From an uncultured Gammaproteobacteria bacterium (GTDB lineage Bacteria > Patescibacteriota > Patescibacteriia > Magasanikbacterales > JBBTQS01), in NCBI GenBank assembly GCA_965230935.1, contig OZ246400.1, positions 694,359 to 758,358 of the forward strand: a stretch of DNA of 64,000 nt. Direction: 5' to 3'. Positions within the stretch are counted from its first letter, which is position 1, and every line of letters starts with the position of its first letter. Under the pieces are notes generated by a model that worked only from the letters and a program-made list of their open reading frames with translations, was not told the origin of the DNA and ran no database searches. Of this stretch, positions 1-64,000 are shown piece by piece. The position numbers and the translations under genes were made by a program.

Positions 1-1549
1 CTTTACTGTTGTCAGATAGATTTTGTGCAGCTTCAACTATCCCATATTCTTCCTCAGCGCGGGCTGCAAAATATGAGGAGAAGGTGACCGCCCGCCAGTC
101 ATCACGGTGAATTGCTTTGTCTTGCCAGCGGAATTTGAATAAGTCAATCAGATCAAGCATCACTAGGTGTTTTTCTTCGGTAAGCTCACCTGCTCGCGCA
201 AATAGTGTTGGTACCGAATCATTACTGAGACGAACCAGATAATCAGTATCAAGCGCTGCGTTTACTTTTCCTTGAACAAGATAACGATCGATATTCGTGT
301 TTACAATATGTCGTTCGACATTCACACTAGTAAATGCCATAAGTGCTGCCAGGACAATGATGGATTGAACCACAAATGCTCGTGCTAAGGACAGGCGCAT
401 CGCAATAAAGATTACCCCAAGCGTATACATGGCAACCAGGGTAAGAATGGTCCAGGCAACATACACACGCAAGAGCGTAAGACCAAACTCAGCTTGGTAC
501 AACCCCATGCGTTTGAGTGCAGAAAAACACACGACTATGGTGAATACACACAGGAGTGCTGCAAGTGCGCGCATCATCACGCTTTTGGTTCGGGTTATGG
601 TGCGGTAGAGAAATGCCAGGATTGCCGCTACCAAAAATACCGCAACAAGCAGTTGGAAAAATCCTTCCCGTGCGTATTCCGCATACGTGATGTCGCGGAG
701 TTCAAAAATATCACCACCAATAAAGAGGTAGCGAACCTGGATATAGATAAAGAGCAAGAAGATACCATTGAGGCTCCACAGCACTGTGTTTACGATCGTG
801 CTGCTATAGGTTTTGATCTCGTGCACTTTGCGCAGCACCTCATGTTTGCTACTGGAGAAAAAGTACAGCACGCTTGCGAGCAGAATGGTCCAGAACAATA
901 CTTTGATTACACGCCAGAAAGTAATGAGATCAATGTCGAGTTTGCGCCAAAAATCGATCACTGCTTGTTTAAAGATCGGATCAGCAGAACTAAAGATCCA
1001 GATGAAGAGTAGTACTAGTGGAATACCAATAGCGAGCCCAAAGATAATGTGGTTTAAGCGTCGTTTTTGTTTTGGACCGTCTCCAATCAAACTGTCTCGT
1101 TTGAGGTCTTTAATCACAAATTTGGTCGCCGAGAATGGTAAAAACAGATCCTTGACCATGCGCACGTTAAAGAGGTGAAATGGCGCGCCAGATTTGTTAC
1201 GCAAAGTTAGCCAAGAGCAGTAGATAATAATGAGTGCAATAACAATAAGTGGGACAATGTAGTTTACGAAGTTGGTTTCAAATCGCGCAACATTTAGTGA
1301 GAGGATACCAATCGGAATGAGTAACCACAATGCAGCAGTTTGCATTAGGTGGCCATAGCGCCACATGGTGAGGGTGAAGATCGTGATAAAAATCACCACA
1401 TATGCAAAAAAGGCGAGTCCAGAATCAACTCCCCAGAAAAACAAATTTGCCAGCGCAGCAAGAATAAGCGCCACAGCAGTGAGTGTTAGTCGTTTGGGTC
1501 GATGTTTGGTGAGGACATCATGGATGTCGGAGTGTTGTTCGTTGTGCAT
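1..1549 (-). CDS. multi-pass membrane protein, partial: start codon at 1549, C-terminus beyond window start
   Basis: Manual reverse-complement translation from ATG 1549 gives an uninterrupted ORF to position 1 with many hydrophobic segments. The plus-strand ORFs listed here are short, in mixed frames, typical of antisense. Confidence 0.5.
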   Translation of the reverse strand, partial: MHNEQHSDIHDVLTKHRPKRLTLTAVALILAALANLFFWGVDSGLAFFAYVVIFITIFTLTMWRYGHLMQTAALWLLIPIGILSLNVARFETNFVNYIVPLIVIALIIIYCSWLTLRNKSGAPFHLFNVRMVKDLFLPFSATKFVIKDLKRDSLIGDGPKQKRRLNHIIFGLAIGIPLVLLFIWIFSSADPIFKQAVIDFWRKLDIDLITFWRVIKVLFWTILLASVLYFFSSSKHEVLRKVHEIKTYSSTIVNTVLWSLNGIFLLFIYIQVRYLFIGGDIFELRDITYAEYAREGFFQLLVAVFLVAAILAFLYRTITRTKSVMMRALAALLCVFTIVVCFSALKRMGLYQAEFGLTLLRVYVAWTILTLVAMYTLGVIFIAMRLSLARAFVVQSIIVLAALMAFTSVNVERHIVNTNIDRYLVQGKVNAALDTDYLVRLSNDSVPTLFARAGELTEEKHLVMLDLIDLFKFRWQDKAIHRDDWRAVTFSSYFAARAEEEYGIVEAAQNLSDNSK

Positions 1550-1553
1550 AGTG

Positions 1554-2390
1554 TTATGATTCACGAATATGTTTAAGGATCTTGAAATCTTTCTTTACCT
1601 TATCATGTTGGGTTTCTAAGTAAAAGTTTATGTTTTGCAGACGTTTTTCTTTGAGGATCGCTTTAAATCCTTCAAGACCAATGTGGCCATCGCCAATATG
1701 CTCGTGGCGATCGCGTTGCGCCCCAAGTTCCACCTTTGAGTCGTTGCAATGACTCATTTTGAGATTTTTGAGGCCGATGATATTGTCGAACTCATCAAAT
1801 GTTTTTTTCACTGCAGCTTTGGTGCGCAGATCATAGCCAGACCCAAAGGCATGCTGGGTGTCAAAGCATACCCCGATCTTGTATGGTTTGAGTTTTTTGT
1901 GCTTAATGATTTCTGCAATTTCCTCAAAACGGTCACCAATTACTTGTCCAGCCCCTGCGGCCATTTCAATAAGGAATTGTGTTTTTCCACTGTAGCCATC
2001 AAGCATTTTGTCGAGGCCTTCAATTACTTTTTTCATTCCTTCTTTCTCACCCAGATCTTTAAATGAACCTAAGTGGGTCATGACATACTTTGCGCCAATT
2101 GTGCTCCCGCGCTCAAGCTCATCACGGACTACATTGATTGATCCATATCGGATGCGGTTATTTGCTGAGGCAAAGTTAATATAATAGGGCGTATGAATAA
2201 CCCACTCTTTGAGATTGTATTTTTTACATTCTGCTTTAAACTGCTTAGCGATCTCAGGAGTGATCTCTTTGGCTTTGCCGCCTTGTGGAGAGCGGCTAAA
2301 TATTTGAAAAACCTCGCACCCTAAATCTGCTGCACGTTTTGGTGCATTTTCTATCCCTCCTGCGATTGATACGTGGCAGCCGAATAACAT
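1554..2390 (-). CDS. nfo: endonuclease IV (AP endonuclease family 2)
   Basis: Motifs HVSIAGG, HTPYYINFAS, IEMAAGAG, CFDTQHAFGSGYD and DRHEHIGDGHIG are typical of Nfo/xylose-isomerase-like TIM barrel. Confidence 0.9.
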   Translation of the reverse strand: MLFGCHVSIAGGIENAPKRAADLGCEVFQIFSRSPQGGKAKEITPEIAKQFKAECKKYNLKEWVIHTPYYINFASANNRIRYGSINVVRDELERGSTIGAKYVMTHLGSFKDLGEKEGMKKVIEGLDKMLDGYSGKTQFLIEMAAGAGQVIGDRFEEIAEIIKHKKLKPYKIGVCFDTQHAFGSGYDLRTKAAVKKTFDEFDNIIGLKNLKMSHCNDSKVELGAQRDRHEHIGDGHIGLEGFKAILKEKRLQNINFYLETQHDKVKKDFKILKHIRES

Positions 2391-2395
2391 AATGT

Positions 2396-3037
2396 TTATG
2401 GCATACTCACTTTTTCAATCCCACCAGTGATCGTATTCACTTCATACCAGCCAAATGTCACAATTCTCTCTGGCAAATTTTCATATACATGAACAGTATA
2501 AAGACCGCTACCACCACTATCAATTGCAAATCCGGTTGTACCACCAGTAATTGGTGAAGTTCCGTTAGGTTCTGAGAAAAGCTTCATCCATTCTTGAACT
2601 TCTGGGAGCTCTTGCACCAGATCAATTGCATACTCTTCTTCGGTTTTGTCTGTCTCACCAAGCTTTTCCTTTGTAGAATTTTTTTCTTGGATCGTAAGGG
2701 TTTTCGCTCGGATCAATGGAAAACATTCTGAATCCGCCATAGGTCCACAGATTTCATCAAGCAAGCCACTGACAAAAATATATTGGCCAAGATATTGTGC
2801 AATGTCGCTGTCCTCTATATATACACGCTCACTTGAGGGAGAATCAACGTAGTATCCTTGGGGCGGAGTAAGCGAGGCAGTCATGTCTGGCTCAGGTGAG
2901 TAGAGTACCGTACCAAAAACACCAACCGGTTTTTTAGTTCCGTAGTACAGCGCTGATGAAATGATGATTACACTCACAACAATGAGTATTCCAGAAAAAA
3001 TAGCAAGTCCTGAAATGCGACGACGAGGTGTTTTCAT
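2396..3037 (-). CDS. membrane-anchored/secreted hypothetical protein
   Basis: N-terminal transmembrane/signal segment (LAIFSGILIVVSVIIISSALYY). No recognizable catalytic motif. Confidence 0.5.
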   Translation of the reverse strand: MKTPRRRISGLAIFSGILIVVSVIIISSALYYGTKKPVGVFGTVLYSPEPDMTASLTPPQGYYVDSPSSERVYIEDSDIAQYLGQYIFVSGLLDEICGPMADSECFPLIRAKTLTIQEKNSTKEKLGETDKTEEEYAIDLVQELPEVQEWMKLFSEPNGTSPITGGTTGFAIDSGGSGLYTVHVYENLPERIVTFGWYEVNTITGGIEKVSMP

Positions 3038-3043
3038 AGATGA

Positions 3044-3382
3044 TTATGCTAATTTATCTCCATTATGACATGGTTTGTCAGGTACTGCCAAAATTACTTT
3101 TCCATCAGGTTGCACAAAACCAGTGACCAAACATTCTGACACAAACGGGCCAACTTGTTTTGGAGGGAAATTAACAACTCCAATAATTTGTTTGCCAACA
3201 AGCTCTTCTTTTGAATACAGATCAGTAATTTGCGCACTTGATTTTTTAATACCAATTTCATCACCAAAATTGATGGTTAGTTGATATGCTGGCTTGCGCG
3301 CTTCTGGGAAATCTTGTGCATCGATAATAGTGCCTACGCTAAGTTTCACCTTTTCAAAATCGTCCCAAGAAATATGCCCCAT
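3044..3382 (-). CDS. tRNA-binding protein (CsaA/YgjH, EMAP-like domain)
   Basis: 112 aa, with KLSVGTIIDAQDFPEARKPAYQL...IGVVNFPPKQVGPFVSE characteristic of the tRNA-binding domain. Confidence 0.75.
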   Translation of the reverse strand: MGHISWDDFEKVKLSVGTIIDAQDFPEARKPAYQLTINFGDEIGIKKSSAQITDLYSKEELVGKQIIGVVNFPPKQVGPFVSECLVTGFVQPDGKVILAVPDKPCHNGDKLA

Positions 3383-3489
3383 ATGATTTTAGAGTTTAAT
3401 TTAGCTAAATTTAGAATATTCTAAGTATACGTTGTTTTATCTTAAATTAAAAACTTTGCTTATTTTAAATAAAAAATAGCTAAAAAAGC

Positions 3490-3518
3490 TTGACAAAATC
3501 GCTTTTTTGTGCTATAGT
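3490..3518 (+). promoter_or_regulatory. consensus sigma70 promoter (TTGACA-17 nt-TATAGT) for cassette A
   Basis: TTGACA at 3490-3495, 17 nt spacer, TATAGT at 3513-3518. GC-rich sequence begins immediately downstream. Confidence 0.55.
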
Positions 3519-3580
3519 ACGTGGTCGTTGGGTTGATCTCAGCGGCAGAGCCTCCCTTTGATAGGGAAAGGAGAACGTTT

Positions 3581-4046
3581 CGTGAAGACTTTCGAGTTCA
3601 ATTTCAGCGAGTCCGTGGCCTTCCGTCGGTTCATGCAGGAGCTCACCTGGCGCCGGGATTCCCTGCCCCTGAGTGACCTGTTCGAGCGTACCGAAGGGAA
3701 CGGTAAGCGTCGTGAGTGGTTCAACCTCTCCAAGGTGGAGACGGGCGACATCATCACCTGCACCGTGAGGGAGTACTTCGTCGGCTTCGGGTTCAGCTAC
3801 CCCGATGGTGGCAGCGACTTCATCAACCTGACCGGCACGGACGTGATGGATCAGGACGACACCTGCCGGTACCGTGAGGTGCGGTTCTACGTCCAGGACA
3901 TGCCCCGCGGCGAGGACGAGCTCATGGCTACCGTCGTGGTGGCCAAACGAGAGCGCTCCTACGAGGACGGGGACACGACCCGCTACAACACCATCTGGGC
4001 CGTGGACCTCGTGTGCTGGGAGGGCGACTGGGCTCTGGACGGCTAA
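3581..4046 (+). CDS. hypothetical protein, GC-rich cassette A (155 aa from GTG; listed ORF starts at TTG 3558)
   Basis: About 60% GC ORF in a roughly 45% GC backbone. AGGAGA RBS 7 nt upstream of GTG 3581. High GC3 codon usage. No recognizable domain. Confidence 0.55.
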
Positions 4047-4103
4047 GCGCCGCTCCACGACTTCGCTCACGGCGCCGCTCAAGCATTCCATTTACCAAAC
4101 AAC

Positions 4104-4148
4104 ACGACGGCCGCCCCCATTTTACCCGGGAGCGGCCTTCGTTTTTTG
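4104..4148 (+). terminator. rho-independent terminator of cassette A
   Basis: Stem ACGACGGCCGC / GCGGCCTTCGT followed by T5. Preceded by CA-rich AACAACACGAC. Confidence 0.5.
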
Positions 4149-4168
4149 AACAGAATTGCGAGCGCGAA

Positions 4169-5449
4169 TTATTTGATAATCAACTCACGAAGTTGATCAA
4201 CTGCTTTGCGATTCGCCAACATAGGCTTGAGCGACTCGCGGGTATCTTGCGTATCAATTTGCTCAAGTGCCTCAGCGTTGTCCTTGTACATTCCTTTCAT
4301 GGTCTGGATTTCTTTCTCAATCTCTTCGTCTGTGGCAGCAATACTTTCTTGCTCGCAATAGGTACGTAACACCAAAGTGGTTTTGACTCGTTTTTCCGCT
4401 TGCTGCGCATATCCTTCCATGACTTCGTCCTGGGATTTTTTAATTGATTCCAAATATTGTTCCACTGTCATGCCTTGCTGTTCAATACGAGATTTGAGCT
4501 CCATAAAGATACGACGTTTTTCAGTATCGATCAGCAACTGTGGAATTTCATCGAATTTTGCTTTGGTAATGATTCCTTCAAGCATCTCAATCTCTTGTCG
4601 CTCATGCTCTTTTTTGTCCGCCTCAGCCTGCATATTCTTTTGCAGAAGTTCAGTAAGTTTGGCCAAACTTTCCTGACCTAACCCTTTGGCAAACTCATCA
4701 TCGAGTTTTGGAAATTGGCGCTCAAACACATCTTTTACTTTGACTTTGAACTGCACCTCTTTGCCAGCCAAATGTTTTTGATAATGCTCTTTTGGAAACG
4801 GGAGAGTAAATGATTTTTCATCTCCTTTTTTAGAACCAATCAACTGTTCTGGTAATCCGGGTACATAATAGTCTTCACCAAGATATACTCCATGGTCTTT
4901 GGTGGTGCCACCTTCTACCACAACATTATCGAGGAGTAATTCCATATCAACCACCACCTTATCTTCTTTTGTGGCTGCGCCATTTTTAATCACCTCAGAT
5001 CCACGCATCTTGCGTAGGTTCTCAAGCGCATCTTTGGTTTCTTGTTCTGAGACGGTCTTTGATTTTTTCTCAACAGTAATCTTTTCAAGATTTGGTAGGG
5101 TTACTGAGGGGAGTACTGCCGCAGTGGCAGTAAATTCTAAATCATTGCCTGGTGCCATTTTTTTGATTGCCACCTCTGGCATACCAATGGTTTTGACTTT
5201 CTTTTCTTTAGTCGCAGCATAATATCCGGCTTGTACGATTTTCTCGAGTGCTGCTTCATAGATTGCCATTGCACCAAATTCTTGCTCCACCTTTTCATAG
5301 GGAGCTTTCCCACGTCGAAATCCCTTAATGTCACGATTTTCAGAAAGTTGATTTGCTGCCCGGGTAAGGTGTGGCTGCATATCATCGGTGCTCATGGTGA
5401 TGGTAAGTTCGACACGTGATTGGGGGAGTGTTTTGAGTTCTACATTCAT
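4169..5449 (-). CDS. tig: trigger factor
   Basis: 426 aa. N-terminal ribosome-binding region GFRRGKAP and overall trigger-factor architecture. Confidence 0.9.
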   Translation of the reverse strand: MNVELKTLPQSRVELTITMSTDDMQPHLTRAANQLSENRDIKGFRRGKAPYEKVEQEFGAMAIYEAALEKIVQAGYYAATKEKKVKTIGMPEVAIKKMAPGNDLEFTATAAVLPSVTLPNLEKITVEKKSKTVSEQETKDALENLRKMRGSEVIKNGAATKEDKVVVDMELLLDNVVVEGGTTKDHGVYLGEDYYVPGLPEQLIGSKKGDEKSFTLPFPKEHYQKHLAGKEVQFKVKVKDVFERQFPKLDDEFAKGLGQESLAKLTELLQKNMQAEADKKEHERQEIEMLEGIITKAKFDEIPQLLIDTEKRRIFMELKSRIEQQGMTVEQYLESIKKSQDEVMEGYAQQAEKRVKTTLVLRTYCEQESIAATDEEIEKEIQTMKGMYKDNAEALEQIDTQDTRESLKPMLANRKAVDQLRELIIK

Positions 5450-5555
5450 ATTGGTTAGCTAAAAGTGTGGGGCAAGTGTAGCAAAGTCGAAGTATTTGTC
5501 AATGTGGTCTGTATTTGCGACAATGGATTTGTTAGTTATTATCTTTATTGTAATG

Positions 5556-6160
5556 GTATGAAAACAATGATCACCGCAATGAGTGTTGTCGTGCTACTGG
5601 GTCTTATTGGCGCAGGGTGTGGTAACACGACTGAGTATTCAGATGAAGTAAGTACTAAAACACACACCATCGGGACAAAAACCCCTCACCCCGATGATAT
5701 TGATTTGATTACGCACACGGTTCCTGGAGAGTTCACGGTTGAGTACCCATCAAATTGGGAGACTGTTCCGTTTAATGGGGGCGAAGGCATTAACGTATTT
5801 TGGGCGCGTCACTTTGACCCAATGGCCAAGACTGGTATTGATGGGCTGCTTGAGAATTATCGTAGCGTGAACATTAGTCTTATTGATAAGCAAGGATTGG
5901 ATTTTAAAACACTTGCAGATAGTGTTTTAGAAAATGAAGAAGTGGATACTGCTGACTTTTTTGAAATCAATGGTCAGCCGGCGGTACGGTTTCCACGCCC
6001 ACTTCTTGAAGATGGCTCGAATGGCAGCTGGGTTTCGGTATTAGTGGATTACAAGGATGGAAAGTACGCATGGATTGATGGACAGTATGGTGTTGGTGAC
6101 GAGCAGGATGAAGTCGTCGCGCAGATTCATGCAGTACAAGAATCGTTTGTGATTCAGTAA
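5556..6160 (+). CDS. lipoprotein, hypothetical
   Basis: Signal peptide with lipobox LIGAGCGN. Start placed at internal ATG 5556 of the listed ORF. Confidence 0.5.
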
Positions 6161-6162
6161 GT

Positions 6163-6603
6163 ATGAGCGGAGAGCGGAATCAGAATGTTCCTTCAACCTA
6201 TATTGTTCCGATTCGAAATAACAAGGTGCTGTTACATCGTCGGTACAACACAGGATTCCAAGATGGAAAATATGGATTTGTTGCTGGACATGTCGAATCT
6301 GGAGAGACGTTTATCGATGGTATTATTCGCGAGACAAAGGAAGAGGCTGGGATTGTACTTTCGGCAGACAATCTTGAGATGGTGCACGTTATGCATCGGA
6401 GAACTCGAGATGATGAGCGCGTAGACGTATTTTTTAAAGTTACAGAATGGGAAGGGGAACCACAAAATATGGAGCCACATAAATGTGATGATATGCGTTG
6501 GTTCCCTATTAATGCTCTTCCTAATAATATGGTGAATTACATGACAGCGGCATTTGAGAGTATTCAAAAAGGAGTAATCTATAGCGAGTATGGATGGGAA
6601 TAA
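6163..6603 (+). CDS. NUDIX hydrolase
   Basis: Nudix box GHVESGETFIDGIIRETKEEAGI. Confidence 0.8.
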   Translation: MSGERNQNVPSTYIVPIRNNKVLLHRRYNTGFQDGKYGFVAGHVESGETFIDGIIRETKEEAGIVLSADNLEMVHVMHRRTRDDERVDVFFKVTEWEGEPQNMEPHKCDDMRWFPINALPNNMVNYMTAAFESIQKGVIYSEYGWE

Positions 6604-6696
6604 TATTCAGCGACTCAGACCACTGCATATGTTTTTTGAGGTGGTCGACACTTCTGATGGTGTTGTGACGCGGTTTGCAAAGTTAGATTAAATGAT

Positions 6697-6730
6697 TAAA
6701 AAAGAGCTCCTGGCTGGAGCTCTTTTTTAA
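6697..6730. terminator. bidirectional hairpin terminator between the Nudix gene and hppA
   Basis: AAGAGCTCC/GGAGCTCTT stem flanked by A and T runs. Confidence 0.5.
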
Positions 6731-6740
6731 TGTGATTGAA

Positions 6741-8738
6741 TTAGATCAACAGCCCAACGATGAGAAGCGCAACAATGTTTAAGATTTTAATCATGGGGTT
6801 AATCGCTGGACCGGCAGTATCTTTATATGGATCACCAACCGTGTCACCAGTTACTGCTGCTGCATGAGCAACAGATCCCTTGCCACCGTGGTTTCCGTCT
6901 TCAATAAATTTCTTGGCATTGTCCCACGCACCACCACCTGAGGTCATAGAGATTGCTACAAAGATTCCGGTGATAATACTTCCAACCAATACTCCACCAA
7001 GGGCAACAGGTCCTAATAAGAATCCTACAACAAGTGGTGCAAGCACTGGGATAAGTGCGGGAATGATCATTTGTTTGATCGCACCTTTGGTTACAATGTC
7101 AACAGTTCGACCATAGTCTGGTTTTGCTTTTCCTTCCATAATTCCAGCGATAGTTTTGAACTGGTGACGAACCTCTTTCACCACATCTCCTGCAACTTTT
7201 CCAACTGCTTCCATGGCATAGGCGCCAAAGAGGTATGGCAAAAGTCCACCGATAAAGAGTCCTACGATTACGTATGGATCACCAAGTTCAAACACCAACT
7301 CTTTGCCGCGTAGCACAAATTCTTCGGTGTAGGTTGCAAAAAGTACAAGTGCTGCTAAACCAGCTGAAGCAATCGCATATCCTTTGGTAACCGCTTTGGT
7401 AGTATTTCCGACTGCATCAAGTGGATCGGTAATGTTGCGTACCTTTTCATCCATCTCCGCCATTTCCGCAATTCCACCAGCATTATCAGTGATCGGGCCA
7501 TAGGCATCAATTGCCACAATGATGCCAGCCATAGAAAGCATGCTCATTGCTGCAATCGCCACTCCGTAGAGTCCGGCAAGTGTAAACGCACCAAGCATTC
7601 CAGCGGCAATCACAATTACTGGTAGAGCCGTTGATTTCATAGAAATTGCCAAGCCAGTAATAACATTGGTTCCATGGCCAGTTTCACTTGCTTTGGCAAT
7701 ATTGCGCACAGGTTTGTACTTGGTTGAAGTGTAGTATTCAGTGATTACTACCATAAGACCGGTCACTGCCAATCCAATTACTGCAGACCAGAAGATATCC
7801 ATGGTTACCTCAGGGAAGTAGTATTGTGCTGCAGGATAGAACATGATGAGCGCCAACACGCCGGCAACACCAAGTCCTTTATATAGCGCGTTCATGATGT
7901 TCTTTTTGCGACCAAGTTTGAAGAAGAAGGTTCCAATGATTGACGCAACAATTGAGATTCCGCCAAGCATCAGTGGGAACAAGATCGCATTGTCTCCGGC
8001 ACTCTTAAATACAATTGAACCTAACAACATCGCAGCAACAGAAGTTACCGCATAGGTTTCGAACAAGTCTGCTGCCATTCCGGCACAGTCACCGACATTA
8101 TCTCCAACATTATCAGCGATCACCGCTGGGTTGCGAGGGTCGTCTTCTGGAATACCTTTTTCAACTTTTCCAACAAGGTCTGCTCCTACATCCGCAGCTT
8201 TAGTGTAAATTCCACCACCAAGACGCGCAAATACTGAGATCAGCGACCCACCAAAGCCCAGACCAACGAGCACTTGCAAATCTTTTGTGATCCAATACAT
8301 AACCGTCACACCAAGGAGTGCTAACCCAACGACAAGAAGTCCGGTAACCGTTCCTCCTTTGATAGCAACATTAAGCCCGGGTGCCAATCCTTTTTCAGCG
8401 GCTTGTGCGGTGCGGACGTTTGCCCGGACTGAAACCATCATCCCGATGATTCCCGCCAGTGCAGAGAGTACTGCCCCTACCAAAAATCCGATTGCCACGC
8501 CCCAGCCAAGTGGACTAAATCCAAGAATTAAGAAAATAATAAGACCAATCCAAGCGACGGTCTTATACTGGCGCGTCAAATACGCGCGAGCACCCTCTTG
8601 GATTGCACGAGCAATGGCCATCATTTTGTCATTTCCTGATGGCTGCTTCATGATCCAAGCAGAAAGGTAAATGCCATATACAATTGCAATTACTGCGGCA
8701 ATTGTGGCACTAAGTAAAAGTGTCGTTACAGTACTCAT
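6741..8738 (-). CDS. hppA: membrane-bound H+-translocating pyrophosphatase (V-type H+-PPase)
   Basis: 665 aa polytopic protein with GDNVGDCAG and [11 protein letters not shown] signatures. Confidence 0.9.
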
Positions 8739-8838
8739 ATAATATAGATAGCGTTAGATAGGTGTTGTAAAACTAGGGCTATAATAGGTGAGTGTCACGT
8801 AAAAGTCAATAATTGGGATGGAATTTTGCCTAAATTAC

Positions 8839-8876
8839 AAAGACCCTACTGCGTGTTGAAGCGCGAGAGGGTCTTT
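8839..8876 (-). terminator. hairpin terminator downstream of cassette gene B
   Basis: On the minus strand, stop codon, then CAACAACACACAACCACAA, then AAAGACCCT..AGGGTCTTT stem. Confidence 0.45.
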
Positions 8877-8893
8877 GTGGTTGTGTGTTGTTG

Positions 8894-10096
8894 TCAGGGC
8901 TCGTCGGTCTCCAGAGGTCCTGGGTAGAAGTTGATCCTCAGGGGGAACCACGTGCACTCGGCAGGGTCGCTGATAGGATCATCGGCCGTGGGGCAGATCT
9001 CTTCCAGCGTATTGCCGGATCGGAGCATCTCCGCGAGGTAGGCACGGTGCTCCTCGATACTTGGCGGTCCTTCGACCTTCACGACGATGTCTTGAGGAAG
9101 AGCGCCCTTGTGCTTGAGCTGTGAGACCACCTGCTCCAGTTGCTCAGGATCACCGGCTGCTGCCACGAGGGCTCGCGTGTCAGCATCTGAGAACTTGTCA
9201 GGATCCAGGGCGACGCACGCTTGCGGTTCCTGGGTCTCACCAGCTTCTTCAGTACCCTCTTGGGTGTCGCACCCGCTGAGGAACATGGATTGCATCTCCT
9301 CGTCAAGCTGGTGACGGCAGCCGGGGTTGAGTGCGGTGAAGAAGGTGAACGCCACGCTGAAGTGGTCTTTCAGGTACAGCTGGAGTTGGTACGACGTGTG
9401 CTTGAGAATATTGCACGCCTCATCACGCTCCCGAGCGGCTTGCGCATTGGAACCGGAGGCCGCATCCAGAGACTGCTCGATGAGGTCGTAGACCACCAGC
9501 CAGCCGCCTTCCATCTGGTTGGCGATGATTGCGCGAGTCAGGTCGCTCATCTGCGTCGGATCGCCCACTTCCTTTTGCTCGTCGATCGCCATGAGCATGC
9601 ATTGCTCAAGGCTCTCCAGTGGCGTCTCCTCAAAGGAACACGTGCACAGCGGGTGCGACGTGCCAAAGAGGGACAGGAGCATAACAGCAATGATCTCTTC
9701 TTTCGTCTCAGGCTTGGGCTCGACGGTCATGGCGCCGGAGACCACGCGCAGCAGTGCGGTGCTGCACAGCGCTTCCAGGTTGTCTTCCTGGTTACCTGCC
9801 GAGCGCATGATGTCCAGCAGCGCGTACCACGTGGCGTAGTCGTTTGCCAGTAGGAGCTGGGCGACCACGTGTGGCGTCTGCGGGTTCATCTTGTCCTCGA
9901 CCGGGGCGAGCAGCATCTTACGCACAGCTTGCATGCGCTCGAGCTTGTTCAGCTGCATGAGCTGCTCGTACGGGGTCGTGATGGTCGGCGCCTCGTCAGA
10001 CGAATCTCGTGGCTCCCAATCAGTGAGCCACAAGATTGTTCCTGCGAGGCCGATCAGGAAACCCAACGCCAAGGCGTTGAGTTGGAGTTTGGACAT
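8894..10096 (-). CDS. hypothetical membrane-anchored protein, GC-rich, paralog of the following ORF (cassette B)
   Basis: 400 aa, N-terminal TM. Shares motifs KLERMQxVR, DYATWYAL, SHPLC, GGW, FPGC and a C-terminal ICP..DPI..C with 10316..11494. About 60% GC. Own promoter TTGACA-17-TATGCT (10217-10245, minus strand) and GGAGGGG RBS. Confidence 0.6.
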   Translation of the reverse strand: MSKLQLNALALGFLIGLAGTILWLTDWEPRDSSDEAPTITTPYEQLMQLNKLERMQAVRKMLLAPVEDKMNPQTPHVVAQLLLANDYATWYALLDIMRSAGNQEDNLEALCSTALLRVVSGAMTVEPKPETKEEIIAVMLLSLFGTSHPLCTCSFEETPLESLEQCMLMAIDEQKEVGDPTQMSDLTRAIIANQMEGGWLVVYDLIEQSLDAASGSNAQAARERDEACNILKHTSYQLQLYLKDHFSVAFTFFTALNPGCRHQLDEEMQSMFLSGCDTQEGTEEAGETQEPQACVALDPDKFSDADTRALVAAAGDPEQLEQVVSQLKHKGALPQDIVVKVEGPPSIEEHRAYLAEMLRSGNTLEEICPTADDPISDPAECTWFPLRINFYPGPLETDEP

Positions 10097-10315
10097 ATGC
10101 CCCTCCAGAGGTAAAAGGTTGTGGTCTGTAGGTCAGCGCAATACACAATGCATCGCAGACCAATCAGTGTTGAGCAGTACTCAGCACGGTTGATGCACGA
10201 TTACAGACAACGATTCAGCATACACGATTTTTAGACGGTTGTCAAGATTGCGTAGTAATTAAAAAACGCCCGTAGCACGGAACGTTTTTCGTTGTTGGTT
10301 TGTTTGGAACGTGAC

Positions 10316-11494
10316 TTACTCCTTGCCCCTCACTGAGTAGGTGGTCATTTTTTGGGGCGGGCACTTCTCCGGCGTGCGGATCGGATCTTTCACCCCAGGG
10401 CAGATCTGCTCGATCGGTGCGCCTTGGCGTTTGAGCTGGATGAGCATACTGCGAAGTTCCTCAGGAGTAGTATCCTGCTCGGTCTTGATGAGCTGGCTTC
10501 GGTCCTTGGCACCAAGTTGGCGTGCCATTTCCTCGTCGCGCTGTGCATCGTTGTCGAGCTCCGCCAGCTTGTACAACATTGCCTCTTGCTCTTCGCGACA
10601 CGCTTGCTCTTGCGCTGCCTCACTCAGCTCACCCTCTTGAGCTTGCTCATCGGTCTCCTCAACCGGATCGCAAGTGAGGTCCTCGCTGAGCGTATCGGGA
10701 AGACCTTCTTTGCAGCCAGGAAAGAAGAGGGCGAACATGGCAAAACGCAAGCTGTACTCGTCAGCAGAGAGCGTGTTCAGTCTGCCAGCGACACGCCACA
10801 AAAACTCGCAGGTCTCTTTTTGCTGGGCATCTTCCCGCTTTCCGGAGGTGCCATTCTTCATGGCCGAGTAGACAGCTGACCAGCCGCCGACCATCTTGCT
10901 CGCCAGGATGTTGCGTGCGACCTCATCAATTACCGGGTCGAACTCGAGCGGGTTCTCTTTGTGCAATCGTTGCACCTCATCCTGGGTTTCTTTGCCGATT
11001 TGATGCGCCCAATCCGGGTAGTCCGGCAGCATGCACAGTGGGTGTGACCAGAGGTGAGTCACGATGCGCAAGTCATCCGGGACTCCTTGCGGATCGGTAC
11101 CTATGACCACGCGCATCAGTGCGATACACATGGGGTGGTCCAGGTCGATGCCGGTAGCTCCTGCCTGCTCCATGATTTCGTACAGGGCATACCAGGTGGC
11201 GTAGTCCTCGTTACGCAGCAGGTCGATAACCTCATGCGCAGCGCCGGGATCGTCCGGATCCCACTCCTTGGTGAGCGCCTCGCGCACGTGTTGCATGCGC
11301 TCGAGTTTGCTCATCATGGAAAGCGGCTTAGTTAGGTTCGAGCCGGCGTACACCACCAGCTGACTCTGGTAATAGGAGCGCACCGCGCTTCCCACACCGA
11401 GAGCAACCAGTAGTGCGATGATGACGATGGGCACTCTGCGCACCCACCGATGACGTTGCAAGAACGTCAAGTTTTTGGGTTTGCGAACGCTCAT
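10316..11494 (-). CDS. hypothetical membrane-anchored protein, GC-rich, paralog of previous (cassette C)
   Basis: 392 aa, N-terminal TM, same motif set as B. AGGAG RBS. Minus-strand 3' flank CCAAACAAACCAACAACG plus hairpin 10262-10289. Confidence 0.6.
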   Translation of the reverse strand: MSVRKPKNLTFLQRHRWVRRVPIVIIALLVALGVGSAVRSYYQSQLVVYAGSNLTKPLSMMSKLERMQHVREALTKEWDPDDPGAAHEVIDLLRNEDYATWYALYEIMEQAGATGIDLDHPMCIALMRVVIGTDPQGVPDDLRIVTHLWSHPLCMLPDYPDWAHQIGKETQDEVQRLHKENPLEFDPVIDEVARNILASKMVGGWSAVYSAMKNGTSGKREDAQQKETCEFLWRVAGRLNTLSADEYSLRFAMFALFFPGCKEGLPDTLSEDLTCDPVEETDEQAQEGELSEAAQEQACREEQEAMLYKLAELDNDAQRDEEMARQLGAKDRSQLIKTEQDTTPEELRSMLIQLKRQGAPIEQICPGVKDPIRTPEKCPPQKMTTYSVRGKE

Positions 11495-11652
11495 GTCACT
11501 CCTTCTCTCTCACGCGGTCGGGGTAATCGGGTGGTCGTAGCGGGGTATCAACAATAATATCCCAGACCAGATAGTATTTGGCGCGCCAAACAGTACCGAT
11601 CTGTAATATGACGTAACGTACGACCATACCCAGTTTAAACACACTTGTCAAG

Positions 11653-13068
11653 TTGACATCACTAGTCTTGAGTCTCTTGATCATTTATAGTATACCTACT
11701 ACGCAAACAGCGCAGCACATGAAACGATTTACGTATAAAGCAATTTTAGAGTTTTTAAAGCTTCTGGTTCAGATTAAGCGATTTTTTGTAGTGATTGGGC
11801 GATATTTAGGTCAATGGCTTTCTCGATTTTTTGGTAAAAGCGCGCGGATTTTACTCTTTGGAGGATATAAGCGCTACGTTGGGGTTCGTCGAAAAATGTC
11901 GAGTTATTTAGGAAACACAGAGGATAAAGTATATGCGATTTCGTCCCATACGGTGTTTAGTAGCATATTGATTGGTGTATTGGTACTCACCTTAATTATG
12001 CCGCACACACGGTTTTGGGTGCCGTCTGCCTATGGTGCTGGGAATAATAGTGTGTTGCTCCAGGTCTTGGCACCTGGTGAAGAAGAAGCATCGTTTGCCC
12101 AAGATGTCATTATTACAGAAACTGCTCAAGCGGCCCCTACCGCTTCAGCGCAAGCAGACCCATTTGCGTTTGCTGTAAAGACGCAACCAGAGGCAGTAGG
12201 GACTGATAATGATCAAGACATTGATCAATTAGTTGGTGTTTGGGGAGACGGTGCAAACATTGCCGCACCTATGATTTTGCCAGGAGCTGAGGTAACACCA
12301 TCACGCCGCGCGATCACTACATACGTGGTTCAGCAAGGAGATAGTGTTGGTACTATTGCTGAGAAGTTTGGTGTGAGTGTGAATACTTTACTGTGGGAAA
12401 ACAATTTAAATGCACGATCTTATATTCGTCCCGGTGATGTGTTGGCGATTTTGCCGGTAAGTGGTGTTTCACATGTGGTCAAGCGTGGCGAGACACTCAG
12501 TAAGATTGCCAAGAAGTATTCAATTGATGCTACCAGTGAGCTGGTCGAGTTTAATCGTTTGGCAAATGCCAACGATATTGTGATTGGAGAAAAGATTGTG
12601 ATTCCAGGCGGGAAGAAGATTAAGACCGTACCGCGTGTGACCAGTCCAGTATATGCACCAAAGTCATATAGTAATATTGCTGCGCCACCACCAAGTCGTT
12701 ATGCAGCAGGTGAAGGAATGGTGTGGCCAACCAGTGGTCATGTAGTGACGCAATATTATCATGCACGCCATCAGGCACTGGATATTGATGGGCATTATGA
12801 TTCTCCACTCTACGCATCAGATTCAGGAGTGGTGACGATTTCTGGTTGGCGTAAAGGATATGGACTTGGTATTGATATTGATCATGGTAATGGAATTAAA
12901 ACTCGGTATGGTCATGCGAGTAAGTTGTTTGTTTCAGTGGGTGATCGCGTTACCAAGGGTGAAGTGATTGCGATGATGGGAACCACTGGGTATTCAACTG
13001 GTACACATTTGCATTTTGAGATTCATGTGAATGGGGTGAAGGTAAACCCATTCCGTTACGTGCGGTAA
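11653..13068 (+). CDS. LysM-domain M23 family metallopeptidase
   Basis: Two LysM repeats (GDSVGTIAEKFGVS, GETLSKIAKKYSI). C-terminal M23 signature HxxxD...HLHFE (HQALDIDG, GTHLHFEIHVNG). True start may be internal (M at 11721). Confidence 0.85.
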   Translation: MTSLVLSLLIIYSIPTTQTAQHMKRFTYKAILEFLKLLVQIKRFFVVIGRYLGQWLSRFFGKSARILLFGGYKRYVGVRRKMSSYLGNTEDKVYAISSHTVFSSILIGVLVLTLIMPHTRFWVPSAYGAGNNSVLLQVLAPGEEEASFAQDVIITETAQAAPTASAQADPFAFAVKTQPEAVGTDNDQDIDQLVGVWGDGANIAAPMILPGAEVTPSRRAITTYVVQQGDSVGTIAEKFGVSVNTLLWENNLNARSYIRPGDVLAILPVSGVSHVVKRGETLSKIAKKYSIDATSELVEFNRLANANDIVIGEKIVIPGGKKIKTVPRVTSPVYAPKSYSNIAAPPPSRYAAGEGMVWPTSGHVVTQYYHARHQALDIDGHYDSPLYASDSGVVTISGWRKGYGLGIDIDHGNGIKTRYGHASKLFVSVGDRVTKGEVIAMMGTTGYSTGTHLHFEIHVNGVKVNPFRYVR

Positions 13069-13069
13069 G

Positions 13070-14605
13070 TTATTTTGCGTTTCGATAATGAAGCGCTTCA
13101 AGGATATGTTCTTGAGTAATATTTGGTGATTGGACAAGATCAGCAATTGTCCGCGCCATTTTTTTGATTCGAAAATAACTGCGCGTTGAGAGGTGGAATT
13201 TTTTAGCGGCAGTAATGAGGATTCTTTCACTTGACGCGTTAAGTGCGCAATAATACTTGGTCATCGTTGAGTTCATCTCACTGTTGGTACTAATAGATTC
13301 GTGGGCAAATCGATCATGCTGAAGCGTACGTGCCATTTGAATACGGGTGCGAATTTGTGCGCTTGGTTCTTCCGGTTTGGTATTGCGTAGCGTGGTGATC
13401 GGCACCCGTGGCACCCACACGTGCATATCAATGCGATCAGCAAGTGGTCCGGATAATTTTTTTTGGTAACGAGTGATTTGTTGTGGAGAACAACTGCATG
13501 TAATGTCCGGGTCGTTGGCAAAACCACAAGGACATGGATTTTGGCTGGCTATTAACATGAACGATGCCGGAAATGTGGCTTGTGTTTGTGCGCGAGAAAT
13601 GGTGATCGCGCCATGTTCAAGTGGTAGACGAAGCGCCTCAAGGACATCACGTCTAAATTCAGGAAGTTCGTCCAAAAATAAAATGCCGTGGTGCGCTAAA
13701 CTAATTTCTCCTGGTGTAAGTTCACGACCACCACCAATACATGCACTCATTGAGCTGCTGTGGTGTGGCGCACGAAATGGCCGTCGGGTAATGTGTGGTG
13801 TTTGCTCATTGAGCAAACCAGCCAGTGCATAAATCCGTGTTACCGCTTTCATTTGCATGGAGGTAAGTTCAGGGAGGATAGTTGCACAAGCGCGTGCAAG
13901 CATGGTTTTGCCAGATCCAGGTGGGCCACTGAGTAAAACATTGTGCGCACCGGCAGCAGCAATCTCAAGCGCGCGTTTGCTGTTGTGCTGTCCAATGATT
14001 TGGGCAAAATCAGGTGAAGGTTTCGCGTATATTGTTTTGTTTCGAAAGAGTTTGATCGATTGTGCCGATATTGGGGTAAGTGTTTTTTTGCCAATGCAGT
14101 GGTCATAGAGTTGGGCGATATTAGTGACCGGATAGGTGGCACATTCTGGAATCAGGTGCGCATCAGCATGATTTGCCTTTGGAATATAGACATTTGTGAT
14201 ACCGAGCTTTTGAGCATCAAGTAGTATCGGGGTGAGGTTATTGCAATAGCGTACTGTTCCATCAAGTGCGAGCTCACCCAAAAACAAGTCGTGCCCAGTG
14301 ACGGTGAACGATTTTTTGTTGGTGGCGAGCAGTATCCCGATAGCAATGGCCAGATCATAGATTGACCCGATTTTTTTAATTCGCGCTGGGGCTAGATTTA
14401 CAGTAATGCGATAGGTGTACGGGAATTGGAGGCCCACATTATAAATTGCGGATTTAATCCGTTCTCGTGCTTCTTGCACAGCGGTATCAGGAAGGCCGAC
14501 AATAGTGAATCCAGGAAACCCTTTTCGCAGGTCAACTTCGACAGTAACTAAGTGGGTGCGCATGCCAATAACAGTGGCGCAAGTGGTGGTGGTAATCATA
14601 AGCAA
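13070..14605 (-). CDS. comM: YifB/ComM family Mg-chelatase-like AAA+ ATPase
   Basis: 511 aa. N-terminal Lon-like domain, Walker A GPPGSGKT, C-terminal ChlI-like region. Confidence 0.85.
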   Translation of the reverse strand: MLMITTTTCATVIGMRTHLVTVEVDLRKGFPGFTIVGLPDTAVQEARERIKSAIYNVGLQFPYTYRITVNLAPARIKKIGSIYDLAIAIGILLATNKKSFTVTGHDLFLGELALDGTVRYCNNLTPILLDAQKLGITNVYIPKANHADAHLIPECATYPVTNIAQLYDHCIGKKTLTPISAQSIKLFRNKTIYAKPSPDFAQIIGQHNSKRALEIAAAGAHNVLLSGPPGSGKTMLARACATILPELTSMQMKAVTRIYALAGLLNEQTPHITRRPFRAPHHSSSMSACIGGGRELTPGEISLAHHGILFLDELPEFRRDVLEALRLPLEHGAITISRAQTQATFPASFMLIASQNPCPCGFANDPDITCSCSPQQITRYQKKLSGPLADRIDMHVWVPRVPITTLRNTKPEEPSAQIRTRIQMARTLQHDRFAHESISTNSEMNSTMTKYYCALNASSERILITAAKKFHLSTRSYFRIKKMARTIADLVQSPNITQEHILEALHYRNAK

Positions 14606-14759
14606 GAGATAGCCTCGCCAGTGCTTGACAGCATATTGACAAGGAGATATATTACGTTAATATCTAGGTGAAACTGCGCAGGTTAGGCGCAGGGGTGTAT
14701 CTCTTGCTGATAAGCAGATATTATGCTATGATACGCCAACATAAGATATTTGTATACCT

Positions 14760-15221
14760 ATGGCAGATTACGAAATGCTTACGATTCTTCCCGGAACAAT
14801 GACCGAGGAAGAAGTAAGTCAAAAACAAAACACGATTACGACCATGCTTACTGAGCATGCGGCTCAAGAGGTGAATCCCAAAACTGTTGGGAAGCACCGC
14901 TTAGCATATCCAATTAAGCACGCGCGGTTTGGGTGGTTTAGTGAGATTCGATTTTCCGCAGATACAGATAAATTGGGTGAGTTAGAGAGCGCTATGAATC
15001 GTGACACTACCGTAATGCGTTTTGTTATCCGTAAGCGCACCTCTGATGCAGATCACCTGTACACCATGGGCGAGAAGCCACGGGCACACAAAGAAAAGAG
15101 CGCTGCCACAAGTGCAACGCACACTCCAAAGACAGTACAAAAGAGCGGACCGGTTAACATTGAAGATCTTGATAAAAAGTTGGACGACATTGTTAAAGGA
15201 GATCTTACTCAAAAATTGTAA
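14760..15221 (+). CDS. rpsF: 30S ribosomal protein S6
   Basis: N-terminal S6 fold sequence (YEMLTILPG...RLAYPIKH) with basic/acidic C-terminal extension. Operon context with ssb and rpsR. Confidence 0.8.
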
Positions 15222-15232
15222 ACAAAACGATT

Positions 15233-15697
15233 ATGGATTTAAACAAAGCAACAATCATTGGTCGTTTGACGCGTGATCCAGAAGTTCGCAGCACTCCGAG
15301 TGGCCAGTCAGTGGCCAACTTTGCGGTAGCGACTAATTATGTATGGAAAGACAGTTCAGGTCAAAAGCAAGATCGACCAGAATATCATGATGTGGTCGCC
15401 TGGGGAAAGTTGGCAGAAATTGTCAGTCAATATCTCACAAAAGGACGTCGAGTATATATTGAAGGACGATTGCAAACTCGCGATTGGACTGGGAATGATG
15501 GGGTACGTCGGTATAAAACAGAAATCATTGCAGAGAATATGATTATGTTGGATGGGCCACGAGGGTCAGGGCAAGCTCCTGCGGCGGGTGCTCCTACAAT
15601 GGGTACTTCAGGACCGGACTTCGGCGCGCCTCCAGCTGGACCAGCAGAGCCTGCCGTGACTGATGATGAGATCAAAGTAGAAGATATTCCATTCTAA
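15233..15697 (+). CDS. ssb: single-stranded DNA-binding protein
   Basis: OB-fold motifs ([24 protein letters not shown]), Gly/Pro-rich linker and C-terminal DIPF. Confidence 0.9.
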
Positions 15698-15700
15698 AAT

Positions 15701-15931
15701 ATGGTAAAGAAACCAAAAGGCAAGAAACAGAAGAAAATGTGTTTTTACTGCGTAAATCAGCATGAAGTTGACTATACTGCAGTACACACCTTACGTCGCT
15801 TCCTTTCTTCGTATATGAAGATCGCACAACGACGACGTTCTGGGTTGTGCGCATTGCACCAGCGCAAAGTTGCTCGTGCAATCAAGCAAGCACGGCAGAT
15901 GTCTTTGCTTCCGTACGTGCCAAATCAGTAA
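15701..15931 (+). CDS. rpsR: 30S ribosomal protein S18
   Basis: 76 aa with CFYC...RRSGLCA..QR S18 signature. Confidence 0.9.
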   Translation: MVKKPKGKKQKKMCFYCVNQHEVDYTAVHTLRRFLSSYMKIAQRRRSGLCALHQRKVARAIKQARQMSLLPYVPNQ

Positions 15932-15946
15932 TTCTCTTGAGAACCT

Positions 15947-16516
15947 ATGGCTACTATTGAGTGTTTATACAAAAACGCGGTTGTTAAGTTTAGAGGTGAT
16001 CTATATGTTGTGGTTGAGTACCAGCATGTCAAACCAGGTAAAGGCGGTGCATTTGTAAAGACGAAGCTCAAGAGCATTAAGACTGGTGCTACAGTGGATC
16101 AGACGTTTCATGATGGAAATGATGTCGAAGCCGCAACAGTTGAGCGACGCAACCTTACATTTTTGTATGGGGATGATGATTTTGCCCACATGATGGATGC
16201 TGAGTCTTATGAGCAAATTCCAGTTGCCAAAGCCATGGTGGGCGACACGCTCAAGTTTATGACTGATGGGCAAAAGGTGATTGGAGTATTTCATGATGGA
16301 TCGGTGATCTCGATTGAACTTCCCAAACGCATGAAGCTCAAAGTAACCTCTGCACCTCCAGGAGCTAAAGGGGATACTGCGAGTGGTACAGCCACTAAAG
16401 AAGTGACGCTTGAGACAGGTGCAACAATACAAGCACCAGTGTTTATCAAAGAAGGAGAAACCATTGTCGTGAACACTGAAGATGGGACATACGCTGAACG
16501 GGCGAGTAAGGAGTAG
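15947..16516 (+). CDS. efp: elongation factor P
   Basis: KPGKGGAF signature loop. 189 aa. Confidence 0.9.
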   Translation: MATIECLYKNAVVKFRGDLYVVVEYQHVKPGKGGAFVKTKLKSIKTGATVDQTFHDGNDVEAATVERRNLTFLYGDDDFAHMMDAESYEQIPVAKAMVGDTLKFMTDGQKVIGVFHDGSVISIELPKRMKLKVTSAPPGAKGDTASGTATKEVTLETGATIQAPVFIKEGETIVVNTEDGTYAERASKE

Positions 16517-16530
16517 ATAGATTTATGTGA

Positions 16531-16567
16531 TAGCGTGAGCTTATGGCTCACGCTATTTTGTTTTTTA
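16531..16567 (+). terminator. rho-independent terminator of efp
   Basis: TAGCGTGAGC/GCTCACGCTA stem then T-run. Confidence 0.6.
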
Positions 16568-16585
16568 ATTTTTCCAAAAAGAAAA

Positions 16586-16745
16586 CGGCCCGACTGGTTA
16601 GCAGCAGTCTGGGCCGTCGTGTTGAGGTCACCCTGGGCGCGTCCTGGTAGGACAGGAACGTTCGAAGCGGGCGTCGAAACCGAGGGCCAAGAACAGGGAC
16701 TCGATCTGAGTTCCACCCCTCGTCCAGGGCAACCAGTCTGAACGG
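16586..16745 (+). ncRNA. candidate structured non-coding RNA (GC-rich multi-stem element, unknown class)
   Basis: Roughly 160 nt at about 62% GC inside AT-rich intergenic DNA, bounded by two terminators. Nested helices: GGCCCGACTG/CAGTC-T-GGGCC hairpin, long-range CCCTGGGCG(16631-39)/CGTCCAGGG(16721-29) with a G.U pair valid only on the plus strand, and internal hairpins TCCTG..CAGGA, GTTCGA..TCGAAAC, CGAGGG..CCCTCG. No convincing ORF. Confidence 0.35.
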
Positions 16746-16771
16746 TAGCATGATTGGCATGTATTGTCAAT

Positions 16772-16806
16772 ACAAAAAACGAGTGAGAAAGCTCGCTCGT
16801 TTTTTG
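16772..16806. terminator. bidirectional hairpin terminator (recA side)
   Basis: ACGAGTGAG..CTCGCTCGT stem flanked by A7 and T5. Confidence 0.5.
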
Positions 16807-16827
16807 TAAATCTAGTGTGACCCAGTA

Positions 16828-17907
16828 TTACGCAGTGGCCACTTCGTCCAACACGTCTGCAGTCTTCTTTTTACTTTTAGTGGGCTTAGTCTCGGTTTCT
16901 TCTTGCGCACCTTTTACCGCTTTAAGAATATCTTTGCGAATCATATCCATAAGTTTTGGATTCTCACGCAAGTACGTTTTTGCTTTTTCTCGTCCTACGC
17001 CAAGTTTTTCTTCTCCGTAACTGTAACTATTGCCCGCTTTGCTGATCACTTTATGGACGATGCCAGTATCGATCAAATCGCCAGCGATCGAGATTCCTTC
17101 ATTGTACATGATGTCAAACTCAGTGGTTCGAAATGGTGCCGCAACTTTGTTTTTCACTACTTTTACTTTTACGCGGTTTCCAATGATGCGCTCACCTTGC
17201 TTGATTTGTGCTCGGCGACGAATCTCGACTCGAACTGATGAATAAAACTTGAGTGCAGTCCCGCCAGTGGTTGTTTCTGGATTTCCGTAAAACACACCAA
17301 TCTTTATACGCGTTTGGTTGATGAAAACAACCACGGTTTTGGTCTTGTTTACAATTCCGGCCAGTTTGCGCAGTGCCTGACTCATAAGCCGTGCTTGCAG
17401 CCCAACATGACGATCTCCCATATCTCCTTCAATTTCAGCTTTTGGTACCAGCGCGGCTACTGAGTCGATCACCACCACATCAACAGCATTTGAACGAACC
17501 AGTGTTTCAAGAATCTCTAGCGCTTGTTCCCCGGTGTCAGGTTGTGAGATTAGCATTTCATCAACATTCACTCCAATCTTTCGTGCATAATCAGGATCGA
17601 GCGCATGTTCTGCGTCGACAAACGCTGCGGTTCCACCTGTCTTTTGTACTTCAGCAACAATATGTTGTGCTAAGGTTGTTTTCCCCGATGCCTCAGGGCC
17701 AAATATTTCAATAATTCTCCCGCGCGGAACTCCGCCAACGCCAAGTGCTAGGTCAAGAGACAAGCAGCCAGTGGATACGGCATCTACTTGTGCTGATTTT
17801 GATTCACCAAAGCGCATGATTGCCCCGTCACCAAAGCGCTCTTTGATCTGTGCAATTGCCACCTCGGCAGCCTTTTGTTTATCGCTCGTTTCAGTTGTTT
17901 TTGCCAT
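16828..17907 (-). CDS. recA: recombinase RecA
   Basis: GPEASGKTT Walker A, canonical RecA core, Lys-rich C-terminal tail. Confidence 0.95.
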
Positions 17908-18059
17908 AGTTTTGTTTCGTTATTTTTGAATGAAAAAAGAGGTGCAACCCCTCCCTTGGTTTTTGTATTGTACCGTGGGCACTAGCGCTATGCAAGTCTT
18001 GCGTATACTGACTACACGCGTTAGGATATTTGTAGAGGAAGTAAAATTAGGGGTGAAGA

Positions 18060-18581
18060 ATGGGCAAGCATAACCGGCCAAAAGGTAAGAAAAAAGTGGG
18101 GGGAAAGAAGCAGTGCAAAAAGCCGCCCAAAAAACGCTCCAGTCCAAAGCGAAAACCCTATCGGTTTGCCGTGCCAACTCCAAAAGAGGGTGTTCGGGAG
18201 ATCGTGATTCAGCTTTGGCATGGGGACGAGTTGCTTGATCAAGAACCTCTTGATCTTTCAAGTTTTTTAATGTTGTCACTGCAACTTTCAAGCATTTTCT
18301 ATCGGTTGGCGGGGGAACATGTCCCCGTTATCTTGCAAGATGCCGTGGTCTCCCAAGGGATTGCGGTGTTCCAGACAACCTTAGACGCATACGAAAAACA
18401 GCGATTTCCGGATGAGAAAACGCGTCCTGCGATGCCGCAGATGAAGCTTCCGGTGATCACTCCAAAGGGGTCGTGCGTCGTAGAGTATGATGGTACGGAT
18501 CGGGAACCGACGTGTCACATGTCCGATGGAACCTTCACCTTGGAAGAACTCAAGGCGCTGAAAAAAAAGAAGCGCAACTAA
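18060..18581 (+). CDS. hypothetical protein with highly basic N-terminus (cassette L)
   Basis: 173 aa, about 52% GC. Own promoter-like TTGCGT-17-TAGGAT. 3' flank CTCACACAACCACTCGACGAACACACC plus hairpin and T-run, same layout as the other GC-rich cassettes. Confidence 0.5.
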   Translation: MGKHNRPKGKKKVGGKKQCKKPPKKRSSPKRKPYRFAVPTPKEGVREIVIQLWHGDELLDQEPLDLSSFLMLSLQLSSIFYRLAGEHVPVILQDAVVSQGIAVFQTTLDAYEKQRFPDEKTRPAMPQMKLPVITPKGSCVVEYDGTDREPTCHMSDGTFTLEELKALKKKKRN

Positions 18582-18631
18582 CCATAACTCACACAACCAC
18601 TCGACGAACACACCAGTGCTCGTTGTTTGTT

Positions 18632-19330
18632 TTATGGTGATTTGATTAGTGACACTTTGTCACTTGCCGGCACGTCAATCGGCTCAAAGGTAATTGATCG
18701 GTCAATCTCGTTTTTTGGTCCAAATTTCTTTTTGGCGACCACTGCTACGTCGTTGTTCCCCACACGCAATGGTAATGCCTGTTCAAACATTCCAGTGTTA
18801 TTTGGCATGACTTCAATACCATTAATGTGTATGGTCGCGCCAACACTGGTTCTTCCACGAATGACGATCTGTGGTGCAGAGACTACTTGTCCTTCTTGTG
18901 GACTCATGATTGTTAGTTCTGGTGCGCGCATGAGCCCATAGATATGGGTGCCAAGGTATGTACCAATGACCGCGATGATAATCGCGAACACACTCACCCG
19001 TGCAAGTAGTGCCATGTTTATTTTTTTACTTACTCGCTCTTTCCATTGAGGTACCGGAGTGCGAGTTGGGCTTTGTTCTGGCATGTCATCAATCAAATCT
19101 CGTGGATCGACATGAAGCGCTGCGAGAATTTTTTTCAAAATCGCTTTGCGATATACTCCTTCAGGGAGTTTGTGATATTCGCACTGCTCCAATGCGCGCA
19201 AATGTCGCATGGGAATGTGTGTTTTTTCAGAGAGCGCAGTCATGGTCATTCCTGATTTTTTGCGTAAACTTTTTACCCGAACGCACAGTTCAGGTTCATG
19301 ACGCATGGTTTTTTTGCGCAATCGGGTCAT
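18632..19330 (-). CDS. HTH (XRE-like) domain membrane protein, RodZ-like
   Basis: N-terminal HTH (MTALSEKTHIPMRHLRALEQ), single TM segment, C-terminal extracytoplasmic domain. Immediately downstream of ftsK. Confidence 0.55.
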   Translation of the reverse strand: MTRLRKKTMRHEPELCVRVKSLRKKSGMTMTALSEKTHIPMRHLRALEQCEYHKLPEGVYRKAILKKILAALHVDPRDLIDDMPEQSPTRTPVPQWKERVSKKINMALLARVSVFAIIIAVIGTYLGTHIYGLMRAPELTIMSPQEGQVVSAPQIVIRGRTSVGATIHINGIEVMPNNTGMFEQALPLRVGNNDVAVVAKKKFGPKNEIDRSITFEPIDVPASDKVSLIKSP

Positions 19331-19339
19331 GCTGTATGG

Positions 19340-21703
19340 CTATTGATTTACTTTTGGGGAATCTTCCTCTTCTTCCTCATCCTCTTCGTACTCTTCTTCG
19401 TCTTCATATTCTTCATCATCGCCATCCTCGTCCTCTTGTTCTTCCTCATCACTTATTTGCTCTTCGTCCTCAAGAGATTCGTCGTCTTCGTCATATTCCT
19501 CATCTATCTCCATACTATCAATTTCCGTTTCAGTGATCAAAATTTCACGAGGCTTAGAACCACGTGCAGGACCGACAATTCCCGCTTCTTCAAGTTCGTC
19601 CAAAATTCGTGCGGCACGTGCATAGCCGACACGTAAACGACGTTGTAAAAATGACGCCGAAGCCTTCCCTTCACTTATAATTAACTCCTTTGCTTCTTCA
19701 AATAAATCGTCATGATCGCTCTCTGAACCAAACACACTCGGGCCCGCACCACTCTTACCACCCTTTTCAGTAATACTGTGGTCATATTGTGGCGGCTCAT
19801 CTTCTTTTAAGAATCGTACCACCGCCTTGAGCTCATCCTCACTAATAAATGCGCCTTGTAATCGTTTTGGTTTTGACAGTTGTGGGTTTAAGAATAGCAT
19901 GTCTCCACGGCCAAGAAGTTTTTCTGCACCTGAAGAATCTAAAATGGTACGTGAGTCAATCAACGACGCCACTGAAAAGGCAACACGTGCCGGGATGTTT
20001 GCTTTGATTGTTCCGGTAATAATATCAACACTTGGGCGTTGGGTGGCCAAGAGTAAATGAATACCAACAGCTCGAGCCATTTGTGCTAAGCGTACAATCC
20101 CCGCCTCGATTTCTTTGGGCGATGTAGTCATGAGATCAGCAAGTTCATCAACCACAAAAACCAAATACGGAAGTTTTTCTTTCGCGCTTTTGTTGTATGA
20201 ACTAATATCACGTTTGCGTGATTTGGAAAGGAGATCAAAACGACGCTCCATTTCACTGATTGTCCAACGCAGTGCATTGATAGTCTTTTTTACATCAGTA
20301 ATAACCGGAGTGAGTAAGTGAGGGATGCCATCATACAGAGTAAGCTCTACCCGTTTTGGATCCACAAAAATGAAGCGTAGTGTCTCCGGGGTGTTTTGGA
20401 ATAGCAAACTTAAAATAATCGTATTTAAACACACTGTCTTTCCAGAACCGGTTGCTCCAGCCACGAGCATATGTGGCATCTTTGGTAAATCAGCAAACCA
20501 TACATGACCGGCAACATCTTTCCCTAGTGCACACATCATACTATTGGTGCGACTCTTGTATGCTTTTGACTGCAACAACTCTTTGAGTGTTACCATGGCA
20601 ATGCGTTGATTGGGAACTTCAATACCAACGAGTGATTTTCCAGGAATTGGTGCTTCAATCCGAATCGGATGTGCTGCCAGCTCTAATGCCAAGTCGTTGT
20701 TGAGCGCAGTGATGCGTGAAAGCTTGGTTCCCCGCATTGGCTTAACCGTATATTGCGTGACTGTTGGTCCGATGCGTACCTCGCCCATTGATACCTCAAT
20801 ACCAAAGTGCGCCAGTGTCTCTTTAATGATTTGTGCGTTACCTTTAATGTCTCCAGCGGTTGGTTTGCCACTATTACTTGTGAGAAGTGAAATTTTTGGT
20901 AGGTCTTTTGTGCCAGTGTATATAAATGGGTTGTTTGCTGGCGCATCATCTTTGGTCTCTTCGTCATCTTCCTCGTCTTCATCCTCAGGTTCTTCTTCGT
21001 CATACTCTTCTTCACTTTCTTCATCTTCATCAAACACTTCTTCCATGTCGTCATCGTCATCTTCACCAATGCGTCGGCGAGCAAACCCGCTATCCTCGTC
21101 ATAGACACCCATGGTTTGTAACCGCTCAATGTGCAGTACTTTGCCGATGAAGCGCAAGATCGCATACCCAATATTGGAGAAGAATCCCATGAATCCAAAA
21201 ATATTGGATAGTGATGTGTTGAACAAAAAGAGCAAGGAGATGAAAAACAAACAAATTAAGATAATGGTTGAAACCCATAGTCCAAATGCTTGCAGAAGTG
21301 GCACACTAAAGATTACTCCCAGTAGACCGCCGCCATCACCAGCTAGCGCTGTAGCAACTTTATCTTGTCCGCCGAGAAACAAGTGTAATACACCAGTTGC
21401 TGAGAGTGAGAGTAGTGCCACACCAATAACATGGGTTGGCTTGTGTTCGTATTCGTCTTCACGCTCAATTAGCACCGCCCAGATAATCAGAACAATCGGC
21501 ATGAGGTATTTAGTAACCCCAAAAAACATGGCAAAGAATGAATCGATAAAGCGTCCAATGACTCCAGCAACATCAAAGAAGCTCAGCGCTGCTAAAATTG
21601 CCAAGATAAACAAAAAAACCGCGATCACACCCCGCTTGATCTCGGGATTTAGTGGTGCAGAAAACCAGGAGTCTTTATTACGACGCTTTCTTTTTCGTGC
21701 CAT
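19340..21703 (-). CDS. ftsK: DNA translocase FtsK/SpoIIIE
   Basis: N-terminal TMs, Walker A GATGSGKT, Walker B FVVDELADL, gamma winged-helix domain (ASASFLQRRLRVGYARAARILDEL). Acidic low-complexity linker and tail. Confidence 0.9.
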   Translation of the reverse strand: MARKRKRRNKDSWFSAPLNPEIKRGVIAVFLFILAILAALSFFDVAGVIGRFIDSFFAMFFGVTKYLMPIVLIIWAVLIEREDEYEHKPTHVIGVALLSLSATGVLHLFLGGQDKVATALAGDGGGLLGVIFSVPLLQAFGLWVSTIILICLFFISLLFLFNTSLSNIFGFMGFFSNIGYAILRFIGKVLHIERLQTMGVYDEDSGFARRRIGEDDDDDMEEVFDEDEESEEEYDEEEPEDEDEEDDEETKDDAPANNPFIYTGTKDLPKISLLTSNSGKPTAGDIKGNAQIIKETLAHFGIEVSMGEVRIGPTVTQYTVKPMRGTKLSRITALNNDLALELAAHPIRIEAPIPGKSLVGIEVPNQRIAMVTLKELLQSKAYKSRTNSMMCALGKDVAGHVWFADLPKMPHMLVAGATGSGKTVCLNTIILSLLFQNTPETLRFIFVDPKRVELTLYDGIPHLLTPVITDVKKTINALRWTISEMERRFDLLSKSRKRDISSYNKSAKEKLPYLVFVVDELADLMTTSPKEIEAGIVRLAQMARAVGIHLLLATQRPSVDIITGTIKANIPARVAFSVASLIDSRTILDSSGAEKLLGRGDMLFLNPQLSKPKRLQGAFISEDELKAVVRFLKEDEPPQYDHSITEKGGKSGAGPSVFGSESDHDDLFEEAKELIISEGKASASFLQRRLRVGYARAARILDELEEAGIVGPARGSKPREILITETEIDSMEIDEEYDEDDESLEDEEQISDEEEQEDEDGDDEEYEDEEEYEEDEEEEEDSPKVNQ

Positions 21704-21744
21704 ATTGTCTACAGAAACAGTATAGCAAAAGGTAAATAAAAAAT

Positions 21745-22100
21745 CTCCTACTCAGGGCTGCGAATACGACACTACACACGATGTGTCAGACATGAGGAGA
21801 AGAGTTCAGGCAAAAGCCTGAAAGAGGAGAGAGTTTTCTTCTCAACTCGTGTTTGACGGGTGCATGTGCATTCGCAGCCCGGAAAAGGAGAAATTATGGA
21901 GAACTAAAAAAACGTCATGGCCCCTCCAAGGTAAGTATAGTATAGGGCTCACTGACGTTTTGTCAAGATTAGGTCCCACTTGTCAGAACAAGAGGAGCCG
22001 ACCGAATATATAAAGATCTATTTTTTGGCCGGTGTCTTGTTCTGGCAAGTGGGGAGAAGCGTCGCTTCCCCCGTTCGCGGGTTGAGATATCAATGCTTCA
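21745..22100 (+). other. structured intergenic region upstream of rpoB (candidate ncRNA or long leader)
   Basis: 11-bp long-range helix GGGCTGCGAAT(21755-65)/ATTCGCAGCCC(21870-80) enclosing hairpins. 19-bp inverted repeat CCCACTTGTCAGAACAAGA(21975-93)/TCTTGTTCTGGCAAGTGGG(22035-53) with one U.G wobble that works only on the plus strand. No ORF of 60 aa or more. Confidence 0.3.
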
Positions 22101-22748
22101 TTGTGTCGAGAAAGCGGCCCATAAGCCATTGCGCGTAACGATTATGTTCCCCCGTGTACGAGTATTTGGATTGCGCAGTGGCAGGGTTCGCGTCTCTTGC
22201 AACTGAAACACCTGTGGAGGGAGAAAAGATGGTGGCGATCATAGATCACCCCTTTCTCAAGCGGAGCACGCATAGGAGTAGCGAGAGCCAAGGCCCTCGT
22301 CAACCCTATTGTGGTTCCAAAATTGTGCCTTTTTATATGTATTGGGCACAACCTCTCTCCTCCACAGCTATCTCAGTAGATGAAATGTACGACCGAGCAC
22401 TATAGCATATCTGGTTAAATTTGTCAAGAGCATTACCCAAAGTAACTTAATTTTGTCAAAATCTGTGGATAATATGTGGTAATTTATACCTATTATATTT
22501 TCGTAGATTGATTTTTTCTCTAAAATTAAACAAATTTGTAATTTTCTTGACAACCTTCCCGAGATTTGACATGGGATAACAATTTAGCTATACTTACGCA
22601 CGACTCGCGGTTTTCCTCCCATTTAAGGAGTGGCTACTGCGTGCACGGGTGATCAAAACGCATGCAAACCCTGCAAATTCGTCCAAATTTAATGATTCGA
22701 TCTAAGTAAAAATGAAACCCCAAACCTTTCGGGGTATCTTTTTGTTTT

Positions 22749-25700
22749 GTGCCTATGTTTAAGCGAAACCACGCGATTCCAGCGGAACGTACCTATTTTA
22801 CGCAGTTAAAACCTGCAATGGATCTACCAGATTTGGTAGCGGTTCAACAATACTCATATCAATGGTTTTTTGATAAGGGTATTCGAGAATTGTTTCAAGA
22901 GCTCTCACCAATCCACGATTTTACTGGTCGTGATTTGGAGCTGTATTTTGAAGATTACTATTTAGACGAGCCTAAGTTTGACGAAGTGACGTGTCGCAAA
23001 AAAAATATTACCTATGAAGCACCGCTTCGGGTAAAAGCGCGATTGGTTAACAACCGTACCAAAGAAGAAAAAACCCAAGAGGTGTATTTGGGAGACATCC
23101 CGCTCATGACTGATCGCGGGACATTCATGATTAATGGAATTGAGCGTGTTATTGTATCGCAATTGATTCGTTCTCCTGGTGCATTCTTTACTTCTGAGAA
23201 CATTCGTGGTCGTCGCCATTATGGCGCTAAGATTATTCCAAACCGCGGTGCATGGATTGAGATCGAAACAGACAGTAATAACATCGTATGGATCAAAGTT
23301 GATCGTAAGCGAAAAGTCGCTGCCACAACGGTGTTACGCGCATTTGGGTATTCAGAGACACAAGAGATTCGCGATTTGTTACGTGAAGTAAACACCCATC
23401 CGCAAATTGATTATGTAGAGGCAACCCTTGGTAAGGATGCGGCTTCAAACGAGGAGGAGGGATTGCAAGAAGTATACAAGCGTATTCGTCCAGGTGATTT
23501 GGCAACCGTTGATAATGCGCGATCTCTCATTCATGCCATGTTTTTTAACTTTGATCGGTATGACCTTGGGCGTGTTGGTCGTTATAAAATGAATGAGCGT
23601 TTTAGTATTGAAACTAAGGAGGGTGATTTGGAAGGAAAGAACGCGCCGCAGAATCGTATTTTGAAAAAGGAAGATTTGCTTACCGTGATTCGCGAGGTGA
23701 TTCGGTTGAATGTGCATCAAGAAGAGGCAGATGATATTGATCACTTAGGCAACCGTCGTATTCGTGCAATTGGTGAGTTGGTACAAAATCGTTTTCGTGT
23801 AGGATTGACTCGCATGGAGCGTATTGTGAAAGACCGCATGAGTACGTATGAGCTCGAGTCATTAAATCCCGGAAAACTCATTAATGCGCGTCCGGTGATT
23901 GGTGCGGTTCGTGAATTCTTTATGAGTTCACAACTCTCACAGTTCATGGATCAAACTAACCCATTGGCTGAGCTTGAGCACAAGCGTCGCTTAAGTGCAC
24001 TGGGGCCTGGCGGGCTCTCCCGTGATCGCGCAGGGTTTGAAGTTCGTGACGTGCATCCAACCCACTATGGCCGTATTTGTCCGATTGCTACTCCGGAAGG
24101 ACCAAACATTGGTTTGGTTGGTCACTTAGCATCATATGCTGTGATCAATGACTTTGGATTTTTGGAAACGCCGTATCGAAAGGTGACTAAAGATGCAAAG
24201 GGTAAACCACAAGTGACCAACGAGATTGAATATCTCAATGCGTTTCAAGAAGAAAAGATCATCAGTGTGAGTGCAACTGCGCCAATTGATGAAAATGAAA
24301 ATTTTATTACCAATCGTGTGCCGGTGCGAAAGCATGGTGAGCCGGGAATCGCTGATGTGAGTGAGATTGAGTATATGGACGTGGCGTCAAATCAGATCAT
24401 TAGTATCGCGACATCTATGATTCCATTTTTGGAACATGATGATGCAACGCGTGCGCTGATGGGAACAAACATGCAACGCCAAGCCGTGCCATGTATTACC
24501 CCTGATGCGCCGATTATCGGAACCGGTGTTGAAAAAGACGCCGCAAAAAATTCAGGTCACGTAATTGTTGCTGAGGATGATGGTGAAGTTGCTGCAGTGG
24601 CAAGCAAATCCATCACCATGAAATACAAAAAAGTTGGGGAGAAGACCTATACGTTGAATAAATTTGTGCGCTCAAACCATAGTACTGCTATTAACCAGCG
24701 TCCGATTGTGACTCTTGGGCAAAAGGTAAAACGTGGTGATGTGCTGGCAGATGGACCATCAACCCAAAATGGTGAGTTGGCGCTTGGCCAAAATGTGTTG
24801 GTTGCCTATATGGTATGGGATGGATTCAACTATGAAGATGCCATTATTATCTCGGAGCGCTTAGTGCGTAATGACCGTTACAACTCCGTGCATATTGAAG
24901 ATTATGTGGTGGATGTTCGCGAGACTAAACTTGGTCCAGAGCAGATTACCAGTGATATTCCAAACGTGAGCGAGGAAAAATTGAAGAACTTGGATTCCGA
25001 AGGGATCATTCGTATTGGTGCTGAAGTGCGATCAGGAGACATTTTGGTTGGTAAGATTACACCAAAGGGTGAGACCGAGTTATCAGCTGAAGAAAAGTTG
25101 TTGCGCGCAATCTTTGGTGAGAAGGCGCGCGATGTTCGTGATTCATCAAAGTACTTGGAACATGGTGATCACGGAAAAGTGATTGATGTAAAAATCTTTA
25201 GCGCTGAAGATGGTGACAAGTTACAACCAGGAGTAATTAAGCAAATTCAAGTGACAGTTGCCGACATGCGAAAGATTCAAGTGGGAGATAAGATGGCTGG
25301 TCGTCATGGAAACAAGGGTGTTATCTCTCGTGTGGTTCCAGCAGAAGACATGCCGTTTTTGGAAGATGGTACGCCGGTCGATATTATTCTATCTCCTTTG
25401 GGTGTTATTTCTCGTATGAACCTCGGGCAAGTATTGGAGACACACCTCGGTCTTGCAGCCAATGCCCTGGGGTATCGAGTAGCAACACCACCACTCAATG
25501 GAATTACCGAAGCACAAATCAAGGATGAGCTCGACAAGGCTGGATTTGCACAAGATGGACAGTTGCAATTGTTTGATGGTCGAACCGGTGAGCCGTTTGA
25601 TCATAAAACCACAGTCGGCTATTCCTACATGTTGAAACTTAACCACATGATCGAAGACAAGTTGCACCAACGATCAATTGGTCCGTACAGCTTGATCTCA

Positions 25701-26024
25701 CAGCAGCCGCTCGGTGGTAAAGCACAACATGGTGGTCAGCGATTTGGAGAAATGGAAGTTTGGGCACTCGAAGCCTATGGTGCTGCGCACACGTTGCAAG
25801 AGATTTTGACGATCAAATCAGACGACGTGCCAGGACGGAGTAAAGCATATGAGTCAATTATTAAAGGTGAGCCGATCACACGAGTGAACATCCCAGAGTC
25901 ATTCCATGTGCTCACACGAGAGTTAAAAGGTCTTGGGCTAGAAGTCGAGTTGCTCAAAGAGCATGAAGGAAAGCTCCTCACCCAAGAGGAGATTCCTCAA
26001 GAGCCAACTGAGCGCGACGAATAA
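22749..26024 (+). CDS. rpoB: DNA-directed RNA polymerase subunit beta
   Basis: 1091 aa. Conserved RpoB regions incl. [13 protein letters not shown] and NADFDGD-partner motifs. Confidence 0.97.
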
Positions 26025-26047
26025 GTTCATCCATCACATACAAGCAT

Positions 26048-29000
26048 ATGTCTACACAAATCAACGACAAACTGCACACCATGGACTTTGATGCCATCCG
26101 ATTGCGTATCGCATCTCCTGATGTCATCCGTTCATGGAGTAGTGGTGAGGTGTTAAAACCAGAAACCATTAACTATCGTACCCAAAAACCGGAGAAGACC
26201 GGGTTGTTTGCTGAAGAAATCTTTGGACCGACCAAAGATTGGGAGTGTTATTGTGGAAAGTATAAAAAGGTTCGCTACAAAGGAATCATTTGTGACAAGT
26301 GTGGCGTGGAAGTAACCCATTCTTTGGTGCGTCGTGAGCGTATGGGGCATATTGAGCTCTCCGCACCAGTAACGCACATTTGGTTTTTCCGTTCGATTCC
26401 ATCGAAAATTGGTACAATTTTGGATTTGTCGGTACAAGCCATGGAGAAGGTGGTGTACTTTGCCAACTTTATCATCACTGATGTTGATCAAGATGCAAAA
26501 AAGGAGACTGTGCAGATGCTCAAGGATGAGTTTAAGAGTAAAAAGAAACAGTTGACCAATGAGATTAAACGCAATATTGCTGCAGCAAAAGAAAAAGGCG
26601 TTGATACCAAAAAAGTAGAGGATGAAGGCGAGGAAAAAATGACCGCACTTGAAGAAGATTTTTCCATTGCTGAGCGCGAACTTAAAGAGATTGAGGTACT
26701 GCACATGCTGAGTGAGAATGCGTTTCAGGAGTTGTCGTATCGCTATGGCCATATCTTTGATGCGCAGATTGGTGCAGACGCCATTCGCTATTTGCTTAAA
26801 CGTTTGGACATGACCAAAACTGCGGCAGCGCTTGATAAAGAAATTGAAACCTGTACCACGGCCAAGCGTGACAAAATGATTCGCCGCGTGAAACTGCTCA
26901 AGAGCTTAATTCAAAATAGTATCAAACCGGAATGGATGATCCTTGATGTGATTCCAGTGATTCCACCAGATTTGCGTCCAATGGTGGCGCTTGATGGTGG
27001 ACGTTTTGCAACTTCAGACCTCAATGATTTGTATCGCCGCGTGATTAACCGGAACAATCGTTTGAAACGCTTGCTCGATCTGAAAGCACCAGAGGTGATT
27101 GTGCGAAATGAAAAGCGCATGTTACAAGAAGCAGTAGATGCGCTGATTGACAATGACGCGCGACGAGGAAAGACGGTTACTGCTTCAACTGGACAACGCC
27201 GTAAGCTACGCAGTATTGCCGATGTCCTTAAAGGAAAGCAAGGGCGATTCCGTCAGAACTTACTTGGAAAACGTGTGGACTATTCTGGTCGATCCGTAAT
27301 TGTGGTAGGACCAAACATGCAGATGAGCGAATGTGGTTTGCCAAAGCGCATGGCACTTGAGTTGTTCAAACCATTTGTGATGAGCAAGATTATTGAGCGT
27401 GGTTTTGCGCACAACGTGCGTAGTGCTTCACGATACATTGATGCTGATCATGATGAAGTATGGGACATCTTGGAAGAAGTAATTGTTGATACACGGGTGC
27501 TGCTCAACCGTGCGCCAACCTTGCACCGATTGGGTATTCAAGCATTTACTCCACGTCTGATTGAGGGGAAAGCAATTCGTATTCATCCAATGGTGTGTAC
27601 GGCATTTAACGCAGACTTTGATGGAGATCAAATGGCGGTGCATGTGCCGTTGACTGAGCAGGCAAAGTGGGAAGCTGAAAATTTGATGGCCGCAGAGCGA
27701 AATATTTTGAAACCATCAACCGGTAATCCGATTGCAACACCAAAGCAAGACATTACGCTTGGGTGCTTTTACATGACGACCATGCGTCCGGCGCTTGAGG
27801 ACGTGCCAAAAGAAAAGATCAAACGGTTTGCTTCAGAACGAGATGCGCGATTGGCATACAAGTTGCGTCGCATTGGTTTGCAAGAACCAATCGAGGTTGC
27901 ATTTGAAGACCGCAGCCGTTTTGAAAAAGATGCTCCAGCACGTATGGTGACCACCGTTGGTCGTATTGCATTTAATGATGTGTTGCCAAAGGAGCTCCCA
28001 TGGTACAACGAAGCAGTTACTGGTAAGACACTCTCTAAGATTGTGCGTCTGGCACTTGAGAAAGTGAGTGTTGAGTCAGCAGCGCAGACATTGGATAAAA
28101 TGAAAACTCTTGGGTTTAAGTATGTGACGAAGTCTGGATACTCACTTGGCATGGACGACTTCCCACATGTGCCACAAAAAGAGACTATCTTGCAAGATGG
28201 TGATAAACGCGTGCAAGAAGTTGAGGATCAGTATCAAGACGGTTTGTTGACCCAAAATGAGCGGTACACCAAGATTATTGAGATTTGGACTGATGTAAAA
28301 GATCAAGTGCTCAAACACAACCGAGATTCGTTGAATAATTTTGGTCCGGTGTATGCCATGATCGAGTCTGGTGCGCGTGGGTCTTGGGGGCAGCTTGGAC
28401 AGGTGATTGGAATGAAAGGGCTGGTGAGCAACCCGGCAGGTGAGATTATTGAGTTGCCGGTTAAAGGAAACTTCAAAGAAGGGTTTACCGTACTTGAGTT
28501 CTTTATTAGTAGTCACGGAGTACGTAAAGGATTGACTGATACTGCGTTGCGAACGGCAAATGCTGGTTACCTCACTCGTCGTCTGGTGGATGTGGCGCAA
28601 GATGTGGTGATTTTGGAGGAAGACTGTGGTACTCCAGAAGGTATTTTGGTGACGCGAGAAGAGAGTGAGCGTGTGATGGGTGAGAAAATCTCAGAGCGTA
28701 TTCGTGGGCGTTTCTTGGTAGAAGATATTGTTAAACCCGGCGGACGCAAAGTATTGGTGAAAGCGGGTGAGATGATTACTGAGAAACAAGCGCGTGAGTT
28801 AGAAGACTCAGCAGTAGAAGAAGTGACTGTGCGATCAGTGCTCAAGTGTGAATTGCCAAAAGGGTTGTGCGTAAAATGTTATGGTGTGGATTTGGCAAAG
28901 AACCGACCAGTTGAAAAAGGAACCGCGGTTGGTATCATTGCGGCACAATCCATTGGTGAACCAGGAACGCAGCTGACCATGCGTACGTTCCATACCGGTG

Positions 29001-30082
29001 GTGTTGCCGGAGTGAGCGACATTACCCAAGGTTTGCCGCGTGTTGAGGAGTTGTTCGAAGTGCGTAATCCAAAACACAAAGCACATGTAAGTGATGTGTC
29101 CGGTGTTGTCAGTATAGAATCAGCAGAAGGTCGGGTAATTGAATCACCAACCGGACGTCGGATTTTTGAAGGGCGACGAGGACAAAAGATTGTAAAGGTG
29201 AGTTATGAAGGAGTAAACGAAGAAACCCTCAAAGTATTAAGCAAAGATGACGTAAAAGTAGAAGATGGTGCGAGTGTTGAGAAAGGTCAACTATTGATTG
29301 AACGTAAAGATGGCGAGGAAGTTACGGCTACTCATCCCGGCACGGTACGTATGGCACCGCGCAAGATGATTGTGGCATATCAAGGTCATCATGAGAAAGA
29401 ATTTATCATTCCACTTGGTTTGAAGTTGGCAGTGAAAGATGGTGATTTGGTAAATTCCGGGGATCCACTGACCGAAGGGTACATGGATCTCAAGCAGCTC
29501 TTTGAGCTTAAGGATCGCGCTGCCGTGCAAACGTATATCTTGCGGGAGATTCAGGAGATTTATGCATCACAAGGACAAAAGCTCAATGACAAGCATATCG
29601 AGATCATTATTCGTCAGTTATTCTCCCGTGTGATGGTGGTTGATCCGGGTGATACGGATTTGCTTCCTGGGGAAACAGTAGAAAAGGCGCAGTTGTATTA
29701 TGCAAACACTGATTTGCAAAAGGGCCAAAAGCCGGCTGAAGTCGAAGAGCTACTCTTAGGAATCTCTCGTGTTGCGCTTTCAACACAAAGCTTCCTTTCA
29801 TCTGCATCATTCCAAGAGACTGCTAAGGTATTGATCAATGCAGCGGTGACCGGAAAGATTGATTATCTTGAGGGGCTTAAGGAAAATGTGATTATTGGCC
29901 GCAAGGTTCCTGCAGGTACCGGGTTTGCTGGTTCACCAATTGTGATCCCAGAGCCAGAGATTGTTGAGCCAGAAGAGCTGACGGATGAAGAAGGGGAACA
30001 AGAAGAAGTAGAAGTGTCGGGGGAGGAATCTACAACACAAGAGGCACCAGAAGAAAAAAAAGAAGAGGCGCCAGCCAAATAG
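26048..30082 (+). CDS. rpoC: DNA-directed RNA polymerase subunit beta'
   Basis: 1344 aa. Zinc finger CxxC..CxxC at N-terminus, NADFDGDQM catalytic motif. Confidence 0.97.
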   Translation: MSTQINDKLHTMDFDAIRLRIASPDVIRSWSSGEVLKPETINYRTQKPEKTGLFAEEIFGPTKDWECYCGKYKKVRYKGIICDKCGVEVTHSLVRRERMGHIELSAPVTHIWFFRSIPSKIGTILDLSVQAMEKVVYFANFIITDVDQDAKKETVQMLKDEFKSKKKQLTNEIKRNIAAAKEKGVDTKKVEDEGEEKMTALEEDFSIAERELKEIEVLHMLSENAFQELSYRYGHIFDAQIGADAIRYLLKRLDMTKTAAALDKEIETCTTAKRDKMIRRVKLLKSLIQNSIKPEWMILDVIPVIPPDLRPMVALDGGRFATSDLNDLYRRVINRNNRLKRLLDLKAPEVIVRNEKRMLQEAVDALIDNDARRGKTVTASTGQRRKLRSIADVLKGKQGRFRQNLLGKRVDYSGRSVIVVGPNMQMSECGLPKRMALELFKPFVMSKIIERGFAHNVRSASRYIDADHDEVWDILEEVIVDTRVLLNRAPTLHRLGIQAFTPRLIEGKAIRIHPMVCTAFNADFDGDQMAVHVPLTEQAKWEAENLMAAERNILKPSTGNPIATPKQDITLGCFYMTTMRPALEDVPKEKIKRFASERDARLAYKLRRIGLQEPIEVAFEDRSRFEKDAPARMVTTVGRIAFNDVLPKELPWYNEAVTGKTLSKIVRLALEKVSVESAAQTLDKMKTLGFKYVTKSGYSLGMDDFPHVPQKETILQDGDKRVQEVEDQYQDGLLTQNERYTKIIEIWTDVKDQVLKHNRDSLNNFGPVYAMIESGARGSWGQLGQVIGMKGLVSNPAGEIIELPVKGNFKEGFTVLEFFISSHGVRKGLTDTALRTANAGYLTRRLVDVAQDVVILEEDCGTPEGILVTREESERVMGEKISERIRGRFLVEDIVKPGGRKVLVKAGEMITEKQARELEDSAVEEVTVRSVLKCELPKGLCVKCYGVDLAKNRPVEKGTAVGIIAAQSIGEPGTQLTMRTFHTGGVAGVSDITQGLPRVEELFEVRNPKHKAHVSDVSGVVSIESAEGRVIESPTGRRIFEGRRGQKIVKVSYEGVNEETLKVLSKDDVKVEDGASVEKGQLLIERKDGEEVTATHPGTVRMAPRKMIVAYQGHHEKEFIIPLGLKLAVKDGDLVNSGDPLTEGYMDLKQLFELKDRAAVQTYILREIQEIYASQGQKLNDKHIEIIIRQLFSRVMVVDPGDTDLLPGETVEKAQLYYANTDLQKGQKPAEVEELLLGISRVALSTQSFLSSASFQETAKVLINAAVTGKIDYLEGLKENVIIGRKVPAGTGFAGSPIVIPEPEIVEPEELTDEEGEQEEVEVSGEESTTQEAPEEKKEEAPAK

Positions 30083-30095
30083 AATAGATCGAAAA

Positions 30096-30122
30096 AGGAC
30101 AAGGTATAACTTGTCCTTTTTG
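30096..30122 (+). terminator. rho-independent terminator of rpoBC
   Basis: AGGACAAG/CTTGTCCT stem plus T5. Confidence 0.6.
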
Positions 30123-30162
30123 GTTTGGCGTATTAAGCTGTGACTACACGTAATGATCATCT

Positions 30163-30891
30163 ATGTCAGGACATTCAAAATGGAGTTCAATTAAACATAA
30201 AAAAGGAGCAGCTGATGCCAAGCGTGCCGCCGCCTTTACCCGTGTGACTCGCGAGATTATTGTGGCTGCTCGCGCTGGTGGCGATCCGGATATGAATTTT
30301 CAACTTCGTGTTGCAATTGATAAAGCCAAGGCAGTAAACATGCCAAAGGATAATATTACGCGTGCGATCAAAAAAGGGACAGGTGAGGACAAAGAGGGTG
30401 CGGTGTTTGAGTCGTTTCAATATGAAGGGTTTGGTCCAGCGCAGGTTGCCGTGATTGTTGAGGTGATGACTGATAATCGTAATCGGAGCTCTGCAGAAAT
30501 TAAACATTTATTTTCAAAACACGGAGGAAACATGGCAGGTCCTGGGTCGGTAGCGTGGCAGTTTGATCACGTAAGTGCAGTGCATGTAAGTAGTGAGGAG
30601 ATGGCAAAAATTACATCACGTGATGAGTTTGAGCTTGCGGTTATTGATGCTGGTGCAACTGACATTATTGATGAGGATGGTGGTTTGGTAGTACTCGGCG
30701 CACCAACTGATTATCAAAAGATTGTTGAGGTGGTAGAAGGACAAGGATTACATGTGGAAGATTCAGGGCTTGAGTGGCGAGCAAAAGAGAAAGTCGTTGT
30801 TGATGAGGCAAGCAAAGCTAAGGTCGAAGGATTTTTTGAAGCGCTTGATGATTGTGCTGATGTGCAATCATGGTATACCAATGCAGCATAG
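30163..30891 (+). CDS. yebC: YebC/PmpR family DNA-binding transcriptional regulator
   Basis: MSGHSKWSSIKHKKG start. Conserved three-domain YebC architecture. Followed by ruvC. Confidence 0.85.
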   Translation: MSGHSKWSSIKHKKGAADAKRAAAFTRVTREIIVAARAGGDPDMNFQLRVAIDKAKAVNMPKDNITRAIKKGTGEDKEGAVFESFQYEGFGPAQVAVIVEVMTDNRNRSSAEIKHLFSKHGGNMAGPGSVAWQFDHVSAVHVSSEEMAKITSRDEFELAVIDAGATDIIDEDGGLVVLGAPTDYQKIVEVVEGQGLHVEDSGLEWRAKEKVVVDEASKAKVEGFFEALDDCADVQSWYTNAA

Positions 30892-30893
30892 GT

Positions 30894-31373
30894 ATGGCGC
30901 GCCGTATTTTAGGAATTGATCCGGGGTTTGGACGAATGGGATATGGTGTGGTCGAGCAGGTGGGGCGTGATCAGTACCGTGCGTTGACACATGGGTGTGT
31001 GCAAACTGATGCTGGTGCTTCGTTTGGGAAGCGGTTGCTCGAGATTGAACAAGCTTGCACAGAGTTGTTGAGTGAGTTTTCTCCTGAATTGATGGCAATT
31101 GAGCAGTTGTATTTTTCAAAAAATGTTACCACTGGAATGCGGGTTTCTCATGCTCGAGGGATCATTGTGGCCAGCGCTGCGCGCGCTGATGTACCAAGTA
31201 TTGATCTTAATCCCATGCAGATTAAACAAATTATTACTGGTCATGGGACAGCTGATAAGGCGCAGATGCAACGCATGATTCAGATGATGTTGTCTCTTAA
31301 AGAGATCCCCAAGCCTGATGATGCAGCAGATGCGCTGGCCATTGCGCTGTGCGGATTTTTGCATCGTCCATAA
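30894..31373 (+). CDS. ruvC: crossover junction endodeoxyribonuclease RuvC
   Basis: ILGIDPGFGRMGYGV N-terminus with catalytic Asp. C-terminal DAADALAIAL. Start taken at ATG 30894 within the listed ORF. Confidence 0.85.
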   Translation: MARRILGIDPGFGRMGYGVVEQVGRDQYRALTHGCVQTDAGASFGKRLLEIEQACTELLSEFSPELMAIEQLYFSKNVTTGMRVSHARGIIVASAARADVPSIDLNPMQIKQIITGHGTADKAQMQRMIQMMLSLKEIPKPDDAADALAIALCGFLHRP

Positions 31374-31439
31374 TGTAGATTTTTCTCTAAAATCAACAAC
31401 ACCGCCACGTGGTGGGGTGTTGGTGGTTGTGTTGAGTTT

Positions 31440-32087
31440 TCAGTCGCTCTTGCTGGTGTAGTAGAGCTTACCTAGCAGGGCTTTTTGTTGTGCCTCGTCA
31501 AGTCCTCTGAAGAAGCGCATGGCTCCAGGGATCACATCACTCACGTGATGAGCGACCGTATTCTCCGGGAGCTCACCCACCGGCCACCAGCGAGCAGTCT
31601 TGCCTTTTTGGGGATGGCCAGCCAAGGTCACCAGGAATACGTGTGGATGTCCCCAGCCGCGGTCGTCGTCGATGAAGTGATCACTCGCAAGGGTGAAGTC
31701 CGAGATCTCGACCCCAAACTCACTCCGGCTCAGGCGGCTGACTACCGCCCGGTGATCCTCCCTGAATCGGTAGATCGACCCAGGGCAGTGCCACATGCCC
31801 CCGTAATGCGGGTCGTTGTCCGGTCGCAGGGCCATGAAGACCTCAATACGCGTCGCACGAGATCGCCCTCCAGCGTAGTAGCAACGGCGCAACGCCACTG
31901 CCTCGAACGCGCTGTACGGACGTACTCGCAAGAGCGCCTCGAACAACTCGTGCGAATGCTGTGCTGCCGGGTCAACTCGACCGAGCATCTCCATCAGCAA
32001 CGCTTCTTGATCAGCAGGTATGAGTTGCTGAACCAGATGCGCCACCCTGGATAGGCTTTCAACCAAAGCCAAATCCCTCCTTCTTGT
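31440..32087 (-). CDS. hypothetical protein, GC-rich (cassette D). Start uncertain (TTG/ATG near 32050-32093)
   Basis: About 60% GC ORF. Upstream minus-strand promoter TTGACA(32141-46)-17-TATGCT(32118-23) and AAGGAGGG RBS. 3' flank CAACACAACCACCAACACC plus palindrome CCACCACGTGGTGG. Weak Nudix-like PxxGGMWHCPGS segment, but no Nudix box. Confidence 0.5.
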   Translation of the reverse strand, partial: TRRRDLALVESLSRVAHLVQQLIPADQEALLMEMLGRVDPAAQHSHELFEALLRVRPYSAFEAVALRRCYYAGGRSRATRIEVFMALRPDNDPHYGGMWHCPGSIYRFREDHRAVVSRLSRSEFGVEISDFTLASDHFIDDDRGWGHPHVFLVTLAGHPQKGKTARWWPVGELPENTVAHHVSDVIPGAMRFFRGLDEAQQKALLGKLYYTSKSD

Positions 32088-32222
32088 ATTCAACCGGAAC
32101 TGCCGGCACAGGCAAGGAGCATACCATGGCGGTACGCTCCTGTCAATATAAAAGCAAAACCCGAGCCATAGCTGGCACGGGATGCGTTGTGTGTTTGTTT
32201 TGACTTGGAGATGGGCGCGTGG

Positions 32223-32954
32223 TTAAGCTCTTGCCTTAGTGATCGCCGGCATGACCTCGTCCTGCACGAACTGCTCTGGTGTCGGCACTTGGCTCCAGTC
32301 CGGATCCTCACCGATCGTCTCGGCCGTGAAGTTGGCTCGCGCGAGCGGCGTGTCGATCAGGCCAGGCTCCAGTAGTACCAGCTTGACCTTCCCACCATAA
32401 TACGCGATTGAGTGCGTGAGCAGTCCCTTGTGCCATTTACTGACTTGGCGCATGGAGAAGACGTATCCATGCTCGTTTTCCATGCGCGGGTCATCGTCAG
32501 CGAAGTTCGCCGCCTGGGAGCTGACGTTCACTATCACGCCACCACCACCTGTGTTGTACAACGCCAGCGAGAACATGTGACACATCATCACCTTGCTGAT
32601 GAAGTTCACCAGCTCGAGTCGAGCGATCACAGCCTCCTTGCCATCCCCATTGGGATTGTTGTCCCACATGAACATCCCGGCGGCGTTCACCAGAATGTCG
32701 AGACGTTTGGTTCGCGCATGCACTTGCGCGCCCAACCTCTGGATCGAGCACGGGTCAGTGACGTCTGTGATCATGATCGCGCCGTGCTGCTCTCCGCCTA
32801 CCGCCTCCAGCGTCTCTTGGAGTCGCGCCTCGTTGCGCGCCACCAGAAAGACAAAGTACCCGTCTTGGGCAAGCGCCACCGCAATGGCGCGACCGATGCC
32901 GCTTGAGGCGCCGGTGACCAGTGCGTATCGCATGGTTGGTGTTCCCTCACTCAT
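32223..32954 (-). CDS. short-chain dehydrogenase/reductase (SDR) family oxidoreductase, GC-rich (cassette E)
   Basis: TGASSGIGRAIA Rossmann motif, NAAG, downstream Tyr/Lys region. About 62% GC. 3' flank AAACAAACACACAACG plus hairpin plus U-run (32155-32215, minus strand). Confidence 0.8.
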   Translation of the reverse strand: MSEGTPTMRYALVTGASSGIGRAIAVALAQDGYFVFLVARNEARLQETLEAVGGEQHGAIMITDVTDPCSIQRLGAQVHARTKRLDILVNAAGMFMWDNNPNGDGKEAVIARLELVNFISKVMMCHMFSLALYNTGGGGVIVNVSSQAANFADDDPRMENEHGYVFSMRQVSKWHKGLLTHSIAYYGGKVKLVLLEPGLIDTPLARANFTAETIGEDPDWSQVPTPEQFVQDEVMPAITKARA

Positions 32955-33045
32955 ATGGTATTATGGGCGTGTCGAAAAGATTAAGCGATCACTTAACTAT
33001 CCACGCAGTACTTTTAGCCTACCTGGCGTGGTACTGTCTGTCAAT

Positions 33046-33973
33046 AACTAATATGTTAGACCTTGTCATTGTTGGTGGCTCTGCCGCTGGAACTGCAGCG
33101 GCCGTATACTGCGCGCGACGCAAACTTAATTTTAAAGTTGTGGCTAAGGACCTCGGCGGTGAAGTTGCCACCTCTGGTGAGATTGAAAATTACCCTGGAA
33201 TCAGCCATACCACCGGAATAGAACTTTCCAAACAGTTTAATGAACAACTCAAATATCAAAATGTTGATGTTGAAACCGGGGTTATTGTAGAGAAGATCGA
33301 GCAGATCGAAGGCGGATTTCGTGTGACTGGAAAATTAGGTTCAGAAGAAAAGATTTATGAAGCAAAGTCAATCATTGTCGCAACCGGCTCAGAACCGCGC
33401 CATCTTGGGGTTGAAGGAGAAGAAGAATTTGCACACAAGGGAATCACCTATTGTACTGTCTGTGATGGACCGTTGTTTAAAGGTAAGACAACCGTGACTA
33501 TTGGAACTGGAAATTCAGCGTTGGAATCAGCATTGATGATGGGAGAGATTGCCCAAAAGCATTATGTATTGGCAAAATACCCAGAGTTTAAAGGTGAGCA
33601 AGTGTTGATCGACAAGGTAACCGCGCACAAAAATATTGAAGTGATTTATCAAGGGATGACCACCAAGGTTACCGGCGATGGTCTGGTGAGTGCAGTACAC
33701 TACACTGACAAAGATGGTAAAGAGCACAAGTTGGATGTGCAAGGAGTTATGGTGCACATTGGATTGCTCCCACAAAGTGAATTTATTGATTGTGTTGAAA
33801 AAACCAAGCGCGGGAACATCATTGTTGATCGTCTTGGTAAGACGAATTGCCCAGGAATTTTTGCCGCAGGAGATGTCACTGACATTCCATATTTACAAAT
33901 TGGTGTGGCAACAGGAATGGGTATTGCGGCAGCGTTATCGGTGATTACGTATTTGAATACGTTGGCAGAGTAA
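33046..33973 (+). CDS. trxB: thioredoxin-disulfide reductase-like flavoprotein
   Basis: FAD motif LVIVGGSAAGTAAAVY, redox-active CTVCDG, NAD(P) motif. Backbone-like GC. Start at ATG 33046. Confidence 0.8.
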
Positions 33974-33995
33974 AGTAGAGCAAAAAAGAAAGGTA

Positions 33996-34025
33996 AACAC
34001 CTGGTGATGAGCCAGGTGTTTTTTT
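33996..34025 (+). terminator. rho-independent terminator of trxB
   Basis: AACACCTGG/CCAGGTGTT stem plus T7. Confidence 0.6.
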
Positions 34026-34110
34026 ATATTGACAATTGAGAGAAATTGATATAGTGTCGCATCAGACAGGAGTCACTGAACCAATACAGGACGTTATCGA
34101 GGAGGGAATC

Positions 34111-34779
34111 ATGCCACAGGATCTCACGTGGCAGGAGTGGTTGGCAGCGTACCGAGCTAACCATGCAATGGAGGTACGTCGATGTACGTTGGGTGCTCTG
34201 GCACAGGGCATCCCGCAGGACAAATCCCACACGGTGTGGCGCATGCAGCCCAGTGAGGTGTTTGGTCGCGAGGATGGCGCGTTCTTTCATTTGACCGGAG
34301 CGCGCATCAGCTTGCGAGGAGGCGAGCGTGAGGTTGCTGCTTGGTCCCAGCCCATGCTGGTCGAGAGCGGTGAGGGGCGCGTGGTTTTGCTGCGTCGCGG
34401 GATAAGGTATTTGCTGCAGGCCAAGCTCGAGCCAGGCAACCCCGTGTCCGGCAATCGCGTACTGATTGCACCGACGATCCAAGCATCAGAGTCGAATCTC
34501 GCACAGAAGCACGGCGGTCGTCGCCCGCGTCACGCCGAACGACTCGACACTGCGGATGGTCCGCGTTGGTACAAGGCTCCTCAAGATGGTGGTCGGTTTG
34601 ACCAGAAGGTCAACCAGTATGCGGTTATCCCGGCAGGTTCTCGTCCGATTCAGATCGATCCAGATTCAGAGCGCTGGTTCGACGTCAACGAGCTGGCCGA
34701 AGTGATCGTCTCTGGTGAGGCCAACCAGCATCTGCGTGAGGCTTTCGGTTTTATTTGGGCCGCTGAGTACATGGAGTAA
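34111..34779 (+). CDS. hypothetical protein, GC-rich (cassette F). Possibly NDP-hexose 2,3-dehydratase-like single repeat.
   Basis: AGGAGG RBS 6 nt before ATG 34111. Promoter hexamers TTGACA(34029)/TATAGT(34050) with a 15 nt spacer. Segments LLQAKLEPGNP and APTIQASESNL recalled as resembling the hexose-dehydratase family (from memory, not verified). Followed by (CACAA)n 34779-34803. Confidence 0.55.
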   Translation: MPQDLTWQEWLAAYRANHAMEVRRCTLGALAQGIPQDKSHTVWRMQPSEVFGREDGAFFHLTGARISLRGGEREVAAWSQPMLVESGEGRVVLLRRGIRYLLQAKLEPGNPVSGNRVLIAPTIQASESNLAQKHGGRRPRHAERLDTADGPRWYKAPQDGGRFDQKVNQYAVIPAGSRPIQIDPDSERWFDVNELAEVIVSGEANQHLREAFGFIWAAEYME

Positions 34780-34832
34780 CACAACACAACACAACAACAC
34801 GACCCGAGCATAACTGCCGGGCCTTGTTTATA

Positions 34833-34861
34833 TTGACAATTTTTGCGCGAGAGCATATACT
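34833..34861 (+). promoter_or_regulatory. consensus-like promoter TTGACA-17-TATACT for cassette G
   Basis: Shares the 14-mer TTATATTGACAATT with the promoter of cassette F (34024-34037 vs 34828-34841). Confidence 0.5.
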
Positions 34862-34902
34862 GCCGCTTCCAGCTATGATGGCTGTGAGAAGGGAGGAGAT
34901 AA

Positions 34903-35739
34903 ATGGCTGACGAGATAAACTCCGAACAGGAACGGATAAAACAGCAGGCGCTTACGCGCGTACGAAGTACCTCGATTGCGCAGTTGCGCAATACTCCACC
35001 ACTAGTCGTAGCGGTTGTGCTTTTGGAGACTCGGCTCGGTGGGCTGGAGGGGTGGGATATCCCCGAGGAAGTCCGAGAAGACCTGACACAAAAGCGTCGA
35101 GCGCTCGCACAGGCAATGCAGCGCCCGGGCCACCACAGTTATGTGGGGATGTATCTGCCATATCGTGATCCAGAAGGACGCGAGCGATGGGTGCATTTTG
35201 GGACGCAGTACATGCGTGATGTCAAGAAGACACGCTCCGGACTCGCTGCACTGATCAATCATGGCCGTCCGTGTACCGACGCATTGCGAGACTTGTTGGC
35301 TGAGTTTGTAGACTCCTGTCCCAACGAGGAAGGAGACATTTACTTGGTTGACACCCGTCTTCGTGCCATATCCTCAGATCACCTACCGTATCATTGGGAA
35401 TTCGGTTTGCACATCGCGTTACTGGTAGCGCGCGAACAGGCCGGAAGAATTATGTCGCGGTGGGTAAGTCTGAGTAAGCGCTGCCCCCTGATTCCGTTGG
35501 CAGATGCTGCACCGGACATCTGGCTCGTATTTCGTGAACGAGAAGAGGAGGGATTTGTCCAGGAGGCGTTGGCGGGTGAGAATCTCCAGGAGATCGCGGT
35601 TGAGGATGGCGTAGATGAGATACTCGCGCTTCGCCCTCAATGCCGGCACGTCGTGGTCATGGTGGACACTCCGGCGCAGGCCGCGGCAGTAGTCATTGAG
35701 ATCGGGAGACGGGTGCTCAACGCGCGTCTTACTCCATGA
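34903..35739 (+). CDS. hypothetical protein, GC-rich (cassette G)
   Basis: 278 aa. GGGAGGAG RBS. About 62% GC. Followed by CACACAACACAACAACC (35745-35763) and hairpin plus T6 (35766-35798). No recognizable domain. Confidence 0.55.
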   Translation: MADEINSEQERIKQQALTRVRSTSIAQLRNTPPLVVAVVLLETRLGGLEGWDIPEEVREDLTQKRRALAQAMQRPGHHSYVGMYLPYRDPEGRERWVHFGTQYMRDVKKTRSGLAALINHGRPCTDALRDLLAEFVDSCPNEEGDIYLVDTRLRAISSDHLPYHWEFGLHIALLVAREQAGRIMSRWVSLSKRCPLIPLADAAPDIWLVFREREEEGFVQEALAGENLQEIAVEDGVDEILALRPQCRHVVVMVDTPAQAAAVVIEIGRRVLNARLTP

Positions 35740-35840
35740 CTCCGCACACAACACAACAACCAAAATCCGCTCATTCGAGGACTCGATCAGGCGGTTTTTT
35801 GATCTTAAAATTTACTCAAATTATGCTATACTATTAATAT

Positions 35841-36152
35841 ATGACAATCTCAGAACTCTTGTTTGCAACCACGACACCCAGTCTCTCACAAATCATCTTG
35901 GTGGTACTTGGTTTTCTTGGTGCCATCCTCATGGTATATGGGATTTTTTTGGAGAAAGAGCGATTGCAAGATGCTGTATTTGCTCTTGGTTCGTTGATGT
36001 TGGGAGTCTATTCACTCTCAGTTCATAATGCGATTTTTACTATTGTATTTGGGTTATTTTTCCTGGGAAGTGCTTGGGAGTATATTCAAATCGTAACCGG
36101 CAAGCACAAACATATCTGCTACCCCTGTGTGAGCGGTAAGAAAAAATCATAG
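35841..36152 (+). CDS. small membrane protein, hypothetical
   Basis: 103 aa with two or three hydrophobic helices. -10 TATACT upstream. Confidence 0.4.
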   Translation: MTISELLFATTTPSLSQIILVVLGFLGAILMVYGIFLEKERLQDAVFALGSLMLGVYSLSVHNAIFTIVFGLFFLGSAWEYIQIVTGKHKHICYPCVSGKKKS

Positions 36153-36153
36153 T

Positions 36154-37014
36154 ATGCCGATTCACGATAAAAAACTTAAGCAACTTGAAGAGCAAGCTCA
36201 TAAGATCCGTAAGGATCTTATCAGTATGTTGACTGTGGCTGGATCAGGGCATAGTGCTGGTCCACTTGGTATGACTGACGTATTTACGGCACTCTATTTT
36301 CATGTACTTAATCATAAACCTAAACGGCCATGGTGGGAGGATCGTGATCGGGTGATTTTGAGTAATGGTCATATTTGTCCGGTGCAGTATGCCACCCTGG
36401 CACATGCCGGCTATTTTCCTAAAAAAGAATTAAAGACCTTACGACAGCTCGGCACACGATTACAAGGGCATCCACATCGTCGGGGTTTACCGGGAGTCGA
36501 GAATGCAGCAGGTCCGCTTGGTCAGGGGACCTCGGTTGGGGTTGGGGTAGCACTTGCCGGGCAGATGGCAGGTAAACGATACGAAACGTATGTTCTCACT
36601 GGAGATGGAGAACTTAATGAAGGGCAGGTTTGGGAAGCATTTATGTTTGCTGGAAATTATCCATTGCATAATTTAACCGTGATCGTTGATCGCAATAATA
36701 TTCAGATTGACGGCATGACTGAGCAGACACAACCACTGGAGCCGCTGCGTCAGAAATTTGAAGCATTTAATTTTCATGTGATTGATGTTGATGGACATAA
36801 CATTCGCGCAATTGTTGATGCGTGTGACGAAGCAAAGGCGATTTATGAAAAGCCGGTCGCTATTTTGGCACACACGATTCCAGGAAAAGGAGTTGAGTTT
36901 ATGGAGTGGGATCATACGTGGCATGGGAAACCACCTGCAAAAGGTGAAGAGTCACAGCATGCACTTGCTCAGTTGCGCACCTTAGGTGGAAAAATCATGA
37001 GTGAACATGAATAG
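36154..37014 (+). CDS. transketolase, N-terminal (TPP-binding) subunit
   Basis: GHSAGPLGMTD, GHPHRRG..PGVE, GDGELNEGQVWEA motifs of the transketolase N-terminal section. Split-gene form. Confidence 0.85.
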   Translation: MPIHDKKLKQLEEQAHKIRKDLISMLTVAGSGHSAGPLGMTDVFTALYFHVLNHKPKRPWWEDRDRVILSNGHICPVQYATLAHAGYFPKKELKTLRQLGTRLQGHPHRRGLPGVENAAGPLGQGTSVGVGVALAGQMAGKRYETYVLTGDGELNEGQVWEAFMFAGNYPLHNLTVIVDRNNIQIDGMTEQTQPLEPLRQKFEAFNFHVIDVDGHNIRAIVDACDEAKAIYEKPVAILAHTIPGKGVEFMEWDHTWHGKPPAKGEESQHALAQLRTLGGKIMSEHE

Positions 37015-38008
37015 CATGAATAGTATGTTAAACCCCCGCGCACATTTGAAACGAAATATTTTCACTACACCTGAAATGGTCCCAACACGTGATGGGTATG
37101 GCCATGGTGTGGTTGAAGCAGCAGAACTTGATGCCGGTGTCTTGGTGCTGTGTTGTGATCTGACCGAATCAACTCGATCGCATTGGTTTAAAGAACAATT
37201 TCCTGAACGATTTATTGAAGTAGGTATTGCCGAGCAAAATATGGCCGGTATTGCTGCTGGTATGGCACAAGAAGGATATGTGCCATTTATCTCAAGTTAC
37301 GCAGTGTTTTCCCCTGGGCGTAATTGGGATCAGGTGCGTGTTTCGATTTGCTATGCGCAAAATAATGTCAAAATTATTGGAGCACATGCTGGAATCTCGG
37401 TCGGTCCGGATGGAGCAACACACCAAGCACTTGAGGATATTGCGATTACTCGTGTGCTTCCTCATATGACGGTATTGGTTCCGTGTGATGAACAGGAGGC
37501 GCGCAAGGCGGTGTTGGCGGCTGCAGAACATGAAGGCCCGGTGTATATACGTTTGGCGCGAGAAAAGACACCGGTTATGACCACTGAAAAAACACCATTT
37601 GCTATTGGTAAAGCACACGTGTTTGTGAAAGGAAAAGATGTAACGCTTGTTGCATGTGGTCCACTGGTATATGAAGCAGTGCTTGCCGCTAAGATGCTCA
37701 AAGACAAGTATGGAATCAACGCTGAGGTGATTAATACTCCATCAATCAAACCGTTTGATCATAAGACATTGGTGAGTTCGGTAAAAAAGACCGGCTGTGT
37801 AGTCACGGTAGAGGAGCACCAGACTAGTGGTGGATTGTACGGGGTGGTTAGTGAGGTTCTGGCAAGCCGACACCCTGCGCCAGCTATCGCGGTTGGTATG
37901 CCAGATTCGTTTGGTGAATCAGGAGCTCCAGACGAACTGTTAGCTAAATATGGTATGAAGGCAAAGGATATTGTTCGGGCTGCGCGATCAGTTCTTAAGA
38001 ATAAGTAA
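37001..38008 (+). CDS. transketolase, C-terminal (pyrimidine-binding) subunit
   Basis: Pyr-binding and C-terminal domains (AEQNMAGIAAGMA, GAHAGISVGPDGATHQALEDIA). Confidence 0.85.
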   Translation: MNMNSMNSMLNPRAHLKRNIFTTPEMVPTRDGYGHGVVEAAELDAGVLVLCCDLTESTRSHWFKEQFPERFIEVGIAEQNMAGIAAGMAQEGYVPFISSYAVFSPGRNWDQVRVSICYAQNNVKIIGAHAGISVGPDGATHQALEDIAITRVLPHMTVLVPCDEQEARKAVLAAAEHEGPVYIRLAREKTPVMTTEKTPFAIGKAHVFVKGKDVTLVACGPLVYEAVLAAKMLKDKYGINAEVINTPSIKPFDHKTLVSSVKKTGCVVTVEEHQTSGGLYGVVSEVLASRHPAPAIAVGMPDSFGESGAPDELLAKYGMKAKDIVRAARSVLKNK

Positions 38009-38016
38009 CATGTACT

Positions 38017-38988
38017 ATGTTTGATATTATTTCTATTGGTGATGCGACAATTGATACCCTTGTTGGTATTAGTGATGCAAATGTTGCATGTTCGATTGAT
38101 AAAAGTGGTTGCATGTTGCAATTACGATTTGCAGACAAACTCCCGGTTGAAACTATCGCACAAAAAGTGGCTGGCAATGCTGCAAATAATGCGATCGGAT
38201 GCGCACGCATGGGGTATCGTGTCGCCATGCATACCATGTTGGGTGCAGACCCAAGTGGTCATCATATCGAGCGAGAATTAGTGGCTAATGGTGTAAGCTC
38301 AAAGTTTATTGAGAAAAACAAGAAGGACGATAGCAATGCGTCGACCGTGATTAATTTTAAAGGAGAACGAACCATTTTGGTGTATCACGCGCCACGTAAA
38401 TATCGGTTGCCAAAGTTGCCAAAAGCAAAATGGGCGTACTATACCAGCGTTGGCGAGAATCATAAAAAGTATAACGCGCAAGTGATTACCTATGTTAAGA
38501 AGCATGGCGTGAAGTTGGGATACAACCCCGGGACATATCAGTTTTTAGAAGGAAAAGAGCAAGTGAGAAAGGTGTGTGCAGTTGCAGAGGTGTTGTTTGT
38601 TAATGTTGAAGAGGCCGCTCGTATTGTCGGCAAGAAAAAAGACATCAAAGCATACCATCGCGCACTTCATCGGTTGGGAACGAAGATTGTGGTGATCACC
38701 GATGGACGTAATGGTTCGTATGTATTTGATGGAAAGACGCACTATCAGATGGGTATTTATACCCATGCGCCGGTAATCGAGCGTACGGGAGCTGGAGATT
38801 CGTATGCTGTAGGTTTTATCAGTGCACGTATGGATGGAAAGGATATTTCCGAGGCAATGCGTCGGGGGAATGTAAACAGTACCAGTGTTATTTCAAAGAT
38901 CGGTCCTCAAGATGGATTACTGAAAAAAACTCAGCTCAAGCGTTTTGAGCGTAAGTTGGGCGGGCCACTTACGGTAAAGCAAATATAG
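38017..38988 (+). CDS. PfkB family carbohydrate kinase
   Basis: N-terminal GG-like motif region and C-terminal TGAGDSYAVGF anion-hole motif. Confidence 0.8.
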   Translation: MFDIISIGDATIDTLVGISDANVACSIDKSGCMLQLRFADKLPVETIAQKVAGNAANNAIGCARMGYRVAMHTMLGADPSGHHIERELVANGVSSKFIEKNKKDDSNASTVINFKGERTILVYHAPRKYRLPKLPKAKWAYYTSVGENHKKYNAQVITYVKKHGVKLGYNPGTYQFLEGKEQVRKVCAVAEVLFVNVEEAARIVGKKKDIKAYHRALHRLGTKIVVITDGRNGSYVFDGKTHYQMGIYTHAPVIERTGAGDSYAVGFISARMDGKDISEAMRRGNVNSTSVISKIGPQDGLLKKTQLKRFERKLGGPLTVKQI

Positions 38989-38989
38989 T

Positions 38990-39934
38990 ATGGCTAATGT
39001 ATTTACCACACTATTACGTAAGGCGCGTCGCGGAAAATATGCCGTGGGTGCATTCAACATTAATAATCTTGAAATTACCCAAGCGATTATTAATGCCGCA
39101 AATGAAATGCGCTCTCCAGTAATTTTGTCCACCAGTGAGGGTGCAATTAACTACGCTGGTATGGAGTACTTGGCCGCAATGGTGCGTGTGGCAAAAGATC
39201 AATCACAAGTGCCGGTAGTTTTTCATCTTGATCATGGAAAGAATGTTGAATTGGTAAAGGCAGCGATTAGGTCCGGGTGGTATGATTCAGTGATGATCGA
39301 TGCGTCGTCATTGCCATTTAAGAAGAATGTACACGTTACCAGATCAATTGTGAAAATGGCGCACAAGAAAGGTATTGCAGTAGAAGCAGAATTGGGCGCT
39401 ATTCCTGGGAAAGAGGATTTGGTTGATGTGAAGAATAAAGACGCATTCTTTACTGATGTTGATCAGGCAGCAGAGTTTGTGCGCATGACCGGTTGTGATG
39501 CGCTAGCTGTTTCAGTCGGCACTGCACACGGAGCGTTTAAGGCCACTGGTATTGCAGGAAGTCTGGATCTCAAGCGGTTGCGCGCGATCGCTGATACTGT
39601 TGAGGTTCCATTGGTGCTCCATGGCGCAAGCAGAGTATGCAAAAAGTTGTTAAATCGTTTGCATGGCAAATGTAGTGTACTTAAGGATTGCGACTGGATG
39701 CGTGATGCCCATGGGATTGCCACACCACAGAAAAAGCGCGCAATTGCACTTGGTGTGGCAAAGATTAATATTGATACTGATTTGCGTTTGGCGTTTACTG
39801 TTGGTTTGCGTGAGACGCTTCTGAAAGATAATCGTTCTATTGACCCGCGTAAATTGTTAGTAAAATCAAAGACCATGATTACTGATGAAGTAAAAAAGCA
39901 TATTCGTATTCATGGGAGTGAGGGTAAAGCATAA
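38990..39934 (+). CDS. fba: class II fructose-bisphosphate aldolase
   Basis: VGAFN, HLDHG, GTAHGAFK zinc/aldolase class II motifs. Confidence 0.85.
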   Translation: MANVFTTLLRKARRGKYAVGAFNINNLEITQAIINAANEMRSPVILSTSEGAINYAGMEYLAAMVRVAKDQSQVPVVFHLDHGKNVELVKAAIRSGWYDSVMIDASSLPFKKNVHVTRSIVKMAHKKGIAVEAELGAIPGKEDLVDVKNKDAFFTDVDQAAEFVRMTGCDALAVSVGTAHGAFKATGIAGSLDLKRLRAIADTVEVPLVLHGASRVCKKLLNRLHGKCSVLKDCDWMRDAHGIATPQKKRAIALGVAKINIDTDLRLAFTVGLRETLLKDNRSIDPRKLLVKSKTMITDEVKKHIRIHGSEGKA

Positions 39935-39978
39935 ATGGTATGGGTGTACTTGGATAACGAGATTTTACACAAGGAGAG

Positions 39979-40641
39979 TTGCAAAAGATTGCTGCGTCTG
40001 AGCAAGAGCGTCAACAGGAAATGGCCGGAATAACTGCTGTGCAAGAAAAACTAGCCGAACGCGAAGGGAGGGTAAATCGGCTTGATGTTGCCGATTTACG
40101 TTTGATGAGCAGATTTGCCGGCGATTTCGGAGTGAGTAACGGAGAAATAGCCTATCAGTTGTTAGAAAAGGGAGATGTTGAGTTTGTGTTGCAAGACGAC
40201 ACATTATTTTCTGCAGCAGACAAGAAAAAAGTGCTTAAGGCAGTTACTGAGACTGGTATATGGAATCTTGTCGCCCCTCGAATTGATAGTTTACCAATCA
40301 CAGAGCAGAAGAGTCGTATTGCGGAGCAATTGATCGAGTCAGGATATGCTCAAGTGGTACAAGAGAACATGGGGAGATTCTTGACGAACAACAAAGATCA
40401 TAAGAGAATCGTGAAGGCGTTACTTGAAAATGGAGATCAGCAATATGTGGTCGAGAATATTCATCGGTTTCGGAACATCGACGTTAAACAGTTTGTTGGA
40501 CAACTTTTAGAGCAGGGACTTTTGCAATTAGTGGTCGACAACATTAATAAATTGGTTACTGGTTTTGAAAGTGATAAGGCGATTTTAGATATGATCAAGG
40601 CGCACAAACAATCAGGTGTTCGCATAAGGAAAACAGAGTGA
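39979..40641 (+). CDS. hypothetical repeat protein (TTG start)
   Basis: Internal approximately 35-aa repeats (LLExG..QxVV.N...F). AAGGAG RBS. Confidence 0.4.
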   Translation: MQKIAASEQERQQEMAGITAVQEKLAEREGRVNRLDVADLRLMSRFAGDFGVSNGEIAYQLLEKGDVEFVLQDDTLFSAADKKKVLKAVTETGIWNLVAPRIDSLPITEQKSRIAEQLIESGYAQVVQENMGRFLTNNKDHKRIVKALLENGDQQYVVENIHRFRNIDVKQFVGQLLEQGLLQLVVDNINKLVTGFESDKAILDMIKAHKQSGVRIRKTE

Positions 40642-40642
40642 T

Positions 40643-41116
40643 ATGGCACGAGGTTGGGGGAGTGCTGCTAATTATCGAAAGAGCAACCGCCATGAATCGG
40701 TTGCTTTTGTGGTTGATGGGCATGTCATGCAACTCACCATGCGGGTAATGAAGACAAAAACTGTACAGCATCGCCAGCGTGCAAGTGAGAAACTGGTTGA
40801 TGCGCTGTGTGACTTGGCATGTATTGATATTTGTACGGTAAAAATTAGTGATACAAAACAATATCACAAAAAGCGCGCAGGACGAACCGTTATGAAGCAA
40901 TACGGATACTATCGGGTAGCGTCCCAATATATTTACATCCAAAATCGCACTGCAGTCCGTGGGCAGATTTTGGCAGCAAAGACGTTTTTGAACACATTGT
41001 TGCATGAGTGGATGCATCATTATGATCATTGTGCACTGGGTCTTAATTCAATTCATACTGCAGGGTTTTATAAACGATTAGGTAATCTGCAAAAGCAGCT
41101 GCTTGGGGAATTGTAG
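40643..41116 (+). CDS. SprT-like zinc metallopeptidase domain protein
   Basis: HExxH motif LLHEWMHHYDH in a roughly 150 aa protein. Confidence 0.45.
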   Translation: MARGWGSAANYRKSNRHESVAFVVDGHVMQLTMRVMKTKTVQHRQRASEKLVDALCDLACIDICTVKISDTKQYHKKRAGRTVMKQYGYYRVASQYIYIQNRTAVRGQILAAKTFLNTLLHEWMHHYDHCALGLNSIHTAGFYKRLGNLQKQLLGEL

Positions 41117-41194
41117 TGGGAAAGGTGTGCGTATGGTGAGGATCTGTCAATCTTGGCAGATTTTTTGTATCGCGCTATAGTGCTCTAATGTCTT

Positions 41195-42586
41195 TTGGAG
41201 GAAATAATGGGCCGTAAGTTCTTGATGAACGTCGCGTGCACACTTCTGATGGGTGCATGTCAGTCTGTGGTGCCGGATGCTTTTTCTGGTGGTGTGGTTG
41301 TTTCGGACGCTGATGTGGGGTTGGTTCCGGCGGGTTCAAGTGGCGTTATATCAACGGGTGTTGCAGATGGTGTAGGTGTGGTGTTGGATGAGTCCCAGGA
41401 TACGCAGCGTGGCGACGAGGCGGAGATGGACTCTCAACAGGATGGCGAGCCGACGATTGAGCACCAAGACGAAGTGATCGCTGTTGAGGAGCGCCTTGCT
41501 GGAACCTGTTGGTACATCGATCCAGCCAAGCACTGGCTGGACGAGACCAACGCAGTGCTTGCCATGAGCAACGACGATGTGGTGGTGATCGGGAACACCC
41601 ACGTGGCAGTGAGTGAGTACGCTGTACAAAAAGATGCCGTGATCACGCTACTCAATCGCTCAGGAGATCTGCTTTGGCAAGAGCAGCTCGGGTGGACAGA
41701 CCATGACGACCTTACCGCTGCTGTGGTGAGGGATGATACCCGATTTTTAGCCGTTGGGAACACACGTTCTTCTGGATCAGGTGGATCGGACGCGTGGATC
41801 ATAGAGATGGATGTGAGTGGTGAGCTGATTTGGGAGGAAGATTATGGCGGCGTGAACAATGATGTTGCTCGTTCGATCGCTCGTGATCTTGAGGGCGGGT
41901 ACATTGTTGTTGGCAATACTGGAAATGTGGTTGATGGTGTTGCCACGTCACCCTGGATATTTCGCATTAGCGAAATGGGACTTATGCAGTGGGGGAAGAT
42001 TTTAGGGCTCAAGCAGGGCGGCGTGCTTTCTGATGTGATTCGCATTAGCGAGAACGAATTTGTTGCGGTTGGCTCGACCGTGATGGATAGTGATGGAGAA
42101 ATCAAAACTATTCTGGTGCGGTTTGCACAAAATGGTGGTGTGATTTGGCAGGTGCTGCATAGCGCGATCCCGTATCAGGTTGGTCAATCAGTGGTGCAGA
42201 CCGCAAGTGGTGACTTTGTCATCACCGGCTATGCCGACATCGGTGAGCAATACCTGCATGACGGTTTTGTCCTACGCGTTACCGCTGAGGGTGGGTTTGT
42301 TTGGCAAAAGACATTGGGTGGTGATTACTATGACACCTTTACTGCAGCGGCCTGGACACTTGGTGATCATGTCTTGTTGGCAGGACTGACTCGTTCGTAT
42401 GGGTACGGCGGGGCTGATATGTGGTTGGTCAAGATGAAAGCTGGCGGTCAAGTGCTCTGGGAACAGGCCCATGGCACTCCTGATTTTGAAAAGGCTAACG
42501 CGGTGTTACCGCTTGAAGATGGGATGATTCTAGCGGGTCGCGGTGGGGTGTACCGACTCAATACGCATGGGCAGCTGTGTCCATAA
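41195..42586 (+). CDS. beta-propeller repeat lipoprotein (SBBP-like repeats), GC-enriched (cassette H)
   Basis: Lipobox LLMGAC. Seven approximately 50-aa repeats of the pattern VGNT..G..DAWI..D.SG...W. Promoter TTGGCA-17-TATAGT, GGAGG RBS. 3' flank TAACAACATAACAACGCACC plus hairpin. Confidence 0.6.
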   Translation: MEEIMGRKFLMNVACTLLMGACQSVVPDAFSGGVVVSDADVGLVPAGSSGVISTGVADGVGVVLDESQDTQRGDEAEMDSQQDGEPTIEHQDEVIAVEERLAGTCWYIDPAKHWLDETNAVLAMSNDDVVVIGNTHVAVSEYAVQKDAVITLLNRSGDLLWQEQLGWTDHDDLTAAVVRDDTRFLAVGNTRSSGSGGSDAWIIEMDVSGELIWEEDYGGVNNDVARSIARDLEGGYIVVGNTGNVVDGVATSPWIFRISEMGLMQWGKILGLKQGGVLSDVIRISENEFVAVGSTVMDSDGEIKTILVRFAQNGGVIWQVLHSAIPYQVGQSVVQTASGDFVITGYADIGEQYLHDGFVLRVTAEGGFVWQKTLGGDYYDTFTAAAWTLGDHVLLAGLTRSYGYGGADMWLVKMKAGGQVLWEQAHGTPDFEKANAVLPLEDGMILAGRGGVYRLNTHGQLCP

Positions 42587-42707
42587 CAACATAACAACGC
42601 ACCTCGTTATCCTTGAGCTTGGATGGCGAGGTTTGCATTGCCAAAAGTGCTTTTTCAGGCCAATATAGAGATATGGTAAGAAAATAGAGACCATTGCGTC
42701 AGATATC

Positions 42708-43235
42708 ATGAAGAGTTATTCCATGGTTTCAGAAAAAGCATTTCTCAAAGCCTATCGAAAGCATGCAGATGCTATTTTTCGTCATTGCTTTTTTCGAGTA
42801 TTTTCACGCGAACGTGCACAAGAGTTGCTCCAGGAGACATTTATGCGTACGTGGAAATATCTTGTGGCAGGTAATGAGATACAAAATCTTCGTGCTTTTT
42901 TATACCGCGTGGCAAACAATCTTATTGTGAGTGAGTCGCGTAAAAAGAAAGAGGAATCGTTGGATGCACTTGCTGAACAAGGGTTTGATTTGCCGGATGC
43001 TGATGCTGTGCTTGCCATTTATACTGAGATTGAACGCAACTGCTTACATGAGTTGATCCAAGAACTTGATCCGCAGTATCGACAAGTTATTGTGATGCGA
43101 TACATTGATGGATTACCCCCGCGTGAAATTGCTGTTGTGCTTGGAGAAAGTGCAAATGTGGTTTCGGTACGGATTAATCGAGGGGTACAAAAACTTCGAC
43201 TATTATCACAACGATATGTTTCAGAACCGATTTAA
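42708..43235 (+). CDS. ECF-type RNA polymerase sigma factor
   Basis: Sigma-70 region 2 (FMRTWKYL..YRVANN) and region 4 (LPPREIAVVLGESANVVSVRINRG). Confidence 0.8.
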   Translation: MKSYSMVSEKAFLKAYRKHADAIFRHCFFRVFSRERAQELLQETFMRTWKYLVAGNEIQNLRAFLYRVANNLIVSESRKKKEESLDALAEQGFDLPDADAVLAIYTEIERNCLHELIQELDPQYRQVIVMRYIDGLPPREIAVVLGESANVVSVRINRGVQKLRLLSQRYVSEPI

Positions 43236-44106
43236 AATATTTACTCGACGAGCGAAGAAGATTCGTTTGAGCAAGACAGAGCGCGATGCAACAGAACGTG
43301 AATTGTTAGCATACATGCGGGCGAATCCTATGCAGCAGGTAAGAAATAGTGGGGTCATGCGTCAACTATTACAGAAGGGCCCCAATCATTCATTAACGCA
43401 AAAACCTATGTTACTTAAACCAACCGCAATCGCACTTATGGCTGTGTTACTGTTAGGTGTTGGTACGAGCTATGCTGCAGAGCAAGCATTGCCTGGAGAT
43501 ACGCTATATCCGGTAAAGACTGAAGTTAACGAGCGAGTCCGTGGCGCATTTACCTTTTCTGAGGAAGGAAAAGCACGTTGGGAGTCAAATAAAGCAGGAC
43601 GACGCTTGGGAGAATTTGCGCAGTTGCGCACACGTGATGGACGCGTTTCAGAAGAAATGCTTTCACACTTGCAAGAAAAATTTGATCAGCATGCACAACG
43701 GGTGCAAGAGCGAATTGTGATTGTGCGTGAAAAGTATGGCGATGAAAAAGCCAATGCGCTTGCAGATCATTTTGCTCACGCAGTGCAATATCATGAAGAG
43801 GTGATTGAGCGATTGAGTGATGGCACCGTAGACCAAGAGGATATCGATGCATTTAGAGCGCATGTGCAAGAGCGCCAAATACAAATGAAAGAGCATCATG
43901 ATCAGATGCGCACCTTTCATCAAGAGGTTAGAGCGCAAGTAGAATCAGGAGAGATCTCAAAAGACGAGGCACGCACCAAGTGGCAAGAATGGAAGATGCA
44001 GAACCCCATGCCATTTATAAAGCATCATCGAGGATTGAAGAAAGGAAAAGTTCGTGGTGAGCGACCAGTACCAAACACCGAACCGAGTGCTGCACCGACG
44101 ATCTAG
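43219..44106 (+). CDS. membrane-anchored anti-sigma factor-like protein
   Basis: Overlaps the sigma gene by 17 nt. Single TM (AIALMAVLLLGVG). Extracytoplasmic coiled-coil domain. Confidence 0.55.
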   Translation, partial: FQNRFKIFTRRAKKIRLSKTERDATERELLAYMRANPMQQVRNSGVMRQLLQKGPNHSLTQKPMLLKPTAIALMAVLLLGVGTSYAAEQALPGDTLYPVKTEVNERVRGAFTFSEEGKARWESNKAGRRLGEFAQLRTRDGRVSEEMLSHLQEKFDQHAQRVQERIVIVREKYGDEKANALADHFAHAVQYHEEVIERLSDGTVDQEDIDAFRAHVQERQIQMKEHHDQMRTFHQEVRAQVESGEISKDEARTKWQEWKMQNPMPFIKHHRGLKKGKVRGERPVPNTEPSAAPTI

Positions 44107-44125
44107 CCACCATATAGCAATGAAC

Positions 44126-44152
44126 CTAAACCGCTGCGATGAGCAGCGGTTT
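44126..44152. terminator. bidirectional hairpin terminator
   Basis: AAACCGCTGC/GCAGCGGTTT stem. Confidence 0.5.
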
Positions 44153-44891
44153 AGCGTTTGCGGATTTTCATCAACTCTTTCTTTTGTTCTTTAGAAAGTT
44201 TTTCAGTTGCCGCATGCCATCCGGCAGAGGGGATTTTTGCAGCGAACTTTTGAAGATATTTCCACGTGGCTCCAGGATAGGCCCACCCTATTTCGCGAAG
44301 CGTCCAACCGACTGCTTTTTGCACGTAGAAATGGTCGTCATCCATTAGGTTGGTGATCAGTGGAAATATTTTTGTTTTGGGTAGTACAAGACGATGAGGC
44401 CGAAAGTATAGAAACAACGAAACGAGTGATTGCCGACGTTCCCAAGGATTCTTTGATCGGTTCCATGATTTAAGTTGCGGGTAAATTTTTTTAGGAAACC
44501 GATTAAGAAGTTCGTTATATACTTCAGAGAGTCTGTCCGAATGTTCCCAGTTATCAAGTGTCTTTGCCCACTCTTTGAGAATGTGCCAATCTCTCAGCGT
44601 GAGTTTCTTCTTTTCGCGTTGCAAATAGATTGCCGTAACACTCCGCACTTCATATACTTTGGTAGCGTGCCAAATCTGATCCCAGATGGTAACGACGTCA
44701 TGAATCGGCTGATTGTAAAAGCTAAATTTCTTTTTTTCCACCGCTCGGATCTTTGGTACTCGCAGTCCAAGCATCGTCAAGGTGAGTCCGGGAAAAAAAT
44801 TATATGTTTGCGTACAAAGTTTGGTATGTGCTGGGTTGGCAAATGGTTTAAGAGCAAGCAATACCTCGGATTCGAATTTATTGCTGGGCAT
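44151..44891 (-). CDS. DNA alkylation repair protein (AlkC/AlkD-like HEAT-repeat glycosylase family)
   Basis: NWEHSDRL and YVQKAVGWTLRE motifs. Start moved to MPSNKF to avoid overlap with spoU. Confidence 0.7.
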   Translation of the reverse strand: MPSNKFESEVLLALKPFANPAHTKLCTQTYNFFPGLTLTMLGLRVPKIRAVEKKKFSFYNQPIHDVVTIWDQIWHATKVYEVRSVTAIYLQREKKKLTLRDWHILKEWAKTLDNWEHSDRLSEVYNELLNRFPKKIYPQLKSWNRSKNPWERRQSLVSLFLYFRPHRLVLPKTKIFPLITNLMDDDHFYVQKAVGWTLREIGWAYPGATWKYLQKFAAKIPSAGWHAATEKLSKEQKKELMKIRKR

Positions 44892-45357
44892 AGGGAAGGA
44901 TGTAATAGGCAATCGCACCAAAGGCAACCGAAACATTAAGTGATTTTTTCATGCCAAGCATGGGGAGGTGAACGGTGGTGTCACAATATTTGAGCTGGGC
45001 CGGCTTGAGTCCGTCGACTTCATTTCCCACAACAAGTACCATGGGGAATTTTGGTTTCCATGTCCGGTAGTCGATGCTTTTTGGCGACTCTTCGAGTGCA
45101 ACGATATGGTAGCCATTCTTTTTAAATTTCTTCAGAAGCGGCCCTAAGGTTTTGCGCCGTTCCCAAGGAATTACCTGTTCAGCACCAAGAGAAACTTTAT
45201 CAAGTCCTTTATGTCCTGGTTCTGGAGTCCAGCCCACAAGATAGATTTTGGAAACACCGATTGCATCGGCAGTTCTAAAAAATGCGCCAACGTTGTGCGC
45301 TGAGCGAATATTGGGTAAGACTACAATGATGTCATTTTTTTTAGAACTAGTTTCCAT
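44878..45357 (-). CDS. SpoU/TrmH family RNA 2'-O-methyltransferase
   Basis: SAHNVGAFFRTADAIGV, LVVGNE, SLNVSVAFGIA SPOUT motifs. Confidence 0.75.
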   Translation of the reverse strand: METSSKKNDIIVVLPNIRSAHNVGAFFRTADAIGVSKIYLVGWTPEPGHKGLDKVSLGAEQVIPWERRKTLGPLLKKFKKNGYHIVALEESPKSIDYRTWKPKFPMVLVVGNEVDGLKPAQLKYCDTTVHLPMLGMKKSLNVSVAFGAIAYYILPYAQQ

Positions 45358-46777
45358 AGTGAGGCATGTCAGACGCAAGTCGATCTTTGAGCCAGTTTTT
45401 TAAAAATACCGTGGCGCGTACATCATCTTCATTATATCGAATGATGTCGTTAAGCACCTCCCGATCGTTGGTCGCCAGCCACTTTTCATACCAAAAAATA
45501 CTTTGTGCGCCACCAGCTTTTTTGTGTCGCCAAGAAAATCCTAAGTGCTTGCAGATATCTTTGATAGAGTAAAAATAAAGCGGAAAGATAAGGCATTGCT
45601 TAACCGTGGTAAACAGGTCAAACAAGTTGGACGTAAATGTCTCAAGTTCATTTGAGCCGCCGTATTTTTCCTCGAGCATGGTGAGACGACTTTTCTCATA
45701 TGGCGCGTAATGGAAGACTGTATATTCTTCAGGTAATGTTTTGAGCCACCGCAAAAATTGTTTCCACATGTGCTCTTCCTGTTCTGGTTGTTCTGCTAAA
45801 AACATCAGGTACTCATTAGTGTCTTCGCGTAAAAATCCAAACAGATATTCCACTCCAAGGAGTGGATCGCCTTCAATATCAAAATGAATAAGTAGTCCGG
45901 TATTTGGTATTTTTGGAGTTTTGATAACGCGGATTTCCTTGTGGGCGAGTGACTCAGCTTGTAACTTCATCCGATCAAGCGCCGCGCTATTCATATAGGG
46001 GATTTTGGGAAGTGTCGCCGGGTTCATCAGCGCCGCATCGTCGACGGTATTGATACCTACTTTACGAAGGGCTGAAATTGAATGGCGATTGACATTGTAG
46101 AGTAGGGAGATGTCATTTGCTTCTTCTGCCTGCGCAACACATTGTGTGTTCCATGGACCTTGTAAGCAGGTGCGAGTAAGCACCAATTCTGGCTTTTCGC
46201 CATCAAGTACCGCTTCGATTTGATTTTTGCGACGGCTGAACCGTTTGAGAAATGGTTTTGGTTTAAAATCAATGTGTTCGTGGTTAATATTGATGATGCT
46301 GCAGTGTTTAGGAAAGGTGCCTTGGATGTGTTCGAGTAGTAGCGCATAAAATGTAAGTTGCATTTTCTGTACGGTTTTAAGCGAGCGACTACTTTTAATA
46401 TCTACTGCCTCATAGTAATAATCACCAAAGGTAGATCTTCCGGATTTACGCACGAGTAGGTCTGGGCGACCGGACCACGTGCGTTCATCAATCTTCGCAA
46501 CAAGTGCTCCTTGGTAAATTGTTTCCACTCCTTGCTCCATGAGTGTCATGGTGGCACGAGCAGCATCTTCCGTTTTGCCGACAGGGACTTCAACAAAGCT
46601 TTTGTCTTCAATGTATTCTTGCTCATGTGCAACCCCTTGCTCAATGAGTTTTTCCATCAACTCTCCCATTTGTCCCTTCTTCCGCTTGTCAGCAAACAAA
46701 TCAAACCAGATCCAGTGCGGACAAAAGTCGTACTGGTAGAACATGGAGGCAGTAAGTTTTGATTTTGCCTTAGGCAT
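45347..46777 (-). CDS. RecB-family (PD-(D/E)xK, Cas4-like) nuclease fused to RNase H-like domain (TM0106-like)
   Basis: N-terminal FCPHWIWFD Cys motif, EAVDIKS D-x-K motif, C-terminal IHFDIEGDP DEDD-like exonuclease motif. Confidence 0.55.
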   Translation of the reverse strand: MPKAKSKLTASMFYQYDFCPHWIWFDLFADKRKKGQMGELMEKLIEQGVAHEQEYIEDKSFVEVPVGKTEDAARATMTLMEQGVETIYQGALVAKIDERTWSGRPDLLVRKSGRSTFGDYYYEAVDIKSSRSLKTVQKMQLTFYALLLEHIQGTFPKHCSIININHEHIDFKPKPFLKRFSRRKNQIEAVLDGEKPELVLTRTCLQGPWNTQCVAQAEEANDISLLYNVNRHSISALRKVGINTVDDAALMNPATLPKIPYMNSAALDRMKLQAESLAHKEIRVIKTPKIPNTGLLIHFDIEGDPLLGVEYLFGFLREDTNEYLMFLAEQPEQEEHMWKQFLRWLKTLPEEYTVFHYAPYEKSRLTMLEEKYGGSNELETFTSNLFDLFTTVKQCLIFPLYFYSIKDICKHLGFSWRHKKAGGAQSIFWYEKWLATNDREVLNDIIRYNEDDVRATVFLKNWLKDRLASDMPHYGN

Positions 46778-47022
46778 TATGCATGTTTGGCTTCGAGTTT
46801 GCGAAATCGCTCATCGCTTTGTCGCAAGTGTTGGTGAAGAAGTTGGTTGGTACCGTTTCCGGTTTTCTCAACGCGATCAATACGATCATTAAGCATACCA
46901 AAACCATGCTTGATGATTTCTACAAGTTCATCAAACCGGCGATCGATCCGTTCAAAATGCGCGTCAACCACATTGCAGCGGTCATTAAATTGTTTAAAGG
47001 TGACATATTGTTGCATAGCCAA
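46777..47022 (-). CDS. small coiled-coil hypothetical protein
   Basis: 81 aa, charged/helical. Confidence 0.3.
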   Translation of the reverse strand: MAMQQYVTFKQFNDRCNVVDAHFERIDRRFDELVEIIKHGFGMLNDRIDRVEKTGNGTNQLLHQHLRQSDERFRKLEAKHA

Positions 47023-47074
47023 ATGAAGTTAAGGATATTATGACATAATATCCCGTTTTCCGGCACGTGTCAAT

Positions 47075-47746
47075 CTAGTGCTTAAGTAACTCGTCCCATT
47101 TTTTGTATAACGCTCCGGTAGCAACTACATCACGCCAACAGTATTGCGCGATCTCAAGATATTTCCCGTCAGCGTATGCTTGGCCTACTTTGTCTCCACT
47201 CATGCCATCTTTTTTCGGACTGGTAATCCCAAATGCTTGGGTAAAGGTATCAAGATTGTAGCGACGCGACGCACCGTAGAAGGTGAGTTGGTCGAGTAAG
47301 TCACAGTGTGTTTTGTAATCATAGCGGTAGGGCACAAGGTTTTGTGTGGTTTTGATTCCTAAAAAAGCACTACGTAACATGAGCATTGGTCCGTCAAAGG
47401 TTCGTCCATTAAAGGTGATGAAATGATTAAACTTCGTCATGGCTTCCCAAAACATCGTAAGGATTTCTTTTTCTGTTCCGGTGATAAACTGGGCGCCGTC
47501 TTCTTCAAATGAATCAATTTGTTTATCTCCTGATGAGAAAAATACTTTGCCTTTGCCGCTATGTGGGTTCATCATAGCGATGGTCACAATTTGCGCTGTT
47601 GGTACCCACAACGCAGTTTGGGTTTTAATTTGATCAGCATCATCTTCTGATTTTGCGTACTTCAAATAATAATCCTGTTGCGCTTGATCAAGTTCGTCAA
47701 AAGGGATGCCAATGGTTTCGATATCAAATACTACTGAAGCCATAGA
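47075..47746 (-). CDS. predicted 3'-5' exonuclease (PolB-exonuclease-like, RNase H fold)
   Basis: VVFDIETIG (Exo I) and YCWRDVVAT (Exo III-like). Start at MASVVFD. Confidence 0.6.
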   Translation of the reverse strand, partial: SMASVVFDIETIGIPFDELDQAQQDYYLKYAKSEDDADQIKTQTALWVPTAQIVTIAMMNPHSGKGKVFFSSGDKQIDSFEEDGAQFITGTEKEILTMFWEAMTKFNHFITFNGRTFDGPMLMLRSAFLGIKTTQNLVPYRYDYKTHCDLLDQLTFYGASRRYNLDTFTQAFGITSPKKDGMSGDKVGQAYADGKYLEIAQYCWRDVVATGALYKKWDELLKH

Positions 47747-47819
47747 ATAGAGGTTATGAATGAGTATGTATAACTTACCGCTTTTCAGATGGGCTCGCAA
47801 GCGGTAGTATGGAAGGCAT

Positions 47820-48464
47820 ATGACGATCAAAGCCCGTGCAAAAGAGATTTTGAAGCGACTGAAAAAAAGTTATCAAACAAGACCAGAGGAGTTTGTCCAT
47901 TGGTCTACACCTTTGGAGTTGGTGGTGGGTACTGTGCTTTCCGCGCAATGTACTGATGAGCGCGTGAATAAGGTTACCGTAAAGTTGTTTCAAAAGTATC
48001 GGACTGCGCAGGATTATGCGAACGCGTCGCTCGTTGAGCTAGAAAAAGATATTCATTCAACAGGATTTTATAAAAGTAAGGTTCGGTATTTGAAAGGGTT
48101 GGGACAGATTCTGGTTGAGAAGTACGATGGTAACGTGCCAGATTCAGTTGAAGGATTGGTCGAGTTGCCCGGGGTGGCAAAAAAGACTGCGTATCTGGTT
48201 ATGGCAAAGGCATATGGGAAAATGGAGGGCGTGGCCGTGGATACGCACGTTAAGCGTGTGGCGCCGCGATTGGGGTTGACGAAACAGACAAATCCCGATA
48301 AAATATCGACCGATCTACAAGATGTAGTTGAACAAGAGCAGTGGCTGAATATCAATGAGTATTTGATCTTGCACGGACGTGCGATTTGCAGTCCGCGTAA
48401 GCCTAAGTGTGGTGAGTGTCCACTCAACGATATTTGTCCAAGTGCGTTCACATTTGAAGATTGA
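47820..48464 (+). CDS. nth: endonuclease III
   Basis: HhH-GPD (LPGVAKKTA), catalytic Lys/Asp, 4Fe-4S CxxxxxxCxxCxxxxxC at C-terminus. Confidence 0.9.
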   Translation: MTIKARAKEILKRLKKSYQTRPEEFVHWSTPLELVVGTVLSAQCTDERVNKVTVKLFQKYRTAQDYANASLVELEKDIHSTGFYKSKVRYLKGLGQILVEKYDGNVPDSVEGLVELPGVAKKTAYLVMAKAYGKMEGVAVDTHVKRVAPRLGLTKQTNPDKISTDLQDVVEQEQWLNINEYLILHGRAICSPRKPKCGECPLNDICPSAFTFED

Positions 48465-48506
48465 TTCGGAGGTAAAAAGTTGTTATAGTGATATAACATC
48501 TTTTTT

Positions 48507-48890
48507 ATGAAAACCAATCTTCGTAAGCGTGCTATCCGTCTACGCAAAAATGGATGGTCGTACAACATAATCAGAGATCGGTTAGGTGTATCAAAAAGCA
48601 CGCTCAGTTTGTGGTTACGGGATATACCGTATGTGCCAAATGAGGCTGTACGAAAACGAATTCGTAATGGTCCGGCAAAAGCCGCCGAAGTGTTTAATAG
48701 AAGACAGCGCAAAAGAACTGCAATTATTAAGCAAGAAGCTGCCGAGGAAATTGGTGTATTGAGTAAGCGGGATTTATTTATCTTGGGCGTTGGCCTTTAT
48801 ATTGGTGAAGGTGGAAAGAGTAAGAGTCAGGGCTTGTGGGAATTCCACTTATGGTGTAGAATTGCATCGCAGAATTATGGGTTGGATTGA
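48507..48890 (+). pseudogene. truncated HTH plus LAGLIDADG-like homing endonuclease gene fragment
   Basis: Resolvase-type HTH (GWSYNIIRDRLGVSKSTLSLW) followed by LFILGVGLYIGEGGKS (LAGLIDADG-like dodecapeptide), then premature end 27 nt before tRNA-Gly. Confidence 0.35.
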
Positions 48891-48916
48891 AGCGATTTAC
48901 AGTCAAAGTCCATAAC

Positions 48917-48987
48917 GCGGGTATGGTGTAATGGTAACACGAAAGGTTTCCAACCTTTTGATGCGGGTTCGATTCCCGCTACCCGCT
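48917..48987 (+). tRNA. tRNA-Gly (anticodon UCC)
   Basis: Cloverleaf: acceptor GCGGGTA/TACCCGC, D-arm GTGT-AATGGTAA-CAC, anticodon stem AAAGG/CCTTT with loop TTTCCAA, T-arm GCGGG-TTCGATT-CCCGC. CCA not encoded. Confidence 0.85.
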
Positions 48988-49200
48988 CATCAAAACAAAA
49001 CGTCTTAGTTGTTGCTAAAAAGATTCAGGCTGGAGATTTGGCAGGTATTGGTGTGACACGGCTTAAGGGGAGACGAGATGTATTGCGTGCAAGGGTAGGA
49101 AAAGTTAGGATCCTTTTCGTAGAGTTTACGGGTGAGTATCGAATTATTTCTATCGAGTGGCGATCAGAGAATACATATAAACAGACGAAGTCATAACCAT

Positions 49201-49974
49201 ATGCGTTTTTTAGAAAATTGCAAACTCATCATCAATCGACAGACCATTATTGTTACAATTCTTGCCCTTGTCTCGACATATCTTGCAAGAAAGTTTCAGG
49301 TAACCGCCAACTTCCCCCTTACGCTTATTGGTATTGCGATTGTTTTTCCTGTGGTGTTTTCAATTGGTGAGGCGTATAAGAGAAGGGAAAAGGCCCTTGA
49401 TCAGTATGGGATTCTCAAAGCGCATGGCAGAGCAATGTATTTTGCGTCGAAAGATTGGATACGTGATAACAGTTCAGATTCAGAGAAAAAGCTCAAGAAA
49501 ATTTTGAAGGATCTATTTAAAGACACTACAATTTTTTTTCATACTAGCGATAAGAAAGAAGCGCTCAAAAGAGAAAAAAAGCTGTATCAAAATTTTGCCC
49601 AACTTTCATCATTCATTGAAGAAATGAGAGAAAGAGGCCTCTCAGGAAGTGAAGTTTCGCGAGTGAATCAATACTTAAGTAAGATGTTGAGCTCTTTTGA
49701 ACTTCTCAAACACATCTATCAGTATAGGACGCCGCGGACGCTACGGCTCTATAGCAAGTTGTTTATTTTTCTATTACCGATACTCTACAGTCCATATTTT
49801 GCGCATATCTCTTTAGAATATTCCCGGGGGCTCGAGTATGCTATGCCGATATTGTTTAGTCTTGTGTTGGTAAGTTTGGATAACATTCAAGACCATTTGG
49901 AAAATCCGTATGATCAACATGGGCAAGATGATGTTACGTTTAATGCAGAAAAGTTTACAGAGAATTTAGAGTAG
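49201..49974 (+). CDS. bestrophin-like/UPF0187 family membrane protein (tentative)
   Basis: Four hydrophobic helices and conserved RTPRTLRLY-type segment. Start at ATG 49201. Confidence 0.4.
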   Translation: MRFLENCKLIINRQTIIVTILALVSTYLARKFQVTANFPLTLIGIAIVFPVVFSIGEAYKRREKALDQYGILKAHGRAMYFASKDWIRDNSSDSEKKLKKILKDLFKDTTIFFHTSDKKEALKREKKLYQNFAQLSSFIEEMRERGLSGSEVSRVNQYLSKMLSSFELLKHIYQYRTPRTLRLYSKLFIFLLPILYSPYFAHISLEYSRGLEYAMPILFSLVLVSLDNIQDHLENPYDQHGQDDVTFNAEKFTENLE

Positions 49975-49996
49975 GTAAATAGATTCACTAGTACAT

Positions 49997-50446
49997 ATGC
50001 CACTCAATGAAAAAGACACGTATTTTGTCGCAGTAAAAGTATTCCTTCTCAATCAAGAGGGGGAGCTATTTATTTTTAAGGATAATTTTGGTGATTGGGA
50101 TTTGCCTGGTGGTCGGATTAAACCGGATGAGTTTGATACTCCGCTTGAGCAGATCATTGCTCGTAAGATGAAAGAAGAGTTAGGTGAAAATGTCCAATAT
50201 ACATTGGGTAAGCCGGTGGTACATATGCGTCATGAACGAGTAGAACAAAGTGAAGGGAATCCAGCGGTGCGTATTTTCGCAGTTGGATATGAGGCACAGC
50301 TTGATTCAGAGGAGGTACAACTTTCTTCACGACACACCGAAAGTGAGTGGGTCGATCCAAAAACATTTGATCCAACACAGTACTTTACCGGTGGTTGGCT
50401 TAAGGGTATTCAAGAATATCAGCAACTCAGGCAAAATGTCGAGTAG
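49997..50446 (+). CDS. NUDIX hydrolase
   Basis: Nudix box GGRIKPDEFDTPLEQIIARKMKEELGE. Confidence 0.75.
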   Translation: MPLNEKDTYFVAVKVFLLNQEGELFIFKDNFGDWDLPGGRIKPDEFDTPLEQIIARKMKEELGENVQYTLGKPVVHMRHERVEQSEGNPAVRIFAVGYEAQLDSEEVQLSSRHTESEWVDPKTFDPTQYFTGGWLKGIQEYQQLRQNVE

Positions 50447-50496
50447 CGTCGTAATGTATGCATCATCTCACCCCACACCTCAACGGAAACGAAAAA

Positions 50497-51627
50497 ATGT
50501 ATCTTTGGCACGAGTTGCTCCGACACCTGGGTATGTTTGTGTTTTACTCCTTTGGTGCGCTATTTTTTTATGAGATGACACAGTCTATTGCTGCGGCGTT
50601 ATTTCTTGGATTTTTGTATTTTGCCGTAGGGATTATTTCACGCAGCGTCACCGTACCTCTCTTTTTACAGATCAAAAACAAGATCAAGGTAGTTCCTTTT
50701 ATGGGAATTGGATTAACTATTGTAGCCCTGATGAACCTCGCCTTGTTCATTATTGGCAGCCTTACTCCGGTTTCCGCTGCTGCACTCGCGATTGCATTGG
50801 TTGTGTCTAGTTTTGGCTCGGGAATGTATTGGTTATTTTCGAACATCATTAAACTTACCAATATCGGACATGCAAAAGCACCAGCCGCCTATAGTTCACT
50901 GCTCATTATCGTGCGTATGCTTGCTGCGATCGTGGCGACACTATTGGGTATTATGTTGAGTTTCAATGATCATTTTATTGTGCTGTTATTCTTTTCAGCA
51001 GTGTTGTTGTTCTTCTCGTTGATTCCCCTCGCACGCATGAAAGGAATTAATCATCATGGTTCATTTCATTTGCGTAAGTTATTTAGGCATCAATCACGAC
51101 TTGCGCTCCTCGCAAACACCAAAATTGCTCCAGAGATTTTTAATTACGGGTTCCCTATATTTTTTGTAAGTACGTTTCATTCAGTGCCTAAGTCTGTTTT
51201 GATTACTGGATTTTCATATGTCATTGCGATCGTGTTGGCGTATTTGATTGGGAAGTTCAAAGACCACCACGATAATCGATTGATTATGGCATGTTCAATT
51301 TTACTTGTACTCGGGTTTATCATATTTACACAAGTGCATAGTATTATTGGATTTATTATAGTGATTTCTCTTATGGGAGTGTGTCACAATGCCATTGCGG
51401 TTGGGGCCGATATGCGAATTGGAAAAGAGATCGTTGCTTCGCGAAACACTGTAGAATTTATGGCCGGGATTGAAGTGGTTCGTAACTTTGGGAGTGCAAT
51501 CAGTATCCTTATATTTCTTTCCATCTTTCTCTTAGCCGGGTATTTCCCCCAATGGATTTTTGCATTCGGGGCACTCTTTATTATCCCAGAGGTGCTGTAT
51601 GCGGTTGGGGAGCGACGTACAAAATAA
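50497..51627 (+). CDS. polytopic membrane transporter (MFS-like)
   Basis: About 10-12 predicted TM helices. No soluble domains. Confidence 0.45.
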   Translation: MYLWHELLRHLGMFVFYSFGALFFYEMTQSIAAALFLGFLYFAVGIISRSVTVPLFLQIKNKIKVVPFMGIGLTIVALMNLALFIIGSLTPVSAAALAIALVVSSFGSGMYWLFSNIIKLTNIGHAKAPAAYSSLLIIVRMLAAIVATLLGIMLSFNDHFIVLLFFSAVLLFFSLIPLARMKGINHHGSFHLRKLFRHQSRLALLANTKIAPEIFNYGFPIFFVSTFHSVPKSVLITGFSYVIAIVLAYLIGKFKDHHDNRLIMACSILLVLGFIIFTQVHSIIGFIIVISLMGVCHNAIAVGADMRIGKEIVASRNTVEFMAGIEVVRNFGSAISILIFLSIFLLAGYFPQWIFAFGALFIIPEVLYAVGERRTK

Positions 51628-51640
51628 TAACAAAACATAA

Positions 51641-53534
51641 TATGACACAAGAAACTTCCCTAACTGATAAAGGATTTTGTAAGGATGGTAATAATCCAGC
51701 AACTTGCCCAATATGTGCTGAGAAGCGTGACACAGAATTGACCCAGGAACAACGTGAGTTCGGGTTGACAGTAGATGAGTATCTTGAGTCATTACCAAAG
51801 TATGACGATGCAGTAGATTGTACCCAATGTGAACTTATTGGTAGTGGGGGGAGTCATGATGTGTATTTTGATTCTGATAGTCCGTCTCATGTTTACAAAG
51901 TAAAACACGTATATATAGCCCGAGCGATTTCAACAGAAATCACCCCTGAGATTCGACAAGTGGCTCAAGGTATTGTCGACCGAGAGAATGCGCGATATGC
52001 AAAGCTGTATGAGTATTTTCCTGCTGAGAATTGTTTACGTGAGGAATCACGTATCCAATCTACAAGAATTGAACAAGAGGCAGGTGAGTATTATTCGATT
52101 GAAGCGTTAGTCAATGTCCAAGAAAAAAGTGACGCATTTGATAATCCGACAAAGCTTGATTGTACTGGAATGTACATTGAGACGAGTTCCGCACTTCATG
52201 AGGATATGGATTGGCCGCCATTTGAGCGACTCAATCAGGCATTATTTGGTGATGCAGAGTTTGACTTAGAAGATTACCTCAATTTTGATCATGAAGACCA
52301 AACAATGCGTAGCACGTTTGAAAGAGTGCAGCGTGATCCGGAGCTGGCAGGCGTGATAAAAGATTTTCTTGGGCGTTTTAAGAAGTTTTATGAAGAAGTT
52401 GGAGATATTTTAGATTTGGTTGGTGATGAAAATATGATTGCATTTCAAGAAGATGGTCAGTGGAATTATCAATTAGGGAGTATGCTCAAAGGAAGTACAC
52501 GGGAGAGGTTTGAGCAAGGACTTACACTTCTTGAACGAAATCCTATGGCACTTGCCCATCATGAAGAGTTGAAGTCTAATGTGCTAAACGGTTTGGCGGT
52601 TGGTCGATACGTTAATGCATTGGCAGCAATACTTGGTATGGAGAGAGTAATTGACATTACATTAACTGATCAGCAGATTCGCAATCTTAAAGATGTGTGG
52701 GCAGCAGATCATCAGCCTGAAGGTGATCATAATGAACAAGAGCAGCGACCGGAGCAAGAGATGTATGCTGATGTTGCTTCTGGAAAAGAAGCAATTATCA
52801 GTCGTGTAACAGAGTCACTCGCGCAATCAGGTATGCGTCCACAAATGGTCTTGATCAGTGGGTATGCTGGTGCTGGTAAAACCTATACTTCAGAGCAACT
52901 TCAGAGAGATTTTGAAGCGCAGGGGTTACGAGCAATTTTTATTGAAACTGATTTGTATGGAGAACCAGGGGCAGATGTCATGTTTAGTCAAGATGATTTA
53001 GAACAGCAGCAGGCTGCTTGGGAGTTGGGTGAGGATTTCGAATATTTTAATACCATGAGCGGTCAAAGAGAGACTATAACTGGAAATGTTGATGTGGTGA
53101 TTGTTGGAGGAATTAATTCTCGCAAAAACACTATGGTTGACTTGCCGGCTCGTGATACTTCAGTCTTTGTTGATAGTCCATTTCTTGATCGACTGGCAAC
53201 AAAAGGATTACGAGATCACATCATTCACGCTGATAATCCTGAGCAAGCCATTGAGGTCTTTATGGATGAAGTCAGTGGAGCTAGTGATAATGATTTGCTT
53301 TCCCATCTACTAAATCAGGAGAAACGACTGAAACGTTTTAAAGATTCAGCGCAAATGGTCATTATAAATCAGCCTGACGGTTTGGAAGCTACAATCACTT
53401 TTGAAAATGATAAAGTAATATTTACTGCACAACACGAGGGTAAATCTTATCGTTCACAGCGGGAGTTGCCAGCTAAAAGAAGACAACTCATTGATCAAAT
53501 AATTGAGATCAATTTAGTAGAGGATTCGAAATGA
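51641..53534 (+). CDS. multidomain protein: Cys4 zinc finger + protein-kinase-like module + P-loop NTPase (uridine-kinase-like)
   Basis: CPIC..CTQC. Gly-rich loop LIGSGGSHDVY with following Lys (VYKVKHV). Walker A ISGYAGAGKTYT and Walker B-like VVIVGG. Backbone GC (42%). Confidence 0.5.
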
Positions 53535-53606
53535 ATTATTACAAATGGTTAAGCGCTACATCAAAACCAGGAACCTTTCGGCTCCTGGTTTTTGGTTGTA
53601 GCGACG

Positions 53607-55340
53607 TTACCCTCCCTCGGTTTGGAGTTGTACCAGACGGTGGTACAGTCCATTTTGTCGCATGAGTTGATCGTGCGTTCCCACCTCGGCCACGCGACCA
53701 TCTTCCACGATGATGATCTTGTCCGCGTGCATGATGGTGGAGAGTCGGTGCGCAATGAGGATCAGCGTCTTTTTCCCTTCCAGAGTCGACAGCGCATCTT
53801 GAATGGCACGCTCAGACTCTGCATCCAGGTTGCTGGTTGCCTCATCAAACACCACCACGGTCGGATCGTTGAGCAGTGCTCGCGCAATACCCACTCGCTG
53901 CCGTTGTCCACCGGAGAGTTTCATACCACGCTCACCTACGATGGTGTTGTACCCGTCCGGGAGTGTAGAAGCAAACTCATGCACCCGTGCTAGCTTAGCC
54001 ACTCGTTTGACCGCTTGCTCGGTTGCTTTCGGGTTCCCATACGCAATGTTCTCCCAGATCGTTCCACTCATGATCTCGACCTCTTGCGGAACATATCCGG
54101 TCATGCGACGGTAGGCTTGCAGGCTGAGACCTCGCAAGTCATTCCCGTCGATGCGGATGGTTCCTGAGTTAGGGTCATAGTAGCGGAACAGTAGCTTCAC
54201 GATGGTCGACTTCCCACCCCCTGATGGTCCGGCAAATGCCACCGTCTCCCCAGGGTTGATGGAGAAGTTCACGTTGGAGAGTGCGTTTTGTTCTGGGGTG
54301 TACCCAAACGTCACGTCATCGAATGTGATTGCTCCGGTCCAGCGTTTTGGCGCGATCGCACCAGGTGCACTTACCACACGTGGTTTGGTGTGAATGATGT
54401 TGAACAGTCGTTGCATCGGCTCTGTTGCCTCAACCATGCGGTCGAGAATTTGGTTCAGGTTGAACATTGAAATGTACACCTTCTCCGAGAGCGTCAGAAA
54501 CAACACGACCGAACCAATGGTAAGTTCTCCAGTGATGGCTTTGTATCCAGCAAGTGAGATGATCCCAAGTCGTCCGAAGTTGATGATCATCATGCGCCAG
54601 AAGTTCATGCGCGTGCCGAACATCCAACGTAATCGTCCCAGGTCATAGATCCGTCCGCGCATTGCACCGTAGCGCTTCTTCTCGCGCTGCTCTTGGGCAA
54701 ACGCTTGCACTGTTTTGATGTTGATCACCGACTCGCACAGCCGACCGGCTGAGTTCTCGTACAGATCTTCTTGCTCTTTGCGCCACGGGTATGTGGTGTG
54801 ATGCAAATGCCAGGTCATGATCGCAAAGATCGGGATGACGATAGCAAAGAGAATGGCAAGCTGCCAATCTAGTGCGATCATCAAGATCGATGTCCAGGTG
54901 ATTTGCATGAGTAGGGGAATGAGCATCCACAACAGCTGTCCACCGAACTCGACCAGCTTCATGGTTCCGCGTTCAAGACGTGCGATTTGTTCACCGGTTT
55001 GTTCTTGCTCATGGAACCCGAGCGAGAGTGCCAAAAGTTTTTTCTGTGCGAGCTTCGGCAGCTCGTTTTCCATCCAGTACAATGCATCAAGGATGTAGCG
55101 ATCCACGATTACGTCGACCGCCGCAATCAGTGTTTGCGCCACAAAGATTCCCAGTGCCAACCAGAGGATGGTACTGAGTAGATCATCGGTGCGTAGTGTC
55201 AATGTGTCGAGCACTTCCTTAAAGAGGTATGTCGGCACAATCATCAGTGCTTCAAGCACCACGATGAACGCGATTGCCTTTTGGAAGACCTTCCGATGCG
55301 GTCTGATCAACCGTAGGAACTGTGATATGAATTCTTGCAT
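53607..55340 (-). CDS. ABC transporter permease/ATP-binding protein (MsbA-like exporter), GC-enriched (cassette I)
   Basis: Six N-terminal TMs. Walker A GPSGGGKST, signature LSGGQRQR, Walker B VVVFDEATS. Start at ATG (MQEF) with AAGGAG RBS. About 55% GC. Confidence 0.85.
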   Translation of the reverse strand: MQEFISQFLRLIRPHRKVFQKAIAFIVVLEALMIVPTYLFKEVLDTLTLRTDDLLSTILWLALGIFVAQTLIAAVDVIVDRYILDALYWMENELPKLAQKKLLALSLGFHEQEQTGEQIARLERGTMKLVEFGGQLLWMLIPLLMQITWTSILMIALDWQLAILFAIVIPIFAIMTWHLHHTTYPWRKEQEDLYENSAGRLCESVINIKTVQAFAQEQREKKRYGAMRGRIYDLGRLRWMFGTRMNFWRMMIINFGRLGIISLAGYKAITGELTIGSVVLFLTLSEKVYISMFNLNQILDRMVEATEPMQRLFNIIHTKPRVVSAPGAIAPKRWTGAITFDDVTFGYTPEQNALSNVNFSINPGETVAFAGPSGGGKSTIVKLLFRYYDPNSGTIRIDGNDLRGLSLQAYRRMTGYVPQEVEIMSGTIWENIAYGNPKATEQAVKRVAKLARVHEFASTLPDGYNTIVGERGMKLSGGQRQRVGIARALLNDPTVVVFDEATSNLDAESERAIQDALSTLEGKKTLILIAHRLSTIMHADKIIIVEDGRVAEVGTHDQLMRQNGLYHRLVQLQTEGG

Positions 55341-55840
55341 GTGTTTGTTGGTTACTCCTTCTTTCTCCTTCAAGTCCCTTCTTTCCCGCCTCGTGTTCGT
55401 GTACACGAAAATACTCTGCTTCTTAGAAGCAGAGTATTTATTCGAAAATTGCTAATTTAAGCTAAATTCATGATTTCGAAGAAACACACTGCTCCCAAGA
55501 GTTGGTATCGACATATGCAATACCGCGTGCCTGTGGGGTAACAGTTGGCATGCCAAAAGCAAGCCCTACCATGAGCTGGAAGGATGCAAACTTCTGGTTT
55601 TGCCAGTGTTTCTCCATAGAGATTAAAAATAATTGTCGTTATTGTAGACGTTTCCAGAGTGGAAACGTTACACTATAGCGCGCGCAATATGAGATGTCAA
55701 GAATCATATTTTAGGGTCACTTATTGACAAACGTACATCTTTATGCTACACTATCCGCGTATAAATGCAGTCTCATTACTGGGAATAGTGTCGATATTTC
55801 TCAAGAGTCAAGCATATACATGTAAGAAAATATCTACGTT

Positions 55841-56041
55841 ATGACCGGTAAAATCAAACGGCTCATGGGAGATAAGGGATACGGCTTCATTGAAGCTGAT
55901 GGTATGGACCAAGATCTCTTTTTCCACGCAAAAGAGCTTATTGACGTAGTGTTCGAAGAGCTCAAGGAAGGTGACGCAGTGACTTTTGAAACTGCAGAGT
56001 CTCCAAAGGGTATGAACGCTATTCAAGTACGACGCGCGTAA
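55841..56041 (+). CDS. cspA: cold-shock protein (CspA family)
   Basis: 66 aa with RNP1 KGYGFI and RNP2 FFH motifs. Promoter TTGACA-17-TACACT upstream. Confidence 0.9.
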   Translation: MTGKIKRLMGDKGYGFIEADGMDQDLFFHAKELIDVVFEELKEGDAVTFETAESPKGMNAIQVRRA

Positions 56042-56126
56042 GCGTGTTTGCAAACCCGCCACCGAAAGGTGGCGGGTTTTGTTTTGGAAAGGTATACTGC
56101 GGGTATCACACTTATCACAACATTAT

Positions 56127-56673
56127 GCAAGGAAAAAACATTATCATTGGTTTGTTAGTCATCATCGTCTTGTTGTTGGGGTACATGGCATTTTTCGACA
56201 ATGATGATGTCACAGAAGAAACATTTGTTGACCGGGTTATTCTCACGTTTAACGAAGATTATGAAACTAATTTTGCAAAAGCAGGCCGCGCTGCAGTTGC
56301 ACGTATACACGAGGAGAACTTACGTTTTGCATGGAGTAAGAATTTTCCAATGCTTGAGAAGCGGTTTAGCGATCGGTACATGATTTTAGAATCAGATGAA
56401 AGTGTTGATTTTGTAGCACTATTACGCAAAGAACAGAATTCAGCTATTTTTGATACGCCAGTTGATCAGTCATTTGATTTCTCAACCATTACTACCTATT
56501 CATACCGAGATATGGTGAAGAATGGGATGGCGAAGGCGTTTGGTGCTTCGGTGCAGCCAGGGGATTACTTGGCAACTGTTGAACCACTACCAACAGCTGA
56601 TGGACTTGAAGCGTTTATTGCGCTCTATCGAAGCATTAGCGGGGAATGGGTTGCGATTGGGGGGAATCAATAG
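56127..56673 (+). CDS. membrane-anchored hypothetical protein
   Basis: N-terminal TM IIIGLLVIIVLLLGYMAF. Start at internal ATG. Confidence 0.4.
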
Positions 56674-56743
56674 GGGATATTGTCATAATTAAAACAACCT
56701 CGTCCTGGTGAGGAAGAGGTTGTTTTGTTGTGCTGTTGTGTTA

Positions 56744-57407
56744 TCACTTCATGAAGAAGCGTTGTGCGTTCTCGCCGACCACTCGTCGAATCTGCCACTC
56801 CTCCAGTCCGTGCGCGAGCAGGGAGCGGATCAAGGTCTTGAAGCAGTCTGCGACCGTGTGGCAGCCGGGTAGACGCCACTCGTCCAGAATGCCGCCGTAG
56901 TCGGTACCGATCCCTACCTGGAGCCACTCGCTGGCTTCTCCGAGCTCCACCAGATGCTCGATGAAGGGGCCATCCAGTCGCTCGTAGAATGGCTTTGCAG
57001 GAGAGAGGCACACGATGCCGCCGAGCTGGATGATCTCACGTGCCAGATGCATACTCAGGCACCGATCGTAGTTGCCATTTCGCAGTAGCGGGTTGACCAC
57101 TTCACTGTGCTGTACACCACCGTGGGTGTAACACAGTGGCGGCGCGCCTCCCCAGTGCCAGTATCCAGCATCTTTTAGGGTGTAACTCAGTGCGGATGAC
57201 CTCCACCTCGGCTTTGTGGGCGGGCGTGGTCTTGGGATAGGTTCCATCCCGTTCGCAGAACAGGACGCGCAAGGCGCCACCGAGCTGGTCCATGTTGGCG
57301 AGCTGTTCGGCAGACCCCCATCCGCCGCTCTGCTCACCATACTGATCCAGATGTGCGTCAAAGCACATAAACGGACGGTCATACCCGTCAATGGTGATTC
57401 CAGGCAC
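56744..57407 (-). pseudogene. amidohydrolase-2 (PF04909-like metal-dependent hydrolase), frameshifted and shortened, GC-rich (cassette J)
   Basis: GTG start with AAAGGAGG RBS. N-terminal metal-binding FDAHLD in one frame. H.GG (LCYTHGG) and GIGTDYGG (metal-binding Asp) plus C-terminal ENAQRFF in the +1 frame. Frames switch near 57190. 3' flank TAACACAACAGCACAACAAAACAACC plus hairpin 56690-56735. Confidence 0.5.
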
Positions 57408-57563
57408 TGGCGGTCCTCCTTTCAGTGCGTGATAGTCAGTGGGTTTGGGATAATCTCCCTCTCATGCCGACAATTCGCACAAGAGGAAGATTATCAGTAA
57501 TTGAGCAGGTGATCTGGAGTGACCAGACATCTCCTGTCAGGAAGACAGGCACATTTCAATATG

Positions 57564-58481
57564 CTACACCTGCAGTTCTTTGAGCCAGGAAAATGGCTCT
57601 CCCATCAAATCATTAGCCGTGATGGTGATCGGCTGCTTATCCTGTTGTGGGACGTAGCTATCATAAATATCAATTAGTGCGGGCAACAAGATATCGCTTA
57701 ATTTTGTTTGGTGTAAGTGTTCAAGATACGCGGTACTAAACCCACCACGCGCCATGACATCTAGTGCGTATAGGTTTTCATAGCCCCGCTTTGGGTCATA
57801 ACCAAAGGAAGTACTTGGACCACCAATAAATCCATTTACTGGTATGGTATTGACGCGGTCCGCCTCTTCTTGATCGTGCTGTTTAAGCAATTGCAACCAC
57901 GCATTTTTCATTGCTGTGTGGTAAGTCATTGATCCGTATCCAACGAGCGGACGAACTCCGCAGTAAAAACTTGAGATCCCATACACCATAAACATGGTTG
58001 GGTACATCTGCCCGTTGTTAAGCGCTTCCAAGATCGATTCTTTGTTAAGTTGCACAGTGAATGGCCGTTTTGGATCAGTGCTTACCAGCTGATCATCCTC
58101 CACACGCAATTGAATTTTGGTGTGGTCGTTTTGGTCAATCCCCCAAAAGAGCATACTCCCGCGTGTGTCATCACTGTCCCAACATCCAGTGACGCCGGTA
58201 AACGTGTTGATGGTATCTTCGCGCATGGTTGGGTCAAACAAGATTTTTGAGAAAAGGTTGTCCGTGTCTTGTAGCAATTTATTCAACATGCCAATAGCAA
58301 CTTCTTCATTGGTGATATAGAACAAATCAGGAATGCGCTCACGAAGCTCTGATGAGAATAATTTTTTCCACCAAGAATAGTTAATCCGATTCACTTGATT
58401 TTTATTAAGAGGTACATTTTGGATGTGTGGCGCTCTGCTCAAGCTCGTCTTGTATGGTTTGCAAAAACGTAAGTTCTTCAT
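57564..58481 (-). CDS. hypothetical protein (C-terminal part; may be fused to 58405..59097 by frameshift)
   Basis: 305 aa ORF overlapping the upstream ORF by 77 nt in another frame. No recognizable motif. Confidence 0.4.
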   Translation of the reverse strand: MKNLRFCKPYKTSLSRAPHIQNVPLNKNQVNRINYSWWKKLFSSELRERIPDLFYITNEEVAIGMLNKLLQDTDNLFSKILFDPTMREDTINTFTGVTGCWDSDDTRGSMLFWGIDQNDHTKIQLRVEDDQLVSTDPKRPFTVQLNKESILEALNNGQMYPTMFMVYGISSFYCGVRPLVGYGSMTYHTAMKNAWLQLLKQHDQEEADRVNTIPVNGFIGGPSTSFGYDPKRGYENLYALDVMARGGFSTAYLEHLHQTKLSDILLPALIDIYDSYVPQQDKQPITITANDLMGEPFSWLKELQV

Positions 58482-59097
58482 CAGAAAAGTCGAACTGTTT
58501 TGCAGATTTCATGAGACCAAACTCTGTATAGGTTGGGGCCGCATAGGCAATGATATGTCGGTCTCGAGTAGGGAAGATGTTCAGCTGCTGATTGGCAAAC
58601 TTCAGACCACGTTTATGAAAAAAGTTATTCAGTGGCACACCAGAATCAGTGAGGACGACAATGCCATTTGGATTGGTGCCAGGAATACGGAATTTGTTTG
58701 CGATCAGATTGGTCGAGATGAGGAGTGGATGATTCAAAAAACCTTGGTGATCAATAATGTTGATTACCAAATCGTCATCCCAATTAAGGTTCGCACGAGC
58801 GATCTCTTCTTCTGTAAATGAGCGCGCGAGCACCTCTTGCATTACCACCTTGATATTCTTTTGGCGCTCCTGGTGGACAGGATGTGCTTGATGATCGTAG
58901 AGTGTTTTTGAATATTCCCCAAGGGGGCGATGAACTTGCAAAAAATCAGCAACAAGTGGCACGACTTTTGTAATGCCGCTTTTTAAAATATCAAGTTGTG
59001 TTTGTGTCTGTGGTGTCATGTGATTGATGGTGTTGAGCACCAGCCCATGCCAGATTAAAAATGGCTCGCTGGTCGTCAACAATTTCTTTGCTTTCAA
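58405..59097 (-). CDS. hypothetical protein (N-terminal part of possible split gene)
   Basis: 230 aa ORF. Overlaps neighbours at both ends. Confidence 0.4.
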   Translation of the reverse strand: MKAKKLLTTSEPFLIWHGLVLNTINHMTPQTQTQLDILKSGITKVVPLVADFLQVHRPLGEYSKTLYDHQAHPVHQERQKNIKVVMQEVLARSFTEEEIARANLNWDDDLVINIIDHQGFLNHPLLISTNLIANKFRIPGTNPNGIVVLTDSGVPLNNFFHKRGLKFANQQLNIFPTRDRHIIAYAAPTYTEFGLMKSAKQFDFSDEELTFLQTIQDELEQSATHPKCTS

Positions 59098-59815
59098 TAA
59101 TCACGCCTACCAATTCGTTCCCAAGCGCTTGAATTGCCATCTTATTTGCGTAGATCGTGATGTCGTTTTTAAACGGAAATTGTTTTTCCGAGAGAATAGC
59201 TACCTCACACAATAATCGTTTTGCATTACGCGCAATTTCTTGTGTGGCTTCGCAATCACGAGCAATGACTTTATTACGAATTCCATTCTTAACGCGTTCA
59301 TCTACATATCCTCCTGATCCGCGGATGTAATCTTCAAATCGCTCATCAATGATTGCAGGATTGCTGTATGAGTAGGTGATCCGCTGCGCAGGCTTGCACG
59401 ATGCAAGGGTTGCAATGATATCTGCGTTGATTTGCTCCAGTCCTTGCGCACCCTCAAAGAATTGTACGCGTGGATGCATCCCCACCTGTGTGTGCATGGC
59501 CTTGAGCTGGGGGAGTACTGACTCAAATCGCTCTTGGAGTCGTCGTGCCCGCCGTCGTTCATTGCGTAGAATAGCCTCAATTGATTGCGGATGCTTAGCC
59601 ACAATTCTCCGGTTGTGGTGTGATCCAGACTGGCTCAAGAGTCCCCGTTTAGCCAGACTCTCAATAAGTGGATACACCGCAACACGATGAATATGTGCTC
59701 GTTTTGCAAGCATGGTAGGCGTCACTTCTCCGGTTTCAAGTGCCGCTATATACACTTTGATCTCGTTCTTGGAAAGACCTAGACGTTCTAGGAACGTTTT
59801 TATAGCGTAGTCCAT
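58991..59815 (-). CDS. TrmB family transcriptional regulator
   Basis: N-terminal winged HTH (LGLSKNEIKVYIAALETGEVTPTMLAKRAHIHRVAVYPLIESLAKRGLL) plus C-terminal sugar-binding-like domain. Confidence 0.7.
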   Translation of the reverse strand: MDYAIKTFLERLGLSKNEIKVYIAALETGEVTPTMLAKRAHIHRVAVYPLIESLAKRGLLSQSGSHHNRRIVAKHPQSIEAILRNERRRARRLQERFESVLPQLKAMHTQVGMHPRVQFFEGAQGLEQINADIIATLASCKPAQRITYSYSNPAIIDERFEDYIRGSGGYVDERVKNGIRNKVIARDCEATQEIARNAKRLLCEVAILSEKQFPFKNDITIYANKMAIQALGNELVGVIIESKEIVDDQRAIFNLAWAGAQHHQSHDTTDTNTT

Positions 59816-59954
59816 AGTAACATATTTGATGAATCAATCAATATTCGTACCCTAGTAGGGGTTTATTGAGTGTATTTTCTTTTAATTTTAGGCAAGTATT
59901 TAGATATACTCATTTGTAATACTTGTTTATTACAAATATATCATTTTACTCCCT

Positions 59955-60695
59955 ATGATACAATATTTCGGTATGATTAAACCAATACTCATTGCACTCA
60001 TAGTGATTATTGTCATTCGTCTCGGTATGAGTTTGTATTGGTACCGAATTGCTGTGGCGCACATGCGTGCACACACTGCTAATTATGAGCAAATTGGTGA
60101 TAGTAATGGGCCAAAAGCGCTTTTCATTGGGGATTCGACTGCTGCTGGGTTAGGTGCTGTGCCAATCGAACGATCAGTGGCAGGATATTTTGGCGCTTCT
60201 TTCCCAAAGGCACACATTACTAATCTCGGGATCAGTGGCATGCGTGTTGCCGGCTTACGAGCAAGGCTTGAAGCCATGCCGCCCGATGACTATGATGTAG
60301 TTGTTGTGCATATTAGTGGCAATGATGTTGTTCGATTTACTTCATGGGACGAGTTTGCACGTGATGTAGAGGCAATTCATAATGAAGCTAAAAAACTTGG
60401 CAAGGCAGTGATCCATATCCCAACTGGGCTCGTGGGGGATTCACGCTTGTTCCCATTACCACTTTCTTGGCTCTACAATTATCGGACTCTTAAGGCGCGC
60501 AAGATTATGATCGAGATTGCCCAAAGAACCAATACACCTTTTGCAGATATTCTTGGATTAGATAAAGAAGGAGTTATTGATTATCACGGACAAAAAGTTT
60601 TTTCTTTTGATCGTTTCCATCCAGGAAACTACGGATATTCACAGTGGAATAAGGCGATTATCGAAACTATGAGTCGGAATAATATAGTACTCTAA
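59955..60695 (+). CDS. SGNH/GDSL hydrolase family protein
   Basis: Block I ALFIGDSTAAG, block III HISGNDV, N-terminal TM anchor. Confidence 0.75.
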   Translation: MIQYFGMIKPILIALIVIIVIRLGMSLYWYRIAVAHMRAHTANYEQIGDSNGPKALFIGDSTAAGLGAVPIERSVAGYFGASFPKAHITNLGISGMRVAGLRARLEAMPPDDYDVVVVHISGNDVVRFTSWDEFARDVEAIHNEAKKLGKAVIHIPTGLVGDSRLFPLPLSWLYNYRTLKARKIMIEIAQRTNTPFADILGLDKEGVIDYHGQKVFSFDRFHPGNYGYSQWNKAIIETMSRNNIVL

Positions 60696-60699
60696 ACAT

Positions 60700-61248
60700 A
60701 TGCAAAGGAAACTCCATGTCGTGTACTTACTTCCGCAACCAGTGACCAAGCGGTGCATTGATATTAGTGAAAAACTTACTCAACGATACGACGCGTTTTA
60801 TACGTTGAACCATACAAGCGCTAACCCGCACATCACACAAGTCCAGGTGGTTTGTGATGAAGAGGTAATTGAATCTGCACGGGAGAGGGCGTTGGAGTTA
60901 TGCGCGAATGTAAAGAAGGTTGCGACGCATTTTAATCATACCCGTTGGATTATGGGGTGGATTCAATTGATGAATCCAACAGAAGGACTCCAGGAACTTC
61001 ATAACACACTGCGTGATGAGCTCAGTACGTTTGGTGAGGTAGAGACGTTACAGCCATATGCACCGCACGCCACACTTACCCGTCTGAAAGATTTTGAAAA
61101 TCCTTCAGTACAACAGGACGCCATGGCGCTTTGTGAGCAGCTTTGGGCGCAAGACACCAGTTCATTTACACTCACACAGATGGCCATTGGATTTGCAGGA
61201 CCTGAAGGAACGTTTCCAGAACCATATACCATTGTTAACTTGGAATAG
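60700..61248 (+). CDS. 2H phosphoesterase (LigT-like 2'-5' RNA ligase family)
   Basis: Two HxT/SxT motifs: PHITQVQ and PHATLTR. Confidence 0.7.
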   Translation: MQRKLHVVYLLPQPVTKRCIDISEKLTQRYDAFYTLNHTSANPHITQVQVVCDEEVIESARERALELCANVKKVATHFNHTRWIMGWIQLMNPTEGLQELHNTLRDELSTFGEVETLQPYAPHATLTRLKDFENPSVQQDAMALCEQLWAQDTSSFTLTQMAIGFAGPEGTFPEPYTIVNLE

Positions 61249-61315
61249 GTTGTGTTGTGCACAAATAGATCAAGTTTTTGGTATACTTATCCTATAATTC
61301 TTCATGCATATTCTT

Positions 61316-61693
61316 ATGAAGGCTAAACATATAGAGTGGATTCTCCGCGTCGCTGTTGCCGGAGAGTTTCTCGGCCATGGTGTTTTTGCACTGCAGCAAA
61401 AAGCAGGATGGCTAAAATATTTTGAAGCGGTCGGCATTGCCGAGCCGCAGGCACTCACACTCATGACCTTGATCGGTATCATGGATGTTGTGGTGGCACT
61501 CATTGTCTTGTTTAAGCCAATACGTATTGTTGTCCTGTGGGCAGCATTTTGGGCATTTGTCACTGCGCTTATAAGGCCAATTGGTGGCGATCCAATTTGG
61601 GACTTTGTTGAACGATTCGCAAACATCGGTGCACCATTGGCATTGCTGTACTTGCTTGGTTTGCCAAAAAAGCCAAAAGATTGGTGGCCTTAA
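61316..61693 (+). CDS. small membrane protein (DoxX-like, tentative)
   Basis: Four hydrophobic helices, about 125 aa. Confidence 0.35.
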   Translation: MKAKHIEWILRVAVAGEFLGHGVFALQQKAGWLKYFEAVGIAEPQALTLMTLIGIMDVVVALIVLFKPIRIVVLWAAFWAFVTALIRPIGGDPIWDFVERFANIGAPLALLYLLGLPKKPKDWWP

Positions 61694-61708
61694 ATTAAGG
61701 GTAATATT

Positions 61709-62290
61709 ATGAAAATAAAAACAACTGTTTTTTTGATTGCCGCTGTAGTGCTTATTGGAGGTGGGTGCAGTTCTGATACGCCGACGCCCGAAGCATCGGT
61801 GGAGAAGCCATTAGTAGAGCAAGTGCCGGTTTCAAGTGATACGCCGGTTAGTGATTTGCAAGATCAAGACGCAGAAGAAGTAGTAGAAGAAGGACAGGAT
61901 AACACAACAGAAGATACAACAAAGAAGGATACACAAACGCTTGACATTGATTCTCAAGTAAAAGAGACATCAGAAAAAGACACGCCATCACCTGAACCGG
62001 TTGTTGAATCACCACCAGTCGTGATTGTTCCAGTAATTGCAAAACAATGGGAGTTTGAACCAGCAACCATTACGGTCAGCCAAGGTGATCGTGTGCGTAT
62101 GGAAGTGCAGAGTGTAGATGTAACGCACGGCATCAATATTCCCGATTTTGGGGTGAATGAAAATCTCAAGGCAGGGGAGCGTGTGGTCATTGAATTTGAT
62201 GCTGACAAAAAAGGAACGTTTCCATTTACGTGCTCGGTATTTTGCGGCGCGTTTCATGGGGACATGAGTGGGAAGATTGTAGTGCAGTAG
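61709..62290 (+). CDS. cupredoxin-domain lipoprotein with CuA-type motif (COX2-like)
   Basis: Lipobox LIGGGCSS. Acidic low-complexity linker. C-terminal H...C-x3-C-G-x2-H-x2-M (HGINIP ... CSVFCGAFHGDM). Confidence 0.7.
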   Translation: MKIKTTVFLIAAVVLIGGGCSSDTPTPEASVEKPLVEQVPVSSDTPVSDLQDQDAEEVVEEGQDNTTEDTTKKDTQTLDIDSQVKETSEKDTPSPEPVVESPPVVIVPVIAKQWEFEPATITVSQGDRVRMEVQSVDVTHGINIPDFGVNENLKAGERVVIEFDADKKGTFPFTCSVFCGAFHGDMSGKIVVQ

Positions 62291-62333
62291 TTGATCTGCA
62301 GTTTTGGATAGTTGGGGTTTCAAAAATACAAAA

Positions 62334-62359
62334 GCGGCCGGCAGTTAACTGCCGGCCGC
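62334..62359. terminator. perfect 11-bp hairpin terminator (GCGGCCGGCAG-TTAA-CTGCCGGCCGC)
   Basis: Flanked by A-run on plus and T-run on minus. Ends the minus-strand K operon. Confidence 0.55.
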
Positions 62360-62458
62360 TCTACTATCTAAAACAATTTGCGGAAAGTTGACCGCACGCT
62401 CTCGTTTCCGATGCGGGCGGTCGGGTGTAGGGTTGCGGCTCATGGCCGCGTGCGAGTT

Positions 62459-62719
62459 TCATGGCTGTTGCTCCTTGACGGTACTCCAGGCCACGGTGTT
62501 GAAAAGGATACTGGGCGGGGCATCGGTCGCCGGTGCCAGCGGCGTGTCGGGTCGCGGATCAGTGGTACTCTTGGCTTCGCGTCGTGGGATCGGGTCGGGG
62601 TGATCGAGCGCATCAGCGATGCAGGCCTCGACGGTGGTGAGATCCAGACAGCGAGAGTCAAGGGTATCAGCGATCATGGGCCAGTACGCGAGCGCGTAAC
62701 AGGCTGGCACGACCAACAT
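62459..62719 (-). CDS. small membrane protein with Pro-rich C-terminus, GC-rich (cassette K, second gene). Start uncertain.
   Basis: Hydrophobic segment FFWVSMLVVPACYALAYWPMIA. 65% GC. Directly downstream of the zinc-ribbon gene. Confidence 0.35.
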   Translation of the reverse strand: MLVVPACYALAYWPMIADTLDSRCLDLTTVEACIADALDHPDPIPRREAKSTTDPRPDTPLAPATDAPPSILFNTVAWSTVKEQQP

Positions 62720-62783
62720 GCTTACCCAGAAAAACCAGTCTTGAAAAAAGCGTAGCAGGTCTTTGAGAACCTCCGTGACGGCC

Positions 62784-63014
62784 CTTACGCCGCCTGATTG
62801 GCCGCTCGGCGTTCGGCATAGAACGCCTGGCGAGCCTGCCATTGGTCGAAACGGCGGCGAACGCGCCGGCACCCTGCGCAATGCTCTCGACCGTTGCGGT
62901 CGAAGAACATGTTGTTGCAGCGCGTCGAAGCGCAAATCCGCTTGGCCATTCCACGCATCTGGATACGGACGAGCTTGCCGTCCGGTCCCCGTTTGAGGTC
63001 GAGCTTAATGCCCA
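62784..63014 (-). CDS. small zinc-ribbon protein (CxxxC...CxxC), GC-rich (cassette K, first gene)
   Basis: 76 aa (MGIKLDLKRGPDGKLVRIQMRGMAKRICASTRCNNMFFDRNGREHCAGCRRVRRRF...). AAGGAG RBS 4 nt before ATG 63014. Arg-rich. Confidence 0.5.
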
Positions 63015-63096
63015 TGGAACTCCTTGAGATGACGTTGCATCTGAAATTACTATAGCATAGGTTTGTAACTTTTCTAAAATAAGATACAAATCTCAC

Positions 63097-63125
63097 TTGA
63101 CTTTTTGCTAAAATCATGGTATAGT
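63097..63125 (+). promoter_or_regulatory. consensus-like promoter TTGACT-17-TATAGT driving the rightward secreted-protein gene. Divergent from the K operon promoter region.
   Basis: Hexamers at 63097-63102 and 63120-63125. Followed by a 165 nt CA/A-rich leader with a hairpin plus T-run (63150-63187). Confidence 0.45.
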
Positions 63126-63295
63126 ATGTACGTGACTTAAGGAGGAAAGTTCGGTCGGAAAGTAATTTTCGCCCGAATTTTTTGTTTCTTAACGCAAACA
63201 AAAACAAAAATACAAACAAATTTTTCTCAAAATTAAGAAAAGTTTGTGCAAAATAAATCATCGAGAGTCGGATACGACTTGTAAATCAAAAACAT

Positions 63296-64000
63296 ATGAG
63301 TATCGCCACCCGAATGTATAAAATGAGTGTCTCATCACTCATTATCGCAACCATTGCTTGGAGCATTGGTCTTTCTGCATTTTTGCCGCAAATGATTCAG
63401 TCGGCGAACGCAGCGACGTTTGGAATCGTATCTGATGCCGGTGGCACTCTGGACTTTGGTGATATTGTAACGGCGCATACTATTACCTTTGGTGCGAGTG
63501 AAGCAAGTCAGACATTGACGAGTATTACTTTGAACTTCACTAGTCTTACCAATGCCACCTTTACCAATACTGCAGTAACATCAAATGTTTTGGAAGATCT
63601 AGCTGCAGATGGTGATGGTGGTATTATTTTGGTTAAAGATCAAGATGCCAATGGAGTATTTACTATGGGGGGAGACGCTGCTGGAGTGGTCACCCTTTCT
63701 GCCGGCGGCGTATATGGAGTCAACACCTACAGCATTACACCTGACACACCACCAACTTTAGCTGATGGCGATGTCTATTTTGTTCTATTAAGTACTAAGA
63801 CCGTACCATTTGCGCAGGTTCGTAGCTTTAGTGTTGAGATTCCTGATAGTGGTATTGTGACTTCAGGAACCGACCCCACGGTTTCATCCACCACTGCTGG
63901 TGGCTTTACTATTGGTGATAATGTTGCCCCAACCGCAACATCTGTTGGTGGTCCAGGAGACGGCGATACTGGTGTTCCGGTATTTGCACCAGTCAATCGA
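63296..64000 (+). CDS. secreted protein with signal peptide (partial, continues beyond window end)
   Basis: Uninterrupted frame from ATG 63296 to 64000. Signal peptide ...SAFLPQMIQSANAATFG. Thr/Gly-rich beta-rich sequence. Confidence 0.55.
   Translation, partial: MSIATRMYKMSVSSLIIATIAWSIGLSAFLPQMIQSANAATFGIVSDAGGTLDFGDIVTAHTITFGASEASQTLTSITLNFTSLTNATFTNTAVTSNVLEDLAADGDGGIILVKDQDANGVFTMGGDAAGVVTLSAGGVYGVNTYSITPDTPPTLADGDVYFVLLSTKTVPFAQVRSFSVEIPDSGIVTSGTDPTVSSTTAGGFTIGDNVAPTATSVGGPGDGDTGVPVFAPVNR

Follow-up and report, generated by a model that had tools for sequence, protein, structure and literature searches.

Behind the stop codons of a group of GC-rich genes in an uncultured bacterium lies a short stretch made up almost only of A and C, which raises the question of whether such a tract marks a site of gene acquisition, carries out a function in the mRNA, or is simply a trace of where the genes came from. 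The window, by which we mean the whole stretch of 64 kb analyzed here, matches metagenome contigs of ENA project PRJEB17505 with 100% identity; the source samples are ERR2281800/01/04, and the proteins of the window are recorded on an NCBI contig of 931 kb. It harbors the core genes rpoBC, recA, efp, trxB and ruvC as well as a split transketolase and an H+-pyrophosphatase. This gene content, together with Patescibacteria MAGs as the closest relatives, assigns the window to a small CPR/Patescibacteria genome. The genes dnaA and dnaN are located 4.5–7 kb outside the left end of the window. An extension of ∼8.4 kb in this direction, covering the origin region, contained no further GC-rich cassette and brought the sequence available for this genome to 72 kb. 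Backbone genes show a GC content of 0.41–0.48 and a GC3 of 0.30–0.49.

Twelve regions of the window are GC-rich, and 11 of them contain an ORF followed by an A/C tract (A to J and L, with a GC3 of 0.53–0.88; Table 1). Region K (62300–63020) is GC-rich, yet lacks a tract. The 11 tracts consist nearly exclusively of A and C over 12–31 nt, start 0–20 nt 3′ of the stop codon, with gene A (47 nt) as the exception, and directly precede a hairpin and U-run in every case. All of them lie on the sense strand of their gene, five genes being encoded on the plus and six on the minus strand. Three of the tracts, those of H, I and L, are short or contain interruptions. CA-rich sequences at these positions had been described in an initial annotation of the window, and we confirmed their presence. 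The sequences it gave were correct; the coordinates of D and E are off by 10–15 nt relative to the pure A/C runs listed in Table 1. The annotation was also correct in stating that the backbone genes it had checked are devoid of the motif; AACAACAC, located 3′ of nfo, falls within the coding sequence of the next gene. Gene A is encoded on the plus strand, and the publicly annotated ORF at 3480–4091 on the minus strand is its antisense shadow.

Table 1. Positions of the tract-bearing genes, their A/C tracts and the associated signals in the window
Feature	Position	Strand	Remarks
Cassette A ORF, orphan, GTG start	3582–4046	+	GC3 0.88; promoter 3490–3518
CA tract of A, ACCAAACAACAC	4094–4105	+	47 nt past stop, behind an extra hairpin
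A terminator hairpin	4109–4137	+	directly 3′ of the A tract
Cassette B ORF, orphan, paralogue of C	8894–10096	-	GC3 0.75; promoter 10245–10217
CA tract of B, CAACAACACACAACCACAAAGACCC	8869–8893	-	hairpin 8837–8878, its 5′ arm supplied by the 3′ end of the tract
Cassette C ORF, orphan	10316–11494	-	GC3 0.70; promoter 11651–11623
CA tract of C, CCAAACAAACCAACAACGAAAAAC	10284–10307	-	hairpin 10261–10290
Gene L, orphan	18060–18581	+	GC3 0.55
CA tract of L, interrupted	18590–18615	+	hairpin 18602–18625, common to a convergent rodZ-like gene
Cassette D ORF, orphan	31440–32093	-	GC3 0.66; promoter 32146–32118; absent in the relatives L004 and L015
CA tract of D	31409–31439	-	pure A/C run; hairpin 31397–31422 is a bidirectional terminator shared with ruvC
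Cassette E ORF, short-chain dehydrogenase	32223–32954	-	GC3 0.74
CA tract of E, CAAAACAAACACACAAC	32186–32202	-	pure A/C run, 20 nt past stop; hairpin 32160–32181
F start signals		+	promoter TTGACA at 34029; SD GGAGG; ATG 34111
Cassette F ORF, Nudix-fold NDP-hexose 2,3-dehydratase-like	34111–34779	+	GC3 0.64
CA tract of F, CACAACACAACACAACAACACGACCC	34780–34805	+	begins directly past TAA; predicted unpaired
F terminator hairpin	34803–34821	+	followed by CCUUGUUUAUAUUG and the –35 element of G
Cassette G ORF, orphan	34903–35739	+	GC3 0.58; promoter 34833–34861, TTGACA-17-TATACT
CA tract of G, CACACAACACAACAACCAAAA	35745–35765	+	15-mer ACACAACACAACAAC common to F
G terminator hairpin and U6	35767–35794	+	
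Gene H, beta-propeller	41195–42586	+	GC3 0.53; same-place orthologues in L004 and L015
CA tract of H, interrupted, CAACATAACAACGCACC	42587–42603	+	hairpin 42601–42632
Gene I, ABC transporter	53607–55406	-	GC3 0.63
CA tract of I, short, ACAACCAAAAACCA	53586–53599	-	runs into hairpin 53563–53592
Cassette J ORF, weak peptidase M19-like match	56744–57391	-	GC3 0.69
CA tract of J, AACACAACAGCACAACAAAACAACC	56718–56742	-	hairpin 56695–56722

At least A to G are complete transcription units, each composed of its own TTGACA-17-TAnnnT promoter, a 35–120-nt 5′UTR, a GGAGG-type Shine-Dalgarno sequence, the ORF, the tract and a terminator. The units are spread over at least seven separate intergenic sites on both strands. 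Their GC content rises just past the promoter and drops after the terminator in sharp steps that leave the flanking core genes unaffected. Within the units, the 5′UTRs and some promoter spacers are GC-enriched as well, and both C3 and G3 are elevated in the ORFs. Backbone promoters are of the same type, TATTGACA-17-TAnnnT being generic for this genome. All hairpins have ordinary GC stems and lead into U-runs, several of the terminators with weak U-tracts, and they resemble each other no more than they resemble backbone terminators. Since they are mutually unrelated, the spacer alone is shared at the 3′ ends. Pairwise local alignment had first suggested homologous 3′ modules (tails E–F and D–L) and related promoters (F–G–D and D–E). 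We rejected such a shared chassis, as the hairpin and U-run scores were equal against the backbone and the promoter likeness reflects the genome-wide consensus. The terminator begins within 0–5 nt of the tract, and the distance from stop codon to hairpin is at least 14 nt in all 11 units. Both minimum-free-energy and centroid folds predict all 11 tracts to be unpaired; in B, C, D, G and J, the A-rich proximal tract end is predicted to pair with the U-run. Backbone terminators are preceded by A-rich spacers that include G and U.

The window contains 18 CA-rich 18-mers, compared to 2.7 ± 1.7 in shuffled sequences, and about eight of them are located just 3′ of the stop codons of GC-rich ORFs. 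In the first 25 nt past the stop, A+C amounts to 72–96% for GC-rich ORFs versus mostly 24–68% for backbone genes. Within 45 nt past the stop, 8 of 15 GC3-rich ORFs, but only 2 of 52 others, reached a CA score of 15/16 or higher (Fisher's exact test for the association of CA tail and GC3-rich ORF, p = 3.5e-5, range 2–4e-5). Of the GC3-rich ORFs, four remained below a score of 14 within 70 nt, namely K and three short ORFs of doubtful status. Likewise, the median segment score was 20 for the cassettes versus 7 for the backbone (Mann–Whitney p = 6.7e-7). Over the 72 kb examined, the motif is thus not equally frequent behind backbone genes, the outcome that the initial annotation had named as refuting its proposal. 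The tract score did not correlate with GC3 (rho 0.16), and with tract quality independent of GC3 we rejected the idea of a decay gradient. Tract sequences were identical in three independent assemblies, with no variation in length. A read-through extension of the ORFs into the tract was dropped because it gave no consistent peptide.

In the tracts, isolated Cs and a core of ACAAC are weakly favored: CC is depleted (21 CC versus 63 CA) and U nearly absent. ACAAC occurs in all 11 tracts, a count reached in 3 of 2000 mononucleotide shuffles and in 43 of 3000 first-order Markov simulations (p about 0.014). Against a dinucleotide-aware null, the motif is weak (p 0.014 and 0.04), and its presence in every tract hints at sequence-specific recognition. 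The longer word ACACAAC was found in 7 of the 11 tracts. The window as a whole contains 16 copies (12.4 expected), 10 of which sit in seven tails that make up ∼0.3% of the sequence. AACAAC-type strings are present in most tracts and thereby located in 3′UTRs. We also considered the tract word as a Chi or DNA uptake sequence. This reading was dropped, since the word shows no over-representation and its orientation depends on that of the gene instead of on replication.

Except for B and C, which share 30% amino-acid identity, the cassette proteins are mutually unrelated. Both B and C carry a clean tract, while their hairpins are completely different. No homologue of A, B or C was detected among 5.8 billion or 1.84 billion proteins, a profile built from B and C found none either, and B/C had no match in IMG/VR. 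Phage genomes contained no homologue of D or G. For E, a single close relative was found, the syntenic gene of L015, the genome most closely related to that of the window (TrxB 77% identical). Searches of the orphan proteins against PHROGs, PADLOC and NCBIfam were uninformative, and PHROG matches in the window were restricted to the ABC transporter and a weak beta-propeller match. In Rfam, only a tRNA-Gly exceeded the gathering threshold in the window, and nothing relevant appeared at E ≤ 1 in two cassette-rich regions. The 15-mer shared by F and G had more than 120 hits in viral contigs (IMG/VR), where it mostly forms a 5′ leader that runs up to the start codon (ATG) of the following gene. 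Because this use of the same alphabet denotes a different element and no donor, viral contigs were rejected as the source of the tract.

For comparison, we collected about 60 trxB neighborhoods from other CPR genomes and metagenomes, ∼55 loci of which were compared. Only 12 of 1052 ORFs and 3 of 62 GC-rich outliers in these loci have a tail, versus 10 of 62 ORFs and 7 of 9 GC-rich ORFs in the window by the same criterion. A segment score of at least 20, a stricter criterion, was reached by 2 of 1016 ORFs elsewhere versus 6 of 62 in the window, and tails are roughly 50 times rarer in other CPR loci. The best tail outside the window belongs to L015, and the GC-richer relatives L021–L023 (52% GC) have no such tails. 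In L004, ruvC and trxB overlap, which makes D and E additions in the window. L015 carries an orthologue of E (57% identity) in the same slot and orientation but without a tract. The two genes are alike in GC1, GC2 and amino-acid make-up and differ in GC3 (0.74 in the window versus 0.42). E-like and F-like genes flank trxB in L021–L023, and orthologues of H occupy the same place in L004 and L015, again without a tract. The slot 3′ of trxB is filled by three different cassettes in the window, L004 and L015. No CA site was found at the corresponding junctions of the relatives, irrespective of whether they lack D and E or contain orthologues of E or H. Given these syntenic orthologues of tract-bearing genes, a number of the genes with a CA tail do not qualify as simple new insertions. 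The GC3 excess is gene-sized and sharply bounded, and it extends over syntenic genes as well. Taken together, the A/C tract is a real, statistically strong and lineage-specific pattern that is tied to GC3-rich, self-contained genes; its position, strand, composition, predicted single-strandedness, GC3 association and lineage restriction are direct observations.

Our preferred interpretation, which we put forward tentatively, is that the tract serves at the RNA level as a structure-free 3′UTR spacer and terminator insulator of compositionally foreign units. Being depleted in G and U, the tract should be structure-free, and because A and C cannot pair with each other, at least 14 nt between stop codon and hairpin would stay open. 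CA repeats are a standard unstructured RNA in studies of ribosome standby. We infer a mode of action in which the open spacer would clear the footprint of the terminating ribosome. It would also keep the 5′ arm of the terminator from being captured by the end of the GC-rich ORF as long as the 3′ arm is not yet transcribed. An unhindered 5′ arm would then allow reliable formation of the hairpin. The A-rich proximal end of the tract, by its frequent predicted pairing with the U-run, could additionally lengthen the stem, and the preference for isolated Cs and the ACAAC core would leave room for an added protein contact.

This interpretation agrees with an equilibrium, not kinetic, folding calculation that included 60 nt of upstream context: native spacers gave a mean probability of the terminator stem of 0.96 (individual values 0.90–0.99), which decreased to 0.82 when they were replaced in silico by pieces of the own ORF of the same length, and to 0.85 with either backbone coding or random sequences. 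The effect of the swap was largest in the weaker hairpins of C, E, F and G and absent for the strong hairpins of B, D, H and I. Before the 3′ arm exists, the predicted freedom of the 5′ arm was 0.60 with native versus 0.50–0.52 with swapped spacers. Retention of the tract in B and C despite replaced hairpins argues for its maintenance. In experiments with E. coli, the 30 nt between stop codon and terminator could alter the output five-fold through read-through. The suggestion of the initial annotation that the motif might be a shared regulatory element is compatible with all data on strand, position, single-strandedness and retention in B and C. The spacer model is silent on why the tract consists of A and C, since any unstructured spacer should serve and those of the backbone are A-rich with G and U. 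With a tract on only 3 of the 62 GC-rich outliers elsewhere, there is no general physical need of GC-rich genes for it.

Several other explanations have to be weighed against a terminator spacer. The initial annotation had offered a common vehicle such as a recombination site as one of two possibilities. At the DNA level, this would be an attC- or att-core-like element at whose A/C core single-gene cassettes cross over. Such a site could account for one short element shared 3′ of many unrelated and compositionally foreign ORFs, for the exact 15-mer in the tracts of the neighbors F and G, and for the different cassettes in the trxB slot of three related genomes. We found this proposal unsupported and regard it as very unlikely. 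Neither an integrase nor a transposase or other recombinase domain was detected among the window proteins that were searched or among the genes listed publicly for window positions 1–45,700. The units are scattered in both orientations and possess promoters and genuine terminators, and the tract is internal to the unit: it has no 5′ partner and is missing 5′ of any unit or array. A comparison with attC, att and REP elements, as had been recommended, revealed neither attC-type cores nor an inverted core pair, a conserved palindrome or a repeat family extending over the tails. The orthologues of E and H without a tract and the cassette-free junctions without a CA site likewise do not support an attC- or att-like site. 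A further reading, to which we assign a rather remote chance, takes the tract as the mark of an undescribed process of gene addition or renewal in CPR bacteria that writes transcript-shaped, GC3-rich units into intergenic sites or over resident accessory genes. As a possible route, recombination at the A/C core or an RNA/cDNA intermediate might be envisaged, and such a process would account for the synonymously “recoded” E beside untouched core genes. The tract might also owe its existence to slippage of CAA or CACAA units or to chance composition, without any function. This would suit the near-perfect (CACAA)3 repeat of F and the degenerate motif, but is hardly credible for an element found on the sense strand and at the same place of the unit in 11 of 11 cases, with strong association statistics, an abundance about 50-fold above that of other CPR loci and no length variation in three independent assemblies.

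Alternatively, the tract could be a binding platform for a lineage-specific trans-factor, be it a protein that binds RNA or a small RNA rich in GU, a scenario that we consider unlikely. Candidate factors include Hfq-like proteins with distal-face (ARN)n binding, the Crc/Hfq “CA motif” AANAANAA and KH/S1 proteins such as NusA and KhpA/B; the mRNAs of the accessory genes would then form one post-transcriptional group with respect to stability, termination efficiency or translation. A single-stranded stretch beside a hairpin and U-tail is the usual architecture of Hfq- and ProQ-type ligands, and the tracts adjoin their terminators in just this way. ACAAC in all 11 and ACACAAC in 7 tracts go beyond composition, the trait is confined to the lineage and about 50-fold rarer elsewhere, and a tract occurs on H, which is vertically inherited, and has been retained by B as well as C. 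Against a trans-factor stand the weakness of the motif under the dinucleotide-aware null, the lack of an Rfam match and of any hfq, csrA or proQ gene in the 72 kb examined, and the choice of GC3-rich genes as targets, which it leaves unexplained. Similarly doubtful to us is a passive signature of origin, according to which a single unsampled lineage of higher GC content contributed the units as complete pieces that reach from transcription start to terminator. The donor would probably be a different Patescibacterium, or mobile elements thereof, with an A/C spacer as its usual 3′UTR, and the tract would do nothing in particular in the recipient. The tight link between tract and compositionally foreign genes, the sharp GC steps at the unit ends with GC-enriched 5′UTRs and some promoter spacers, and the joint rise of C3 and G3, as predicted for a GC-rich donor, all point in this direction, and single-gene transfers are reported to be common, mostly between Patescibacteria (PMC12455944). 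However, no donor was found for A, B and C in the protein sets or for D and G in phages, and the sampled relatives with 52% GC lack tails. Since E, F and H have syntenic counterparts in relatives, their import would need a precise replacement in place, but no GC-rich recombination tracts are seen in the core genes beside them. Moreover, A and E have a backbone-like GC1, GC2 and amino-acid content, which is not expected of genes that have long resided in a GC-rich genome, and a decay gradient is missing. Finally, a C-rich, nearly G-free and unstructured RNA right past the stop would suit Rho, whose primary sites bind YC dinucleotides (PMC13323073), and several terminators have weak U-tracts that a short rut-like loading site might back up after ribosome release. 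We judge this very improbable, given tracts of merely 12–31 nt instead of about 70–80 nt, few YC dinucleotides owing to CC depletion and the near absence of U, and an intrinsic terminator that follows within 0–5 nt.

If the terminator spacer is functional, it would represent a natural design rule, an A/C-only insulator for the clean termination of GC-rich genes in a host of lower GC content. It would then bear on how streamlined uncultured bacteria domesticate acquired genes and on the design of expression constructs. The tract also flags about a dozen mostly orphan accessory genes within 64 kb, including membrane-anchored, cysteine-rich paralogues and a beta-propeller lipoprotein-like protein, and these accessory proteins may work at the cell surface of an episymbiont. 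The sharp-edged, gene-sized blocks of synonymous GC enrichment, some of them over syntenic genes, could indicate an undescribed process of gene renewal.

How do these units and tracts compare to known systems? Phage morons are autonomous promoter–ORF–terminator units of deviant GC content between conserved neighbors. The units described here resemble them in their own promoter, single ORF, own terminator, deviant GC content and insertion between genes that are adjacent in relatives (ruvC–trxB in L004). In contrast to morons, they reside in a bacterial chromosome near the replication origin, without prophage context and next to core genes (rpoBC, recA, efp, trxB, tkt), and E, F and H are syntenic in relatives; to our knowledge, a CA tract is not a described feature of morons. 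Integron cassettes share with our units a short element past the stop of many unrelated, often orphan ORFs of foreign composition. Most integron cassettes are promoterless and form an array of one orientation beside intI and attI, whereas the units of the window have promoters and U-run terminators, form no such array and are not accompanied by intI or attI in the window. Alignment and folding of the tails did not reveal the imperfect palindrome of R′′ (RYYYAAC) and R′ (GTTRRRY) that defines attC. For REP, MITE or DNA uptake elements, the number of ACACAAC copies is too close to expectation (16 versus 12.4), and no repeat family covers the tails.

At the RNA level, the A-rich, C-interspersed and single-stranded AACAACA-type motifs are reminiscent of Hfq and Crc sites, and the tracts adjoin a hairpin and U-tail. 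The Hfq (ARN)n motif and the Pseudomonas Crc/Hfq CA motif AANAANAA act on translation initiation in ribosome-binding regions of 5′UTRs, whereas the tracts of the window are located in 3′UTRs. The same alphabet and lack of structure characterize CA-rich 5′ leaders, translation enhancers and standby sites, but in the window a terminator and, behind it, a promoter come after the tract instead of a start codon. It resembles a rut site as C-rich, G-poor, unstructured and untranslated RNA. Rut sites extend over about 70–80 nt of C-rich, G-poor sequence; the tract is far too short and YC-poor, and an intrinsic terminator follows at once. The closest counterpart in position and neighbors is the spacer or A-tract of intrinsic, including bidirectional, terminators, and an intrinsic terminator with a predicted unpaired spacer upstream was found in all 11 tails. 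The sequence of the spacer between stop codon and terminator alters termination and expression. Compared to ordinary spacers, the tract stands out by its near-exclusive A/C content, isolated Cs, ACAAC core and restriction to one gene class in one lineage, and it is best classed with such stop-to-terminator spacers rather than with attC- or att-like sites.

The GC3-rich genes of this stretch that carry a CA tract between stop codon and terminator include gene A, which is encoded on the plus strand. It is preceded by a promoter (TTGACA-17-TATAGT, 3490-3518) and a Shine-Dalgarno sequence (AAGGAG), and the minus-strand ORF listed in public gene tables is its antisense shadow. Since the public call lies on the opposite strand, the true A protein is absent from the protein database. 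Coordinates of this and the other features are compiled in the table below.

Features of the window and of related trxB neighborhoods
Feature	Position	Strand	Characteristics
ORF in public gene tables	3480-4091	-	203 aa, GC1 0.80, GC3 0.57
Gene A	3582-4046	+	GTG 3582, 154 aa, GC3 0.88
B and C, tandem orphan paralogues	8894-11655	-	30% identity
Promoter-like TATTGACA-17-TACCGT and 70-codon ORF	16548-16800	-	
Slot between trxB and conserved small membrane ORF	window 33974-35840; L015 6850-8100; L004 10967-12266		
Conserved small membrane ORF bordering the slot	35841-36152		
Translated CA tract, end of TrmB-like regulator gene	58991-59016	-	...HHQSHDTTDTNTT, stop
GTTGTGTTGTG	61249-61264	+	exact complement of F/G core CACAACACAAC
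76-codon Cys-rich (zinc-ribbon-like) ORF in region K	62785-63015	-	TATAGT box, AAGGAG site

The short-chain dehydrogenase gene of cassette E (32223-32954) has a syntenic orthologue in the related genome L015 (9148-9858), with 57% amino-acid identity. GC3 differs between the two (0.74 versus 0.42), whereas GC1, GC2, and amino-acid make-up are equal, and the adjoining trxB genes are similar in GC3 (0.40 in the window, 0.33 in L015). The GC3 shift of E is purely synonymous and of gene size.

Downstream of trxB, three related genomes harbor mutually unrelated, GC-richer cassettes in the same slot: F and G in the window, genes for 241 and 111 aa in L015, and for 108 and 267 aa in L004. This slot is an accessory-gene hot spot. 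The TATACT box of the small membrane ORF at its border (35820-35843) ends 8-9 nt upstream of the ATG, no Shine-Dalgarno sequence is present, and the same arrangement is found in L004 (about 12250) and L015 (about 6800), which points to a leaderless mRNA as a shared, conserved feature of the three genomes.

In the B and C proteins, a hydrophobic segment at the N terminus is accompanied by six conserved cysteines, and no homologues were found among 1.84 billion representative proteins. Their 5'UTRs of roughly 120 nt retain the conserved blocks CTGGTCTGNGAT and ATTGT, which lack an Rfam match and might represent a leader element. The GC-rich region K (62300-63020), in which the coding strands are ambiguous, is the only GC-rich region of the window without a CA tract. 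Immediately after the recA terminator, the promoter-like motif precedes an uncalled, GC-richer ORF ending at the bidirectional efp terminator; this stretch might hold a small gene or encode an sRNA.

The CA tract translated at the end of the TrmB-like gene may be a former 3'UTR tract absorbed into the ORF by stop-codon loss. GTTGTGTTGTG, directly downstream of the stop codon of a 2'-5' RNA ligase-like gene, forms a small hairpin there, and its complementarity to the core shared by the neighboring cassettes F and G is probably due to chance. In five IMG/VR viral contigs (L106, L168, L200, L201, and L215), CA-rich tracts of this kind mostly directly precede start codons, in many cases with no Shine-Dalgarno sequence, and look like unstructured 5' leaders.
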